A DNA stretch of 61,706 nucleotides, taken from positions 1 to 61,706 of the forward strand of contig JAQTQO010000004.1 in NCBI GenBank assembly GCA_028712155.1, given 5' to 3'. The notes under the pieces were generated by a model, which saw only the letters and a program-made list of their open reading frames with translations, was not told the DNA's origin and did no database searches. Every line of letters starts with the position of its first letter. Position 1 is the first letter of the stretch. Below are positions 1 through 61,706 of the stretch, piece after piece. The stretch comes from Patescibacteria group bacterium. GTDB taxonomy: Bacteria > Patescibacteriota > Patescibacteriia > Buchananbacterales > GWA2-38-13. Made by a program: the position numbers and the translations under genes.

Positions 1-156
1 TACACCCCGGAAATCAAGCGCAGCCTCTGGATCCAGGACGTACTCTACACTTTTTCCGACCAGTACGTGAAAGCGAACCGCATCTCCGATCTCGACGAGC
101 TGAAATTCCTCAAACTTGAAAAAGAGCCGACCAACGACTACAACATCATCAATTGA
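1..156 (+). CDS. 3' end of an unidentified CDS (start lies upstream of the window)
   Basis: Frame 1 is open from the window edge to TGA 154-156 (...DELKFLKLEKEPTNDYNIIN*). A hairpin terminator follows. Confidence 0.45.
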   Translation, partial: YTPEIKRSLWIQDVLYTFSDQYVKANRISDLDELKFLKLEKEPTNDYNIIN

Positions 157-181
157 ACTCGTAAGAAAACAGAACGTGAAA

Positions 182-204
182 ACCTCCGCTACCGCGGGGG
201 TTTT
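182..204 (+). terminator. intrinsic terminator
   Basis: 8-bp stem ACCTCCGC/GCGGGGGT, 4-nt loop, then TTTT. Confidence 0.5.
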
Positions 205-210
205 CCATTA

Positions 211-239
211 TTGCGGTCTTTACATTCTCTCGGTACACT
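211..239 (+). promoter_or_regulatory. sigma70-like promoter, probably giving a leaderless mRNA
   Basis: TTGCGG-17 nt-TACACT. The -10 ends 9 nt before ATG 249 and there is no SD. Confidence 0.4.
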
Positions 240-248
240 ACCTCATAT

Positions 249-1025
249 ATGAAGAAGCCGCCCAACACTTCGTGGGGGGAATTCGCCGAATGGTACCATA
301 CGCTGCTGGAGTACGACGCGGATTCCTACCAGCGGGCCGTGATTTTGCCCAACCTCTTGCGCCTCCTCGACCTGCAACCGGGCGACACCGTGCTTGATGT
401 CGCCTGCGGACAGGGCTTTTTCACCCGGCAGTTCTGGCAAGCCGGCGCCAACGTGATCGGTACGGATATCGCGCCGGAACTGATTGCACTGGCGAAAAAA
501 AATATCCCGCGCGCAACGGGTAGGCCAGCGATCACCTTCCAGGTCGCACCGGCCAACAACCTCGCGTTCGCCAAAGAAAAAAGTGTAGATAAGGCGACCG
601 TCATCTTAGCCATCCAAAACATCGAGGATATCGACGGAACGCTGCGGGAATGCCGCCGCGTCTTGAAACCCGGCGGAGGTCTGTACCTCGTGCTCAACCA
701 CCCCGCCTTCCGCATCCCCAAGGGCAGCGCCTGGGGCTACGACGAAAACGCAAAGGTTCAATACCGGCGCATGGACCGCTACCTGTCGGAAGCGCGCATT
801 AAAATTCAGATGCACCCGGGGGATGACCCCCAGCAGCACACCGTGACGTTCCATCGGCCGCTGCAACTGTATTTCAAATCGCTCACCCGCCATGGATTCT
901 GCGTCCGGCGGCTCGAGGAATGGATTTCTCATCGCAAAAGCCAGACCGGACCGCGGGCGGCGGCCGAAGACCGTGCGCGCAAAGAAATTCCCCTCTTCCT
1001 CGCCCTGGAAGCTATCGTGCGCTGA
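249..1025 (+). CDS. class I SAM-dependent methyltransferase
   Basis: Motif I VLDVACGQGFF, LKPGG motif, 258 aa. Confidence 0.85.
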   Translation: MKKPPNTSWGEFAEWYHTLLEYDADSYQRAVILPNLLRLLDLQPGDTVLDVACGQGFFTRQFWQAGANVIGTDIAPELIALAKKNIPRATGRPAITFQVAPANNLAFAKEKSVDKATVILAIQNIEDIDGTLRECRRVLKPGGGLYLVLNHPAFRIPKGSAWGYDENAKVQYRRMDRYLSEARIKIQMHPGDDPQQHTVTFHRPLQLYFKSLTRHGFCVRRLEEWISHRKSQTGPRAAAEDRARKEIPLFLALEAIVR

Positions 1026-1085
1026 AACTATCCAAAAAAACCGTTCCGACGATGCGGGTTGAACGCGCATCGTTTTTCTTTCCGG

Positions 1086-1114
1086 TTGACAAAAGTGAAA
1101 TGAGCTGCTAGAAT
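1086..1114 (+). promoter_or_regulatory. sigma70-like promoter
   Basis: TTGACA-17 nt-TAGAAT. Confidence 0.6.
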
Positions 1115-1167
1115 GCATCCTCCGTCAACGCCTGCTCTTTGCGGCAACCAGAAAGGATTGGTACGGG

Positions 1168-1377
1168 ATGTGGAAAAATGTCGTCTGGCTTGGGCTTGGG
1201 TTTTCGCCGGGCATCATCGCGCTCGGCCACTCGTTCTACCAAGAAATCGGCGTGCCGGGCCTCATGCTCTTGGCGCTCATACTCGTGCTCATCGTCATAC
1301 CGGTCGTCGCCCTGCTCACCATGGGCAAACCTCAACCCCTCCCGCTTCCGCCGACGCAAGTCCGCGATCCGCAGTAG
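1168..1377 (+). CDS. small (69 aa) two-helix membrane protein, monocistronic
   Basis: ATG preceded by AAAGGA. Hydrophobic sequence, bracketed by consensus promoter 1086 and terminator 1406. Confidence 0.55.
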   Translation: MWKNVVWLGLGFSPGIIALGHSFYQEIGVPGLMLLALILVLIVIPVVALLTMGKPQPLPLPPTQVRDPQ

Positions 1378-1405
1378 CGGCGGTAACAGCCGCCACTCCT
1401 CTCGG

Positions 1406-1436
1406 GGTCCGTCACACAACTGGCGGACCTTTTTTT
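1406..1436 (+). terminator. intrinsic terminator
   Basis: GGTCCG/CGGACC stem, 12-nt loop, T7 run. Confidence 0.6.
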
Positions 1437-1442
1437 ACTGAC

Positions 1443-1471
1443 TTGAACATTAACATCCTCCGCGCTATCGT
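1443..1471 (+). promoter_or_regulatory. sigma70-like promoter
   Basis: TTGAAC-17 nt-TATCGT. Confidence 0.45.
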
Positions 1472-1540
1472 AAACCTAGGATAAAGATAACGGAATTACC
1501 GCAATTAATTGGCCATGAACCGCCAGGGGAGAACTCGCCT

Positions 1541-2152
1541 ATGCGCGCATTCGATCAGCTCGCTGATGAAGCGACCACACAAAAAACCATCATCGCGCTC
1601 CAGCATAACGGCATAGCCGCGCTCGTGATGGAGGACGGCGCGGCCGCGAAACAAAAGGTGCTGGAATTGATACCAGCGGGCGCCGAAGTTATGAACATGA
1701 CCTCGGTTACGCTTGACGCGATTGGCCTGGCCGCCGAGCTCACCTCCGACCGCTTCCGCTCGGTGCGAAAACAGCTCGAAGGGATGGACCGCAAAATCCA
1801 GGGCGCGCAGATGCAAAAACTCGGCGCGGCACCGGAGTGGGCCGTCGGATCGGTGCACGCGGTCACCGAAGACGGCCAGGTGCTGATCGCTTCCAATACC
1901 GGCAGTCAGTTGCCGGCCTACGCCTATGGCGCTGCGCACGTCATTTGGGTGGTCGGTACGCAGAAGATCGTCGCCGATAATGCGGCCGGCCTGCGGCGCA
2001 TCCACGAATACTGCCTGCCGCTGGAAAGCGAACGGGCAAAAATTGCTTACCATACACAAGGGAGCGCGGTACGCAAAGTGCTCACCATCAGCCAAGAAAT
2101 CCGGCCCGGCCGCATCACCCTGATCCTCGTCGGGGAACGGCTCGGCTTCTGA
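1541..2152 (+). CDS. LUD (lactate utilisation C-like, DUF162) domain protein
   Basis: 203 aa. SD AGGGGAG 9 nt upstream. Overall LutC/YkgG-like sequence pattern. Confidence 0.65.
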   Translation: MRAFDQLADEATTQKTIIALQHNGIAALVMEDGAAAKQKVLELIPAGAEVMNMTSVTLDAIGLAAELTSDRFRSVRKQLEGMDRKIQGAQMQKLGAAPEWAVGSVHAVTEDGQVLIASNTGSQLPAYAYGAAHVIWVVGTQKIVADNAAGLRRIHEYCLPLESERAKIAYHTQGSAVRKVLTISQEIRPGRITLILVGERLGF

Positions 2153-2224
2153 GCGGACCTCCGATTCCCACCGCTTGGTGAACGGGGGTGGTCTTTGGTA
2201 TAATTGTATGGAGACATAAATGAT

Positions 2225-2902
2225 ATGTTGGAAACTATCCCGGGATTGCCGGCGTCTATTCTCCTGAATTGGCTCGCCGCCCTCCTATACATACTTACCG
2301 CCCTGCTGGCGTTCGGCACTTTCCTGATGGAACGCTCCGAACTCAACCGGGGGTTGCTCGTTTTCCTGACGAGCATGGCGTTTGCACTCGGATTTATCGG
2401 AGTGGCCGAATACACGAAAACTCCGCTGCTCATGGGCGCCATGGTGGTGGCGGTTTTTGCCGGCGGTTCATTCCTGCTCCGGCTACCCTGCTCCCTCATC
2501 CCGCAACCCGCGCGCCGGATGGTGTACGCAACCATCCTGGCAATCACCGGAGTCCTGGCGGCCGGCGTTATTCTGGTGCCGACATTGCAGCCATTCCTCC
2601 CCCGGGTCACGACGTGGTATCTCATGATAGTCAACGGCGTCATCAACGGCCTCTACCTCTTCACGATCGGCTTGCGCTCGAAGCTCGCGTCCGTACGCAT
2701 CAAAGCAGCCGGCGGCGGCGTGGGAATCATCTTTGCGAGCCTCGCCGCACCCGTGGCTGCCGCCGCGGGGGCAACCGCGGCTACCAGCACGGCCTTTCAT
2801 TTCCTGGCGCCACTCATTATCATCTTCACCCTCATCGCCGGCCAGTATATCGGGTACCGACCGCCGCAGGGAGCCGCACGATCGCTGACGCCAACCGCCT
2901 AA
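2225..2902 (+). CDS. polytopic membrane protein, unknown function
   Basis: About 6 hydrophobic helices. The track ORF starts at TTG 2204, but that codon overlaps a TGgTATAAT -10 box (2196-2204), so the first in-frame ATG 2225 is preferred. Confidence 0.55.
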   Translation: MLETIPGLPASILLNWLAALLYILTALLAFGTFLMERSELNRGLLVFLTSMAFALGFIGVAEYTKTPLLMGAMVVAVFAGGSFLLRLPCSLIPQPARRMVYATILAITGVLAAGVILVPTLQPFLPRVTTWYLMIVNGVINGLYLFTIGLRSKLASVRIKAAGGGVGIIFASLAAPVAAAAGATAATSTAFHFLAPLIIIFTLIAGQYIGYRPPQGAARSLTPTA

Positions 2903-2906
2903 CCCC

Positions 2907-4031
2907 ATGGCCCCACCCTCCGCCAACGATTCGGCGAAAGCCCGGAAAGTGAAAACCGTTCTCGCCAACGGCCGCAAAGCTCCGGCCGCTCCGGGCATTG
3001 ATTTTGGCGCCGCACTCCTCTACTGTCTCGGCGGCCTCATCGGTTTTCTCACCTCGTTGTTCTTTCTGTTCCCGGGCATCACCAGCCGAGGCGAACAAAT
3101 GTCGCTCGCGGAATGGCTGCGGCAAACGACCCCCGATTCGCTGGTGGCGATCATCGGTTTTGTCACCGCCGGCGTGGCACTGGCAGGCATCATCGTTGCG
3201 CGCGGGCACGCGCGGCAGCAGGCCGAACGGATTGCGACATTGGAAGAAATTATCGGCACCAAAACCGAGCTCATTTCCACCATCACGCACCAGATGCGCA
3301 CGCCCTTGACTTCGGTGAAGTACGCGACCAAGATGTTTCTCAGCGGCGATTTCGGTGAAATCACCGACGAGCAGCGCTCGATCCTGGGGAGCATCTACAG
3401 CAGCGTGGAAAATCTCACCACGCTGACGCAGGATTTTCTGGACGCATCGAAACTGGACAGCGGAACGCTCGAAATCGTCTGCAAGCGCCATCTGCTGGCG
3501 GAAATCGAGCGCGGGATCGTCGGTACGATCGACCGGTTGAAACCGATGGCCGAAGACAAGAAGGTCGCGCTCCGCGATACCGTCAAACTCGACGGCAAGC
3601 GCGCAATGACCGGCGATCTGGCGAAGATCAGCCAAGTGGTGGAGAACATGATTGAGAACGCCATTGTCTACACACCGGCGGGCGGCAAGGTGCACGTCCG
3701 CGCCGGGAGCGACGAACACAATTTCACGGTCGCGGTCACCGACAGCGGCATCGGCATTCCCCCGGGCGAGCAAGCTAAAGTTTTCAGCAAGTATTTCCGC
3801 GCTTCCAACGCACGCGCCACTACCAGTACCGGCAGCGGCATCGGCCTGTACCTCGGCCGGCGCTACATCGAGGCGCAACACGGAAAAATCTGGTTCACCT
3901 CATCGCCGGGCAAAGGGAGCACGTTCACCTTTGCCATCCCGCTCAGTCCGGAAAGCGAAGCGGAAGAATTTCTCACCCGCGTTCAGCCGACGGCCGCCGG
4001 AACGGTTGAATCCCATCGCATCCGCATATGA
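2907..4031 (+). CDS. sensor histidine kinase (orphan, two N-terminal TM helices)
   Basis: H-box ITHQMRTPL, N-box ENAIVYTP, G-boxes DSGIGIP and GSGIGLYL. Confidence 0.9.
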   Translation: MAPPSANDSAKARKVKTVLANGRKAPAAPGIDFGAALLYCLGGLIGFLTSLFFLFPGITSRGEQMSLAEWLRQTTPDSLVAIIGFVTAGVALAGIIVARGHARQQAERIATLEEIIGTKTELISTITHQMRTPLTSVKYATKMFLSGDFGEITDEQRSILGSIYSSVENLTTLTQDFLDASKLDSGTLEIVCKRHLLAEIERGIVGTIDRLKPMAEDKKVALRDTVKLDGKRAMTGDLAKISQVVENMIENAIVYTPAGGKVHVRAGSDEHNFTVAVTDSGIGIPPGEQAKVFSKYFRASNARATTSTGSGIGLYLGRRYIEAQHGKIWFTSSPGKGSTFTFAIPLSPESEAEEFLTRVQPTAAGTVESHRIRI

Positions 4032-4963
4032 TCCAGTTCCTCATCGTCATCCTCGGCCTCTGCCTGTTTGAGGTTATTTCGAGCGTCGACAACGCCATCA
4101 TCAATGCCCATGTCCTCAAGACCATGCCGGAGCGGTTCCGGAAGATCTTTTTGGTTTGGGGGCTGCTGATCGCCGTATTCATCGTCCGCGGAGTGCTGCC
4201 GTTTATTATCGTCTGGATCGCTAACCCCGCGCTCTCGCTGTGGCAGGTCATCACGTTCACGTTCTCGCAAAATTCTGAAATTGAAAAGTACGTCGAGCAC
4301 TCCAAACCGCTGCTGCTGCTCGGCGGCGGCGTGTACCTGGTATTCGTCTGCCTGTCCTGGTTGTTCCTGGAAGAAAAGAAATACGCCTTCTTGGTTGAGG
4401 GCTTTATCCACCGCCAATCCATGTGGTTTTACGCGTTCTCGTCGCTCCTCATCACCGGTGTCATCGCTATCGCACTGAAGATCAACCCCATGCTGGCGCT
4501 CTCTGCCTCGATCGGATCGACGGCGTTCTTCATCTCCGACGGCTTCAAGAAGAACGCCGAGACGCAGGAAAAAAGATTACTTTCGGGCAACATGAGCGCG
4601 TGGAGCAAAATCCTCTACCTCGAGGTGCTCGACGCGTCGTTCTCCATTGACGGCGTCATCGGCGCATTCGCGTTCACCATTTCGGTCCCGCTCATCCTGC
4701 TGGGCAACGGTCTGGGCGCGCTCGTGGTACGGGAGGTCACCATCCGCGGCATTGATGTCATATCAAAATTCGCGTACCTCAAAAACGGCGCCATGTACTC
4801 CATCGGCATGCTGGGCGGTTTGATGATTTTTGAAAGCTTCGGCCATGAGTTTCCATTCTGGATCGCGCCGCTCAACACGTTCCTCTTGCTCGGCGTATTC
4901 CTCTACCTATCCTACCGCGAGATCCGCGCGGCGGAAAAGCGGCCCGCGCCGCGGCGCGCCTAG
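4028..4963 (+). CDS. DUF475 (TerC-related) integral membrane protein
   Basis: SSVDNAIINA and SFSIDGVIGAF motifs. ATGA overlap with the kinase stop. Confidence 0.7.
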   Translation: MIQFLIVILGLCLFEVISSVDNAIINAHVLKTMPERFRKIFLVWGLLIAVFIVRGVLPFIIVWIANPALSLWQVITFTFSQNSEIEKYVEHSKPLLLLGGGVYLVFVCLSWLFLEEKKYAFLVEGFIHRQSMWFYAFSSLLITGVIAIALKINPMLALSASIGSTAFFISDGFKKNAETQEKRLLSGNMSAWSKILYLEVLDASFSIDGVIGAFAFTISVPLILLGNGLGALVVREVTIRGIDVISKFAYLKNGAMYSIGMLGGLMIFESFGHEFPFWIAPLNTFLLLGVFLYLSYREIRAAEKRPAPRRA

Positions 4964-4982
4964 CCCAACCCGCAAACTGGAC

Positions 4983-5015
4983 ATCGGCCCCGCCAAGCCG
5001 GAGCCGATTTTTTTC
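4983..5015 (+). terminator. intrinsic terminator
   Basis: ATCGGC/GCCGAT stem followed by a T7 run. Confidence 0.5.
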
Positions 5016-5042
5016 TGATTCGGTGTTACAATACTAAAAGGT

Positions 5043-5942
5043 ATGGGTACACACGCGGTCAAAAAAATGATCGGCACCGACGGCGCGGGCAAACGCCTGG
5101 ACAAATGGCTCAAAATTATTCTGCCGGCGTTCACCCGCCACGACATCAAAGAATCCATCGCGGTCGGATTGGTACTGGTCAATGGCCGCACGGTTGCGCC
5201 GTTTGCAGTGCTGAAATCCGGCGACGCGGTTTCCGGAGTTGTCCGCACGTTCGGCACACTCACCCTTCGCGGCAATCCCGCGGTCCCCTTCTCCGTTGTT
5301 CACGAAACCAAAGATTTCTTGGTGGTGGACAAACCTGCCGGTGTGGCCGTCACCCCGGATGCGAAAAACCAGCGCACGTCACTCGTGAATGGCTTGCTCT
5401 CTCGCTATCCCCAAATGCGCCGCGAATTTTTGGGCGCCGCGTACCTCGGCGTCGTGCAGCGGCTCGACAAACCGGCGTCGGGATTGATGGTGGTTGCAAA
5501 GACCATGCCGGCATTCCGCACGCTGATGGCTGCCATGCGCGAGGGAAAAATTTTTAAACAGTACCGCGTGCGCGTGGAGGGCAACATTGAACTAGACAAT
5601 GGAACGATTACAGTGCCGCTGGCACGGCAGCGAAAAGGAAAATTGTTGAAAGTGACTCCTCGGCGTGACGGCAAGCCGGCGACCACACACTACCGCGTGG
5701 TCGCGCGGAGCAATGATTTCACCGACGTGGATGTGCGCACCGAGAGCGGCCGCACCCACCAAATTCGCGTGCACTTTGCAGACATCGGTCATCCGGTGGT
5801 CGGCGACCGGCTGTACGGCAAGCAGCGCGACGGCAGTAGTCGGCTGATGCTCCACGCCTCTGAACTGACTTTCCCGTTCGGCGGAAAACTGCACCATTTC
5901 ACACTCCCGCTGCCGGAAGAATTCAAAAAGACTAACGGATAA
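5043..5942 (+). CDS. rluD: RluA-family 23S rRNA pseudouridine synthase (RluD-like, N-terminal S4 domain)
   Basis: VHRLDKPASG-like VQRLDKPASGL and GRTHQIRVH motifs. Confidence 0.85.
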   Translation: MGTHAVKKMIGTDGAGKRLDKWLKIILPAFTRHDIKESIAVGLVLVNGRTVAPFAVLKSGDAVSGVVRTFGTLTLRGNPAVPFSVVHETKDFLVVDKPAGVAVTPDAKNQRTSLVNGLLSRYPQMRREFLGAAYLGVVQRLDKPASGLMVVAKTMPAFRTLMAAMREGKIFKQYRVRVEGNIELDNGTITVPLARQRKGKLLKVTPRRDGKPATTHYRVVARSNDFTDVDVRTESGRTHQIRVHFADIGHPVVGDRLYGKQRDGSSRLMLHASELTFPFGGKLHHFTLPLPEEFKKTNG

Positions 5943-5983
5943 AATAACATATCCGCTTAGGCGGCGATACAAACAGCGTGCCC

Positions 5984-6047
5984 GGGGTGGGGTTGGTAGG
6001 GGAAGGGGGCGGGCTTCGCAACTCTGAGCCCCCTACCCCTACCGAAC
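5984..6047 (+). other. G-tract/C-tract palindromic element (G-quadruplex-capable hairpin)
   Basis: GGGGTGGGGTTGGTAGGGGAAGGGGGCGGG, then CCCCCTACCCCTACC 20 nt later as an imperfect complement. Confidence 0.6.
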
Positions 6048-6088
6048 GTCAATCGACGTGTTCGTAGCAATGTGAGAGGGCAGTGAAT

Positions 6089-6892
6089 ATGAAAACTATC
6101 ATCATCACCAAATCTCGGGTACGCCTACCGCGCAGGCAAAAAGACTCGCGCAAAGGCGACAACGGCCGCGTGCTGGTCATCGGCGGCTCGCCCGAATACA
6201 TCGGCGCGCCGGCATTGGCGGGCATTGCGGCGCTGCGTTCGGGCGCCGACTCGGTCGTAGTCGCGGCACCGGAGAAAGTCGCCTGGGCGATCAATTGTCT
6301 GTCGCCGGATTTGGTGACAAAAAAATTGCCGGGCCGATTCCTCAGCCCGCGCCACTTCTCTGCACTTCAGAAAATGGCGGCTACCGCTGACTGCGTGCTG
6401 ATTGGCGGTGGCGTACACCCCCGGCCGCCGTCGCTTGCCTTGATAAAAAAATTCGCCGGCACATTTGCCGGGTTCAAAATCCTGGATGCCGCGGCAATCA
6501 CCGCGTTTGATCGCGTCAAACTACGGAATGCGATTCTGACACCCAATACTTGCGAATACGAACACCTGCAGCAGTATGCCGACATTCGTCAGCTGGTGGC
6601 ACGCGGAAATATTGTCGTTGCCAAAAGCTGGCGGACAACAATTTATTCAATGCACGGCACCTACGAAAACCGCACGGGCAATCCAGGGTTAACCAAAGCC
6701 GGCACCGGCGACGTACTCGCCGGCCTGATCGCCGGTTTCACTGCGCAGTCTAAAGACCAGCTGCAATCGGCCATCAATGCCGTCTACTATCTCGGATTAC
6801 TTGGGGATGCGTTACTGAAAAAGAAAAAGGGGTATTTCTACCTCGCGTCGGATCTCGCCCAAGAAACACGGCGCATCAAAACCGAAAAATAA
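6089..6892 (+). CDS. nnrD: ADP/ATP-dependent NAD(P)H-hydrate dehydratase
   Basis: GDNGRVLVIGGS and GTGDVLAGLIAG motifs. ATG 6089 has SD GAGAGGG (the track start is GTG 6083). Confidence 0.85.
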   Translation: MKTIIITKSRVRLPRRQKDSRKGDNGRVLVIGGSPEYIGAPALAGIAALRSGADSVVVAAPEKVAWAINCLSPDLVTKKLPGRFLSPRHFSALQKMAATADCVLIGGGVHPRPPSLALIKKFAGTFAGFKILDAAAITAFDRVKLRNAILTPNTCEYEHLQQYADIRQLVARGNIVVAKSWRTTIYSMHGTYENRTGNPGLTKAGTGDVLAGLIAGFTAQSKDQLQSAINAVYYLGLLGDALLKKKKGYFYLASDLAQETRRIKTEK

Positions 6893-6929
6893 AGAAAGGA
6901 GCCTCGAAAAGCAAATGCTCTCGAGGCTC
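6885..6929 (-). terminator. intrinsic terminator of the minus-strand RNA gene
   Basis: GAGCCUCGA/UCGAGGCUC stem followed on the minus strand by CUUUCUUUAUUUUU. It overlaps the nnrD stop. Confidence 0.65.
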
Positions 6930-7260
6930 GATAGGCAAGGTTTTGTATCCTTGAAACTTCCGGCACAGGCAGTAAAGCTGCCTCCCGGAGATCCTCGCGA
7001 CCATGGGGCCGCGGACGATCCAGAAACATCTCGGTGCTGGGGTACTCTCTCCTCGATAACAACCGAGGATAGTGCCTCACGCACAGGGGGAATCTATTTG
7101 TTCCCAACCTTTCCCGATGTTCCCTTTATCCCCGGAACGTTCAGTAAACTCACGTGGACCGATACTCCTGCCTTGCCCAAGCAGGTAGGGGTTACTAGTT
7201 TGCCACCGTGGTGGCAGGTAACCCAGCCCAGAGTTTAAAAGAACAGGGGAATGAATCGTG
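6893..7260 (-). ncRNA. unassigned ~365-nt structured RNA (family not recognised)
   Basis: Own consensus promoter and terminator, many local helices, no credible ORF. Confidence 0.55.
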
Positions 7261-7266
7261 ATAGTA

Positions 7267-7295
7267 ATAATACACCATTATTGAAATTTTGTCAA
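7267..7295 (-). promoter_or_regulatory. sigma70-like promoter of the RNA gene
   Basis: Minus strand TTGACA-17 nt-TATTAT. Confidence 0.65.
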
Positions 7296-7379
7296 GAGAA
7301 ATTCAGAATATTTATCTATTTTTTGCCTTCATTGACAGAAAATATATACATCATCAAATATTGAAAAATTCCATAACAT

Positions 7380-8090
7380 ATGGGAGACACAATCGCGCCA
7401 CCACCAATTGCTCCCCGAAAAGATCAAGTTGCGGGAAATGGCCAACCGGATGCAAACGGGTGGCAAAAATGGGTACGGAATGGCGCTTTTTCCCTCGCCT
7501 TTGGAGTCACGGTAGTACTTTCCAGCGCCAATATCGTGATTTTTAACCCCGCAATTCAGCAGCTGATTTTGACCACCGCGCCGGTCGCCGAGTTCAGTGT
7601 GCAAGAACGGCTGCAGGAGACACAAACGCTCCTACGATATTTCCGCACGCGCAACGATCACTTGCTCTCCGGCTACTCCGAAGATGAGCGTGCGCACCTC
7701 GCGGAAGTCGCCGGCGTATTCAACGTCGGACGATGGCTGCTCATCGTCAGCGCGACCGTGACGGCGCTGCTGGCGGGGTGGACCCTCCGTCGCTACGGCT
7801 GGACGGCGCTGCGCCGGATGATTTGGCACGCGGCCCGCATCTCCGGCTGGGTATTTTTGGTGCTCCTGGCGCTGGGACTCTTGAACTTCGAACAATGGTT
7901 TGTCGGCATCCATCCGCTGCTGTTTCACGCCGCACCCTGGGCCTTTAACCCTGAGGTGAGCAAACTGGTCAACATTTTTCCTGAAGAATATTTCCGCAAC
8001 GCAACCGCGGCGATTCTCATCATGACCGCAGCCGTCAGCTGGGGGCTGCGACTGGCCTCCAAAGAGTCAACAAAACGGCGCCCGGTGTAA
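7380..8090 (+). CDS. TIGR01906/DUF1461-like integral membrane protein
   Basis: Four or five TM helices. Loop with E..H..EV motif (EDERAHLAEVAGVF) typical of the family. Confidence 0.5.
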   Translation: MGDTIAPPPIAPRKDQVAGNGQPDANGWQKWVRNGAFSLAFGVTVVLSSANIVIFNPAIQQLILTTAPVAEFSVQERLQETQTLLRYFRTRNDHLLSGYSEDERAHLAEVAGVFNVGRWLLIVSATVTALLAGWTLRRYGWTALRRMIWHAARISGWVFLVLLALGLLNFEQWFVGIHPLLFHAAPWAFNPEVSKLVNIFPEEYFRNATAAILIMTAAVSWGLRLASKESTKRRPV

Positions 8091-8099
8091 GGGGCGCCG
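8076..8099. terminator. shared hairpin terminator between convergent genes
   Basis: CGGCGCCC/GGGCGCCG stem. TTTTGTTG follows on the minus strand (typA side). Confidence 0.5.
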
Positions 8100-8115
8100 T
8101 AATTCTTGAAGATAA

Positions 8116-9939
8116 TTATTCTTCCTGACTGCGCTTGGCCCGCCGGCGGTCAATGGATGACAGTACGCGCTTACGCAGCCGGATATTCTTCGGGGTGACC
8201 TCCACCAATTCATCCTCGCCGATGTACTCGAGCGCTTCTTCGAGCGTCAGTATACGCGGCGCGTCCAGTTTCTCCGACACGCCCTCGCCGCGCGAACGCA
8301 TGTTGGACAACCGCTTGGTTTTACAGATGTTGACCTCGATGTCTTCATCGCGAGCATTCTGCCCGACAATCTGCCCGGCGTAAATCGGTTCCCCTGGCTT
8401 GATGAACAATTGTCCCCTCCCCTGTGCATTGAGCATGCCGTAGGTATTGGAGGTACCCGATTCCGTCGCCACCAGGGAACCGTGCGGGTTGCTCGTAATC
8501 GCACCCGGCCACGGACGGTAGTCGTCAAACAGCGTATTCATCACGCCGGTACCTTTGGTATCGGTCAGGAGTTCATTGCGATAACCGAACAAACCGTGCG
8601 TCGGGATAAGAAACTCCAAGTTCGCATGGTCGTTCTCGGTGCGCATATCTTTGAGCTCAGCTTTGCGCCGGCCCATTTTTTCCATCACCACACCGACATA
8701 TTTTTCCGGCACGTCGAGAAATAATTGTTCGAACGGCGCCAGGGTCACTCCTTTTTCCTCACGCAAGATCACTTCCGGCCGCGAGACGGCGAACTCGTAG
8801 CCTTCGCGGCGCATTTTTTCGATCAGGATTGCCAAATGGAGCTCACCCCGACCGGCCACCTGAAAAGTATCGGCTGACTTGGTTTCTTCCACGCGCAAGG
8901 CGACATCGGACTCCAGCTCGCGCCACAGCCGTTCCCGCAAATTACGCGAGGTGGAATACTGGCCTTCCTTGCCGGCAAACGGCGAGGTGTTCACGAGAAA
9001 ATTCATTTTTACCGTCGGCAGTTCGATTTGCAGCGGTGGCAGCGGCTGCGGATGCTCGGGATCGGTGATGGTTTCGCCGATGGTAAGGTCCGGCATACCC
9101 GCGATCGCCACGATGTCGCCGGCCTCCGCCGCTTCGGTCGGTATGCGCTCCAACCCGCGGAACGTCATTAGTGCGGTAACTTTTGCCGTGGCTGTGGTGC
9201 CATCGCGCTTGCAGTGCAGCACCGTATCACCGACCGCGATTTTGCCCTGGTACATCCGGCCGGTCGCGACTTTTCCGACATAATTATCGTACATGAGCGC
9301 CACCGCCATCAGCTGCAAGGGTTTGGCCGCATCTGCCGCCGGCGGCGGAATCTTTTCTACAATCGTATCGAACAGCGGCGTGATGTCCTGCATCTGCGCC
9401 AGATCCGGAGCGAGCCCGGCTTTCCCCTGCAGCGCCGAAGCGAACACGAGCGGAAAGTTTTGCTGCTGGTCGGATGCGCCCAGCTCCAAAAACAGCATGG
9501 CAACTTTGTCCATGGCCCAAGTAATTCGCGCGTTCGGTCGATCCACCTTATTGATGACCACGATGATCGTCAGTCCCAGCGCCAGCGCCTTTTTCAGCAC
9601 AAACAAGGTCTGCGGCATCGGACCTTCCTGGGCGTCCACCAGGAGCAACGCCCCGTCGGCCATTTTGAGCACCCGCTCCACTTCGCCGCCGAAATCCGCA
9701 TGACCGGGCGTATCAATGAGATTGATTTTATAATCTTTCCACACGATCGAGGCATTCTTGGAAAAAATGGTAATCCCCCGCTCCCGCTCCAGGTCGTTGG
9801 AATCCAAAATGCGCTCGCGGGAAGCGAGTTCGGTCGGCAGTTTGGTGTGCGACTGCCTAATCAGCGCGTCCACCAGCGTGGTTTTGCCGTGGTCGACGTG
9901 CGCAATAATGGCGATGTTACGGATTTTTTTGGGGTCCAT
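8116..9939 (-). CDS. typA: translational GTPase TypA/BipA
   Basis: AHVDHGKTT and DTPGHADF motifs, full-length 607 aa. Confidence 0.97.
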   Translation of the reverse strand: MDPKKIRNIAIIAHVDHGKTTLVDALIRQSHTKLPTELASRERILDSNDLERERGITIFSKNASIVWKDYKINLIDTPGHADFGGEVERVLKMADGALLLVDAQEGPMPQTLFVLKKALALGLTIIVVINKVDRPNARITWAMDKVAMLFLELGASDQQQNFPLVFASALQGKAGLAPDLAQMQDITPLFDTIVEKIPPPAADAAKPLQLMAVALMYDNYVGKVATGRMYQGKIAVGDTVLHCKRDGTTATAKVTALMTFRGLERIPTEAAEAGDIVAIAGMPDLTIGETITDPEHPQPLPPLQIELPTVKMNFLVNTSPFAGKEGQYSTSRNLRERLWRELESDVALRVEETKSADTFQVAGRGELHLAILIEKMRREGYEFAVSRPEVILREEKGVTLAPFEQLFLDVPEKYVGVVMEKMGRRKAELKDMRTENDHANLEFLIPTHGLFGYRNELLTDTKGTGVMNTLFDDYRPWPGAITSNPHGSLVATESGTSNTYGMLNAQGRGQLFIKPGEPIYAGQIVGQNARDEDIEVNICKTKRLSNMRSRGEGVSEKLDAPRILTLEEALEYIGEDELVEVTPKNIRLRKRVLSSIDRRRAKRSQEE

Positions 9940-10028
9940 GGAATAATCGTAGGCGCGGGTAAATAAAAAATCCCGCAGGAATACGCAAAACTATACCATA
10001 ACCGCCAGAAATTATCAACCGAGCTGCT

Positions 10029-10057
10029 TTGACAGGCCGTTACCCGGCCCCTAGGAT
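10029..10057 (+). promoter_or_regulatory. sigma70-like promoter of queA
   Basis: TTGACA-17 nt-TAGGAT (overlapping GATAAT). Very short leader, no SD. Confidence 0.55.
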
Positions 10058-10072
10058 AATATTCAACGAACT

Positions 10073-11107
10073 ATGCAGGCTATCCACCCCGGCAAATTTG
10101 ACTACGCGCTGCCGCCCGATTGCATTGCCCAGCAGCCGATCACTAATCGGGCCGCGTGCCGCCTGATGGTGGTGGATCGAATCCAACGTACCATCCGCCA
10201 CTGCCGATTTTCTGACTTGCCGGATTTACTTACCCCCGGCGACCTACTGGTTGCCAACGATACCAAAGTCATTCCGGCGCGGCTGTTCGGCAAACGGCAA
10301 ACGGGCGGAAAAATTGAAGCGCTGCTGGTCCGGCCGCTCGGCGGCCGCCGGTGGGAGGCGCTGCTAAAACCCTGGGCAAAAATTCACCCCGGCGAAACCC
10401 TGGCATTCGCGCCGGGTTTTTCGGTAAAAATTTTGGATAAAACAGTCTCAGGACTGGTGACGATAAAATTCCTCGGCATGCGATCAGTCGAGCGCGCGCT
10501 TTCGCGCTTCGGCCACGTGCCATTGCCGCCCTACATCCGCCGGCCCGATCGCGCTGCCGACAGAAAAAACTACCAGACCGTATTCGCCAAAAATCCCGGC
10601 GCAGTCGCGGCACCCACCGCGGGGCTGCACTTCACCCCGCGGCTGCTGGCAGAACTGCGGCGCCGCGGCGTCACCCGCACCGCCGTTACCCTCCATGTCG
10701 GCCTCGGCACTTTCCAGCCGCTCCGCGCAGAGCAGTTGGCAAGCGGCAGACTGCACGCCGAGCATTACCGCATTCCAGCAGACGCGGCGCAGGCGATCAA
10801 AAAAACACAACAACACGGCGGCCGTATTGTGGCGGTCGGTACCACGGTGGTCCGGACCCTGGAGCACGCGGCGCGACGGGCCGGTCGGGTGCGAACCGGC
10901 GCGGGAGAAACCACGCTCTTCATCACGCCGGGATTCAGATTCCGCGCCGTCGACGCCCTGGTGACGAATTTTCATCTTCCGCAATCAAGCCTTTTGATGC
11001 TGGTGTGCGCGTTCGGTGGAACCGATCTGATACTACGCGCCTACCGCGAGGCGATTTCCAAAAAATACCGCTTCTACTCCTACGGCGACGCGATGCTGGT
11101 CGTATAG
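10073..11107 (+). CDS. queA: S-adenosylmethionine:tRNA ribosyltransferase-isomerase
   Basis: FDYALP, VPLPPYI, TAGLHFT and FYSYGDAML motifs. Confidence 0.97.
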   Translation: MQAIHPGKFDYALPPDCIAQQPITNRAACRLMVVDRIQRTIRHCRFSDLPDLLTPGDLLVANDTKVIPARLFGKRQTGGKIEALLVRPLGGRRWEALLKPWAKIHPGETLAFAPGFSVKILDKTVSGLVTIKFLGMRSVERALSRFGHVPLPPYIRRPDRAADRKNYQTVFAKNPGAVAAPTAGLHFTPRLLAELRRRGVTRTAVTLHVGLGTFQPLRAEQLASGRLHAEHYRIPADAAQAIKKTQQHGGRIVAVGTTVVRTLEHAARRAGRVRTGAGETTLFITPGFRFRAVDALVTNFHLPQSSLLMLVCAFGGTDLILRAYREAISKKYRFYSYGDAMLVV

Positions 11108-11181
11108 GCGGTACAAGGTACTAACCCGCCTTCAGCCCGCGAGCAAGAACAATGGCACACCACGGTGTGACGGCGCGGTCT

Positions 11182-11287
11182 ACCCCGTTAGACAATGGGC
11201 GAGCGGGTCACTAGCGGTTTGAGTTGCTCACCCTACTGGAATGGAGCAATACATAAAAAACGGGGTTTGACTATTGTCTAACGGGGT
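11182..11287. repeat. 15-bp perfect inverted repeat flanking 76 bp
   Basis: ACCCCGTTAGACAAT (11182-11196) and ATTGTCTAACGGGGT (11273-11287). Confidence 0.7.
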
Positions 11288-11398
11288 CTACCGCCTACGG
11301 CTCACCTTGCCGATAAGCATGATTTTATTTTCGGCTTACGGCGGGTTATTTCCCGCTCACCTCGCTGGCGGTCGCAAGCTCCCTTGCTACGGTGGCGG

Positions 11399-11435
11399 AA
11401 AATAAAAAACACTCGGCTCCACGGGAGAGCCGAGT
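11399..11435 (-). terminator. intrinsic terminator
   Basis: ACTCGGCTC/GAGCCGAGT stem. A T-rich run follows on the minus strand. Confidence 0.65.
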
Positions 11436-11469
11436 TGGGAAAGAACACGGGTAGGTCGAAGATCGAGGT

Positions 11470-12393
11470 TCAGCCGGCCAGCGCGAGTTCGCCGGTTCCC
11501 TTGGTGCTGAGCACCGTGTGCACGGCGTAGCAGCCCGCCAAACCGAGATCGCCGAGAGTGCGCTCGACCGAGCCCCGCAAGTGCCGGAGCACGCTGTGGT
11601 ACTGCTCGCGCCGAGCAGGCTTTTGGGGATCCTGGGCGATCGAAACGGCCACGTACGGGTCGGCCACCTGGCGTCTGCCGATGACGCTCGTCGCGATGCC
11701 GAGAGCTTCCGGCAAATGCTCCATGCGGTTGGAGATGGAGAAATGCGTGGCCGCGCCCGGCACGCCCGAACCGACGACGATGCCGTCTTCGATGTGGCGG
11801 TCGAACCGCTCCGGCCCGCGCAAGTAGGCCAGGTTCCCCTGCAGGAACAGGGACAGATCATGGACGATATCCGTGTTCTGGAACCCGGCGTTCCGCAGGA
11901 GACTCTCGCAGTACGCGTCGCCGATCGGGACGTCGGCCGAACCGTCGAGCGTGGTGATGTCACGCTCTCCCATGATGGTGATCGCGCCGGTCGTGACGTT
12001 CAGAGAAACCCACACGGGGTACGTGTTCAGGAGCCGCGCGCAGTTCCGGCGGAAGCTCTTCCAGACGTCCTCCTCTTTGAGTCCGCGCAGCTCGCGGTAG
12101 GCGCAGTCGGTGTGCGTCAGGCACACCGCCAGCTGGCGCATGCCCAGCCGGGTGGCGCGCGCCGCGTCATGGCCGAACCGATACTGGAACGCCTGCGCGT
12201 TGCGGTTGTCAACGAGAGCCGCGAGGATGCGGTGCCATTTGTAGGGACTCGGCCCGCACACCCACTCGCCGCACCGTCCGTCCATGCACGACACAACGTG
12301 CCCGAACATTCGGAACCTCGGCATGGCCGCCGTCTGGGTGGCGGCCGTACGCGTCAGCTGCTGGAGCTGAGCAAACCACGAACTCTGGGTCAT
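11470..12393 (-). CDS. hypothetical protein with a beta-carbonic-anhydrase-like Cys-x-Asp-x-Arg ... His-x-x-Cys signature
   Basis: ATG 12393 has SD GGAGGTG 7 nt upstream. The track start at 12528 is an unsupported extension. Motifs: SCMDGRC and THTDC, 58 residues apart. Confidence 0.6.
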   Translation of the reverse strand: MTQSSWFAQLQQLTRTAATQTAAMPRFRMFGHVVSCMDGRCGEWVCGPSPYKWHRILAALVDNRNAQAFQYRFGHDAARATRLGMRQLAVCLTHTDCAYRELRGLKEEDVWKSFRRNCARLLNTYPVWVSLNVTTGAITIMGERDITTLDGSADVPIGDAYCESLLRNAGFQNTDIVHDLSLFLQGNLAYLRGPERFDRHIEDGIVVGSGVPGAATHFSISNRMEHLPEALGIATSVIGRRQVADPYVAVSIAQDPQKPARREQYHSVLRHLRGSVERTLGDLGLAGCYAVHTVLSTKGTGELALAG

Positions 12394-12583
12394 GGTGGTC
12401 CACCTCCAAAAACCCTGGGTCAAAGGACATGCAGAAAACCAATAAGCGGCCAGTATACCAAAAAAAATGGAAATGTCAATACCCAAAAACCTCAGGCAAC
12501 AACAGCCGCGTTTGCGCCGGCGGTGCAAGAACCCCGCGTTTCTGCTATACTAAAAAACAGCTACTCCACTCACCTCACCCCCC

Positions 12584-13645
12584 ATGCGCATGCCCGGCCT
12601 GCAAACCACCTTTTTCTTCGGCCTGTTGATCATCACGTTCGCTTTGGTGGTACGGCTGGCGCAGCCGTATCTACCCGCACTCGTACTGGCGGGAACCCTG
12701 GCGATAATTTTTTGGCCCATCCACCGGCGCATTCGGGCGATCATCAGCCACCGGGTCCTGGCGGCATTTGTCTCAATGGTTCTCGTGCTCGCTGGCGTGC
12801 TGCTGCCATTCATTGCTTTGACCGCGGTGGCGGTAATTGAAGCGCAGCAGCTGATTGAGATCCTTTCGCACGGTGAACTATTCAATCATTCTCTCAGCCA
12901 AATCTCCGGCGCCATTCAATCGGTGCTGGGGGAGCTCAGCCCTTCATTTCGGTTCGAATCGCTCAATGTTGATGAATCGCTCCGGCAGATTCTTAACTTT
13001 TTCATCGCGCATGCCGGCACGGTTCTGTCGGGCATTGCCGGGACGCTCTTACAGCTGATTGTCTTTCTCTATGCGCTCTACTATTTCTTCAAGGAAGGAG
13101 AGCATCTACCTAATCTGTACCTGCGCTTGAGTCCCCTGCCGGATCTCTACGACAAAAAAATCGTCGAACGGGTGCACACCATGGTGACCTCGGTGATCCA
13201 GGGTTCGGTGCTGCTGGCAACCATCCAGGGCGTGCTCACCGGACTCGGCTTTGCGATGTTTGGAATTCCCGCCCCGGTCCTCTGGGGCATGGTGACGATT
13301 CCAATTTCATTCGTCCCTTGGTTTGGCACAGCCATCACCATTGTGCCGGCCATCTTCTACTTACTGATTTCCGGCCACATGGGCGCCGCTATCGGATTGA
13401 CGCTGTGGGGCGGGATCGTGGTGGGCTTCATCGATAATCTTCTCAACCCCACCGTGATCGGTTCGCGCGCCAAAGTCAACCCGCTCCTGGTGCTCATCTC
13501 CGTACTCGGCGGCCTGCAAGTATTCGGACCGATGGGTTTTCTGACCGGCCCGATCGTGCTGAGCATTTTTTTGGCGCTGCTCGAAATCTACCAGCAGGCG
13601 TTCCGGGGCACCTATCTGAAAATGCCGCCGGCGGGAGATCGATGA
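12584..13645 (+). CDS. AI-2E family transporter (PerM/UPF0118)
   Basis: 353 aa, about 8 TM helices, characteristic C-terminal GP.G...GP pattern. Confidence 0.8.
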   Translation: MRMPGLQTTFFFGLLIITFALVVRLAQPYLPALVLAGTLAIIFWPIHRRIRAIISHRVLAAFVSMVLVLAGVLLPFIALTAVAVIEAQQLIEILSHGELFNHSLSQISGAIQSVLGELSPSFRFESLNVDESLRQILNFFIAHAGTVLSGIAGTLLQLIVFLYALYYFFKEGEHLPNLYLRLSPLPDLYDKKIVERVHTMVTSVIQGSVLLATIQGVLTGLGFAMFGIPAPVLWGMVTIPISFVPWFGTAITIVPAIFYLLISGHMGAAIGLTLWGGIVVGFIDNLLNPTVIGSRAKVNPLLVLISVLGGLQVFGPMGFLTGPIVLSIFLALLEIYQQAFRGTYLKMPPAGDR

Positions 13646-13691
13646 GTTCCAGAGTCGCGGCGGACCGACCTGCGGGTGCGGTTTTTCCCTT

Positions 13692-14555
13692 ATGCGCAGT
13701 TTCCGGATAAAAAAAGCGACGCACTGGCATGAGCTGTTTCAGCCTGAAAAAATCTTTCGCTCACTCGAACGCGCCGGCGCCGGCAAAGAATTAGCGACGG
13801 CCGTCCTCGGCCGTTTGGAAAATAAGCTCACCCGTGGAACCAGCACCGCGGATATCGCCACGCGGGTTTCTTTGGAACTTGACCGGCTCGATCGCCGGGT
13901 GGCTGCGCGCTACCGCCTGCGACGGGCAATTATGGAATTGGGGCCGGAGGGTTATCCGTTTGAAAAGTACGTCGGGAAAATTTTTTCGCATTACGGCTAT
14001 GCCGTCAAAATCAGCCAGCACATTCCCGGCCGCTGCATCAGCCATGAAGTGGACGTCGACGCACAGAAAGACGGCCGGCGGCTGATGATCGAATGCAAAT
14101 ACCATAACCGCCGCGGCGTGCAATCGGACGCAAAAGTCGCCCTGTACACGTGGGCGCGGTTTGAAGATATTCGCGACCGCGGCGCGGTCGTGCACGGCGG
14201 TGGCACCACATTCGACGAAGGATGGCTGGTGACCAACACAAAAGTCACCAGTGACGCACTGGCGTTCTCCCGCTGCGTCGGACTCAAAGTACTCGGCTGG
14301 GACGAACCGCAGCAACGGGGATTGCAGTGGATCATCGAATCGGCCAACCTGTATCCAATCACCTGCCTGCCGGGGCTGAACGCTTGGCAACGGCGATCGC
14401 TGCTGCAGCACGACCTCCTGCTTTGCCATGAAGTCATTGCGCAATCGGCCCGACTTTCTCAGATTGGATTTTCCACGGCGGCGGCCGCACAGCTCGTAAT
14501 TGCCGCCCGGCAGGTGGTCGGCGCTGAAGCGCCTGCGAATCTGCCGACGCTCTGA
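13692..14555 (+). CDS. ATP-cone domain fused to a Mrr-like (PD-(D/E)xK) restriction endonuclease domain
   Basis: The N-terminus resembles the NrdR/RNR ATP-cone. HEVDVDA...IECKYH is the nuclease core. Confidence 0.75.
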
Positions 14556-14557
14556 AC

Positions 14558-15370
14558 ATGAAGTCCCCTCCGCGCGTTCCGAACCGATACATTTTTCCGC
14601 TACTATTCTTTACCGCCGGCCTGGTCGTCGGCGTTTTGCTTGCGCGGACTCCGAAAAATCAACCGCGAAACGCGGATACGCCGCTGCCGTCCCCTGCTCC
14701 GACGACAACTGCCGCCACGACCACCGTGAACGAAAATTCTGACAATCCAGACACCGCGGATGCGGTCATTACGGTCGCGCGCGTAATTGACGGCGACACC
14801 ATTGAACTTTCCGACGGCAGCCGCGTCCGCTATATCGGGATTAATACTCCTGAGCTCAAGCACGGCGGAACCGCCGAAGAATGCTTCGCGATTGAAGCAA
14901 AAGCGGCGAACGAAAAACTGGTACTCAACAAATCCGTGCGGCTGGAACGCGATGTTTCCGAAACCGACCGCTACGGGCGGCTATTGCGGTACATCTACGT
15001 CGGCAATACCTTTGTGAACCTCGCGCTGGTTGCCGATGGTTTTGCTTATGCCTCGCCGTACCCGCCCGATGTCGCCCACAACGACGACTTGCGCGCGGCC
15101 ATGGTTACGGCGCGCGAACAGGGCAAAGGATTATGGAGTGGTTGCCCCACCTCCGGTACCACTGCCTCCACTCCTTCCGCTCCAGCACCGGCACCGGAAG
15201 GTTGCGCGATTAAGGGCAACATCAACGCGAAAGGAGAAAAAATCTACCACCTGCCCGGCTGCGGTTCGTATTCTAAAACCTTTATTGATGAAACCCAGGG
15301 CGAGCAATGGTTTTGCACCGAAGCCGAAGCAACCGCCGCAGGTTTTCGGAAAGCAGGAAATTGCCCCTAA
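14558..15370 (+). CDS. membrane-anchored thermonuclease (SNase) with C-terminal sunset domain
   Basis: VIDGDTIEL...[17 protein letters not shown]-terminal KIYHLPGC...FC. Confidence 0.85.
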
Positions 15371-15445
15371 GAGCTTTGCCACCCTTGACGGCAAAGGTGG
15401 GAGAGAATATTTGTAATCTGATGTGACGAATAGTACTGTATAGGC

Positions 15446-16012
15446 ATGACCCCGAAACGAAAACATCGTTTTCAAGAAGTTGCGGCCAGCCGTCAACTTG
15501 ATTTGACGGTCGTTTTGGAAAACATTTGGGATCCGCACAATGTGGCCGCCATCTTGCGTTCCTGCGATGCCGTCGGCATCCAAGAAATCAACTTGGTTTA
15601 CAACATTGATAAATTCCCCGGCATCGGAACCAAGGCTGCGGCCGGCGTAAAAAAATGGCTGACGTTCAAACGCTATAAATCCATTGCCGCGTGCTACCGC
15701 GCGCTGCGCCGCCGTAAATTTTCCATTTACGCCAGCACCCTGCAGTCCGGTTCGCGCGACTTGTACCGGCTGAATTTCAAAAAACCAACCGCCCTGGTGT
15801 TTGGCAACGAGCATCGCGGCGCCAGCGCCGACGCCGTTCGGCTGGCCGACGCAGCGTTCCGCATCCCGCAGGTCGGCTTTGCCCAAAGTCTGAACGTCTC
15901 AGTCGCCGCTGCCGTCAGTTTGTACGAAGCCTTCCGCCAACGACGGAAGCTGAATAAAAAAATCAGCAAGCAGAATCGAGAAAAACTGCTGAGGAATTGG
16001 AACAGAAAATAA
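15446..16012 (+). CDS. SpoU/TrmH-family RNA 2'-O-methyltransferase
   Basis: HNVAAILRSCDAVG, VFGNEHRGAS and SLNVSVAAAV motifs. Confidence 0.8.
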   Translation: MTPKRKHRFQEVAASRQLDLTVVLENIWDPHNVAAILRSCDAVGIQEINLVYNIDKFPGIGTKAAAGVKKWLTFKRYKSIAACYRALRRRKFSIYASTLQSGSRDLYRLNFKKPTALVFGNEHRGASADAVRLADAAFRIPQVGFAQSLNVSVAAAVSLYEAFRQRRKLNKKISKQNREKLLRNWNRK

Positions 16013-16090
16013 AAAAATTTTTGGCAGCCGCAGAGATGGGCCGCATTTTTTGTCCATAAAACATACTACTATTTTTGCGATACTATCATA

Positions 16091-16119
16091 TTTTGCATTC
16101 AACGCGCCGGTGGTATAAT
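16091..16119 (+). promoter_or_regulatory. extended -10 promoter, leaderless-type
   Basis: TGgTATAAT ends 8 nt before ATG 16128. No SD. Confidence 0.5.
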
Positions 16120-16127
16120 ACTTTCTC

Positions 16128-17342
16128 ATGCGCAAACCAGTCCTCACCATTACCCTACTCATTCTTGCTGCGGCAGGCGTGTCTGCAGCGGTGTTGTTCA
16201 TGCGCAAACCGCCTACCGCTGGCAATCGAGCCGTTCCCGCAGTTTCGCCCACCCCGATCCCCGACATCATTCATGCCTATACTATCCAAGCCGGCGACAC
16301 CTTTGGTATTTTAGCCGAACAAGCTGGTCTGCCGGCAACCACGACGCAAGCGATTCTCGCGGCCGCCGAAGACATCCATACACTGACCAGTATTACCGCG
16401 GGCAAGCCAATCCGCTTCATCTTTGACCCATCAGGCAGCCAACTGAAGTCCGTTGAATACGAAATTTCCACGGAGAATTTTTTGCGGGTGACGCGCGACC
16501 AGGCGGCATGGCATGCGGAAAAGCTGCCCATCGACTACACCGTCAAACAAGCCACCGCCGACGGAAACATTTCCTCGTCATTGTACGAAACCATGGTGGA
16601 GAAGGGATACGACGACCGGCTGGCAATTGCCCTGGCCGAAGTCTTCGCCTGGCAGGTCGATTTTGCCGTCGACGTTCGGACCGGTGACACCTTTTCCGTC
16701 CTCTACGAACAACGCTACCGCGATGGCAAATACGTAATGCCGGCCAACATCCTGAAAGCCACGTTCACCAATGCCGGCCAAACCTATACGGCCTACTACT
16801 TTGCGAGCGGCACGACGACCGACGGCTACTTCGACGCCCAGGGCAATTCCGTCCTGCGGATGTTCCTCAAATCGCCCCTCGCCTATCGCTACATCAGTTC
16901 GGGGTACACCGGCGCGCGGCGCGATCCGATTTCAAAAGTAATGACCGCGCACTACGCCATTGACTACGCGGCCAGTTCCGGGACGCCGGTGGTGACCGTC
17001 GGCGACGGCACCGTCACGCAAGCCGGTTGGAACGACGGCTACGGTATTTCGGTCACGGTCCGCCACAATGAAACCTACACCACGCGGTACGGCCACTTCT
17101 CGCGACTTGCCAAAGGCATCCGCGCCGGCGCCAAAGTGCAGCAAAACCAGGTTATCGGCTACGTGGGCTCTACCGGGCACTCCACCGGCCCGCACCTTCA
17201 CTACGAAATGTTTAAGCGCGGAGCCAAGGTCAACCCCTTCACGGTGGATATTCCGGCCGGGAAAGCCGTTCCGGAAAATCTGCGGGAAGTATTTCAGACC
17301 GAAGTTTCCCGTTTAGATGCACTCTTTACCGCTGCGCAGTAA
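16128..17342 (+). CDS. M23 family metallopeptidase with LysM domain
   Basis: LysM YTIQAGDTFGILA; HxxxD and HLHYEM motifs. Confidence 0.9.
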   Translation: MRKPVLTITLLILAAAGVSAAVLFMRKPPTAGNRAVPAVSPTPIPDIIHAYTIQAGDTFGILAEQAGLPATTTQAILAAAEDIHTLTSITAGKPIRFIFDPSGSQLKSVEYEISTENFLRVTRDQAAWHAEKLPIDYTVKQATADGNISSSLYETMVEKGYDDRLAIALAEVFAWQVDFAVDVRTGDTFSVLYEQRYRDGKYVMPANILKATFTNAGQTYTAYYFASGTTTDGYFDAQGNSVLRMFLKSPLAYRYISSGYTGARRDPISKVMTAHYAIDYAASSGTPVVTVGDGTVTQAGWNDGYGISVTVRHNETYTTRYGHFSRLAKGIRAGAKVQQNQVIGYVGSTGHSTGPHLHYEMFKRGAKVNPFTVDIPAGKAVPENLREVFQTEVSRLDALFTAAQ

Positions 17343-17343
17343 T

Positions 17344-18570
17344 ATGAAAAAAATTCTTGCCGCCATTGCCGTCTTGGGATGCGCGTTGCCAACTATAGCG
17401 ACTGCCGCCGAGGTTCCCCTGTCGAAAAGACTGACCAGCCGTTTTTTGCTGCAATCCGACGCGCACGATGCGGCCTGGTACGTACACCCGGCCACCAACG
17501 AACGGTATTCCTTGCGCGACTCGGATATTTGCTTTTCCACCGCCGCAAGTTTGGCGCTTGGCATCAGCGATGCCGATCTTGCCAAGCTGGCCACTCCCGC
17601 CGCCCGGAAACGCAATGCGAAACTCGCTTCGCGCCTCCGCGGCCGCTTTCTTCTGGCGGTCCAGCAGCACGGCGCCTTACTGTATTTCAGCCCCGTTGAC
17701 TCCGCCCGCTCTCCCATCCCCGACGGAGACACGTGCCTGACCCTGGCCAAACGCCTCGGACAAAAAGTGAAAACCAAGGAGCTCGCCAGCATCCCGATGA
17801 ACACGGAACAGTTGATCTTTGATCCCGCGTTCAGCCAGGTGGCGTCCGCAAAAATTGTGAACGGCAAACCGGTGGCCGGACGCTATCCCAATCAAATCCT
17901 GCCGATCGCATCGCTCACGAAACTGATGACGGCACTGGTCATCTCGGATCTCAAGCCGGACTGGGAACGAGAAATCACCCTGACCGCCGAAGACCTGGCC
18001 TACCCGCAAACGCAGGTGGATCCGGGCGACATTACCAGCGAGGTGGCGTTTGCCGTCGGCGACACGGTCACCGTCCGTGAACTCTGGGTGGCGATGCTGG
18101 TGTCCTCCTCCAACCAAGCGGCAATTACGCTCGCCGATCACAGCGGCCTGCCGATTCCCGCATTCGTCTCCGCGATGAACTCGAAAAGCCGTGCGCTGGG
18201 CCTGAACCGGACCGTGTTCATTGAACCAACCGGTCTTGACCCCGACAACATCAGCACCGCGGCGGAGATGGCGAAAATCGCCGCAGCGGCTTTTGCTAAT
18301 CCGACGATCGCCGACACGACCGTACTCAAAGAATTTACCATTGCCGCCCGCCAGACGGACGGGGCCATTCGCGCCGTGCCGGTTACCAATCGTAACTATT
18401 CACTCCTGCAATTTAGCGTCGACGGCGCCAAAACCGGTTTCCTCTACGAAGCGCAGCGCACCGTCGCCGTCCGCAAGGGAAACACCATCGCCGTAGTCCT
18501 GCACGCCCGCAGCATGTCGGAACGGAATCAGTTGCTCACCACGTTCCTCGGAGAACCGAAAAAACCTTGA
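17344..18570 (+). CDS. D-alanyl-D-alanine carboxypeptidase (peptidase S11) with N-terminal extension
   Basis: SLTK, SSN and KTG motifs. Signal peptide starts from ATG 17344. Confidence 0.85.
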   Translation: MKKILAAIAVLGCALPTIATAAEVPLSKRLTSRFLLQSDAHDAAWYVHPATNERYSLRDSDICFSTAASLALGISDADLAKLATPAARKRNAKLASRLRGRFLLAVQQHGALLYFSPVDSARSPIPDGDTCLTLAKRLGQKVKTKELASIPMNTEQLIFDPAFSQVASAKIVNGKPVAGRYPNQILPIASLTKLMTALVISDLKPDWEREITLTAEDLAYPQTQVDPGDITSEVAFAVGDTVTVRELWVAMLVSSSNQAAITLADHSGLPIPAFVSAMNSKSRALGLNRTVFIEPTGLDPDNISTAAEMAKIAAAAFANPTIADTTVLKEFTIAARQTDGAIRAVPVTNRNYSLLQFSVDGAKTGFLYEAQRTVAVRKGNTIAVVLHARSMSERNQLLTTFLGEPKKP

Positions 18571-18595
18571 CAACATTTCTCGATCTCCGTATAAT
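18567..18595 (+). promoter_or_regulatory. perfect consensus sigma70 promoter
   Basis: TTGACA-17 nt-TATAAT. It overlaps the stop of the upstream gene. Confidence 0.7.
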
Positions 18596-18601
18596 TCTTC
18601 T

Positions 18602-18750
18602 TAGAAGTGGGTCTTTATCCGACCGACGGTCCCCGTTCACTGGTGACGCCATTCCCTCTCCTGGAGGGGCATCTCCTCTCCCCTTCAGAAATGAAGCAAG
18701 TATAAGGCAACACCTTTACCAGTCCCTGAACGGGGACTTTCTTATTACTC
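18602..18750 (+). promoter_or_regulatory. structured ~150-nt leader or small RNA, unassigned
   Basis: An 11-bp long-range helix GTCCCCGTTCA/TGAACGGGGAC encloses about 85 nt with two hairpins, followed by TTTCTTATT. Confidence 0.45.
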
Positions 18751-18810
18751 AAAGATATTTCCAGGAACAAATTCATTCTCCTGTTTTCAATATCTAATTT
18801 TACTCACTCT

Positions 18811-19413
18811 ATGACTCGAAACCCCCTGCTAATCGCCGGTTACGTATTGGCCGGCCTGTGCCTGGTCGGAATTATCGTGCTGGGCACCATCATGCTGCGC
18901 TGTTCAGCGGTGCAGTGTTACTTTGGGACTACACCGCCGCCCCTGCCTTCGCCGACGCCGTCCCCCCTGGCGGTCAACAATTTTTTAGACTGCGCCAACG
19001 CCGGCTATCCGATCATGGAATCCTACCCGCGCCAGTGCAAAACCCCGGACGGCCGCTCCTTTACCGAAGATGTCGGGAACGCCCCGGAGCTGAACGAATT
19101 GATTTACGTAGACAGCCCCAAGCCGAACGCCATAGTGCAAAGCCCGCTGATGGTCACCGGCGCCGCGCGTGGCAATTGGTACTTCGAGGCGTCGTTTCCC
19201 GTCAAGCTGCTGGATGCGAACGGCAACGTGCTCGTGCAAACGCCGGCCCAGGCGCAAAGCGATTGGATGACCACGGAATTCGTACCCTTCTCGGTCAAGC
19301 TCACATTTGAAGCGCCCACCACCACGACCGGTACCCTCGTACTGCAAAAGGATAACCCATCGGGACTGCCGCAATATGACAACGCCCTGCGCGTGCCGAT
19401 ACGATTCCACTAG
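18811..19413 (+). CDS. Gmad2 immunoglobulin-like domain protein with N-terminal TM anchor
   Basis: The C-terminal 110 aa match the Gmad2 pattern (SPL.VTG.ARG.WYFEASFPV.L.D.NG). Confidence 0.7.
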   Translation: MTRNPLLIAGYVLAGLCLVGIIVLGTIMLRCSAVQCYFGTTPPPLPSPTPSPLAVNNFLDCANAGYPIMESYPRQCKTPDGRSFTEDVGNAPELNELIYVDSPKPNAIVQSPLMVTGAARGNWYFEASFPVKLLDANGNVLVQTPAQAQSDWMTTEFVPFSVKLTFEAPTTTTGTLVLQKDNPSGLPQYDNALRVPIRFH

Positions 19414-19432
19414 TCACCAAACCACTTGATAC

Positions 19433-19464
19433 AAAAAATCCGCAGCTGGCTGGCTGCGGATTTT
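19433..19464. terminator. bidirectional intrinsic terminator
   Basis: ATCCGCAGC/GCTGCGGAT stem. T4 on plus, T6 on minus. Confidence 0.7.
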
Positions 19465-19466
19465 GA

Positions 19467-19604
19467 TTATGGATTGAGCCCTCCGGACGAACCCGGCGAC
19501 GGAGTGTGGTGCGGCGGGTGCCGGCGGCGGGCGACCCGTAACCGCGCAAGGTGTTTGGAAAGTTGAGCAGCGGTATCGGCGAACTGCTGGTCGTCTTTGG
19601 CTTC
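19467..19604 (-). pseudogene. orphan duplicate of the atpC 3' end
   Basis: In the epsilon frame it reads EAKDDQQFADTAAQLSKHLARLRVARRRHPPHHTPSPGSSGGLNP*. No start codon is in frame. Confidence 0.75.
19504..19604. repeat. direct repeat copy B
   Basis: 19504-19556 is identical to 20370-20422 (53 bp). The next 48 bp are roughly 70 percent identical by eye. Confidence 0.9.
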
Positions 19605-20369
19605 CCCATTAGCGTCTCCGGTTGAAATCAATTGTATTGAGCATAACGTTTCCGGCAGAGACTTTGATAATCCCCGAACAGTTGAAAATCACAGTAATCA
19701 ACTTCTTTGCACTTCTCCCGGTATTTCACGAACACGGGATTCTCTTCAATCAGCCTTCTCACGAGAGACACTTCCGGATCGGATAAGGGCGAACAAACGG
19801 AGGCCAAATGGACCGCGTAATACTGAGAAGATACCGCGATGTCGGGGGGGAAGAACAAATTTTTAAAGATAATCTCTCCACCGGGGTAGATATATTTCCC
19901 GTTGGCCGTCCCTCCGCGCCCAGTAATTTGCATGGGAACGAGCATATGGCCGATGAACCATTGGGGGAGGTGGAGGATATTTTTGTACGAAGCAGGTAAA
20001 TCGTTGGCCACCACGAATTGCCAATGATAACTTGACGCAAAGTGGCGAAGTATGTGTTCTCTCTCAATAAAAAAATCCGTATGGATAGACCCTTGCCAAA
20101 TGCAAAAATCCAGGAGTCTATGAAATACGGTGGGTTCATCCGACAAAAATATCCTTAACAGTTCACGGTAGTCAATTTTTTCCCCATCACGAGCACGTAA
20201 CAATTTTTCAAAAATCGCACGCTCCTCTTTATCCGAAACTGGACAACGACAACTCAAAAGTATCCGGAAAAGAAGGTCAAGTGCATCTTGTGAAATTTGA
20301 ATGGCCATATTTATCCTTTCCAGACTACCGTCATGGCTTCGGACTCAATCCTCGGGTACCGGCCCCGGC
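19557..20369. mobile_element. putative integrated single-gene cassette between the two repeat cores
   Basis: Visibly AT-richer than its flanks and bounded by duplicated atpC 3' sequence. No recombinase gene present. Confidence 0.4.
19628..20308 (-). CDS. hypothetical protein (226 aa) on the low-GC insert
   Basis: ATG with SD GGAAAGGA. No motif recognised. Confidence 0.65.
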   Translation of the reverse strand: MAIQISQDALDLLFRILLSCRCPVSDKEERAIFEKLLRARDGEKIDYRELLRIFLSDEPTVFHRLLDFCIWQGSIHTDFFIEREHILRHFASSYHWQFVVANDLPASYKNILHLPQWFIGHMLVPMQITGRGGTANGKYIYPGGEIIFKNLFFPPDIAVSSQYYAVHLASVCSPLSDPEVSLVRRLIEENPVFVKYREKCKEVDYCDFQLFGDYQSLCRKRYAQYN

Positions 20370-20788
20370 GTGTGGTGCGGCGGGTGCCGGCGGCGGGCGA
20401 CCCGTAACCGCGCAAGGTGTTTAGCGAGCTGCGCGGCAGTATCCGCAAATTTCCGGTCGTCTTTGGCTTCAAGCTGGAGCACGGCTGCGCGCTCGCGCGC
20501 CGCTTCGGCCCGCGCGACGTCGATTTCTTCCGCGCGCTCGGCCGAGTCGGCCAGAATCATCACCTGGCTGCCGGGGTTGACCTGCGCCACGCCACCGGAA
20601 ACCGCGAGGTACTCTTCGCGGCCGTTGCGGCGTATGATCAGCTCCCCCGGTTCGAGGTTGGCAACCAGCGGCAGATGGTTGGGCAGCACCGTAATCTGGC
20701 CCATCTGGGTCGGGATGGAAACGGAATCAATCTCGGCCTCAAGCACCAGGCGTTCCGGGGTGGCGAGTTTGAATTTCAACATTGCCAT
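20345..20788 (-). CDS. atpC: F1 ATP synthase epsilon subunit
   Basis: N-terminal beta-sandwich pattern LVANLEPGEL. Basic and Pro-rich C-terminal tail. Confidence 0.9.
   Translation of the reverse strand: MAMLKFKLATPERLVLEAEIDSVSIPTQMGQITVLPNHLPLVANLEPGELIIRRNGREEYLAVSGGVAQVNPGSQVMILADSAERAEEIDVARAEAARERAAVLQLEAKDDRKFADTAAQLAKHLARLRVARRRHPPHHTPGPVPED
20370..20470. repeat. direct repeat copy A (inside the intact atpC)
   Basis: See copy B. Confidence 0.9.
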
Positions 20789-20789
20789 G

Positions 20790-22241
<1,452 letters not shown>

Positions 22242-23141
22242 CTACTTCTCAAGTGCCAGCCTCCCGGCTGAAATTTCCGTGAGCTCTCGGGTAATACCCG
22301 CCTGCCGCAGCTGGTTGTACGAGAGCGTCAGGTCGGAAATTAAGTCGTTGGCCGCATCCGTGGCGTTCTTCATCGCCACCATGCGCGCCGAGTGCTCCGA
22401 AGCCGACGATTCAAGTGTGGCCTGGTACACCTGCATCTCAATGCAGCGCGGCAGTAGTGCGTCGAGCACCAGCTGCGGCGTAGGCTCAAAAATGTGCTCG
22501 GGCTCCTGACCCGTGCCGAGGGCACCGACCGTGCGCTCCATGGCCGCTTTCAGCGCGCTGACCTTGGTCGGCAGCAGCGTGACGGTGAGCGGTTCCTGCT
22601 TGAGGGTATTGTAAAACTCCGTGTACGCCAAGGTAACTTGGTCGTAGCGCTTTTCAAGGAAATCTTTTATCGCCTGGCGCGCGATCGGCAGCGTCTGCGC
22701 CATATCCGTGTAAGAATCGAGCCGCTCGTATTCGGCAACCACGGAAAAACCATAACGCGTCACGAGCGCGCGGCCGCGTTTGCCGAGCAGTATGATGTCG
22801 CAGGCGACACCGGCCGCGACCCGACCGCGCAGGTATGCGGCGACGTGTTCAATGAGCGCCGCGTTGAAGCTCCCGGCCAGTCCGCGATTTGCCGTAATGA
22901 CGACGACCGCCTCTTTTGCCACCTTGGTCCGGTTCGTAAGCAGCGGGTGCAGATGCTCCGGAGTAACCTGAGCAAGCTGCTGCAGAAGTGCCCAGCTCAA
23001 CTTGGCATACGTTCGGCTGGCGAGCGCCGTTCTTTGCGCGGACCGCATCTTCACCGCGGAAACGAGCTGCATCGCCTTGGTAATCTGCCGCGTCGAACGG
23101 ACCGACTTGATGCGCCGACGAATTTCCTTGGAAGTCGCCAT
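22242..23141 (-). CDS. atpG: F1 ATP synthase gamma subunit
   Basis: N-terminal IRRRIKSVRSTRQITKAMQ and C-terminal ITRELTEI. Confidence 0.95.
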   Translation of the reverse strand: MATSKEIRRRIKSVRSTRQITKAMQLVSAVKMRSAQRTALASRTYAKLSWALLQQLAQVTPEHLHPLLTNRTKVAKEAVVVITANRGLAGSFNAALIEHVAAYLRGRVAAGVACDIILLGKRGRALVTRYGFSVVAEYERLDSYTDMAQTLPIARQAIKDFLEKRYDQVTLAYTEFYNTLKQEPLTVTLLPTKVSALKAAMERTVGALGTGQEPEHIFEPTPQLVLDALLPRCIEMQVYQATLESSASEHSARMVAMKNATDAANDLISDLTLSYNQLRQAGITRELTEISAGRLALEK

Positions 23142-23150
23142 ACCGAGTCA

Positions 23151-24665
<1,515 letters not shown>

Positions 24666-24679
24666 AGAAGAAATGAAAA

Positions 24680-25033
24680 TTACTCGCTCGCCAGCACCTG
24701 CCGAAGTTTTTGCAGCTGACCGGCAATACTGGAATCAATGAGGTAATCGCCGTTCCGAATCAGGGCGCCGCCGAGGAGTGCCGATTTCACGGCCACGGTC
24801 ATTTCCGGCAGCGCGTCGCCAATCACCGACTGCTCCTGTGCGCGCGCCACGGCTGCGGTCCGCTCAACGGACTGTTCGGCGATCGCTTGTTCAATCTGCG
24901 GCCAGAGGGTGAGCGCTTTATCAGCGGCAAGTATCTGGACGAAACCGTCCATCAACCGCGGCTGATCGGCCGCGGCCGTCGAACGAACCACTTCGATGAA
25001 CGCCTGCGCGTACTGTGCGGCGGTCGGTTTCAT
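24680..25033 (-). CDS. atpH: F1 ATP synthase delta (OSCP) subunit, unusually short (117 aa)
   Basis: Position in the operon. Typical N-terminus (AAQYAQAF) and C-terminus ([11 protein letters not shown]). Confidence 0.8.
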
Positions 25034-25539
25034 TTGGTTTGCCCGGTTATCGCCCCTGCCGCCTGCTCGACGAGCCGGCGGTGCTGTTCCGAAGAAAGAT
25101 TCCCCGGGATGACCTTCGCGGCCGCGGCCACGACCACATCGGAGAGTTCACCCTGCAGATCCCGCAGCATCTGCTCCTTTTCCGCCGCAATTGCAACCTT
25201 GGCCTGCTGGACGATTTTAGCCGCCTGTTCGGTCGCGCGCGCCGCCGCCTCTTTCTTGGTCGCATCGGAGAGCCGGGACGCTTCGGCCAAAATCGCATCG
25301 GCCTGCCGTTTGAAGGCGGTCAGCTGCTCTTGTTTGAACCCCTCGAACTCCTTCAGCTGCTGGGCGGCTTTTTCGGCATCGCTCAACCCGCGCTCGATCT
25401 TTCCACGCCGCTCAGCCATGACCTTCAGCAGCGGTTTGTACACCGCCCAGGTCAGCACGGCGACCAGGATGCCGAAATTGACGACCTGCGCGAGGAGCAG
25501 CCGCCAATCGAGACCGAGTTTGGTCACGAGTTCACCCAT
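25030..25539 (-). CDS. atpF: Fo ATP synthase b subunit
   Basis: One N-terminal TM helix plus a long charged helix. ATGA overlap with atpH. Confidence 0.9.
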   Translation of the reverse strand: MGELVTKLGLDWRLLLAQVVNFGILVAVLTWAVYKPLLKVMAERRGKIERGLSDAEKAAQQLKEFEGFKQEQLTAFKRQADAILAEASRLSDATKKEAAARATEQAAKIVQQAKVAIAAEKEQMLRDLQGELSDVVVAAAAKVIPGNLSSEQHRRLVEQAAGAITGQTK

Positions 25540-25619
25540 AGTGGACCGGGAACCCGTCGCCGCATGCCGCCGGCCAGCCGGCCGGTACCTTCAGCATCCG
25601 ACGCGGGATTCCCCGTTGA

Positions 25620-25853
25620 TTACACGAATTTGATGATCAGCGCCATCACCAAGGCGTAAATGGCAATTGCCTCGGCGAACGCGATCGCCAGAATCATCGG
25701 CGTCTGCAGTTTACCGGCGGATTCCGGGTTCCGGCCGATCGATTCCATCGCTTTGGCCGCAAGTTTGCCGATCGCAAACGCCGGCATGATCGAGCCAACG
25801 CCGATCGCGGCGGCGGCGGCGAAATTCTTCGCGGCTTCTGGGTCTAACGCCAT
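25620..25853 (-). CDS. atpE: Fo ATP synthase c subunit
   Basis: 77-aa hairpin with GRNPE loop and conserved carboxylate helix (FAEAIAIY). Confidence 0.95.
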
Positions 25854-25914
25854 ATCGTAGTGGGGTTAAAGTGATTAATTTTGGGCAAATACCCAAATAA
25901 TGTGGCAGTTGATT

Positions 25915-25942
25915 AGTGTAAGGAAAATCGGCTCCTTGTCAA
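25915..25942 (-). promoter_or_regulatory. possible internal promoter upstream of atpE
   Basis: Minus strand TTGACA-16 nt-TACACT. Confidence 0.35.
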
Positions 25943-25962
25943 TGGTGGTCAATTTCCATCCC

Positions 25963-26745
25963 CTAGTGCGCTTCGGCCGTCGCCATCTTGAGGAACACGA
26001 GCGTCAAAATGGAAAACACCAGGGCCTGGATAAAACCGACGAACAGCTCGAGGCCGTAGAACGGCAGCGGCGCCAGGTACGCCACCAACGACCCGACCAC
26101 CATGAGCAGCACCTCACCGGCGAACACATTGCCGAACAACCGGAACGAAAACGAGATCATCTTGGCCACCTCACCGATCAGTTCGAGGATGCCAACGAAA
26201 AATAAAATCGGGCTGTGGAAATTGAAAAACTTGCCCGCGTATTTGAAAAAGCCGATGGTCGCGATGCCGAACACCTGCAGGCTGACCACGGCGATGATGG
26301 CCAGGGCGAGCGTCGTGTTGAGATCGGCATTCGCCGAGCGGAGCAGCGGGATAACCACCGGATGACCCGCGTGTACTGTTTCCACTTCCAGCGGCCCCAC
26401 CAGCGGCAGCAACCCGAACCAGTTGGCCGTGACGATGAAAATGAAAATGGTCGCCACCAGCGGGAAGAACCGTTCCGTCTGCTTGCGGTCGCCGGTCACC
26501 TGGTCGCCGAGGTTCAGCAGGAATTCCAAAATGGATTCGGCCACGTTCTGGATGCCGCGCGGCACCAGCGCCACCTTGCGCCGGATCAAAAGCCCGAGCA
26601 CCACAAGCAGCAGGACCACCAGCCAGCTCGTCAGGAGTGAGTTGGTGATGGGAAATCCGAACACCGACGCCACTTTTTCCGCGGCGAGCGAAATCTCAGG
26701 GCCTTTGGATGCGACCTCCGCTACCGCGTCAACAGGAGGAACCAT
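25963..26745 (-). CDS. atpB: Fo ATP synthase a subunit
   Basis: FRLFGNVFAGE motif. Confidence 0.95.
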   Translation of the reverse strand: MVPPVDAVAEVASKGPEISLAAEKVASVFGFPITNSLLTSWLVVLLLVVLGLLIRRKVALVPRGIQNVAESILEFLLNLGDQVTGDRKQTERFFPLVATIFIFIVTANWFGLLPLVGPLEVETVHAGHPVVIPLLRSANADLNTTLALAIIAVVSLQVFGIATIGFFKYAGKFFNFHSPILFFVGILELIGEVAKMISFSFRLFGNVFAGEVLLMVVGSLVAYLAPLPFYGLELFVGFIQALVFSILTLVFLKMATAEAH

Positions 26746-26783
26746 AGAAAGTAAAGCAATTCAATAATTTCCATCACGGCACT

Positions 26784-27059
26784 TTATTTGGAGTCCGGTT
26801 TTTTTGATTTTGGTGCTGGCGCGTCTTCTTGTTCGGCCTGCCGCATCACGCGAAACGCCTCGCGGAACATCAGAATATTGGTGATGACAAACGATATCCC
26901 CAGACCGACGAGTAAAAACCATGGCGAGGTGCCGAATTTCTTGTCCAGCAGGCGGCCGGCGAGCAACAGGATGACCAGCGGTACGGCGATGCTGTAACCC
27001 AGGCGCCAGGCGAACCCGATCGCCACCCACAGCCCATTATTTCGGTCGCTGCTGGGCAT
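26784..27059 (-). CDS. AtpZ/AtpI-family small membrane protein
   Basis: First gene of the atp operon. Two TM helices, 91 aa. Confidence 0.7.
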   Translation of the reverse strand: MPSSDRNNGLWVAIGFAWRLGYSIAVPLVILLLAGRLLDKKFGTSPWFLLVGLGISFVITNILMFREAFRVMRQAEQEDAPAPKSKKPDSK

Positions 27060-27331
27060 AGCTTTACGCTTGGAAAATAAAAACGCGCCTCACCCGGTGG
27101 CCGGTTACCATCGCACGGGAGCGCACCAATGGCTGTTCATGGGGAAAATCGCCAATTCAAAGCTAGCATGATTTCCATTTCCGTTCAAGGGTAAAAAGAA
27201 TCGGATACCACGGGCGGGAAGGTGCATTCCGACCGGCATTTTTTGGCTCAACCGGCTGCGTATTGAAAAAAATTCTCTGTGCGCCATCCCCATTTTTGAG
27301 AAACAACGGGGAAAAACAGCATGCCGGGGGG

Positions 27332-27360
27332 TTGACAATCATAGAAAAATGATGTATCGT
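27332..27360 (+). promoter_or_regulatory. sigma70-like promoter
   Basis: TTGACA-17 nt-TATCGT. Confidence 0.45.
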
Positions 27361-27467
27361 GATATCCATTATCGGCGTAGGTGGAGATGCTGGCTCAACC
27401 AGCACGAGGTCGTTCACCTAGTCAGCGATAAGATTAACAATTCAATGCGACAAGGTGAACAACCAAC

Positions 27468-27689
27468 ATGCAAGACTTTGGTTCTCGCCCACCGCGGCAG
27501 ATGTACGACGTGTCTGCACTCAACATCAAGTGTGCTGAGTGTGGTACCGACGTCAAAGAATTGCCGTTCCAGCCCTCGACGAAAGAGGACGGGACCTACG
27601 GCAAGATCTACTGCCGTGACTGCAACCGCAAACGCCGGGGTTCCTTCCGGGATTCCGGATTCGGCGGGCAGGGTGGTGGACGCTTCTAA
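27468..27689 (+). CDS. CxxC-x17-CxxC domain small protein
   Basis: CAECG...(17)...CRDCN with a Gly/Arg-rich tail. SD AAGGTGA. Confidence 0.8.
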   Translation: MQDFGSRPPRQMYDVSALNIKCAECGTDVKELPFQPSTKEDGTYGKIYCRDCNRKRRGSFRDSGFGGQGGGRF

Positions 27690-27715
27690 CCTACGCTATC
27701 GTAGTTAGCAATAAA

Positions 27716-27741
27716 ATCCCCCCTCACGGGGGGATTTTTTG
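27716..27741 (+). terminator. intrinsic terminator
   Basis: ATCCCCCC/GGGGGGAT stem, 4-nt loop, T5 (27736-27740). Confidence 0.8.
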
Positions 27742-27745
27742 TTGG

Positions 27746-27964
27746 ATAAAAAAAGGACCGGGAGCGTTAGCGCGCTTCCCGGCCGGTTTCGATGGCGTAA
27801 ACGCCGTTCACTCCGGAGAGTTTTCCGGCCTGCTCCACGCTAGCGTAGCTTGCCGGGGTCCCCAGTGTGGACACAGCGTTGAGTCGCCGTCAACCTGGCT
27901 TTCGCGACGATAAATTGCTTCAAAAGGGTGGGGTTATGTTTGGTGGGCGAATCGCGCGAAAGTT
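27746..27964 (-). ncRNA. candidate ~220-nt small RNA, unassigned
   Basis: Lies between its own minus-strand promoter and a hairpin plus U7 terminator. No ATG-initiated ORF. Confidence 0.4.
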
Positions 27965-27970
27965 GTGCCT

Positions 27971-27999
27971 ATCGTAAGCGATGGATCAGAAAACGTCAA
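27971..27999 (-). promoter_or_regulatory. sigma70-like promoter
   Basis: Minus strand TTGACG-17 nt-TACGAT. Confidence 0.45.
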
Positions 28000-28000
28000 G

Positions 28001-28042
28001 ATAAAAAGAGGCCAACGAAGAATGCGGACATTCCCGTTGGCC
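28001..28042 (-). terminator. intrinsic terminator of the 28053-28889 gene
   Basis: GGCCAACG/CGTTGGCC stem. UCUUUUUAU follows on the minus strand. Confidence 0.65.
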
Positions 28043-28052
28043 GAACGAATGG

Positions 28053-28889
28053 CTACGAAGTTATAGCCGCGGTGGCTCTTGCCTGCTCTGGAATCCCAGA
28101 GCAATCATCTTTAAGCAGTCTACCCCGCTCAGCTTCCAGCCACTTCCTGAGGTTTTTTCCTTCAATACTGCACTTCAGGCGATGGGTCCCCGCGATCTGG
28201 GCGATGGCACCATCAATAACGGCGAAAGCCTTTTCACGGCGCAATGCGGCTGCCGCATCGTGCACAAGCAGGAATTGTACATCGCTGCGAAGGGCAGTGC
28301 TGCAAGCAGGTACGCGCGCCGCCAACAACTGCAGCGCCACGTCGACCGGCAGACTGAGCTGGTCGCCGCCAGTCCGAAGCGTCACCATAATCGGGCCTTC
28401 TTCACCGAACGAATGTAACCGCACCTGGTACGTATGAATCCCATAACCGCCGCCGATGCGACCCCACGCAGACCGCCACCCTCCAAGCCGAAGAACGAAT
28501 CTAAAGTGCGGATCGGATAGGCAGATGCCGCACATCCCGTTTAGCTTGGTATGGCGATAGCCAAGGCGCAGATCAAGCCGACCACCTTCGCACCGGTGCA
28601 CAACGACCGAGTACCCGACGACATTGCACTTCCAGTAACGCTCGATCCACTTACCGAGGCTAACCTTCCCATCAACGCGCATGAAGGTGATGATGCCGCT
28701 GAGGGTGCAGAGAACGTCGGACAGAACCGAGAGTATCTCCACGGGCAAACGCGGAGTCTCCGGCGTCGCCGCCGACATCAGCACGGACTTCGTGAGTCCA
28801 TAGAAGAAGGGCGGCAGCACTGCGATCGCCACTAGAATCACACCGCCGCCACGGATGGGGCGGTATTGCTCCAACTCCTGAACCGTCAT
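28053..28889 (-). CDS. hypothetical protein with two N-terminal TM helices
   Basis: ATG with SD GGAAAGGAG. No recognised domain. Confidence 0.6.
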   Translation of the reverse strand: MTVQELEQYRPIRGGGVILVAIAVLPPFFYGLTKSVLMSAATPETPRLPVEILSVLSDVLCTLSGIITFMRVDGKVSLGKWIERYWKCNVVGYSVVVHRCEGGRLDLRLGYRHTKLNGMCGICLSDPHFRFVLRLGGWRSAWGRIGGGYGIHTYQVRLHSFGEEGPIMVTLRTGGDQLSLPVDVALQLLAARVPACSTALRSDVQFLLVHDAAAALRREKAFAVIDGAIAQIAGTHRLKCSIEGKNLRKWLEAERGRLLKDDCSGIPEQARATAAITS

Positions 28890-29056
28890 AACGCACGCTC
28901 CTTTCCGACTTACCCCGATTCTTCGGGGATGGGTGGGTGGCGAACGGAAACGGCTCTGCGCCGCTCGGCCCGCCAGGGGAGAATCCGCCCAAGGCGGATA
29001 AGAACATTTTGGTTGTCAACGTGCAACCAACGCCGAGACCACCTCAGCGATTTGAA

Positions 29057-29085
29057 ACGCTACGCCGATTATCCAAAAAAGTCAA
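29057..29085 (-). promoter_or_regulatory. sigma70-like promoter giving a ~160-nt structured leader
   Basis: Minus strand TTGACT-17 nt-TAGCGT. Confidence 0.4.
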
Positions 29086-29104
29086 CTCGAGCTCTTACTA
29101 CATT

Positions 29105-29182
29105 CCCTCTCCCCGCGGTGGGAAAGGGCGAGGGTGAGGGGGAAAAACACCACCCTCTCCCTACCCTCCCCCATCGAGGGGG
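29105..29182. other. G-tract/C-tract palindromic element (G4-capable on both strands)
   Basis: GGGAAAGGGCGAGGGTGAGGGGG, then CCCTCTCCCTACCCTCCCCC, then CCCCC-ATCGA-GGGGG hairpin. Confidence 0.6.
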
Positions 29183-29288
29183 AGGAAATCAAGGAAATAT
29201 TCCATATATATCCTGAGTCCTATCAAAGGACTTCTATGGGGAAGCCCTTCGACTCCGCCCCGCGGCGAGGCTGCGCTCAGGGAATATT

Positions 29289-29648
29289 TTATTTTCCCAG
29301 TGCTTTTTGCAGCGCCTCGTACCCCAGCAGGGCGCACTTGTGCCGCGCCGGACCGATCGGCGTACCGAGCAGCCGCAAAGCCTGGGCTTCGGTCAACCGG
29401 CGCACCTGCGAGAGGCGTTGACCGGAGACCGCCTCGGTTAGCAGCGACGTAGCCGCCATGGAAATGGCGCAGCCGGTGCCGGTGAATTTCACCTGGCGCA
29501 CCACGCCGCGCGTGATTTTCAAAGCAATTTCCACTTCATCCCCGCACAACGGGTTGCCGCGCTGCGCCTTGTGCGTCGCGCCCTTGAGTTTTCCGAAATT
29601 GCGCGGGGCGCGGTAATGGTCCAGAATTTTCTGTCGGTAGAGATCCAT
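29289..29648 (-). CDS. sufU: SufU-type Fe-S cluster sulfurtransferase/scaffold
   Basis: NPLCGDE, GTGCAISMA and HKCALL motifs. Confidence 0.9.
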   Translation of the reverse strand: MDLYRQKILDHYRAPRNFGKLKGATHKAQRGNPLCGDEVEIALKITRGVVRQVKFTGTGCAISMAATSLLTEAVSGQRLSQVRRLTEAQALRLLGTPIGPARHKCALLGYEALQKALGK

Positions 29649-29660
29649 GGACTTCAGATT

Positions 29661-30884
29661 TTAAACCTCGAAAATTTTTTGTACCTTTTTGATGCCACGC
29701 ACCAATTGGTCGATATCCTCTTTTGTATTGTATATTCCAATACTCGCGCGGACCGTGGCCAGTACGCCGAGTTTGGTGTGCAGCGGCATCGCGCAGTGAT
29801 GACCGGCACGCACCGCGATACCAAGAGTATCAAAAACGGACGCCACATCGTGCGCGTGCACGCCGTCGATATTAAAGCTGATGACCGCACCATGATCAAC
29901 CGCGGTATGCGGCCCGTAGACGGTCACGCCGGACAACATCGTCAACTTTTTCATCGCGTATCGCACTAGCGCGCGTTCATGCCGCCGGATAGCCGGCCAT
30001 CCGATGGCGCGCAGCATGGCAATTGCCGCGCCCAAGCCGACGATTCCCGCGGCGTTTTGCGTACCGGCTTCAAACCGGGCGGGCGGGTCGGCAAACGTGG
30101 TTTTCCCCCAGCGCACCTCGGCCACCATCTCGCCGCCGTACTGATACGGCGGGGCATCCTCGAGCAACGCGCGGCGCCCCCACAGCACGCCGATGCCGGT
30201 CGGGCCGTACATTTTGTGTCCGGAAAATGAAATCCAGTCGCACCCGAGCCGGGAAACATTGATCGGCTCATGGGCGACCGCCTGCGCCGCATCCACCAAC
30301 ACGCGTGCTCCAACCCGATGCGCCAGCCGGATAATCGTCGGCAGCGGAGGGCGCACGCCTAGAACATTTGACGTATGCGTTACGGAAACCAGCTTCACGC
30401 GCCGGGTCAAATGCCTTCGCAACCATTGGAGATCAAGATTGCCGTTCGCCGTGATCGGAATAAACGAGAGTTTCCATCGGCGGCGCGCGGCCAGCTGCTG
30501 CCACGGCACGAGATTGGAATGATGCTCAAGCTCCGATACGATTACTTCGTCACCCGGACGCAGATGCGCAAGCGCCCACGTGTACGCAACCAAGTTGATC
30601 GCGCCCGTGGTCCCGGACGTAAACACCACTTCCGACGCGTCGTCTGCGCCGATAAAGGCGGCCACATCGCTGCGCACCTGCTCGACCATTTCGGTCGCCT
30701 CCACGCCCAGCTGGTACAGTCCCCGCCGCGGGTTGGCGTTGTGCCGGCGGTAAAATGCGTCCATCGCCGCGAGCACCGCCGTCGGTTTCTGCGCCGTGGC
30801 CGCGCTGTCGAGGTAGGTCAACGGATGCCCGTGGATGCGGCGGGAAAAAATTGGATAACTTTTTTTGATATTTCTGATGCTCAT
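29661..30884 (-). CDS. sufS: cysteine desulfurase SufS
   Basis: Class V aminotransferase. SFSGHKMYGPTG PLP-lysine motif, RAGHHCA. ATG 30884 is preferred over the track's TTG 30893. Confidence 0.95.
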   Translation of the reverse strand: MSIRNIKKSYPIFSRRIHGHPLTYLDSAATAQKPTAVLAAMDAFYRRHNANPRRGLYQLGVEATEMVEQVRSDVAAFIGADDASEVVFTSGTTGAINLVAYTWALAHLRPGDEVIVSELEHHSNLVPWQQLAARRRWKLSFIPITANGNLDLQWLRRHLTRRVKLVSVTHTSNVLGVRPPLPTIIRLAHRVGARVLVDAAQAVAHEPINVSRLGCDWISFSGHKMYGPTGIGVLWGRRALLEDAPPYQYGGEMVAEVRWGKTTFADPPARFEAGTQNAAGIVGLGAAIAMLRAIGWPAIRRHERALVRYAMKKLTMLSGVTVYGPHTAVDHGAVISFNIDGVHAHDVASVFDTLGIAVRAGHHCAMPLHTKLGVLATVRASIGIYNTKEDIDQLVRGIKKVQKIFEV

Positions 30885-30889
30885 ATAAA

Positions 30890-31516
30890 TCAAACTTTCA
30901 TCTCCGCGCCACGACCCACCAGTTTTATATCGTCATCCCGCACGAGCACCGCCTGCTCGTCGGTAAGAATTTTTACCGGATATTTTGCCAAAGGAACTTC
31001 TTTTTTAAGAACGGATAGATATTCTGGTTGATAATGTACCGATAAAATGAACGGTACCAAGCTCAGGCCGGTTAAATCGGTTAATCCCACCATATTTCGG
31101 TCCTGATGTTTCCAGTTTGCCATTTCGATGGTGGGACAAGTAATGTAGCTTCCGGCGCTCACGCCAATATATACAACACCCCGTTCGATTAGCTCTTTTA
31201 CTACTTTGTCAAAGCCACTTTCTTTGACGTATTTTAATAGATAAAAAGTGTTACCACCTTGTACGTAAATGACGTCTTTGCCGGCCAACAATGAACGCAG
31301 CTGATTTTCGGATTTTCCCCTCACATCAATATTCTCCACTTGAAATCCGCACGCCAGCAAGTCCTGCGTATCTTGGACAACATAAGAAGTGTCATTTTCT
31401 GCCAAGGACGCGGTGATAATATGCGCCAGTTTTAATTGCGACGCTGGTTGAGGTAATATTTTTAGAATTTCACCTTTAACGCGCATGCCCGCCGAGGTCA
31501 AAAGTATGGTCTTCAT
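30890..31516 (-). CDS. peptidase S51 (PepE-like) family protein, low-GC
   Basis: GGNTFYLL and GVSAGS motifs. ATGA overlap with the sufD stop. Confidence 0.8.
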   Translation of the reverse strand: MKTILLTSAGMRVKGEILKILPQPASQLKLAHIITASLAENDTSYVVQDTQDLLACGFQVENIDVRGKSENQLRSLLAGKDVIYVQGGNTFYLLKYVKESGFDKVVKELIERGVVYIGVSAGSYITCPTIEMANWKHQDRNMVGLTDLTGLSLVPFILSVHYQPEYLSVLKKEVPLAKYPVKILTDEQAVLVRDDDIKLVGRGAEMKV

Positions 31517-32163
31517 AGTAATGCTATTTTTTTCTGAAATGCTACTATAACTTCCTCTCTTAATTTAATGTTCTCCAAGTTTATTAAGGCTGCTCCAAAA
31601 AATGATTGTACCAGCAAACGCCGCGCGGAGGTTATCGAAATCCCGCGCGACCGGCAGTAAAAAAGCTGCGTCTCGTCGAGAGGACTGGCTGCCGACGCGT
31701 GGTGGATGTCCACATCATCGGCTTCAATCTGCAGCTGCGGGAGCAGACGGATTTCCGGATTCGGTGCAAGCAGCAACGCCCGCTGTTCCAACCGCGACAC
31801 ACTCCCCTGCCCGGCGAGCGGGACAAAAATCATGCCCTGTACCGTGGCCGATGCCGCGCCATCAAACACCCCCAGGACGCGGTTGAACGCGGTTGCCTGA
31901 CGACCGGCGTGTTCCACCAAGTGGTTAACAGAAATCCGCGCGTCCCGGCCGACGATGACGGTTTCCGCTTCAAGCCGTGCGTTGCGACCAAGCCGAAAAT
32001 GCACGCGTTTCCTGCGCTGGCCGATCCCCAGGGCGGAAAAATACCGCAGGTGCGTACCCGGAGCCAGCTCGATCATCAGTTCCGGCGCCAAATCAAAATC
32101 AATCAGGCTACGGCTGCCGGTTACCCGGATTCGTTTTGCCTTGCTCCGTACTGCAGTCTTCAT
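31513..32163 (-). CDS. sufD: short SufD-like Fe-S assembly protein (C-terminal beta-helix only)
   Basis: Position between sufB and sufS. SufB/D-type C-terminal pattern (QLFYCRSRGI). Confidence 0.75.
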   Translation of the reverse strand: MKTAVRSKAKRIRVTGSRSLIDFDLAPELMIELAPGTHLRYFSALGIGQRRKRVHFRLGRNARLEAETVIVGRDARISVNHLVEHAGRQATAFNRVLGVFDGAASATVQGMIFVPLAGQGSVSRLEQRALLLAPNPEIRLLPQLQIEADDVDIHHASAASPLDETQLFYCRSRGISITSARRLLVQSFFGAALINLENIKLREEVIVAFQKKIALL

Positions 32164-32172
32164 AATAATAGA

Positions 32173-33585
32173 CTACCCGACGGCGCCGACCATCTCCATT
32201 TCGATCAAACGGTTCATTTCCACGGCGTACTCCATCGGCAGCTCTTTGATCAGCGGTTCAAAAAACCCGTTCACCACCAATGCGGCCGCCTGCTTGGACG
32301 GAATCCCGCGCGTTCCCGCGTAAAACATTTGCGCATCGGAAATTTTTGCGACGGACGCTTCATGCGCGACCACCGCGGATGCGTTGTCCACCTCAAGCGT
32401 CGGAAAAGTATCGGACGCCGAATGCCGGTCGAGGATGAGCGCCTGGCAGGAGATCTGCGACCGGCAGTCGGCCGCGTTGGGGGCAACCCTCAACCGTCCG
32501 CGAAACGTGGTACGACCGCCGCCGTAGCTAACCGACTTCGACGTGATGACCGACGAGGTTTCGGGCGCCAAATGCAGCACGCGTGCACCGGCATCCTGGT
32601 GCTGATGCTTTCCGGCGTACGCCATCGACAGGATGTCGGCCCGCGCCCCGCGGCCGGTAAGCAGCACCGCCGGGTATTTCATCGTCACCCCGCTACCCAA
32701 GTTGAAGTCCACCCATTCAACGGTCGCGTTGGCCGCCGCCCGGGCGCGCTTGGTCACCAGGTTGTACACGTTTTTCGACCAGTTCTGCAGCGTGGTGTAG
32801 CGCACATGCGCGCTGCGTTCCGCGTAGACTTCCACCACGGCGCTGTGCAGCGCACTCGCCTGGTACGTCGGCGCCGAGCACCCTTCGACGTAGTGCACAA
32901 AGCTTCCCTCATCGGCGATGATCAGGGTCCGTTCAAACTGTCCCATGCGCGAGGCGTTGATGCGAAAGTACGCCTGCAGCGGCAGCTCCACGTGCACATG
33001 CGGCGGCACGTAAATGAAACTGCCGCCGGACCAGACGGCGGTGTTGAGCGCCGCAAACTTGTTGTCGCTGGAGGGAACCAGCTTGCCGAAATATTTCTTC
33101 ACGAGATCCGGCCGCTCCCGCACTGCAGTTTCCACGTCGGAAAAAATTACCCCTTGTTTGCGCAGCTGCGGCAAAACGTGGTGGTAAATGTTCTCCGAAT
33201 CATACTGCGCGCCGACTCCGGCCAAAAATTCCTGCTCATACTTCGGCAGCTGCAAGCGGTTAAACGTCCGCTGGATTTCCGGAGGCACATCATCCCAGGT
33301 TTGCGCTTTCCGTTCGGACGGCTTCAGATAAAAATATAATTCATCGAATTTGAGGCGCGACAGATCCGGCCCAAACGGAGGCAGCGGCAAACGCAAAAAA
33401 TGGCGCAAGCCCTCATGACGAATCCGGCGCATCCACGCCGGCTCGTCTTTCTGCTCGGAAATCAAATCGACGACCACTTTGGACAACCCCTTGGGCGAAC
33501 GCAGCACCGGCCGTTCAGGGTCGCGGAAGCTGTAACGGGAAGCCGGTTTCGATGTGACGATTTGACGGAGGCGGTCAGGAGTCAT
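32173..33585 (-). CDS. sufB: Fe-S cluster assembly protein SufB
   Basis: 470 aa, full-length SufB pattern (FYAGTRGI, VEGCSAP). Confidence 0.95.
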   Translation of the reverse strand: MTPDRLRQIVTSKPASRYSFRDPERPVLRSPKGLSKVVVDLISEQKDEPAWMRRIRHEGLRHFLRLPLPPFGPDLSRLKFDELYFYLKPSERKAQTWDDVPPEIQRTFNRLQLPKYEQEFLAGVGAQYDSENIYHHVLPQLRKQGVIFSDVETAVRERPDLVKKYFGKLVPSSDNKFAALNTAVWSGGSFIYVPPHVHVELPLQAYFRINASRMGQFERTLIIADEGSFVHYVEGCSAPTYQASALHSAVVEVYAERSAHVRYTTLQNWSKNVYNLVTKRARAAANATVEWVDFNLGSGVTMKYPAVLLTGRGARADILSMAYAGKHQHQDAGARVLHLAPETSSVITSKSVSYGGGRTTFRGRLRVAPNAADCRSQISCQALILDRHSASDTFPTLEVDNASAVVAHEASVAKISDAQMFYAGTRGIPSKQAAALVVNGFFEPLIKELPMEYAVEMNRLIEMEMVGAVG

Positions 33586-34319
33586 ACCGGCGGCAGTAAC
33601 GGTTCATATCCTCGCTGCTCGATTTCTTCGGCCAGGTGAGGTCCGCCGCTTTTCACGAGTTTGCCGCCGACCATCACATGCACCGCGTCCGGCCGCAGGT
33701 ATTTCAACAACCGGGAGTAATGGGTGATCAACAGCATCGCCATCCCCTGCCGGTGAAAACGATCAATGACTTTGGCCAATGCCTGAAGCGCGTCCACGTC
33801 CAAACCGGAATCGGGTTCGTCAAGAACGGCGAGTTTCGGAAGCAGCACGCCCAGCTGCGCGATTTCCGACCGCTTCTTTTCACCGCCGGATAATCCTTCG
33901 TTGACATCGCGGGAAAACACGTCGGACGGAAGCTGTAAAAAATTCAGCATCGGCGGCAGCTCCCGGGCCACCGCGGACTCGTCCCATTTCCGTTCACGGA
34001 CGGCCGCGGTGAGAAAATGGGAAAGGCTCAATCCCGGCATGCCCACCGGGTACTGGAACGACAAAAACAACCCGGCCCGCGCCCGCACGTCGGCTGCCTG
34101 CGTGAGCAAACTCTTGCCGGCAAACCGAGCTGACCCGCCGGTCACGTGCACCGCCGGATCGCCGGCCAACGCTTTCGCCAGCGTTGATTTGCCCGAACCG
34201 TTCGGTCCCATCAGTACGTGCAATTCCCCGGGGATGATTTTCAACGACACGCCGAAAAGTATTGCTTTCCCCCCGACGGAAACTTTCAGATTGCGTACGT
34301 TGAGAAGCGAAGTGCTCAT
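33582..34319 (-). CDS. sufC: Fe-S cluster assembly ATPase SufC
   Basis: GPNGSGKST Walker A, LSGGEKKR signature, LDEPDSGLD Walker B. Confidence 0.95.
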   Translation of the reverse strand: MSTSLLNVRNLKVSVGGKAILFGVSLKIIPGELHVLMGPNGSGKSTLAKALAGDPAVHVTGGSARFAGKSLLTQAADVRARAGLFLSFQYPVGMPGLSLSHFLTAAVRERKWDESAVARELPPMLNFLQLPSDVFSRDVNEGLSGGEKKRSEIAQLGVLLPKLAVLDEPDSGLDVDALQALAKVIDRFHRQGMAMLLITHYSRLLKYLRPDAVHVMVGGKLVKSGGPHLAEEIEQRGYEPLLPPV

Positions 34320-34720
34320 GGGAGGTCAGCCAGAGTTATCTCGTCGAATTGGCGCACCATCCGCGCCTCCAGCATCTGCCACCAGGAACGCACGCCGCAG
34401 TGGCTGCGGTTTGGACACCCCACATGCCCCTGCCGCAGACAGCGCACGAGCCGGCGCCGCGGTTCAAGCGCCGCGACAACAGCGCCGAGCGTAATCTTTT
34501 TCGGCGGACGGGAAAGCCGGTAGCCGCCGCCGCTACCTTCAAAACTCGTGAGCAAACCTGCCTGGCGCAGCTGCCGCGCAATTTGCGCCAGGTACCGGTA
34601 CGGCAGGCGCAGCTGCCGCGCGAGCGCTTGCAGCGGCATCGGCCCCCCGCGCTGGTCTCGCTGGGCCAAATACCGCAGCATCTGCACCCCGTAGTCAATT
34701 TTGGTCGAAATCGTCAGCAT
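34316..34720 (-). CDS. Rrf2-family transcriptional regulator (IscR/SufR-like, three Cys)
   Basis: N-terminal wHTH MLTISTKIDYGVQMLRYLA. Cys cluster CLRQGHVGCPNRSHC. ATG 34720 is preferred over GTG 34735. Confidence 0.85.
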   Translation of the reverse strand: MLTISTKIDYGVQMLRYLAQRDQRGGPMPLQALARQLRLPYRYLAQIARQLRQAGLLTSFEGSGGGYRLSRPPKKITLGAVVAALEPRRRLVRCLRQGHVGCPNRSHCGVRSWWQMLEARMVRQFDEITLADLP

Positions 34721-34727
34721 GAGATAA

Positions 34728-34833
34728 ATCCCCACACCTTCCTGCAGGGTAAAATTGAATCACAGGAAAGATATTTATGGCGCCCATTTATCCCCACTGT
34801 AAGCCGCGAAATATTCTGGAAAGGTGTGGGGAT
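34728..34833 (-). promoter_or_regulatory. leader inverted repeat that can sequester the Rrf2 ribosome-binding region
   Basis: ATCCCCACACCTTCC (34728-34742) against GGAAAGGTGTGGGGAT (34818-34833). Confidence 0.45.
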
Positions 34834-34855
34834 GAACTCCTACTAATTTAGTGCT

Positions 34856-34884
34856 AGTTTATCGCGAGTCAAAAATCTTGTCAA
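34856..34884 (-). promoter_or_regulatory. sigma70-like promoter of the suf operon
   Basis: Minus strand TTGACA-17 nt-TAAACT. Confidence 0.6.
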
Positions 34885-34944
34885 CTACAAAAATGACCGC
34901 GCGGGAGAGCACGGTCACAACGGCATCGGAAACGCAAGGGACAG

Positions 34945-35349
34945 TCACCTATTCGCACCCACCAGCGTGGCGCAGAAGAATTCCGTCGGAGAGATCACCC
35001 GGGATCGGCGCAGAATGTACAACACTCGGATAAGCTGCCATACCGGCACGTCCCGCAATAACGTAAAACCTCCGTGGATCACCCAATCCGGGTGCGATGG
35101 CGTCTGCCAGTCCCAAAACGAAAAATTCGACCACCACCGTGCCGGGCGAAACCAACCCCAGAAAAAGAGTCCGTTACCGCGAACGTACTTGGGTTGTCCC
35201 TCATCCAACAGGGTGATGGAGCAATAGCACGTCCGGTGCACCAGGTAGACCACGCACCGGCCCAAAGAGTCGGTCTGACCATACCGCCGAAGCTTGCGCA
35301 AACCGGATCGCACCAGTTGGGCTAAATATTGCTGAAAAGAACGATGCAT
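34945..35349 (-). CDS. hypothetical Trp/Arg-rich protein (134 aa)
   Basis: ATG with SD GGAGG 5 nt upstream. No recognised domain. Confidence 0.5.
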   Translation of the reverse strand: MHRSFQQYLAQLVRSGLRKLRRYGQTDSLGRCVVYLVHRTCYCSITLLDEGQPKYVRGNGLFFWGWFRPARWWSNFSFWDWQTPSHPDWVIHGGFTLLRDVPVWQLIRVLYILRRSRVISPTEFFCATLVGANR

Positions 35350-35496
35350 GTTTCGCCTCCAAGGTACAAACTAAAAAATTCTGTCCGCACCGCCTTTGAT
35401 ATCTTACACCACACCAATATAAAAAAATACGGCTCGGCCCTCTCTCTTTGAACTAGATAAATTTATTTAATTTAAGATAAAAAATGGATATTATTA

Positions 35497-35525
35497 TTGA
35501 CAAGTATTGCATTATATGCTAATGT
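35497..35525 (+). promoter_or_regulatory. extended -10 sigma70 promoter
   Basis: TTGACA-17 nt-TAATGT, preceded by TGc. Confidence 0.6.
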
Positions 35526-35531
35526 CACAAA

Positions 35532-35700
35532 TTAAAATAAAAAATCGGCCTTTGCTGGACAGGCATGGTATATCCAGCACGCAACCGAAAGGGAGGCAAG
35601 GAGTGCTCCTTCTTCCAGGATTCCGTTAAGGCCTTCGGGCCAAACCCCCGCCCTGACGACGCATAAGCAAACGTCGTGAATCAGGGCGGGGGTTTTCATT
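35532..35700 (+). ncRNA. candidate ~170-nt small RNA convergent with glnA, unassigned
   Basis: Consensus promoter, internal helices (GGCCUU/AAGGCC, CUGG/CCAG, UUCG-capped GGCC/GGCC) and a strong terminator. Confidence 0.5.
35645..35700. terminator. strong hairpin terminator (sRNA on plus, probably also glnA on minus)
   Basis: CCCCCGCCCTGA...TCAGGGCGGGGG, followed by TTTTCATTTT. Confidence 0.75.
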
Positions 35701-35724
35701 TTCCCGGGATTATTTTTTTTGGAC

Positions 35725-37134
35725 CTAGCAATCGTGGTATAGCGCGAACTCGTACGGATGCGGCCGCAGGTTGACCTCGGCGACGTCCTCACGTTTGAGC
35801 ACAATCCACTGGCGGATGAATTCTTTTGGGAACACTCCACCAACCGTGAGAAATTCGTGGTCGCGGGCAAGCGCCGCGAGCGATTCGGTCAATGCCCCCG
35901 GCACCGACCGGATTTTTGCGGCTTGTTCAACCGGAAGGGGGTAGGTGTTCTCGTCCAACGGTTTGCCCGGATCCAGGCGCTTGGCGATGCCGTCCAGACC
36001 CGCGAGCAGAATGGCGGCAAATGTCAGATACGGATTGCAGGACGGATCCGGCGGCCGGAACTCGAGGCGTTTTGCCGCCGGCGCTTCCGAGTACGCCGGA
36101 ATACGGATGGCCGCGGAACGATTGCGTTTCGAGTAGACGAGGTTTACCGGCGCTTCGTAGCCCGGGACCAAACGCTTGTAGGAATTGGTTCCCGGCGCGG
36201 CAAAGGCAAGAATAGACGGCGCGTGGTGGAGCAACCCGGCGGCAAAATGGAGCGCTATCTCCGACAGTCCGGCGTAGCCGCTGCCGGCAAACAGCGGTTT
36301 GCCGTCTTTCCACAGCGACACATGCGTGTGCATACCCGAACCGTTGTCGCCGAAAATGGGTTTAGGCATGAACGTCGCCACTTTACCGTGTTTGCGCGCG
36401 GTGCTCTTCACGATGTATTTGTACACCATGATGGCGTCCGCCATTTTTTTTAACGGCCCGAAGCGCAAATCAATTTCCGCCTGACCGGCCGTGGCCACCT
36501 CGTGGTGATGTTTTTCTACCTCCAGCCCGCAGGACATCATGTGGGAGATCATTTCGCTGCGAATATCCTGCTGGGTATCGTGCGGCGGCACCGGAAAGTA
36601 TCCTTCCTTGTGGCGGATTTTGTACGCCAGGTTGCTTTCCGCGTCGCCGGTGTTCCACTCCCCTTCCTCGGCGTCGATGTGGTAGTAGCCTTCCTGTGCG
36701 CCCTGATGGTAGCGCAAGGTATCGAAGATGAAGAATTCCGCCTCCGGACCGAAACACGCCGTGTCGGCCACGTTGCTTTTTCGCAAATACTCCTCGGCGC
36801 GCTGTGCGATCGAGCGCGGGTCGAAACTGAACGGCGTAATTTTTTCGCCGGGCTCAAAGATATCGCACGTCAGACACAACGTTTTTTCGGCAAAGAACGG
36901 ATCAATGAACGCGGTGGTCGGATCGGGCACCAGCAGCATGTCACTCTCCTCAATCGGCTTGAAGCCCTTGATAGATGACCCGTCGAAACCAGAACCAGCC
37001 GAAAATGTATCCTCGGTCAGTTCGGCAACCGGCACCGTGAAATGCTGCCAGCGGCCGTTGAGGTCGCAAAACCGCAGATCCACCATCGTAACATGCTCGC
37101 GCTCGATGAGCTCGAAGACTTTTTTTCTCTCCAT
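35725..37134 (-). CDS. glnA: glutamine synthetase type I
   Basis: 469 aa. GSGMHTH, NPYL and full-length GSI pattern. Confidence 0.97.
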   Translation of the reverse strand: MERKKVFELIEREHVTMVDLRFCDLNGRWQHFTVPVAELTEDTFSAGSGFDGSSIKGFKPIEESDMLLVPDPTTAFIDPFFAEKTLCLTCDIFEPGEKITPFSFDPRSIAQRAEEYLRKSNVADTACFGPEAEFFIFDTLRYHQGAQEGYYHIDAEEGEWNTGDAESNLAYKIRHKEGYFPVPPHDTQQDIRSEMISHMMSCGLEVEKHHHEVATAGQAEIDLRFGPLKKMADAIMVYKYIVKSTARKHGKVATFMPKPIFGDNGSGMHTHVSLWKDGKPLFAGSGYAGLSEIALHFAAGLLHHAPSILAFAAPGTNSYKRLVPGYEAPVNLVYSKRNRSAAIRIPAYSEAPAAKRLEFRPPDPSCNPYLTFAAILLAGLDGIAKRLDPGKPLDENTYPLPVEQAAKIRSVPGALTESLAALARDHEFLTVGGVFPKEFIRQWIVLKREDVAEVNLRPHPYEFALYHDC

Positions 37135-37144
37135 AATACATTCA

Positions 37145-37181
37145 CCAAAAATAAAACATCTCCCGGATCAAAATCCGGAAG
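37145..37181 (-). terminator. intrinsic terminator in the glnA leader
   Basis: CUUCCGGA/UCCGGGAG 8-bp stem, then AUGUUUUAUUUUU, about 25 nt before the glnA ATG. Confidence 0.6.
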
Positions 37182-37218
37182 ACTTCATTGTCTCTCTGCC
37201 GTCACGTCATTGTGCCGA
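37179..37218 (-). promoter_or_regulatory. ANTAR-type dual hexaloop hairpin (antiterminator element)
   Basis: UCGGCAC[AAUGAC]GUGACGG-CAGA-GAGAC[AAUGAA]GUCUU. Both loops have A1 and G4. The 3' arm of hairpin 2 overlaps the terminator 5' arm. Confidence 0.55.
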
Positions 37219-37262
37219 CAGAACTAGTCTACCGCTGTTCTGGGCGGTGTGCAAGTGGATAA

Positions 37263-37961
37263 TTAAAATTCAGCTGCCAAAATCACCGCTTCGGCTACCT
37301 CTTTGAGCGACTTGCGCTTATCCATGCTCTTTTTCAGTAAGAGCTGATGTGCGGCAGCTTCATCCAAACCGTGCTGCTTCATAAGGATCGCTTTGGCTCG
37401 GGAGATCAATTTCCGCGTCTCGAGCGCCTCTTGCAGCGCCTGGGTTTCCGACACCAGCTGCACGATCTGCAGCAACCCCCCGATCTGCTTGCCCACGGTT
37501 TCGAGGAGTTTGACTTCCGCCTTGGCGTGGCGGTGCGGCCGGCGATGCTGAACATTGATAACGCCGATAACTTTTCCCTGGTACCAAATCGGCACGGATA
37601 AGAACGCCTCATAGCGATCCTCGGGCAAGGCGTTGAACTGCTTGAAACGCGGATCGTCGTACGCGCGCCGGGCAATCGCCACGGTGCGTTTCTCCTCGGC
37701 CACCCAGCCGGTAATCCCCTCCCCGAACTTCATCCGGATCTGGTTGAGGCGCGGATGCGGATTGAGCGATGCCTGCAGCACGACCTCGCGGTCCGAGATG
37801 AGGTAGAGCAGGCATGAATCCGCTTTCGTCACGCGGCCGATGATTTCAACGACCTTGCGGAGAATATCCTTGAGCTCCAGCGTCCGGCTGATGGTTTCTA
37901 AAACCTCCTCGAGGATCGCGAGGTGATGCTGGGCCGGGGCGCGCACCGTACGTTTCGGCAT
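37263..37961 (-). CDS. GAF-ANTAR RNA-binding antitermination regulator
   Basis: GAF domain (GEGITGWVA) plus ANTAR (RKLISRAKAILMKQHGLDEAAAHQLL). ATG 37961. The track's longer ORF overlaps the upstream gene. Confidence 0.85.
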   Translation of the reverse strand: MPKRTVRAPAQHHLAILEEVLETISRTLELKDILRKVVEIIGRVTKADSCLLYLISDREVVLQASLNPHPRLNQIRMKFGEGITGWVAEEKRTVAIARRAYDDPRFKQFNALPEDRYEAFLSVPIWYQGKVIGVINVQHRRPHRHAKAEVKLLETVGKQIGGLLQIVQLVSETQALQEALETRKLISRAKAILMKQHGLDEAAAHQLLLKKSMDKRKSLKEVAEAVILAAEF

Positions 37962-37977
37962 AGAATTACTCGGCAGT

Positions 37978-39423
37978 CTACAACGAAGCGGCACCCCGGT
38001 CAACGTCTGGCAGTCGCCGCCGGTACACCTGCACGCCGTTGATCGTGGTGACGTATCCGTAGGACTGCCGGATGAAATCGGTGACCGGGTTGCCGACCAT
38101 AAAATCCTTGAACCCTTCGGGTGTCGTGTAATAGTTGAGAAGCACGATCGGCGGAGGATTGGTTTCAAGTGACCGGCGGGCATCCTGGAAAAATGACAGC
38201 GGATGCTGGCCGTAGCGCAGGGCGCGGTAGCGCGTGGGATTCTGCCGCTGAGCTTCAAAATAGAGATTGGGCAGGTACGGGGCAACAAAAATGGGCTGGT
38301 CCGGTTTCACATTCGTTTGGATGTAGGAAACGAGCTGCTCCAGTTGGGGATCCCGGAGCTGAAAGAATGCTACCCATCCCACGCCCGCGACCCGGTGGGC
38401 GAAAAATCCGAGCGACACGAAAGCCAAAATGGCAATCGCCGAGGTTATCCCGAACGCTGCCAGCCGCCGGAATGCCGGTACACCGGCCCGTACGACTTCG
38501 CGATACCATACCGCGCACAGTACGGCCATCGGAAAGAGCACCGGCAGGAGATGAAAGTGGTCAGCCTGACTGAAGTTGCTTGCCGCCAGCAGCACGCCGG
38601 AGAGCCACACGAATTTTTCTTCGCGCGTCAATGTGCGGAAACGAGCCAGCGCGCCGTACAGCAGCAGATAGCCGGCAAGTACCGCAGCAAGCCACCACGG
38701 ACCGGTACGGTTGAACGGCAAATAGTATTGGAAGGAAAAATTGAAGAGATTTTCCCACAGCAACGGCAGCGGCCAGGCAAGCATTGGGAGCATCCCGATA
38801 ACGAGTCCGACCGCAAACGGCAGGATGGCGCGGCGGGAAACCGTTGCCAGATACCACGCGACGGCGACGACCACCGCCAGGCCGCGCGCCTGGTGCATCC
38901 ATACCGTCGCCGCACATGCGAGACCGGCAACCGCCGGGGATATCATCCCGTGACGACCGGCGGAACGGCCAACCGACGCGGCGCGTTCGATGGCCCAAAT
39001 GGCAAAGACCAGCGCGAATGTGTTGTGATTGATCAGCACGTAGTGATCGGACAACAGCAGCCAGACGACCGGCACCGCATACCGCGCCCGCCCGAGGTTC
39101 AAATAACCGCCAACCCGGAGCAATCCGCCGCAGCCAAACACCAGCAGTGCAATGGAAAATATTTTTGCCGCCGCGTAGCTTGGGCCAAACAGCCACAACA
39201 CGGGAGCAAGCAAATAGAGCGACCCCGGCGTAATATTTTCAAAAAAATCCCGGTACGGCGATAAACCCTGGACGACCTGCCACGCGCCAAAAAGCGTATA
39301 GCCCTCATCCTGATTGACCAGGTGCCCCCATTTTAGGGCAACCGCTACCGCGATGAGCGCGATCCAGTATCCGAACCATAGTATGGTACGGGAGGTACGG
39401 CGGTGGGAAAAAAATGCGCGCAT
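37978..39423 (-). CDS. GT-C fold (ArnT/PMT-like) polytopic membrane glycosyltransferase-like protein, paralog 1 of 5
   Basis: About 11 TM helices. First-loop motif DEGYTLFGAWQVVQGLSPYRDFFENITPGSLY. C-terminal soluble domain. Confidence 0.6.
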   Translation of the reverse strand: MRAFFSHRRTSRTILWFGYWIALIAVAVALKWGHLVNQDEGYTLFGAWQVVQGLSPYRDFFENITPGSLYLLAPVLWLFGPSYAAAKIFSIALLVFGCGGLLRVGGYLNLGRARYAVPVVWLLLSDHYVLINHNTFALVFAIWAIERAASVGRSAGRHGMISPAVAGLACAATVWMHQARGLAVVVAVAWYLATVSRRAILPFAVGLVIGMLPMLAWPLPLLWENLFNFSFQYYLPFNRTGPWWLAAVLAGYLLLYGALARFRTLTREEKFVWLSGVLLAASNFSQADHFHLLPVLFPMAVLCAVWYREVVRAGVPAFRRLAAFGITSAIAILAFVSLGFFAHRVAGVGWVAFFQLRDPQLEQLVSYIQTNVKPDQPIFVAPYLPNLYFEAQRQNPTRYRALRYGQHPLSFFQDARRSLETNPPPIVLLNYYTTPEGFKDFMVGNPVTDFIRQSYGYVTTINGVQVYRRRLPDVDRGAASL

Positions 39424-39432
39424 AACACACAA

Positions 39433-40896
39433 TTATTCCGCCGGCGTTCCTCCGTCCGCCCGCTCCAATATTTGTATCGTTGAACCCCCGACGCCGGACA
39501 ATTGCTTAACCACCCGGTAGTACCGATCAAGGTAATGATCAACCTTTGTCCCGTCGCGATGGAAACCGTACTGAACCGCCAGGCTGTTGAGATCGCGTAC
39601 GACAATCCGCGGCCTGGTCCGCTCCAGATCGGCCACGGCGATGAGAAAGTAATCTTCGGAAAACTGGCTGCTGAATAATGAATTGAACCGCGTGGCCGCA
39701 GGCCGCTGGGAAAAAAAATATAAACTCGGCAAAGTCGGCGTGGCGAAAATCGGCTCGCCAGGGGCGGTTCGCTGCTGCACTTCCGCGGCCATGCTCTCCC
39801 AGTACGGCACGCGCAGGCCGAAAGGATCGGCGGACCGATCCAGCCACAGCATGGTGCAGAATACGGCGGAAGAAATAACCAGCAGGCTGCTCACGGCAAT
39901 TCCCAACCCGGCCTGCAAACCATACCAGCACGCAAGCACAATTTTTGGAAACTGGTGCGGCACGGGCTGCTGTTTTTTGGCCGCCGCAATGGCTGAAACT
40001 ATTACGGGCAAAGGCCAGAGAACCATGGGCAGGTACACCAAATCCGCCCGCGCCCACGTCGTCAGCAGGAGGGCGATAGACAGCCACCACAACGGCCAAA
40101 AGCCGGTTTTCTGCAGCCGGAAAATCAATGCCATTGCCGCACACGCCAGTTCAGCTCCCAGACTCAACAGCAGCCATTTCGGATGAACCACATTTGCTTC
40201 CGGATAATAGGCCAGCGGGTACGCTACGAGATGCTGCCACAATACCGGCACCGGCCATGCCAACAGCGGCAGTAAACCGACGCACAGAGCTCCGAGATTC
40301 GCCGCGAGTAAACGCCGCTGACGAACCGCCAGCACGACACCGAGGTCCACGAGTAGCACCGCAAAACCGCGGGTTTGCAGCAGCCACGTCACCGCCGCCA
40401 CGGCCAATCCGCCCGCCACAAACCAGGGCACGGTTCGCTGCCGCCACGCCTGAACTATCGCATAGGCCGCCCAAATGCTCGCGAGATGCGAGTAATTATT
40501 ATAACTGATCAGCGGGAATTGCATTTGCAACGTGATCCAAACCGCCTGTACGGCGATGCGATGCCACCCCGAGCGCGTGAAGAGTTGGCAGAGCCGATCC
40601 AAAATGACGGCGGTCGCAAGCGTCAGTAGTACGGATACCAGTTTGGCCGCCACATAGCTGGGGCCGAACAGCCAGAACACTCCGGCGAGCAGATAGAACG
40701 CGCCCGGCGTATGAAATTCGAAAAAATCGCGGTACGGCACCAGGCCTTGCGTGATCTGCCAGCCGGCAGTCAGATTCAGCCCCGTGTCGGGATCCGGCTG
40801 TGGAAACCAGCTCACGACCAATAGCACCACCGCCACGGAGGTAGCGATGATCACCGTTGCGAGCTGCGAGCGGAATGGATGTGCCGGCGTTGGCAT
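39433..40896 (-). CDS. GT-C-like membrane protein, paralog 2 of 5
   Basis: Same architecture. DTGLNLTAGWQITQGLVPYRDFFEFHTPGAFY. Confidence 0.6.
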   Translation of the reverse strand: MPTPAHPFRSQLATVIIATSVAVVLLVVSWFPQPDPDTGLNLTAGWQITQGLVPYRDFFEFHTPGAFYLLAGVFWLFGPSYVAAKLVSVLLTLATAVILDRLCQLFTRSGWHRIAVQAVWITLQMQFPLISYNNYSHLASIWAAYAIVQAWRQRTVPWFVAGGLAVAAVTWLLQTRGFAVLLVDLGVVLAVRQRRLLAANLGALCVGLLPLLAWPVPVLWQHLVAYPLAYYPEANVVHPKWLLLSLGAELACAAMALIFRLQKTGFWPLWWLSIALLLTTWARADLVYLPMVLWPLPVIVSAIAAAKKQQPVPHQFPKIVLACWYGLQAGLGIAVSSLLVISSAVFCTMLWLDRSADPFGLRVPYWESMAAEVQQRTAPGEPIFATPTLPSLYFFSQRPAATRFNSLFSSQFSEDYFLIAVADLERTRPRIVVRDLNSLAVQYGFHRDGTKVDHYLDRYYRVVKQLSGVGGSTIQILERADGGTPAE

Positions 40897-40901
40897 ACGA
40901 A

Positions 40902-42377
40902 TTACTGGCGCTCGGAGGCGGGCGCGATGCGTTCAAGAAACTCAACCACGGGCCGATCCAGATACGCATACCGCTCCGCTACCCGATAATGCTGATCCAG
41001 ATAAATATCTACTACCGTGCCATCACGATGAAAACCCAGGGCCACCACGGCATCATTGAGCTGACGCACCACCAACCGCGGTTTCGCCGATTCCAGTTCA
41101 TCGATGACTTCGGAAAAATATTCCGGCGGATCAAGCCGGCTCATGAGCCAGTTGTGCCGCGTCGCATTCGGACGCTGGGAGAAAAAATACAGCTGCGGGA
41201 GGTACGGCGTGGCAAAAATCGGTTCATCGGGAGCGGTGCGCTGCTGCACCAGTACCGCCAGCTCCTCCCAGAACGGAACGTGTAGCCGGAACGGATCAGC
41301 GGCAAGACTGGCCCATTGGCTTCGGACAAAAACGGACCCGGCGGAAATTCCGAATACGTATACGAGGGCAACCTGCCAGCGGAATGCCCTGCGACATTGC
41401 TCCTGTCTCCGGCCGGAGCCGCCCGCGAACCCGGCGGCGCAGGAAAACCACAGCACGGGAACCGCCCAGAATGCCAGCGCCAGGTGGGACCAGTCGGCCC
41501 GCGACCAGGTAGTAGCCAAACTCGCCGCAGCAATCCACCACAACGGCCAAAATCCGGTTCTGTTTCGGCCGGCATGCATCGCAACAATCGCCAGAACCGA
41601 CAATACGGCTGCCCCGGCCATCACCCACCCAAGCGACCGGTACGCTGCGCCCGGGTATTGCATCAGCGGATAGACCACCAGCTGCGCCCACAGCAATTGC
41701 GGCGGCCAAACCAAGAACGGCAAAAGGGCAATACTCAAACCGGCCGCGAACGCAAAAAATATTTTCCACCGGCGCACGGCCAGTGCCATGCCCAACCCCA
41801 CGAGGATGAACGCCAGCCCGCGCTGCTGGAGCATCCACGTCACCCCGGCAGCCGCCGCGCCAAGACCGGCAAACCACGCCGGCGTCCGTTTCCGCCACGC
41901 CTGCACCGCGACATACCCGGCCCAGATCGAAGCGAGGTGTGCGTAGGTATTGAAACTGATCAGGGGGAACTGCAACAGCAGCCCCATCCACGCGATCTGG
42001 ACGGCCACCCGCGCCCACCCCGATCCGGTAAACAGCCGGCACAACCGGTCAAGCCCGAAAGCGGTCAGCAGCACCAGCAGGGTGCCAAAAATTTTTGCGG
42101 CCAGGTACGTCGCGCCAAACCATTGAAACACGCCCGCCAATACATAGAAGGATCCCGGCGTCCGAAATTCAAAAAAATCGCGGTACGGCACCAGGCCTTG
42201 CGTGATTTGCCAGGCGGAGGTCAGCGTCTGCCCGACATCCGGATTCGGTTGCGGATACCAGCAAATGACCGCGTACAGCGCCGCCAAAGTACCCACGATC
42301 ATGACGGGAAAAGCGCTCCGCAAGGTCCCTGGCCACGTCGGCCCCGGCTGATTGGATACGGCTGACGATTCCTGCAT
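40902..42377 (-). CDS. GT-C-like membrane protein, paralog 3 of 5
   Basis: Same architecture. DVGQTLTSAWQITQGLVPYRDFFEFRTPGSFY. Confidence 0.6.
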   Translation of the reverse strand: MQESSAVSNQPGPTWPGTLRSAFPVMIVGTLAALYAVICWYPQPNPDVGQTLTSAWQITQGLVPYRDFFEFRTPGSFYVLAGVFQWFGATYLAAKIFGTLLVLLTAFGLDRLCRLFTGSGWARVAVQIAWMGLLLQFPLISFNTYAHLASIWAGYVAVQAWRKRTPAWFAGLGAAAAGVTWMLQQRGLAFILVGLGMALAVRRWKIFFAFAAGLSIALLPFLVWPPQLLWAQLVVYPLMQYPGAAYRSLGWVMAGAAVLSVLAIVAMHAGRNRTGFWPLWWIAAASLATTWSRADWSHLALAFWAVPVLWFSCAAGFAGGSGRRQEQCRRAFRWQVALVYVFGISAGSVFVRSQWASLAADPFRLHVPFWEELAVLVQQRTAPDEPIFATPYLPQLYFFSQRPNATRHNWLMSRLDPPEYFSEVIDELESAKPRLVVRQLNDAVVALGFHRDGTVVDIYLDQHYRVAERYAYLDRPVVEFLERIAPASERQ

Positions 42378-42383
42378 ACATGA

Positions 42384-43820
42384 TCATTCGGGCGTTTCGG
42401 GATTGCGTTCGAGAATTTGTACCGCATAGTCTCCAATCTGCGATTGAGCAACGCGATAATGTGCATCGAGGTACTGGTCAACCGGCGACCCGTCGCGGTG
42501 AAAGCCCCGGCGCACGACGAAGCTGTTCGGTACCCGCACCACGATACGCGGCCGGGTCCGTTCAAGATCCGCAATGGCTTCGGCAAAAAACGGTGCGCCG
42601 GGATCGGTGCCGAACAGGGCATTGAACCGCGTCGCATTCGGCCGATCTGAGAAAAAATACACGCCCGGAGAATTCGGAGTGACAAAAATTGCCTCACCGG
42701 GCTGGGTTCGGCTCTTGACCTCGGCGACCACGGCAGCGAGGAACGGCCCGCGCTGCACGAGCTCACGTTGCAATGCCAAGCCGGCACTGGCATTTATGGT
42801 CGCCCATCCGATCCACTGCGCGGCCAATAGGCAACCGACGTAAACCAGCACGATTTTTGTCACTCGTTGCCCGCGCGGCCGCAAGGTAATTTTCCAGGGC
42901 GATACCATGCAAGTAATAAAGAGCACCGGAATCGGCCACATCACCATCGCCAGGTAGACGACATCCGCCCGCACCCAGATGCTTGCCGCCAGCAAAAACG
43001 CGCTGAGCCAGAACGGCCAGAATCCGGGCGCCTGCAACCGGACCAGCCACGCCAGCAATCCGATACCGGCAATGACCCCGATGGTTTGTATCAGCAGGTA
43101 GGGAGGAGAATAGAACTGCTGCGGGTACTGGGAGAGCGGGGAAAAAACAACGTTGCGCACCAGCTCAACCGGCGACCACACCAAAAACGGAAGCGCCGCG
43201 ACCAGCAAACCGGCCGCGTACGCCCGAAGAATCTGCCACCGCCGGGAAGCGACGATCACGAATAGACCGGCAGCCATCACGGCCGCACCGCGTGTCTGCA
43301 CCATCCACACCGTCACGCCGGCGGCTAACCCGGCGCTAAAGTACCACCCTGCCCGCCGCTGCCGCCACGCGGCAACCAGCAGGTACGTCGCCCAAATACT
43401 CGCGAGATTCGCATAGTGGTTTGGCGTCAAGAGCGGATACATGCACAAAAATGCCCACCACAGCGCGAGAACAGAAATCCGGTGCCAGATGTTTTGAGTG
43501 AATATTTTTGTGAGCCGATCCAAAACGACGGTGGTTGCCAGGGTCAGAAGCACTGTCAACAGCCGTGCCGCCAGGTAGCTGGGACCAAGTATTTTGAACA
43601 CGGCCGCCAAGAGGTAAAACGCTCCCGGGGTATGAAAATCGGAAAAGTCGCGGTACGGCACCAGGCCTTGGCTGATCTGCCACGCCTGCGTGAGCATCCA
43701 TCCCTCATCGGCATCCAGCTGGTCGAGTGACGGATACCAGCGCAGCATCAGCGCGACGCCTCCCGCCACCATGGCTGCGGCAATGACGGCGATGGTAAGA
43801 ATTCTTTTCCGCATAATCAT
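42384..43820 (-). CDS. GT-C-like membrane protein, paralog 4 of 5
   Basis: Same architecture. DEGWMLTQAWQISQGLVPYRDFSDFHTPGAFY. Start trimmed to ATG 43820 because the track ORF to 44111 overlaps paralog 5. Confidence 0.6.
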   Translation of the reverse strand: MIMRKRILTIAVIAAAMVAGGVALMLRWYPSLDQLDADEGWMLTQAWQISQGLVPYRDFSDFHTPGAFYLLAAVFKILGPSYLAARLLTVLLTLATTVVLDRLTKIFTQNIWHRISVLALWWAFLCMYPLLTPNHYANLASIWATYLLVAAWRQRRAGWYFSAGLAAGVTVWMVQTRGAAVMAAGLFVIVASRRWQILRAYAAGLLVAALPFLVWSPVELVRNVVFSPLSQYPQQFYSPPYLLIQTIGVIAGIGLLAWLVRLQAPGFWPFWLSAFLLAASIWVRADVVYLAMVMWPIPVLFITCMVSPWKITLRPRGQRVTKIVLVYVGCLLAAQWIGWATINASAGLALQRELVQRGPFLAAVVAEVKSRTQPGEAIFVTPNSPGVYFFSDRPNATRFNALFGTDPGAPFFAEAIADLERTRPRIVVRVPNSFVVRRGFHRDGSPVDQYLDAHYRVAQSQIGDYAVQILERNPETPE

Positions 43821-43824
43821 TACA

Positions 43825-45258
43825 TCACGGAATCGGTTCCATAAAAATAATCGGCCCGCGGCGTTCAAACTCGCGATAGTGCGCCTGGATATACTCATCC
43901 ACGGGGTTGTCCTGCCGGTGGCCATACTTTTCCACCGGCTGATAGTTAAGGATGGCCAGCGCCGGCGGATTGGCCTCAAGCTGCCGGCGCGCCGCGGTGA
44001 AAAATTCCGGCGGATGGAGCGTGGTGATGAGCTGGTCAAAACTGGTCGCATTGCGCCGCTGCATTTCAAAATAGGCGTTCGGCAAAAACGGGCCGGCGTA
44101 AATAGGGGCATTGGCCGGAACGCGCGCCTGCACCAGAGAAACCAATTGCCGCAGCTCGGGATTTTCCAGCCGTAACCACTGGGAGAAAGAACGCCCGGAC
44201 CACCACGGCAAATAACTCGGAAAGCTCCACAGCAAAACCGCCGCCACGGTAGCCAGGTATACCGCCGGCAACGACCACAAGATCAAATCAAACGGAATGG
44301 GTTTCCACCCCGATCCAAGTTTACCCGGATACGACAGCCACAGCACCAGCGGCATGATGGGGAATGAATTGAGAATGATATGATACGAATCCGGACGGAT
44401 GATGCTGCTTGCCATCAGCGCCAAGCTCAACCACCACCAGGCCATCACCGCCGGCCCAGCCTGTTTCCGCCAAAGCAGCCACCCCACCAGCATCACCAGC
44501 CCCAGGGCCAGGAAAAAAAATACGTAGTTGGTCCCGACCAGCGGAAGACGGTTATACCGGAACGGCAAAACGAACAAGTCCTGCCAGAGCGTCGAAGCCG
44601 GCCAAAAAATGAGCGCCGGTATGAGCGCTAAAATAAATCCGGCGGCATACCACGCGACCGATCGCCAGGATTGGCGGTAGACCTGCCAGAGGACGACGAC
44701 GCCGGCCGAAAAAACCGCCAGCCCTTTCGTGTGCAACATCCAGACGACCGCGCCGCACAGCACACCGGCAAAAAGATACCCGACGGTGCGCTTTCGCCGC
44801 AGCGCCCATTGGAGCACAACCCACGCCCATACCGCCACGCACAAGCTCCACGGGTTATGGTTGATGGACGGATAGAATGCGAACGCAACGAGGAAAAAGA
44901 CGGGTGCCACGTAACTCCGCCAGCGCGGTAAAAAGTTTCGAACGGCGATCCACAGACCAAAGCCGGAGAACAGGATCAATCCGACGCCGACGCCGCGGGC
45001 CACCGCGTAGCTCACCCCAAACAATTTAAAAAAAGCCGCCAGCAGGTAAAACGTCCCGGGCGGATAAAATTGGACAAAATCGCGGTACAACACCTGCCCC
45101 TCGCTGATCTGCCACGCGCCGGTCAATACCACGCCCGAATCCGAAGAAACGTCATGCTGCCAGAAAATGATGAATCCAACCACGGCGTACGCCAGCCAGA
45201 AAACCGCGGCACGAAACCGCGGCCCCTGTTCACGCACTGCCGGAATCATAAATTCCAT
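43825..45258 (-). CDS. GT-C-like membrane protein, paralog 5 of 5
   Basis: Same architecture. DSGVVLTGAWQISEGQVLYRDFVQFYPPGTFY. ATG 45258 is preferred (the track start is TTG 45273). Confidence 0.6.
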   Translation of the reverse strand: MEFMIPAVREQGPRFRAAVFWLAYAVVGFIIFWQHDVSSDSGVVLTGAWQISEGQVLYRDFVQFYPPGTFYLLAAFFKLFGVSYAVARGVGVGLILFSGFGLWIAVRNFLPRWRSYVAPVFFLVAFAFYPSINHNPWSLCVAVWAWVVLQWALRRKRTVGYLFAGVLCGAVVWMLHTKGLAVFSAGVVVLWQVYRQSWRSVAWYAAGFILALIPALIFWPASTLWQDLFVLPFRYNRLPLVGTNYVFFFLALGLVMLVGWLLWRKQAGPAVMAWWWLSLALMASSIIRPDSYHIILNSFPIMPLVLWLSYPGKLGSGWKPIPFDLILWSLPAVYLATVAAVLLWSFPSYLPWWSGRSFSQWLRLENPELRQLVSLVQARVPANAPIYAGPFLPNAYFEMQRRNATSFDQLITTLHPPEFFTAARRQLEANPPALAILNYQPVEKYGHRQDNPVDEYIQAHYREFERRGPIIFMEPIP

Positions 45259-45291
45259 GAAAAATGCGGACAAACGGAAAAATCCAATAGG

Positions 45292-46479
45292 CTATCCCCG
45301 TTTGACGCACACGAAGAAACGTTTGCCTTTCTGGATCGTCGCGTGGTTGGGAACTTCGTACTGTTCGTCTTTAACCACCGCGCCGTTCACTTTGACGCCG
45401 CCCTGCGCGATCAACCGCCGCGCTTCAGACTTGGATTCCGCCAGCTTGCAGTCGACTAACGCGTCAAGCAACGTCTTAGCCAGGGTGGTAACTTCCGGAA
45501 TCTCGGCCGGCATTTCCTTGCGTTCAAAAACTTTTTTGAAATGTTCTTCGGCGGAAATCGCCGCGGCCTTGCCGTGATAGAGCTCGACGAGTTTGTACGC
45601 TAAAAGCATCTTGGCAATTTTCGGATTTTTGCCGGCGACCAGTTCGTTTTTAATCTGCACCACTTCCGGCAGCGGCATAACGGTAATCAATTCGAATGCC
45701 AGCGGGATGAGCGTATCGGGCCACGACATCACTTTGCCGTACATTTCATCCGGCGCGTCCTCGAGCGCAACAAAATTGCCTTCGGTCTTACCCATTTTCT
45801 TGCCCGTCGGGTCAACGAGCAGCTTGCAGGTGAGCACATACTTTTCCTTGTTGCGGTTTTTCATCATCTCGCGGCCGACCAGCATGTTGACGGTCTGGTC
45901 ATTGCCGCCGATTTCCACATCCACATCCATCGCAACGGAATCGTAACCCTGCAGCAGTGGGTATAAGAGTTCGTGCAGCCGGACTTCTTTACCCTGCTTG
46001 AGACGCTCCTGGAACATATCGCGCTCCCAGATGCGCGCGGCGGAAAGTTCTGACGCGAGTTCCAAGAATTTATCCGCTTTGATCTTCCCCCACCATTCTG
46101 AGTTATATCGAAATTCAGTTTTCTTGGGATCGAGAATCTTCCCAATCAATTGCTGATAACCTTTGGCGTTGGCAAGCACCTGCGCCTTCGTCAACGGCTT
46201 GCGCGTAGCCAGCTTGTCGGTCGGATCGCCGATCATGCCGGTGAAATCACCAATCAGCAGAATTATTTTATGCCCAAGCTGCTGCAGCTGCCGCAATTTC
46301 AAAAGTATGACGCCGTGGCCGAGATGTAGTTGGCCCGTGGGGTCAATGCCGTTGTAAATGGTCAGCTGCTTGCCCGACTTGAGCGCCTGGGCAAACGCGT
46401 CTTTACTCGGGTAGACATTCTCAACCCCGCGTTCCAATACTTCGGCGATCAACCGCGGATCGGTAAAAATTTTTGGCAT
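45292..46479 (-). CDS. tyrS: tyrosyl-tRNA synthetase
   Basis: HLGH and KMGKT motifs. C-terminal S4 domain. Confidence 0.97.
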   Translation of the reverse strand: MPKIFTDPRLIAEVLERGVENVYPSKDAFAQALKSGKQLTIYNGIDPTGQLHLGHGVILLKLRQLQQLGHKIILLIGDFTGMIGDPTDKLATRKPLTKAQVLANAKGYQQLIGKILDPKKTEFRYNSEWWGKIKADKFLELASELSAARIWERDMFQERLKQGKEVRLHELLYPLLQGYDSVAMDVDVEIGGNDQTVNMLVGREMMKNRNKEKYVLTCKLLVDPTGKKMGKTEGNFVALEDAPDEMYGKVMSWPDTLIPLAFELITVMPLPEVVQIKNELVAGKNPKIAKMLLAYKLVELYHGKAAAISAEEHFKKVFERKEMPAEIPEVTTLAKTLLDALVDCKLAESKSEARRLIAQGGVKVNGAVVKDEQYEVPNHATIQKGKRFFVCVKRG

Positions 46480-46512
46480 AAGAAGAAATTGAATGATCTT
46501 TAAAAAAATGTA

Positions 46513-49500
46513 TTATCCGAGCGTCAATAGCTGTTCTTTTAATTTTTCCACCTTGTGCTGCTGCGCAGTTAACTTTTCGCGTTCGGCAGATACCACCGCC
46601 TCGGGCGCGCGTTCGACAAAATTTTTGTTGGAAAGTTTTGCTTCCAGCTGCTTCAGATAATTTTTGGCTTCCTGGAGCTCGCGGGTAATGCGTTCGCGCT
46701 CTTTAGAAACGTCCAGCAACCCGGCAAGCGGCAAATGAATAGTCACTCCGGAAACTACGGCCGATGCCGCCTGCGATGGTTTGGCAAGTTTGGCCTCGAC
46801 GGTCAATTCACTGCAACGGGCAAGCGCGGTAATTACGGGTACTTGCGATTTGAGTAGCCGAGTGTGTTTGCCGGCGGCGATCTGGACGGGAACGCGCTTG
46901 GCCGGCTCAACTTTGGCCTCCGAACGCAGGTTGCGAATCGCCGTAACCACTGATTGTACGAGTGCAAAATCTTTTACTACTTTCGCGCGGCCGGCTTTTG
47001 GCCAGGACTGAATTATCAGGAGTTTTCCTGTACCAAACCGTTCCCACAGATGTTCGGTTACAAACGGCGTGAACGGATGCCACAATTTCAGCACCTGCTG
47101 CAATATATAGGAGAGGATTTTTTCCTTGCCGCCTTCGACCTTGGCGATTTCCAAATACCAGTCGGCGAATTTACTCCACGTGAATTCGTACACGGCTTCA
47201 CCCACAGCGGAAAATTCGTAGTGGTCAAGGCCGGTAGTGGCGCGCTTGATAAGGGCATCAAGCTCCGCCAGAATCCAGCGGTCGGCTAATGTCTTTGGCG
47301 TCGGCGCGGCTTTCACTGGCTTCAACTCCCCCACCGTCATGGAGACAAACCGCGCGATGTTCCAGAGTTTGTTGACGAAATTCCGGTACGACGAAATTTT
47401 TTCCTCCCACAGCTGTGTGTCGTTGCCGGCGGTGGTGCCAATCACCAAGCTGAGTCGCATCGCATCGGCGCCGTACTTTTGAATCATGTCCACCGGGTCG
47501 ATCGCGGTTTCCGGCCGCGACTTGGACATCTTGCGGCCGAGCTTGTCGCGCACCATGCCATGGAAATACACCTGGCGGAACGGCACCTCGCCGACCAAAT
47601 ACGTGCTCATCAAAATCATGCGCGCCACCCAGAAAAACAACAGGTCATAGCCGGTCTCCATTAGATTGGTCGGATGAAACGATTTCAAATCTTTCGTCTT
47701 CTCTGGCCAGCCGAGGGTCGAGAACGTCCACAGCCCGGACGAAAACCACGTATCCAAAGTATCCGGGTCCTGCTGCCACCTGTCCTCCGAAGCTTTAGCG
47801 GAGGAGAGCTCCCCTGCCGGTGCTTGCAGCCCAACGTAAGTTAATTCTCGCAGGGTGTACTTCCAGCCCGGCTGCCAGGATTTCGTTTTTCGCCAATCGG
47901 AAGCTATCGCTTCCTGCCAGGTCTTTCCGTTCAGCAAAACTTCAAGCGCAAACTGCGGCGTTTTGTGGGCAACAATGGCAACGCGCTTGCCGGCGTATTT
48001 TGCGCCAATCTCTTGCAGGAAATTCCGCACGCGGTTTTCAACATCGGTCAAACTTTCGCCTTTCGGATACGATGTATCGATTACGTCGGATTGCATCGCG
48101 TTCACCTTCTTTTCATTTGCGCGCGTGAGTGTCCCGTAGTCGCACTCCCGCAGCCGTTTATCTTGAACAATTTTATACCGATCGCCGAACGCGGTTTCAG
48201 CGGTCGCAACGGCGCGGGATAAATCAGAGCAGAACACGACATCAAAGGTTTGCCCTTTAACCTGGTCTTTCAGCTCCCGGACTTGCCGTACACCAAGTTC
48301 AGACAGTTTGGCGTCGGCCTGACCCGAGGCTTTCTCCGCTTCATTATCCACGGTAGCGCCGTGCACGAAATACGTGATGTCGACCGCCTTTGCCGGACGC
48401 GCATACCACACTGGAATGCGGTGACCAAACCAAATCTGCCGCGAGATGCACCAATCGCGCAGATGATTCATCCAATGAAAATATGTTTTGGTAAAACGGT
48501 CCGGGATTATTTCAACGTCGCCAGCGCGCACGACTTCAGCGGCGCGCTGTTTCAAGGTTTTACCCTTCAATACTTTTGATGGTTTGTTAACGGCCACAAA
48601 CCACTGCTTGGACGGCAGCGGTTCGACCGGCGTACCGCAGCGGTAGCACACCGACAGATTGTGCACGTAATTTTCGTCGATGCGGTCAACCAGACCTTTG
48701 GCCTGGAGTTTGGCGACAATTTCTTCACGACTTCCTCGCGCGTCTTTACCCGCAAACGTTCCGGCCGCTTGCGTCAGTTTTCCGTCTTCGTCAATGATCG
48801 GCACAACCGGCAGCTTGTACTTTTGCGCCAATTCAAAGTCTTCAAAGCTGTGCGCCGGGGTGATGGTCATCGCACCGGTACCAAAATCCTTGTCGGCCAC
48901 TTTGTCGGCGATGACGTGGGCTTTGACTTTGCCCTCGATCCACTCGATCTCCATTTCTTTCCCATGGAGATGTTTGTAGCGTGCGTCGTCGGGATGCACG
49001 ATGATGGTTTTGTCCTGGAATTTCGTTTCCGGCCGCGCCGTACCGATGACCACCGGGCCGTACTTGAAGTAGTAGAATTTCGTTTTCTGCTCCTTGTACT
49101 CCACCTCATCGTCCGAAAGCGTTGAGTGGCAGCGCGGACACCAGTTCACGATGCGGTAACCGCGATAGATCAAACCATCGCGGTGCATCCGCACGAATGC
49201 CTCCGACACCGCGGCTGACAACCCGGCATCCAATGTGTAGCGTTCGCGCGACCAGTCGCACGACGAGCCCATCTTGCGGGTCTGCCGGCGGATGGTGCCT
49301 TGCGAATCAGAAACGAATTTCCTGACCCGCTCCAAAAACGCTTCGCGGCCGAGTTGATTTTTCGTCTGGCCTTCTTTCGCAATTAATTTTTCCACCACCG
49401 CTTGTGTCGCAATCGCCGCATGGTCGGTGCCCGGCAGCCACAAAACTTTACGGCCGCGCATCCGCTGGAACCGCGCCACGATATTCTGCAAGGCAAGCAT

Positions 49501-49692
49501 CACCGCGTGGCCGGCATGCAAAACACCGGTCGCGTTAGGCGGCGGCATGGAAATCGTAAATGGCCTACCTTTAGACACTAAACGATCCGGCGCGAAGTAG
49601 CCGGATTTTTCCCATGTCGCGTAAATGCGGTCCTCAACACCCTGCGGATTGTATGCCGAAGGAATGGAAGATTTTTCCTTGTTTTTTGTCAT
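46513..49692 (-). CDS. valS: valyl-tRNA synthetase carrying an inserted histidine-phosphatase-like domain
   Basis: PPPNATGVLHAGH and KMSKS motifs, CP1 editing domain, C-terminal coiled coil. Insert encoded at 47839-48393. ATG 49692 (the track start is GTG 49698). Confidence 0.95.
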   Translation of the reverse strand: MTKNKEKSSIPSAYNPQGVEDRIYATWEKSGYFAPDRLVSKGRPFTISMPPPNATGVLHAGHAVMLALQNIVARFQRMRGRKVLWLPGTDHAAIATQAVVEKLIAKEGQTKNQLGREAFLERVRKFVSDSQGTIRRQTRKMGSSCDWSRERYTLDAGLSAAVSEAFVRMHRDGLIYRGYRIVNWCPRCHSTLSDDEVEYKEQKTKFYYFKYGPVVIGTARPETKFQDKTIIVHPDDARYKHLHGKEMEIEWIEGKVKAHVIADKVADKDFGTGAMTITPAHSFEDFELAQKYKLPVVPIIDEDGKLTQAAGTFAGKDARGSREEIVAKLQAKGLVDRIDENYVHNLSVCYRCGTPVEPLPSKQWFVAVNKPSKVLKGKTLKQRAAEVVRAGDVEIIPDRFTKTYFHWMNHLRDWCISRQIWFGHRIPVWYARPAKAVDITYFVHGATVDNEAEKASGQADAKLSELGVRQVRELKDQVKGQTFDVVFCSDLSRAVATAETAFGDRYKIVQDKRLRECDYGTLTRANEKKVNAMQSDVIDTSYPKGESLTDVENRVRNFLQEIGAKYAGKRVAIVAHKTPQFALEVLLNGKTWQEAIASDWRKTKSWQPGWKYTLRELTYVGLQAPAGELSSAKASEDRWQQDPDTLDTWFSSGLWTFSTLGWPEKTKDLKSFHPTNLMETGYDLLFFWVARMILMSTYLVGEVPFRQVYFHGMVRDKLGRKMSKSRPETAIDPVDMIQKYGADAMRLSLVIGTTAGNDTQLWEEKISSYRNFVNKLWNIARFVSMTVGELKPVKAAPTPKTLADRWILAELDALIKRATTGLDHYEFSAVGEAVYEFTWSKFADWYLEIAKVEGGKEKILSYILQQVLKLWHPFTPFVTEHLWERFGTGKLLIIQSWPKAGRAKVVKDFALVQSVVTAIRNLRSEAKVEPAKRVPVQIAAGKHTRLLKSQVPVITALARCSELTVEAKLAKPSQAASAVVSGVTIHLPLAGLLDVSKERERITRELQEAKNYLKQLEAKLSNKNFVERAPEAVVSAEREKLTAQQHKVEKLKEQLLTLG

Positions 49693-49716
49693 AACCACGT
49701 GTGCGGTACGGGTTTC

Positions 49717-49745
49717 ACTATGCCACGAAAAACGTTCTCCGGCAA
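49717..49745 (-). promoter_or_regulatory. possible valS promoter
   Basis: Minus strand TTGCCG-17 nt-CATAGT. Confidence 0.35.
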
Positions 49746-49794
49746 GCTCGTTTTGGATGTTCCATACATTTTTTACGATCCAGGGCCATCACCC

Positions 49795-49823
49795 TTGACA
49801 ACAATTTCCCTTCCCGATACGAT
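49795..49823 (+). promoter_or_regulatory. sigma70-like promoter
   Basis: TTGACA-17 nt-TACGAT. Confidence 0.55.
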
Positions 49824-49880
49824 GGTTGACTTACTTGACCATCGGGACAACGGAGGGGCCCGAGTGAATCCCCCGATTTC

Positions 49881-51035
49881 ATGGCATTGACGTTACCCGA
49901 ACAGGTCGCCGCTGCGGTGCAACGCAGCCAGCATCTCCTCATTACCTTCCCCAAGGACCTGCGCCTCGACGCGCTGGCTTCGGCGTTAGCGTTGGGCGCG
50001 GTGCTGCGCCAGCAAGGCAAAGTCCTTGACCTGGTCGCGGACGGTTTTGCGGCGGTTCCTTACGATTTCCTGCCGAAGCTCCACATCACGCCGAAGGTCG
50101 AAGGCTTGCAGCAATTTGTCATCAAGGTCAAACTCAACGATGCGAAGCTCGAACAGTTCAGCTACGACCTCAAGGGCAAAGAGCTCAACATCTACTGCAC
50201 GACGCGCGGCGGTGCGCTCAAACCGCAAGACGTCTCCGCCGAAAGCGGCGGGTTCCGCTACGACCTCATCATTGCCGTCGGCGCTCCCGACCTCGCGTCG
50301 CTGGGAAAAATCTACACCGACCATCGTGAATTTTTCGAACGCACAACGATTGTCAACATCGACCACCAGGCCGGGAACGAACACTACGGGCAAATCAATG
50401 CCGTTGACTTGAATGCGGCTGCGACCGCCGAGGTTGTGTACGATCTCCTGCCGGCACTCCGCCCGGCGGCGACGCCGGAACCGCCGCTGGACCGCGCCGT
50501 GGCGACCGCCCTGCTGGCCGGAATGATTTCCGCCACGCACAGCTTCCGCAGCAGCAAAGTGACGGCGAAAACTCTGCGCATCGCCAGCGCCCTGGTGGCT
50601 GCCGGCGCCGACCGCGACACGATTATCCGGACGCTCTACCAGAGCCATTCCGTTTCCACCCTCAAACTCTGGGGGCGCACGCTCGCCCGGCTGCGCAGCG
50701 ACGTGAACGGCAAGCTGGTGTGGGCGCCGGTGCCGGAATCGGATTTTCTCGAGTCCAGCGCCAGCGCCGACGACCTGCCCGGCGTGACCGACGCGTTGAT
50801 TACGACGCTGCCGGCCGCCGTGGTGGTGGTCCTCCTCATCCAGGAAGGGCCGGACGTCATGGTACGGCTCTCGAGCCTGCGGCACTTCCACGCGCTGCAG
50901 CTCGCCCGCCAATTCCCCGCGCATGGCGACCAAAGCTCCGCCACATGGAAAATGCCGCAGCGCACCCTGCCCGACGCCGAGCGCGAGGTGATCGCCGCGA
51001 TCAAAGAAAATCTCGAAGAGCTCGAGCAGATATAA
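49881..51035 (+). CDS. NrnA-like DHH/DHHA1 family protein with degenerate catalytic motifs
   Basis: NIDHQAGNEHYG in place of DHH. Overall NrnA-like layout. Confidence 0.5.
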   Translation: MALTLPEQVAAAVQRSQHLLITFPKDLRLDALASALALGAVLRQQGKVLDLVADGFAAVPYDFLPKLHITPKVEGLQQFVIKVKLNDAKLEQFSYDLKGKELNIYCTTRGGALKPQDVSAESGGFRYDLIIAVGAPDLASLGKIYTDHREFFERTTIVNIDHQAGNEHYGQINAVDLNAAATAEVVYDLLPALRPAATPEPPLDRAVATALLAGMISATHSFRSSKVTAKTLRIASALVAAGADRDTIIRTLYQSHSVSTLKLWGRTLARLRSDVNGKLVWAPVPESDFLESSASADDLPGVTDALITTLPAAVVVVLLIQEGPDVMVRLSSLRHFHALQLARQFPAHGDQSSATWKMPQRTLPDAEREVIAAIKENLEELEQI

Positions 51036-51100
51036 AATCAGTCACCCTCCCCTCCTCCCCCGCGTAACGGGAGGAATAATTCGTCGTGCGCGATTAACAA

Positions 51101-51128
51101 TTGTTCAATCCAATATATAAGGTATAGT
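51101..51128 (+). promoter_or_regulatory. promoter of tRNA-Ile
   Basis: TTGTTC-16 nt-TATAGT. The -10 ends 8 nt before the mature tRNA 5' end. Confidence 0.5.
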
Positions 51129-51136
51129 ATAGGTGT

Positions 51137-51209
51137 GGGCCCGTAGCTCAATGGTTAGAGCATCCGGCTTATATCCGGCAGGTTGGGGGTTCGAGTCCCT
51201 CCGGGCCCA
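51137..51209 (+). tRNA. tRNA-Ile, anticodon UAU (no encoded CCA)
   Basis: Hand-folded cloverleaf. 7-bp acceptor GGGCCCG/CGGGCCC, D arm GCTC/GAGC, anticodon loop CTTATAT, T arm GGGGG-TTCGAGT-CCCTC. Confidence 0.85.
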
Positions 51210-51232
51210 ATTTCAATAATTGTCCTAACGAA

Positions 51233-51874
51233 ATGAATAAACGAAAAGTCATTCAACACATAGCTAGAACGGTTCGGCTACGCCTCCGAAACGAAGGAAC
51301 CGGGCACGACTGGTGGCATGTGTATCGGGTATGGAAGATGACGCAACGCATTGGAAAGAAAGAAGGTGTCGACCTGTTTGTGGTTGAGCTGGCCGCGTTG
51401 CTCCACGACCTGGCGGATTGGAAATTCCATAGTGCGGCTGCCGGGCCCAGACTGGCCCGGCAAATTTTGTCGAAACGAAAGGTACCTCCCGATGTTACCC
51501 GTCATGTTTGTGAAATCATTTCGACCATCTCATTTAAAGGAGTACGAGCAGAGAAAAAAATACGAACACTGGAGGGTAAGGTCGTGCAAGACGCCGATCG
51601 ATTGGACGCACTGGGTGCGATTGGCATCGCCCGCGCCTTCGCGGTCGGCGGGTATCTCCATCGATCGATTTACATTCCCACACAAAAACCCTCATTGCGT
51701 CTAACGAAAAAAGCGACCCTCAACGGCACCACCATCAATCATTTCTACGAGAAATTGTTACTGCTCAAGGATCGCATGCACACGAGAACTGCGAAAAACT
51801 TGGCCGGGAAGCGCCATGCGTACATGGAAACGTACGTAAAAAGATTTTTTCAGGAATGGGACGGCAAGATATAA
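51233..51874 (+). CDS. HD domain phosphohydrolase
   Basis: HDWWH, LLHDLADWK and QDADRLDALGAIGIARAF motifs. Confidence 0.85.
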   Translation: MNKRKVIQHIARTVRLRLRNEGTGHDWWHVYRVWKMTQRIGKKEGVDLFVVELAALLHDLADWKFHSAAAGPRLARQILSKRKVPPDVTRHVCEIISTISFKGVRAEKKIRTLEGKVVQDADRLDALGAIGIARAFAVGGYLHRSIYIPTQKPSLRLTKKATLNGTTINHFYEKLLLLKDRMHTRTAKNLAGKRHAYMETYVKRFFQEWDGKI

Positions 51875-51918
51875 ATCTCGAATAATTCCGCTGTGATCTC
51901 TGGCTGGCGAAGTAACCT

Positions 51919-52359
51919 ATGGAAACCAAGCAATTTATCGCCACCAAGGCGTTCGTCGAATACCGCGGGAAAATTTTAATCGTCCATGAGTCGCCGGGTT
52001 ATCAAGAAGGAACGGCAAAAGGAAAATTCGATGTCGTGGGCGGACGGATAAAACCCGGCGAGCATTATCAAGACGGTCTCAAGCGCGAGGTGAAAGAGGA
52101 AACCGGCCTCGACATCACCATCGGCGAACCGTTCTACGTCGATGAGTGGAACCCCGTGGTCAACGGAGAGCGCTGGCAGATTATTGGCATCTATTTCAAA
52201 TGTCAGGCGGCAATCGATGTTGTTCGATTAAGCGCCGACCACGATGCCTACCGCTGGATCAACCCGGCCACGTACCGCGAGCACAATGTGATGGACGACC
52301 TGCATCCGGTTTTTGAAACCTATCTCCAAACGCAACCGGAACCAGGTTACCCCGTATGA
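51919..52359 (+). CDS. NUDIX hydrolase
   Basis: Nudix box GGRIKPGEHYQDGLKREVKEETGL. Confidence 0.9.
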   Translation: METKQFIATKAFVEYRGKILIVHESPGYQEGTAKGKFDVVGGRIKPGEHYQDGLKREVKEETGLDITIGEPFYVDEWNPVVNGERWQIIGIYFKCQAAIDVVRLSADHDAYRWINPATYREHNVMDDLHPVFETYLQTQPEPGYPV

Positions 52360-52616
52360 ACTACGTACTCTACTTTTTCACCGGCATCCTGCAGGATTTC
52401 CTGCTGACGCTCAACTGGCGGTATGTCGCGCTCAACAAACCGATGCCAGCGGCCATCTATTCATTTCTGACCACGGTGGTAACGATGCTGGTGCTCTATA
52501 ATATCCTGACGCGGCTGGATGCGCAGCGCAGCATTTTTGCGGTCATCATCTACGCACTTGGCGTCGGCACCGGCACGCTGGTGGGGATGAAATTTAAAGT
52601 CGGCGGGAAAAAGTAA
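52356..52616 (+). CDS. DUF5698-like small membrane protein (UPF0316 N-terminal half only)
   Basis: Three TM helices, YALGVGTGTLVG motif, ATGA overlap. Confidence 0.5.
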   Translation: MNYVLYFFTGILQDFLLTLNWRYVALNKPMPAAIYSFLTTVVTMLVLYNILTRLDAQRSIFAVIIYALGVGTGTLVGMKFKVGGKK

Positions 52617-52623
52617 CCGGCAT

Positions 52624-53181
52624 ATGAAAAACCGCGTCATCATCGTTCACGGCTGGAGCGGCTACCCGGAAGAAGGGTGGTTCCCCTGGCTCAAGCGGGA
52701 ACTCCAGCAGCGCGGATTCACTGTCGATGTGCCGCAGCTGCCGAAAGCGGCCACACCCAACCGCAAAGAGTGGATCGCGGCGCTGACGAAAGTCATTGGC
52801 AAACCGAATCGCCACACGTTCTTGGTCGGTCACAGCCTCGGCTGCTACACCATTCTCAAATACATCGAACGCCTGCGGTGGTTTCAGCGGACGGGCGGCG
52901 CCGTGCTGGTCGCGGGGTTTGCCAGTCTCAACATCCTCCCGCTCAACAATTTCTATTCCGCGCCGCTCGACTGGAAAAGAATCAAACGGCACGCCGGCCG
53001 CATCACCGCCATCAATTCGACGAAAGATCCGTACGTGCCGTTGGCCAAAGGCGAGGAGCTCCGCGACCAGCTCGGCGCAAAGCACGTCGTCCTCGACGGG
53101 TACCGGCACTTCAGCGGCCACGAAGGTGTCAAAGAGCTTCCGGCGGCGCTCGATGCCGTGCTGGAGATAACCGAACCGTAA
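52624..53181 (+). CDS. RBBP9/YdeN-family alpha/beta serine hydrolase
   Basis: VIIVHGW, GHSLGC nucleophile elbow, C-terminal GHF. Confidence 0.85.
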   Translation: MKNRVIIVHGWSGYPEEGWFPWLKRELQQRGFTVDVPQLPKAATPNRKEWIAALTKVIGKPNRHTFLVGHSLGCYTILKYIERLRWFQRTGGAVLVAGFASLNILPLNNFYSAPLDWKRIKRHAGRITAINSTKDPYVPLAKGEELRDQLGAKHVVLDGYRHFSGHEGVKELPAALDAVLEITEP

Positions 53182-53202
53182 GGTGCCGCTATCCTCCAGC
53201 GT

Positions 53203-55128
53203 ATGTCCGTACTTCCAACCCTTGGCATTTTCGTCCTCTGGTCGCTTACGGGGTTTTGGATCTGCCGCAGGGTTCTCCGCGAGCGTCGCCTCATTCTACT
53301 GGTGCCGCTCGCACCGCTGCTTGGCATGGGCGCATTTCTCCTGGCGGTGAGCATACTTGGGCTCATCGTGCCTTGGGCGTGGGCGAACATCACCGCACTC
53401 GCGCTGCCGCTCGCCGGCGCGGCGTTCCTGCCACAGCAAAAAAATATTCCCATTGAACTTGGCGTGCCGCGGTGGGCGGCGTTCACCGCCGCTGTGGCGA
53501 CGCTCGTGTTGGCAGGTTACTTCACCGTACTGTTTTCCCTCCAGCATGAGCTGCATTTTGACAGCTACTTCCATTTCCCGGTGATCGCCTCGATTGCCGC
53601 CGGGAATTTCCCGCCGCAGTTTCCTTTCCAGACAAACACCCCATTGCAGTACCACGCGGGCACGGATATGCTCGCCGCCAGCCTGCAAACGGCCACGGGC
53701 ATCGGTCCCTGGTGGGCGCTACACCTGGTCACCGTCGTCGGGCTCGCGTGCGCGTTGCTGCTTGCTTTCGGATTAGTGGCGACCATCACCGGCAGTGCGG
53801 CCGCCGGTTTCGGCGGGGCAGCCCTGCTGTTTTGCGGCCACAGCGTTGCGTACCTGCGCCAGCTTGGCACGCACGGTGCGGATGCGTTCTCGTTTCTCGC
53901 ACAAACGGCCCACGGCTACGGCATCGGGCTGCTGCATCCCGGTACGGCGCTCGCCGTTCCCATGGCGCTGGCCGCGGCGTACGTGTCCGGCCATCAGCCA
54001 TCCGGCTTCTCAAAACGAACGCGCACAGCTTTCATCGGTCTCATGCTCGGCCAATTATTTCTTTTCGCCGAAGAGTACGGCGTAATACTCGCGCTGGCAT
54101 GCCTGATAATCTCTGGATGGAACATCATGCGACAAAAATCCTCTGTACCCGCAGCACTAGGACAAATTGCACTCGTGTTCGTCATCGCGATTGCCGTGGT
54201 GCTGGTCCAGGGCGGAAGCTTGGGTGTCGGCGTTGGCGGTTCCAACCAACGCGCACTCTCCCAACTGGAATTCCGATTTCCGCCGGCGTTCCCCCGCTGG
54301 GATACCACGCAACCGGCGGCGGCGTTACCGCTTACTGACCCGCGGGCGTTCCGTTTTACGTTGGAAGAATTCGGACTCCTGCTGGTTTTACTGCCCATCA
54401 CGCTGAATTTTCTCTGGCAACGCCCGCAGCCGGTCCTGCGCCTGCTGGCGGTGACGGCAGGATTGAGCGCGGTACTCCCGTTGTTCATCACCCATCCGAC
54501 GCTTGATTTTAACCTTGCGCGGGGATTCGGTCCGCTGCGGCAGTTCGGCAACTTGATTACTGGCGCCGCGCTCGGCGCGACCGCAGTTTCCTGGTGGAAA
54601 AACCGACGCCACATCTGGCCATGGATCCCGGCGGTTGCCGTTACCTCGTTGGTTGCCGTCTACTCGTTTGGCACGATCGCCTTCACTCTCCCCCGCCTTG
54701 CACTGCTGTCCAATCCCGGGCCAAGTCTCGCACCCCGCTGGGTCACGCCGGAGGAGCAGCAGGTTGCAACGTTCGCGCGGAGGAAAATTCCTCGCAATGC
54801 GCGTGTGCTGACCCAAAATCCGGTTGCAGTCGCAACGCTGTGGGGGCGGGTCGCCCCGTTCGCCGACTGGAATACGTTCCACCTTTTCGACTGGAAAAAT
54901 TCCGATCCCCGCTACCGCCAGCTGCTTTCGGCCCCCACGGTTGCCGGCCTTGAGCAACTCGGCATCACGCACATCTATGTTGCGCCCGAACCGCTGTACT
55001 TCGCGCTCGACGTCCGGCTGCGCGATGAACTCTATCGCACCGATCCGCGTTTCTCGCTGCTCTATCGGCTGGATAGCCCGAAAGGCAGCTACCGGATTTA
55101 CGCATTCGCCCCGAAACAAGCGCCGTAA
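53203..55128 (+). CDS. large polytopic membrane protein (641 aa), possibly another GT-C-like enzyme
   Basis: At least 12 hydrophobic helices plus a C-terminal soluble domain. No clear motif. Confidence 0.5.
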   Translation: MSVLPTLGIFVLWSLTGFWICRRVLRERRLILLVPLAPLLGMGAFLLAVSILGLIVPWAWANITALALPLAGAAFLPQQKNIPIELGVPRWAAFTAAVATLVLAGYFTVLFSLQHELHFDSYFHFPVIASIAAGNFPPQFPFQTNTPLQYHAGTDMLAASLQTATGIGPWWALHLVTVVGLACALLLAFGLVATITGSAAAGFGGAALLFCGHSVAYLRQLGTHGADAFSFLAQTAHGYGIGLLHPGTALAVPMALAAAYVSGHQPSGFSKRTRTAFIGLMLGQLFLFAEEYGVILALACLIISGWNIMRQKSSVPAALGQIALVFVIAIAVVLVQGGSLGVGVGGSNQRALSQLEFRFPPAFPRWDTTQPAAALPLTDPRAFRFTLEEFGLLLVLLPITLNFLWQRPQPVLRLLAVTAGLSAVLPLFITHPTLDFNLARGFGPLRQFGNLITGAALGATAVSWWKNRRHIWPWIPAVAVTSLVAVYSFGTIAFTLPRLALLSNPGPSLAPRWVTPEEQQVATFARRKIPRNARVLTQNPVAVATLWGRVAPFADWNTFHLFDWKNSDPRYRQLLSAPTVAGLEQLGITHIYVAPEPLYFALDVRLRDELYRTDPRFSLLYRLDSPKGSYRIYAFAPKQAP

Positions 55129-55139
55129 ATTACCCACTC

Positions 55140-55168
55140 TTGCCAAGCACAAAATTTTTCCCTACAGT
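55140..55168 (+). promoter_or_regulatory. promoter of tRNA-Val
   Basis: TTGCCA-17 nt-TACAGT. The -10 ends 9 nt before the mature tRNA 5' end. Confidence 0.5.
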
Positions 55169-55177
55169 ATCAGGTAC

Positions 55178-55254
55178 GGGCGGTTAGCTCAGTTGGTTAG
55201 AGCGCGTCGTTGACGTCGACGATGTCGGGGGTTCGAGTCCCTCACCGCCCACCA
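55178..55254 (+). tRNA. tRNA-Val, anticodon GAC (CCA encoded)
   Basis: Acceptor GGGCGGT/ACCGCCC, anticodon stem CGTCG/CGACG, loop TTGACGT, T arm GGGGG-TTCGAGT-CCCTC, ACCA end. Confidence 0.9.
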
Positions 55255-55257
55255 AAA

Positions 55258-55287
55258 AATGTCTACCTTCAGGGATAGACATTTTTT
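55258..55287 (+). terminator. intrinsic terminator
   Basis: AATGTCTA/TAGACATT stem, then T6. Confidence 0.75.
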
Positions 55288-55364
55288 GTATGTTGTCTTG
55301 CCGCTTCAACTATCAAACCAACAAATACGGATGGATAGCTCACTGCAGCGCATCCAACCGAATT

Positions 55365-58300
55365 TTAACTGCATGACCGCGTAAGCTGCGGCGAGCCGCC
55401 CCAGCAATCCGGCGGGTAGGTCGCATGGTCAATGGTTCTGGTCTGCTGGCCACCACTACAGGTGCTCCACGCGGAGAATATCCATGAATCACACGGCGGA
55501 CAGGTGCGGGTGTAGACCGGCTGCGCCCCGCCATAACAATCCGCGGGAAACGTCGGCGACACGGTGGGATCCGTTTCCAGGGTGCGATGCTGGATGCCGC
55601 TGGCATCGCACTTGCTCCAGGCCGAATAGTTATACGACTCGCACAGATCGCAGTCTTTTTCCAGCCAGGGATTTTCCGGAACGCACACCGCCGGCACGGT
55701 GGATTCCACCTGGCGCGTCCGTTTGCCTGTGCTTTTATCGCACTTGCTCCACGCGGTGTAGTAGACGAAATCGCAAAATTCCTTACCGCACTCCCGGCTT
55801 AAGAGCGGTTCGGCGCCGCCGTGGCAATCCGCCGGGAAAGGTATTTCAACCGTCCGCGTTTGCTGGTTGTTCACGCACGCACTCCACATCGAGTAGATGT
55901 ACGATTCGCACGCATTGCACTCTTTGGAGAGTAACGGGCTTTGGGGGACGCAGACCGCCGGAACCGTTGATTCGATCTGGCGCGTGCGCATACCGGTGCT
56001 TTGGTCGCACGCGCTCCAGGCGGTGTAGTAGACGTAATCACAGGCATCTTTGCCGCACTCCCGGCTCAACACCGGCGGCACGCCGCCGCTGCAATCCTCG
56101 GGGAAGGTAGATTCCACGGTTCGGGTCTGGCGGTTGTTCACGCACGCGCTCCACATCGAATAGATATACGATTCGCACGCGTTGCAATCCTTCTCTAACT
56201 CCGGATTATCTACCACACAGATTTTTGGAACCGTTGACTCGACCTGGCGCGTGCGCTTGCCCGTGGTTTTATTGCACGCGCTCCAGGCCGTGTAGTAGAC
56301 AAAGTCGCACGTACCCTTGCCACACTCCCGCGTCAATTCCGGCTGCACGCCGCCGCTGCAATCGGCCGGCAAGGTGGACGTGACCGTTCGCGTCTGCTTG
56401 TTGTTGACGCAGGTGCTCCAAGCCGAATAATTATATGACTCGCAGGCGTTGCAATCTTTTTCCAGCTCGGGATTTTCCACGGTGCAGATTTTTGGCACGG
56501 TGGATTCAACCTGGCGCGTGCGCTTGCCCGTGGTTTTGTTGCACGCGCTCCAGGCCGTGTAGTACACGAAGTCGCACGCCTTTTTGCCGCACTCCTGGCT
56601 GACTACCGGCTGAACTCCCCCATGGCAATCCGCCGGTAGCGTCGATTCGACGGTTCGGGTCTGATGATAATCGACGCAGGCGCTCCAGGCCGAATAGTTG
56701 TACGATTCGCAACCGTTACAATCCATACTCAACACGGGATTTTGAACGACGCAAACCTCCGGAGAGGTTGACTCGATTTGGCGAGTTTTTTTGCCCGTCG
56801 CCGCATCGCAGCTGCTCCAGGTCGTGTAATTCACAAAATCGCAGAACTCCTTGCCGCATTCTCCGCTGAGCTCCGGCCCGACTCCGCCCCGGCAGTCAGC
56901 CGGGAAAGCCGACTCAACGGCCCGGATTTTTTTATTGTTCAGGCACTTCCCCCACGCGGAATAAATGTACGATTCGCACAGCGGCTTGTTTTTCTCCGCC
57001 TTGCAATCCCGCGACACCACGGGTTCGCCGCCGGCGCATTTCCGCGGCGAAGCCGAGAAAATTCTTCGCGTTTGCTGGTTGTCATCGCACTTTCCCCACC
57101 CGCCATACGTCCACGAAGTGCAGACCGGTTTTTGCAGCGTCACAATCAAGGTAACCTTTTCGCTGTTGGTATCGGCGGCATCCTCGGTGAAGATGACAAA
57201 TTTATTCTCCCCGATATTCAACTTCACTTTGTACTTCCAACTCGTATCGGCATTGTGTTTCACGATCTGCTTATTCCCCCACCACACCGACGTCCCGGCC
57301 TCTTTGGTGCCGGTGATCGTGTACGACGGGTCGGTAATGTTATCTCCCGGCTGGTCCATCACGGGCGGTGTTGGCGGCAGGGTGTCAATGGTGAATTTTG
57401 AAATTTTTAAAACTTTGCTCATGTTGCCGGCGATATCCACCACCTGAATGGTGCAATCGTCATACGTGCCGTCCGTCAACGTCAACAGTTCAATTACATT
57501 GTTGCCCTGCTTGGCAGAAGTGCCATGCCCCTGGCACGCGCCGCCATAGATGATGTCGCCATAACGGTTATACACCGGGCTGACGGCATTGATGGCCGTT
57601 GAGCTGAACGTCACGGTCGGGTTGGGGTCGCTCCCGATGCTCGGAATTTTTTTCACTTCCTTGAGCACCGGGGCGGTGGTGTCCCACACCAGCGCAAAAT
57701 CATCGGAGCTGCTGATTTTCTTGGGGTTGACGACTTTCAACCGGATTTTGTAGACCCCGTCTTTGGTCGCGGAAATGGTGGTTTTACAGTAGGCGGCGAA
57801 ACTCGGCACCAGGCATTTTGCATTACTGAAGGTAACCTTGCCGCCCCGGGGGCCGGAAACCTGCAACCAGCGCATGTCGAGAGGCTCCGACAATCCCGTG
57901 CTCAGATCGCTCGCTTCGCCGGTCACTTCAAAGGCGGAATTTTTGTAATACACTTCAACGCCGGCATAGACCGTGAACGTTTGTTTGGCCTTCGGTTCTA
58001 CCGGGCAATCCTCACCTTCGCATTCGATGCTGGGCTGCTCTTCCAAACAGGCTCCGTCAGCGCAACCGTTAGGACAGTTATAAAACTCATTTTGGATCCG
58101 AAAGCCGTTGCAGCTTCGCTCCATCAGGAGATGCCCCTGGGGATTGGCCACGCTCACCGGCATACACACATCGGTGTATTCGGTGAATTGCTCCGCACCT
58201 TCTTTCACCGTGCCTTTGACGGCATAGTCCTTTCCGCCGTCGGTATCCGTGCAGGAGGTGGAAGACATCGAGATGAGCGCCTGCTGGCATTGCTCAAAAT

Positions 58301-58532
58301 TGTAACAAACCCCATCCGAAGCTTCGGTTGACGTCATAATCCGGTATCCGTTGCACGCGTCTTTTTTGAACGCCGGAGATTTCACGCACGCCGGATAACT
58401 GGCGGCCGGTTCATCGTCAGTTTTTGCCGCCGCAAAAATCAGCGGCAGACAAAAAAATAAAAAGACCGCAGCGAATGGTATGAAGGTAACGGCGTAATAT
58501 TTTTTCGGGAACGGCATATTTACTATGACCAT
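55365..58532 (-). CDS. secreted or anchored giant surface protein: Cys-rich N-domains, Ig-like domains, about 14 TSP1-like 4-Cys repeats
   Basis: N-terminal hydrophobic anchor. DTTAP/IDTLPP Ig-type linkers. Repeat consensus C-x8-W-S-x-C-x4-QTRTV-x7-C-x-GG-x8-EC. Confidence 0.85.
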   Translation of the reverse strand: MVIVNMPFPKKYYAVTFIPFAAVFLFFCLPLIFAAAKTDDEPAASYPACVKSPAFKKDACNGYRIMTSTEASDGVCYNFEQCQQALISMSSTSCTDTDGGKDYAVKGTVKEGAEQFTEYTDVCMPVSVANPQGHLLMERSCNGFRIQNEFYNCPNGCADGACLEEQPSIECEGEDCPVEPKAKQTFTVYAGVEVYYKNSAFEVTGEASDLSTGLSEPLDMRWLQVSGPRGGKVTFSNAKCLVPSFAAYCKTTISATKDGVYKIRLKVVNPKKISSSDDFALVWDTTAPVLKEVKKIPSIGSDPNPTVTFSSTAINAVSPVYNRYGDIIYGGACQGHGTSAKQGNNVIELLTLTDGTYDDCTIQVVDIAGNMSKVLKISKFTIDTLPPTPPVMDQPGDNITDPSYTITGTKEAGTSVWWGNKQIVKHNADTSWKYKVKLNIGENKFVIFTEDAADTNSEKVTLIVTLQKPVCTSWTYGGWGKCDDNQQTRRIFSASPRKCAGGEPVVSRDCKAEKNKPLCESYIYSAWGKCLNNKKIRAVESAFPADCRGGVGPELSGECGKEFCDFVNYTTWSSCDAATGKKTRQIESTSPEVCVVQNPVLSMDCNGCESYNYSAWSACVDYHQTRTVESTLPADCHGGVQPVVSQECGKKACDFVYYTAWSACNKTTGKRTRQVESTVPKICTVENPELEKDCNACESYNYSAWSTCVNNKQTRTVTSTLPADCSGGVQPELTRECGKGTCDFVYYTAWSACNKTTGKRTRQVESTVPKICVVDNPELEKDCNACESYIYSMWSACVNNRQTRTVESTFPEDCSGGVPPVLSRECGKDACDYVYYTAWSACDQSTGMRTRQIESTVPAVCVPQSPLLSKECNACESYIYSMWSACVNNQQTRTVEIPFPADCHGGAEPLLSRECGKEFCDFVYYTAWSKCDKSTGKRTRQVESTVPAVCVPENPWLEKDCDLCESYNYSAWSKCDASGIQHRTLETDPTVSPTFPADCYGGAQPVYTRTCPPCDSWIFSAWSTCSGGQQTRTIDHATYPPDCWGGSPQLTRSCS
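55494..56978. repeat. coding tandem repeat, period 267 bp (89 aa), about 5.5 units
   Basis: For example, 56226-56310 and 56493-56577 are near-identical at offset 267. Confidence 0.9.
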
Positions 58533-58548
58533 TAAGTGAGTAAATAAA

Positions 58549-60831
58549 TTAAAACATCACTTCCAATTTCCCCAGCATGGGATTTTGGATGGAAAAAGTC
58601 AGGTGCAGGGTCAGGCCAACCTTGGAAACCCATAAACTCCCTCCTTCAGATTCGTCAATTTTATAACCCAGCTCTTCATATTTTTTTTGTACCGCTTCCA
58701 CATCCGCGCGCGTAGCCAGGCGCGAAAAAACATAGGTGAGCCACATGCCGCTCATGCTGTCCTTCAGCTTCACCTGGTTATTATACACCTGGTTGAGTAT
58801 GGGCAGGAGCTCGGCATGCACGGTTTTATTCTTCTCCCCCTCCGCCGCGACTTCTTTGGTATTGTCGTAATTGATCTGTACCCAGGACTTGGCAACGGGC
58901 GGCGTTGCGGCCTGCCCCGGCGCGGATGGAACAACCGGGCTTGCCGTATCGGCGGTCAGGTATGCGCAGTTTGGCGCCACGGCGACTTTTTTATACGTGC
59001 AAATATTGCGCGCCCTATTCTTTATCGTGGGAACTTTTTCCTTAACTTTTTTATTGATGTTCAATTTCAAATCCGCTGCCGCACCAACGCTCATGTCCTG
59101 CATCACCAGATAACTGCTCTGGTCTTCAACGGTTGCCTGGGGGTGATCGGAAACCTTGGCGCAACCGCTCACATTGCCGTTGGCATCCACCTTGATCAAA
59201 GCGGCTTCTTTGTAAGGTTCCAGGCTCATCATCACCATGTGCTGTTCGGTGGTCAGAAGACTGGCGGCGATCACCACCCCTTTATCCGCAGTCGGCGCGA
59301 TGCCGTAGCCCGACAGATCTCTTTCAATATCGTATTTTTTCACCCAGCGGGGGTTGAAGTCTGCGTCGGTTTTTATCAGGCCAATATTGCTGGCCTGGGC
59401 GTCAGCCAAAACCTGCATCGCCGCGGTATCCGCGTCGCCGAACGTTTTTATTTCGGGAATAACGTTGACGGCATCAAAACAATCCGCGCCCAGTTCCTCG
59501 CATTTTTCATTGAATGCTTTCCTTTTTTGGGCGGCGTCGGTACTTTTGGCTTCAATACCGTCGCTGTCGCGCATCACATCTTGCATGAAAATAAATTGCC
59601 CGTCCGCAGTTTTTACCACCTGAAAATCATTGGCACCGGGAGCGGATAACAGACTGGCGGTTAATTTTTTCGCCCATACATATCCGCCCGCGCCGTCCAC
59701 TTTCACCGCCACCAAAGGGCGCGGTGAAAAAATAGTGACGTTGGATACATTCAATCCGCCGGTTAAGCCCTGGGTGAGCGCAAAATTGTCAAACCCGAAA
59801 GCGATGAAACCGCCGTCGGGCGTTGCCTCAACCGCGCGGAAATCACCTCCCGCCATGCGAATTTTTGTCACGCCCAGCGTGACCCCGCCGCCGGAGTAAC
59901 TCGTTGGCGCAGTAATTTCCGACGGGATCATCTCCATGCTCTTCGACCAGGACACATTGAAATTACCGTCGAGTTTGATCATGGTGGGCAAAGCGTGCAT
60001 CACCACTTCCGGCCCCAGAACATTTTCCGGCTGCTCCGCCTTGGGAACGGTGAGGTTGGCTAAGGCGATGAAACTGCCGTCGGATAAGCGCTCCATGTCC
60101 TCGGCCTCCCAATCCATTTTTTTGGCGAGTACCACCTTGCCGTTTTTATCGATCTTGATGAAGGCGCTGTATCTTGGCACGGTATCGAGGTCGGCGATAT
60201 CATCGCCATAACCGGTTTTGGTGAAACGGCCGAGAACCATCACGGCGCCGTTCGGCAGTGCCCATAATTTTTGCGGCCGGTCCAGACTGTAATCGCCAAG
60301 CATCAACGACCACACCAGGGTGCCCCGAGAGTTCAATTTGGTAATGAGAATGTCGCCGTAGACTTCTTTGACATTTTCATCCACAAAATCCAGCACATCA
60401 TTGGCCATGATGATATTGCCGTCGGTGGTCTCCACGGTGAGACGCCCGATGCGCCGGGATGACATGAGCCCCAAGGCTAAGCTCTGGCTGGAAAACCAAC
60501 GAGTCCACGATGGATTTCCTTTGGCGTCCGTTTTGATGATAAACGGCTTGGGAGCAGCCATGCCCGAGGCCGGGAGCGTATCGCCGGTCAATAAAAACCC
60601 GCCATTTTTTAGTGGCGAGACACCGAAACCGTCCGTCAAATCAAGCAAACGAAAAGTTTTGATGAGCGTGGCGGAATTCACGGATTTCGTGGCACAGGTA
60701 CTTGCGGTTTGCGCTTGTCCGACTAGTGTCCCACCGACCACGATACCGGCAATAACCAAAATTGCTAAAGAGGAAATTATGGTTGGCCAAAAAAGAGGGG
60801 GGCCTGTTCTGCGTCTGCCCGCATCACGCAT
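58549..60831 (-). CDS. secreted beta-propeller-like repeat protein (760 aa)
   Basis: TM/signal anchor. At least seven repeats of hydrophobic-K-x-D-x2-G-x3-W-x-K type (IIKTDAKGNPSWTRWF, LIKTDADFNPRWVKKY, ...). Confidence 0.75.
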   Translation of the reverse strand: MRDAGRRRTGPPLFWPTIISSLAILVIAGIVVGGTLVGQAQTASTCATKSVNSATLIKTFRLLDLTDGFGVSPLKNGGFLLTGDTLPASGMAAPKPFIIKTDAKGNPSWTRWFSSQSLALGLMSSRRIGRLTVETTDGNIIMANDVLDFVDENVKEVYGDILITKLNSRGTLVWSLMLGDYSLDRPQKLWALPNGAVMVLGRFTKTGYGDDIADLDTVPRYSAFIKIDKNGKVVLAKKMDWEAEDMERLSDGSFIALANLTVPKAEQPENVLGPEVVMHALPTMIKLDGNFNVSWSKSMEMIPSEITAPTSYSGGGVTLGVTKIRMAGGDFRAVEATPDGGFIAFGFDNFALTQGLTGGLNVSNVTIFSPRPLVAVKVDGAGGYVWAKKLTASLLSAPGANDFQVVKTADGQFIFMQDVMRDSDGIEAKSTDAAQKRKAFNEKCEELGADCFDAVNVIPEIKTFGDADTAAMQVLADAQASNIGLIKTDADFNPRWVKKYDIERDLSGYGIAPTADKGVVIAASLLTTEQHMVMMSLEPYKEAALIKVDANGNVSGCAKVSDHPQATVEDQSSYLVMQDMSVGAAADLKLNINKKVKEKVPTIKNRARNICTYKKVAVAPNCAYLTADTASPVVPSAPGQAATPPVAKSWVQINYDNTKEVAAEGEKNKTVHAELLPILNQVYNNQVKLKDSMSGMWLTYVFSRLATRADVEAVQKKYEELGYKIDESEGGSLWVSKVGLTLHLTFSIQNPMLGKLEVMF

Positions 60832-60976
60832 ATACTACATGCTATCATAAAATACACTCTGGCGCCCGCCTCCGGAAAAAGTGAACGCAAACGGAGGAAA
60901 AATCCGCAAGTGGTTTTTCCCCTGTGAAAACTGTCAGGATCTTTCCGCGTGATATTAGCCGAAGGTATTCACTCGG

Positions 60977-60985
60977 TGATATAAT
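60977..60985 (+). promoter_or_regulatory. extended -10 element
   Basis: TGaTATAAT about 100 nt upstream of ATG 61087. Confidence 0.35.
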
Positions 60986-61086
60986 GATTGCGGATCAAAA
61001 TCCACGTTCCAGTGCCAAAAATTTGAATCGTTGAGCCAAAATTCATAATCACCGTCTAAAAAATTTTACTATTAACGTATTTAAGA

Positions 61087-61706
61087 TATGAGAAAAAAAA
61101 TATTGCTGTTTTCTTTCTTGTCAATAATCACGGTACTTTCCTTCTCGCTGGTTGCCATTGCCCAGAGTAATGGCAATACTGCCAGGGTAACAATATTATC
61201 CGAAACAAATTCCGACACGACCGAACAGGCGTTCAAGGGCATTGTGCACACGCACCGGATAGCCAGCCTGCCGCGCGTGAACAATATGCATATCCTCAAT
61301 GTCGACTTGAGCGACGCGGATATTTCTTTCCTCGCTACCCCGTACAACCCGACCGATGGTTACCCGGGTTCGGAAACGAAACTCCAGACGACGTACGATT
61401 TCGCCGCTCAGCACAATGTCCAAGTGGCCATCAACGCCACCCCTTTCTACGATCTCAACGGTGGAGTCTACACGTCCGGGGATCCTGCTGACGTGCGAGG
61501 GCTAGCGGCGTCGCAGGGAACGGTCTATTCGGACTACATGGTTGATTACCCAGCGCTCATCACGGATACGGCCGATCTCGCCTACATCGTAAACGCTTAC
61601 GATCCGCAACCAAGCATCAACAACGCCGTCGGCGGATTTTCCCGCATCCTTACCAACGGCGTCAAGACGCCCTGCACCGACATCCGCTGCACGGCGGTGC
61701 ATCCCA
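61087..61706 (+). CDS. phosphodiester glycosidase (DUF2233/NAGPA-like) family protein, 5' part (runs off the window)
   Basis: ATG plus signal peptide MRKKILLFSFLSIITVLSFSLVAIAQS. Open to the window end. AINATPFYD...GLAASQG pattern. Not in the ORF track because no stop lies in the window. Confidence 0.6.

What the first reader, a model, noticed from the sequence alone, without database searches (positions are those of the whole stretch)
55365..58532. Giant surface protein with about 14 thrombospondin-type-1-like Trp/Arg/Cys repeats encoded by a 267-bp tandem array
The C-terminal 585 residues (nt 55368-57122) consist of alternating A and B modules of 44-45 aa, each with four Cys. A type: CESY-x-YS-[AM]-WS-x-C-VNN-x-QTRTV-x-ST-x-P-x-DC-x-GG-x2-P-x-L-[ST]-RECGK. 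B type: CDFVYYTAWSACxxxTGKRTRQVESTVPxxCVxxNPxLEKDCNA. Six A+B units have an exact 89-aa (267-bp) period (55494-56978). Units 2 and 3 are nearly identical at the DNA level, so the array is evolving by recent unit duplication or conversion. The pattern has three parts: W-S-x-C on the first strand, an R-x-R or Q-T-R-T-V segment on the second, and paired cysteines including C-x-GG and x-E-C. This is the layout of the eukaryotic thrombospondin type 1 repeat (Trp-Arg ladder stapled by disulfides), which is an adhesion module. Such repeats are very unusual in bacteria. Upstream in the same protein are Cys-rich TDTDGGKDY-type modules and Ig-like domains. For an organism that may live attached to a host cell, this is a prime adhesin candidate.
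Basis: partly seen in the sequence, partly recalled or inferred. Interest (0 to 1): 0.65.

Follow-up and report, generated by a model that had tools for sequence, protein, structure and literature searches.

The report
Bacterial mini-thrombospondin-like repeat surface protein
A secreted or surface protein of an uncultured Magasanikbacteria-like (CPR) bacterium ends in 13 small four-cysteine modules that belong to a large, unnamed prokaryotic domain family and look like a stripped-down relative of the animal thrombospondin type-1 / midkine-pleiotrophin module.

Summary
The gene is real: 55365-58532, minus strand, 1055 aa. An independent contig supports the assembly. The C-terminal 585 residues are 13 modules (not 14) of 40-48 aa with exactly four Cys each, in the order AABABABABABAA. 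That gives five (not six) complete 267-bp A+B pairs.

The claim that units are nearly identical in DNA is wrong. The closest pair is 77.5% identical, with 31 synonymous and 14 non-synonymous codon differences. Five orthologs have 11 modules.

The module is not rare in bacteria. A profile finds 1,568 cluster representatives in CPR, Nitrospirota, Myxococcota, Bacteroidota, Bdellovibrionota and a DPANN archaeon, fused to many extracellular domains. No Pfam or NCBIfam model covers it.

It is not a canonical TSR: it has 4 Cys rather than 6, one invariant Arg, and fails the TSP_1 models. Several weak signals still point to the TSR superfamily:
- Weak Pfam hits concentrate on TSR-type models.
- Some family members pass the PTN_MK_C threshold.
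- hhalign against midkine/pleiotrophin C-domains gives P=8e-5, and 0 of 600 shuffles reach that score.
- hhalign against real TSRs gives P=0.006.
- The AF2 model (pLDDT 94) is three-stranded.
- 30 of 45 Foldseek hits are TSR-bearing chains, although none is individually significant.

Best reading: a disulfide-stapled mini-TSR stalk or adhesion array on an extracellular protein. The adhesin role is inferred, not shown.

The parts
55365..58532 (-). CDS of the 1055-aa multidomain extracellular protein. The stop codon is 55365-55367. The database gene call starts at the second ATG (58517) and gives 1050 aa.
   Evidence: ORF list. 100% match to P0001 and 68-71% identity to orthologs P0002-P0006. 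An independent contig covers it.
58425..58532 (-). N-terminal signal peptide or membrane anchor (aa 1-36). The hydrophobic run is aa 14-36 and ends in AAA/K.
   Evidence: Read from the sequence. No predictor was available, so cleavage versus anchoring is not decided.
58047..58253 (-). Cys-rich module CTDTDGGKDY...CPNGCADGAC (aa 94-162). No Pfam model covers it.
   Evidence: Matches the same module in P0018 (Aenigmarchaeota), P0026 and P0029. P0003 and P0004 carry more or variant copies.
57138..57980 (-). Ig-like region (aa 185-465), with Big_13 at aa 303-384 and a Big_6-like stretch at aa 398-464.
   Evidence: Pfam Big_13 scores 27.9 bits (cut-off 27). Big_6 scores 19 bits, below threshold. 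Hits P0007-P0037 align to this region.
55371..57122 (-). Array of 13 four-Cys mini-TSR (PTN/MK-C-like) modules, order AABABABABABAA.

Unit coordinates (nt):
- 1A 57003-57122
- 2A 56856-56978
- 3B 56718-56843
- 4A 56589-56711
- 5B 56451-56576
- 6A 56322-56444
- 7B 56184-56309
- 8A 56055-56177
- 9B 55917-56042
- 10A 55788-55910
- 11B 55650-55775
- 12A 55500-55643
- 13A 55371-55493

Linkers are 2-4 aa, apart from 8 aa after unit 1.
   Evidence: AF2 gives pLDDT 81.4 for an A+B pair and 94.2 for a single unit. Family profile search.
55644..56978 (-). Five complete 267-bp (89-aa) A+B super-repeats: A2B3, A4B5, A6B7, A8B9 and A10B11.
   Evidence: TRF period 267. Exact 89-aa spacing, and pairwise DNA identity of 64-78%.
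58549..60831 (-). Conserved partner gene directly upstream (16-nt gap). It encodes a 760-aa protein with an N-terminal hydrophobic segment and no Pfam family. It is probably co-transcribed.
   Evidence: 47% identity to the gene directly upstream of ortholog P0006, and 31% to a gene near ortholog P0002. No Pfam hit. Weak SBBP beta-propeller lipoprotein hint, E 0.039.

Best explanation
The gene encodes an exported, modular cell-surface or secreted protein of a Magasanikbacteria-like CPR bacterium.

Domain order: an N-terminal signal or anchor, one Cys-rich module, about three Ig-like domains, then a C-terminal rod of 13 tandem modules of about 41 aa.

Each module is a minimal member of the thrombospondin-type-1 / midkine-pleiotrophin structural superfamily. 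It has three short antiparallel strands. Strand A carries [FWY]-x-Y-x-x-W-x-x-C. Strand B carries the single invariant Arg (Q-T-R-T-V in A units, K-R-T-R-Q-V in B units). Four invariant Cys are present.

Inferred, not shown:
- The Cys form two disulfides, C1-C3 and C2-C4, by analogy with the midkine C-domain.
- The Arg is sandwiched between the strand-A aromatics.

The modules are joined by 2-4-residue linkers. A and B types alternate, so neighbours are about 45% identical while same-type units are 76-95% identical. I infer that this gives a semi-rigid, disulfide-stapled stalk some tens of nanometres long, which either projects the protein from the cell or itself serves as a multivalent binding surface. 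The most likely role is attachment to another cell or to a polymer.

Shown: the gene, the module anatomy, family membership, conservation under purifying selection, and remote similarity to TSR and PTN/MK.

Inferred: the disulfide pairing, the Trp/Arg stacking, the extracellular location, and the stalk or adhesin function.
For: Gene and array:
- Anatomy is established.
- Orthologs are 68-71% identical and have the same architecture.
- Synonymous differences exceed non-synonymous ones between units.
- An independent contig covers the array.

Family:
- hmmsearch with the 68-unit profile finds 1,568, 605 and 147 representatives at E<=1e-3, 1e-10 and 1e-30.
- Of 954 full units, 943 have 4 Cys, with dominant spacing C-x10-C-x17-C-x10-C.
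- C1, Y6, W9, C12, R20, P27, C30 and C41 are invariant or nearly so in the family logo.
- The module is fused to Trypsin_2, S8 peptidase, NosD/beta-helix, cohesin, SH3_3, cytochrome c, PG-binding and Big_13 domains. This is an extracytoplasmic context.

Link to TSR and PTN/MK:
- PTN_MK_C scores 20.8 bits on the window protein.
- Family member P0051 passes PF01091 with 46.2 bits against a cut-off of 25.3.
- 6 of the 120 listed relatives carry a precomputed PF01091 hit.
- Of 23 weak unit-versus-Pfam hits, 18 are to PTN_MK_C, TSP_1, TSP1_ADAMTS or TSP1_spondin.
- hhalign against 4 real PTN/MK C-domains scores 21.7 (P=8e-5). No shuffle reaches it in 300 free or 300 Cys-fixed trials.
- hhalign against 7 real TSRs scores 15.05 (P=0.0064), reached by 4 of 300 shuffles.
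- hhalign against TRAP TSRs scores 13.7, reached by 5 of 200 shuffles.
- By the same method the accepted PTN/MK-C to TSR relation scores only 9.9-12.1.

Structure:
- The AF2 single unit has pLDDT 94.2, with strands at 3-6, 16-18/21-25 and 38-40.
- 30 of 45 Foldseek PDB hits are chains of TSR-containing proteins: C6-C9, properdin, midkine, pleiotrophin, MIC2, Sema5A TSR3-4 and Unc5D.
Against: - No Foldseek match is significant. The best E is 0.06 for the pair and 1.8 for the single unit. TMq is 0.43-0.53 and unrelated chains (XPA, ELAPOR1, Fabs) are mixed in.
- Profile searches of PDB sequences found nothing.
- The window protein fails the gathering thresholds of PTN_MK_C, TSP_1 and TSP1_spondin.
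- The significant hhalign stretch covers only 18-25 columns, that is strand A, the hairpin and the start of strand B.
- The module has 4 Cys rather than 6, and one conserved Arg rather than two or three.
- Units are neutral to acidic (array pI 5.3, family mean net charge about 0), unlike the basic, heparin-binding PTN/MK and TSRs. The ligand type therefore cannot be carried over.
- Disulfide pairing and Trp-Arg stacking were not observable.
- The signal peptide was judged by eye only.
- There is no functional data, and every family member found is from an uncultured MAG.
Confidence: 0.6

Rival explanations
1. Convergence. The module is an independent prokaryotic Cys-stapled three-stranded mini-fold. 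It resembles TSR and PTN/MK only because small disulfide-rich beta modules with a W-x-x-C and an Arg recur by chance or by physical constraint. There is no common ancestry and no shared mechanism.
For: Foldseek E-values are all non-significant. There are no HMM-to-sequence hits in the PDB. The Cys number and spacing differ from TSRs. The significant hhalign segment is short, 18-25 columns. The 6-Cys sister variant gives no TSR Pfam hit.
Against: Among 24,736 Pfam models, the weak hits fall almost only on TSR-type families. Some family members pass PF01091's curated threshold. Composition-matched and Cys-fixed shuffles never reach the PTN/MK score. The bacterial profile bridges PTN/MK-C and TSRs better than those two match each other. 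Foldseek hits are strongly enriched in TSR-bearing chains.
Confidence: 0.25
2. Metal-binding module. The four invariant Cys of each unit bind a metal ion (Zn or Fe) instead of forming disulfides. The array would then be a metal-binding or redox-related extracellular scaffold.
For: Each unit has four invariant Cys. Some family members are fused to cytochrome c domains. The host is probably an anaerobe from a landfill, where disulfide formation is less obvious. XPA zinc-finger chains appear among the weak Foldseek hits.
Against: The Cys are spaced 10, 17 and 10 residues apart, not in CxxC knuckles. The closest sequence relatives (PTN/MK C-domain, TSRs) use disulfides (PMC8955691). The fusion partners are typical exported domains. 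AF2 places the Cys at the strand ends of a three-stranded sheet with high confidence and without any metal.
Confidence: 0.05
3. Passive spacer only. The fold assignment is right, but the array has no ligand. It merely holds the Ig-like and Cys-rich N-terminal part, or a partner such as the conserved upstream 760-aa protein, away from or on the cell surface.
For: Across the family, the unit sits next to very diverse catalytic and binding domains, as generic spacers such as fn3, PKD and Big do. The units are uncharged and 31% Ser/Thr. Copy number varies, 11 versus 13.
Against: In this protein the array is at the extreme C-terminus with nothing distal to it. That is odd for a spacer if the N-terminus is the anchor. 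Surface positions are well conserved between orthologous units.
Confidence: 0.1

Closest known systems
Midkine / pleiotrophin C-terminal domain (Pfam PF01091 PTN_MK_C; PDB 1MKC, 2LUT, 2LUU, 2N6F)
   Same: Both have four Cys with nearly the same spacing: C-x9-C-x21-C-x9-C there and C-x10-C-x17-C-x10-C here. A family register variant has exactly x9 for the first gap. Both share the core [FY]-x-x-W-G-x-C ... T-[KQ]-x-R, and both are three-stranded antiparallel modules. hhalign gives P=8e-5, and some family members pass the Pfam threshold.
   Different: PTN/MK are small, two-domain, strongly basic animal cytokines that bind heparin and chondroitin sulfate. The bacterial unit is neutral to acidic, rich in Ser/Thr, has a conserved P-x-G-C-x-G-G segment, and occurs in arrays of 3-14 in large prokaryotic exoproteins. 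The window protein itself is below the PF01091 cut-off (20.8 versus 25.3 bits).
Thrombospondin type 1 repeat (TSR; Pfam TSP_1, TSP1_spondin, TSP1_ADAMTS; e.g. 1LSL, properdin, TRAP 4HQF)
   Same: Both have an aromatic ladder ending W-x-x-C on strand A, followed by an Arg-bearing strand B and a third strand. Y6, W9 and C12 align with the W-x-x-W-x-x-C of real TSRs. The N-terminal Cys before strand A matches the TRAP-type repeats. hhalign gives P=0.006-0.012, and Foldseek hits are enriched in TSR-bearing chains.
   Different: The bacterial unit is about 41 aa rather than 50-60. It has 4 Cys rather than 6, no CSVTCG hairpin insertion, and one invariant Arg rather than an R-x-R(-x-R) ladder. It fails all TSR Pfam thresholds (best 14 bits against 41, and 12.7 against 21.6).
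Alternating-module stalks of Gram-positive surface proteins (for example G5-E repeats of SasG/Aap). This comparison is from general knowledge and was not tested here.
   Same: Both are long tandem arrays of small beta modules built from two alternating unit types joined by very short linkers, on an exported protein. Copy number varies between strains or genomes.
   Different: The folds are unrelated and those stalks have no cysteines. They are sortase-anchored at the C-terminus, whereas this protein has no C-terminal anchor motif.
Bacterial thrombospondin type 3 repeats (Pfam TSP3_bac / TSP_3)
   Same: Only the name, and the fact that a 'thrombospondin' repeat occurs in bacteria. One family member (P0094) carries a TSP3_bac repeat next to the mini-TSR units.
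   Different: Type 3 repeats are Asp-rich calcium-binding loops with no relation to the Cys/Trp/Arg module.

Membership tests
Canonical TSR (Pfam TSP_1 PF00090 / TSP1_spondin PF19028 / TSP1_ADAMTS PF19030) | Scores above the curated gathering threshold of a TSR model | tested here: not met
   In the window protein and its units, only TSP1_spondin hits, at 14.0 bits against a cut-off of 41. Across 55 diverse units the best E-values are TSP_1 0.0046 and TSP1_ADAMTS 0.028, all below threshold. P0042 scores 12.7 bits for TSP_1 against 21.6.
Canonical TSR | Six conserved Cys forming three disulfides | tested here: not met
   All 13 window units have exactly 4 Cys, as do 943 of 954 family units. Real TSRs aligned here have 6.
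Canonical TSR | W-x-x-W(-x-x-W)-x-x-C aromatic ladder on strand A | tested here: inconclusive
   The unit has [FWY]4-x-Y6-x-x-W9-x-x-C12. W9 is 93% and Y6 is 99% conserved in the family. Y6, W9 and C12 align with W, W and C of real TSRs, but only one Trp is conserved and the first aromatic is one position out of register.
Canonical TSR | R-x-R(-x-R) on strand B, interdigitating with the Trp ladder (CWR layers) | not testable with these tools
   At sequence level there is one invariant Arg (R20, 99%). B units have K-R-T-R. The stacking geometry could not be inspected because model coordinates are not returned.
Canonical TSR | Elongated three-stranded antiparallel fold superposable on solved TSRs | tested here: inconclusive
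   AF2 (pLDDT 94.2) gives strand A at 3-6, strand B at 16-25 and strand C at 38-40. 30 of 45 Foldseek hits are chains of TSR-containing proteins, but the best E is 0.06 (pair) or 1.8 (single unit), with TMq 0.43-0.53.
Canonical TSR | Profile-profile similarity to genuine TSR sequences beyond composition | tested here: met
   hhalign scores 15.05 (P=0.0064), and 4 of 300 column shuffles reach it. Against TRAP it scores 13.7, reached by 5 of 200 shuffles. This is modest support.
PTN/MK C-terminal domain (PF01091) | Scores above the PF01091 gathering threshold (25.3 bits) | tested here: not met
   The window protein scores 20.8 bits and single units 12.7-14.5. Family relatives do pass: P0051 scores 46.2 bits, and 6 of the 120 listed relatives carry a precomputed PF01091 hit.
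PTN/MK C-terminal domain (PF01091) | Four Cys with about 10 / about 20 / about 10 spacing and the [FY]-x-x-W-G-x-C...T-x-x-R core | tested here: met
   PDB sequences of 1mkc, 2lut, 2luu and 2n6f compared with unit spacing. hhalign scores 21.7 (P=8e-5, probability 61%). None of 300 free and none of 300 Cys-fixed shuffles reach it.
PTN/MK C-terminal domain (PF01091) | Basic clusters that bind heparin or chondroitin sulfate; a small two-domain secreted cytokine | tested here: not met
   The array has pI 5.33 and net charge -10. Units have net charge -4 to +2. The family mean net charge is about 0. The architecture is a 1055-aa multidomain protein.
Bacterial Ig-like domain Big_13 (PF19077) | Scores above the gathering threshold (27 bits) | tested here: met
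   27.9 bits, aa 303-384. The precomputed PF19077 is also present on P0001, P0002 and P0004-P0006. This applies to the middle of the protein, not to the repeats.

The most novel reading that the evidence does not exclude
The roughly 41-aa four-Cys unit is a genuine homolog of the eukaryotic TSR and midkine/pleiotrophin modules, and it represents their prokaryotic sister or ancestral form. On this reading it is an old, widespread extracellular module of CPR bacteria, Nitrospirota, Myxococcota and DPANN archaea, from which the 'animal/apicomplexan' adhesion domain was derived. It would not be a recent transfer from eukaryotes. In CPR episymbionts it would mediate attachment to host cells.
Probability: 0.3. 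Interest if true: 0.75.

Novelty: new variant of a known kind. Interest (0 to 1): 0.55.

Why it matters
TSRs are textbook eukaryotic adhesion modules, found in thrombospondins, properdin, ADAMTS and apicomplexan TRAP/CSP. Reviews treat them as an animal-type domain (PMC3417536).

Here a large prokaryotic family lacks any Pfam or NCBIfam model. It has at least 1,568 clusters at 50% identity and often 3-14 copies per protein. It turns out to be a minimal relative that links TSRs and the midkine/pleiotrophin C-domain better than those two match each other.

Three things follow:
- Naming the domain would annotate thousands of 'hypothetical' exoproteins of CPR, Nitrospirota and other uncultured lineages.
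- It gives a testable hypothesis for the origin of the TSR fold.
- It flags candidate attachment proteins in CPR bacteria, whose host-contact machinery is largely unknown.

For this particular window, the finding is one ordinary member of that family. It has an extra A+B pair, and the array is not rapidly evolving.

Tried and rejected
- Unit-profile searches of PDB sequences found no hit even at E<=10, with either the 13-unit or the 55-unit profile. A whole-protein search found none either.
- The word-indexed protein search with the unit alignment collected only 7 candidates and returned nothing. This is a tool limitation. The exhaustive HMM scan and a search with P0040 replaced it.
- Foldseek with a single high-confidence unit gave only 8 weak hits. 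The domain is too small for significant E-values.
- The idea that the unit is an already named bacterial Cys-repeat fold is rejected. Neither Pfam nor NCBIfam covers it in the window protein or in 8 relatives.
- The idea that the 6-Cys sister variant would score as a canonical TSR is rejected. It gets no TSR Pfam hit.
- Recent duplication or gene conversion within the array is rejected. DNA identity is 64-78%, with an excess of synonymous changes.
- Assembly collapse or expansion of the repeat is rejected. An independent contig is collinear and shows no joints.
- Inferring disulfide pairing from co-loss of Cys was uninformative. The apparent C1 losses are register shifts or belong to the 6-Cys variant.
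- Literature searches for a described bacterial TSR or midkine-like module found nothing relevant. This does not prove that none exists.
- Shadow ORFs on the plus strand across the array (for example 55484-56110 and 56778-57401) are artefacts of the repeat and GC content, not genes.

Full report
**1. The observation**

The ORF at 55365-58532 on the minus strand exists and encodes 1055 aa. The protein database holds the same gene called from the second ATG, giving 1050 aa.

Tandem Repeats Finder reports a 267-bp period over 55696-56753: 4 copies, 75% matches, score 928.

Translation shows 13 W-x-x-C modules between aa 471 and 1054. Each has exactly four Cys, 52 Cys in total. Two module types alternate as AABABABABABAA:
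- A type has C-x-G-G.
- B type begins C-D-F-V-Y-Y and has K-R-T-R.

A-type starts at aa 519, 608, 697, 786, 875 and 964 are exactly 89 aa apart. This gives five complete A+B pairs (nt 55644-56978), followed by A12 with a 7-aa insertion and then A13.

The counts are slightly high: 13 modules rather than about 14, and five full pairs rather than six.

An independent Logan contig (6,014 bp, about 7x depth) from a landfill metagenome covers 55177-59000. It has no gaps or joints, so the array is not an assembly artefact.

**2. The DNA-level claim fails**

The most similar pair of 267-bp units (A4B5 and A6B7) is 77.5% identical in DNA and 84% in protein. The longest identical run is 29 bp. There are 31 synonymous and 14 non-synonymous codon differences. 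Other pairs are 64-75% identical. This is an old array kept by purifying selection, not one that is being homogenised or recently expanded.

Copy number does differ between genomes. Five orthologs (P0002-P0006, 68-71% identity; P0002 is labelled Candidatus Magasanikbacteria) all have 11 modules in the order AABABABABAA. Window units B5 and B7 both map best to ortholog unit B5 in four of the five orthologs. So the window carries an old duplicate of the second pair, or the others lost one.

**3. The rest of the protein and its neighbourhood**

- The N-terminus has a 23-residue hydrophobic segment ending AAA/K. It is either a signal peptide or an anchor.
- aa 94-162 is a Cys-rich module, CTDTDGGKDY...CPNGCADGAC. 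It has no Pfam model but recurs in CPR and DPANN proteins.
- aa 185-465 is Ig-like. Big_13 scores 27.9 bits against a cut-off of 27, and Big_6 is below threshold.
- The array runs to the last residues, with no C-terminal anchor motif.
- Linkers are 4 aa after A units (GKxx) and 2 aa after B units (NA, NG or DL).

The gene 16 nt upstream (58549-60831, 760 aa, no Pfam) is a conserved neighbour. It is 47% identical to the gene directly upstream of ortholog P0006 and 31% identical to a gene near P0002.

Other neighbours are housekeeping genes: ValRS, TyrRS, GlnA and tRNAs.

**4. The module defines a large, unnamed family**

An exhaustive hmmsearch used a 68-unit profile (the window plus its orthologs) against 1.84 billion cluster representatives. 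It found 1,568 proteins at E<=1e-3, 605 at E<=1e-10 and 147 at E<=1e-30, typically with 3-14 units each.

In the 278 proteins fetched there are 954 full-length units. Of these, 943 have exactly 4 Cys. The dominant spacing is C-x10-C-x17-C-x10-C.

The consensus is C-[TS]-S-[FW]-T-Y-S-x-W-[GS]-x-C-Q-x-[ND]-[GN]-T-Q-T-R-T-V-x-S-S-S-P-x-G-C-T-G-G-x-P-V-L-[ST]-Q-S-C. Positions C1, Y6, W9, C12, R20, P27, C30 and C41 are invariant or nearly so. Mean net charge is about 0 and Ser+Thr content is 31%.

Source labels include Kuenen-, Staskawicz-, Pace-, Dojka-, Moran- and Magasanikbacteria, Nitrospirota, Anaeromyxobacter and other 'delta-proteobacteria', Bacteroidota, Pseudobdellovibrio and Candidatus Ainarchaeum. 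Every one is an uncultured MAG.

Partner domains are typical of exported proteins: Trypsin_2, S8 peptidase, NosD/beta-helix, cohesin, SH3_3, cytochrome c, PG-binding, fn3 and Big_13.

No Pfam (2025 copy) or NCBIfam (2026) model covers the unit. So 'very unusual in bacteria' is not true of this module. What is unusual is that it has gone unannotated.

**5. Is it TSR-like?**

Against membership as a canonical TSR:
- All TSR Pfam models are far below threshold.
- The unit has 4 Cys rather than 6, about 41 aa rather than 50-60, no CSVTCG hairpin, and one invariant Arg.

For a superfamily relationship, several independent weak signals agree:

(a) Each of 55 diverse units was scanned alone against all 24,736 Pfam models. 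This gave 23 weak hits, and 18 fall on TSR-type models: PTN_MK_C 9, TSP_1 4, TSP1_ADAMTS 3 and TSP1_spondin 2.

(b) Some family members pass the curated PTN_MK_C threshold. P0051 scores 46.2 bits against 25.3, and 6 of the 120 listed relatives carry a precomputed PF01091 hit. These are the register variant C-S-Y-T-Y-S-x-W-G-x-C, whose first Cys gap equals that of midkine.

(c) I took genuine sequences from PDB chains and ran hhalign with composition-preserving controls.

| Comparison | hhalign score | P | Shuffles reaching the score |
|---|---|---|---|
| Bacterial profile vs 4 midkine/pleiotrophin C-domains | 21.7 | 8e-5 | 0 of 300 free, 0 of 300 Cys-fixed (max 17.8) |
| Bacterial profile vs 7 thrombospondin-1/properdin TSRs | 15.05 | 0.0064 | 4 of 300 |
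| Bacterial profile vs TRAP TSRs | 13.7 | 0.012 | 5 of 200 |
| PTN/MK-C vs TSRs (accepted relation, for calibration) | 9.9 | 0.14 | not run |
| PTN/MK-C vs TRAP (accepted relation, for calibration) | 12.1 | 0.043 | not run |

By the same method, the accepted relation between PTN/MK-C and TSRs scores lower than either bacterial comparison. The bacterial profile therefore sits between the two. The aligned core is Y6-x-x-W9-x-x-C12 ... Q-T-R20, matched to W-x-x-W-x-x-C ... R.

(d) AF2 gives a confident all-beta model: pLDDT 94.2 for a single unit with a 55-row alignment, and 81.4 for an A+B pair. Strands lie at 3-6, 16-18/21-25 and 38-40, which is a TSR-like three-strand arrangement.

(e) For the A+B model, 30 of 45 Foldseek PDB hits are chains of proteins that contain TSR or TSR-like domains: C6, C7, C8, C9, properdin, midkine, pleiotrophin, MIC2, semaphorin-5A TSR3-4 and Unc5D. 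No hit is individually significant (best E 0.06). The single-unit search is weaker still (best E 1.8, TMq 0.43-0.53) and mixes in XPA and ELAPOR1. The tool does not show which part of the large complement chains is aligned.

PTN/MK domains are described in the literature as TSR-type, three-stranded, disulfide-stabilised, heparin-binding modules (PMC8955691, citing Kilpelainen 2000 and Raulo 2005).

**6. What could not be tested**

Model coordinates are not exposed. The two features that would clinch the case could not be inspected: the C1-C3/C2-C4 disulfides and the stacking of R20 between W9 and Y6/F4. An indirect test through co-loss of Cys was uninformative. No signal-peptide predictor was available.

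**7. Mechanism**

Most likely (confidence about 0.6), this is an exported protein whose C-terminal 585 residues form a semi-rigid rod of 13 disulfide-stapled mini-TSR modules.

Alternating A and B types keeps neighbouring modules at about 45% identity. Same-type modules are 76-95% identical, read directly from the unit sequences. The short linkers argue for a stiff stalk.

The units are neutral to acidic. Heparin-type polyanion binding, as in PTN/MK and TSRs, should therefore not be assumed. Any ligand is more likely a protein or neutral glycan surface.

CPR bacteria are thought to live attached to hosts (general knowledge), and the array is terminal. An attachment role is therefore reasonable, but it is an inference.

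Rivals:
- Convergent mini-fold without homology (0.25).
- Passive spacer (0.1).
- Metal-binding Cys4 module (0.05).

**8. Novelty and verdict**

I found no description of this bacterial module in the literature, in Pfam or in NCBIfam. I class it as a new variant of a known kind: a minimal, four-Cys prokaryotic relative of the TSR and PTN/MK superfamily.

Its claims of rarity in bacteria and of recent repeat turnover are not.

The window's gene is one ordinary member of a large family. The family itself is the interesting object.

Noticed in passing
window 46513-49698 (-): The valyl-tRNA synthetase (1061 aa) carries a histidine-phosphatase-superfamily domain (His_Phos_1, aa 446-584, E 4e-30) inserted inside the class-I catalytic domain. 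This is an unusual fusion or insertion for a ValRS.
   Followed up: no
window 51136-51210 (+): A tRNA-Ile with anticodon UAU (tat). Most bacteria read AUA with a lysidine-modified CAU tRNA, so this may say something about AUA decoding in this lineage.
   Followed up: no
window 58047-58253 (-), aa 94-162 of the same protein: The Cys-rich module CTDTDGGKDY...CPNGCADGAC has no Pfam model. It recurs, often in many copies, in CPR and DPANN proteins (P0018 Aenigmarchaeota, P0026, P0029, P0044). Orthologs P0003 and P0004 carry extra or variant copies. This is a second unannotated extracellular module.
   Followed up: partly
window 58549-60831 (-); L003 3763-5841; L001 10998-13253: A 760-aa protein with an N-terminal hydrophobic segment, no Pfam family and a faint SBBP beta-propeller lipoprotein hint. 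It is a conserved neighbour of the repeat protein (47% and 31% identity in ortholog loci) and lies 16 nt upstream, so it is probably co-transcribed.
   Followed up: partly
family proteins, e.g. P0203 aa 437-481, P0045 562-606, P0254, P0209: A 6-Cys sister variant of the unit (C-x3-4-W-x-C-x2-W-x2-C-x5-9-R-x-C-x5-C-x11-13-C) occurs in 35 of 278 fetched proteins, usually once beside arrays of the 4-Cys unit. It has a Cys just after the Arg strand, as canonical TSRs do, but gives no TSR Pfam hit.
   Followed up: partly
family proteins P0042, P0071, P0094, P0149, P0068, P0227: In Nitrospirota and 'delta-proteobacterial'-type proteins, the mini-TSR units are interleaved with mono- or dihaem cytochrome c domains (CxxCH). 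That is an unexpected partner for an adhesion-type module.
   Followed up: no
window 53203-55128 (+) and 42384-44111 (-): A 641-aa polytopic membrane protein with no Pfam hit lies convergent to the repeat gene. A PMT_2 (GT-C mannosyltransferase-type) protein lies 11 kb away, among several large genes, two of which (39433-40896 and 40902-42377) have no Pfam hit. The units are Ser/Thr-rich and eukaryotic TSRs are glycosylated, so a glycosylation link is conceivable. The neighbourhood is not conserved in ortholog loci.
   Followed up: no
window 55178-55254 (+): tRNA-Val(GAC) lies immediately downstream of the gene. It shows word depth in the hundreds to thousands, against about 7 for its flanks, because many organisms in the metagenome share it. 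Contigs break there.
   Followed up: no
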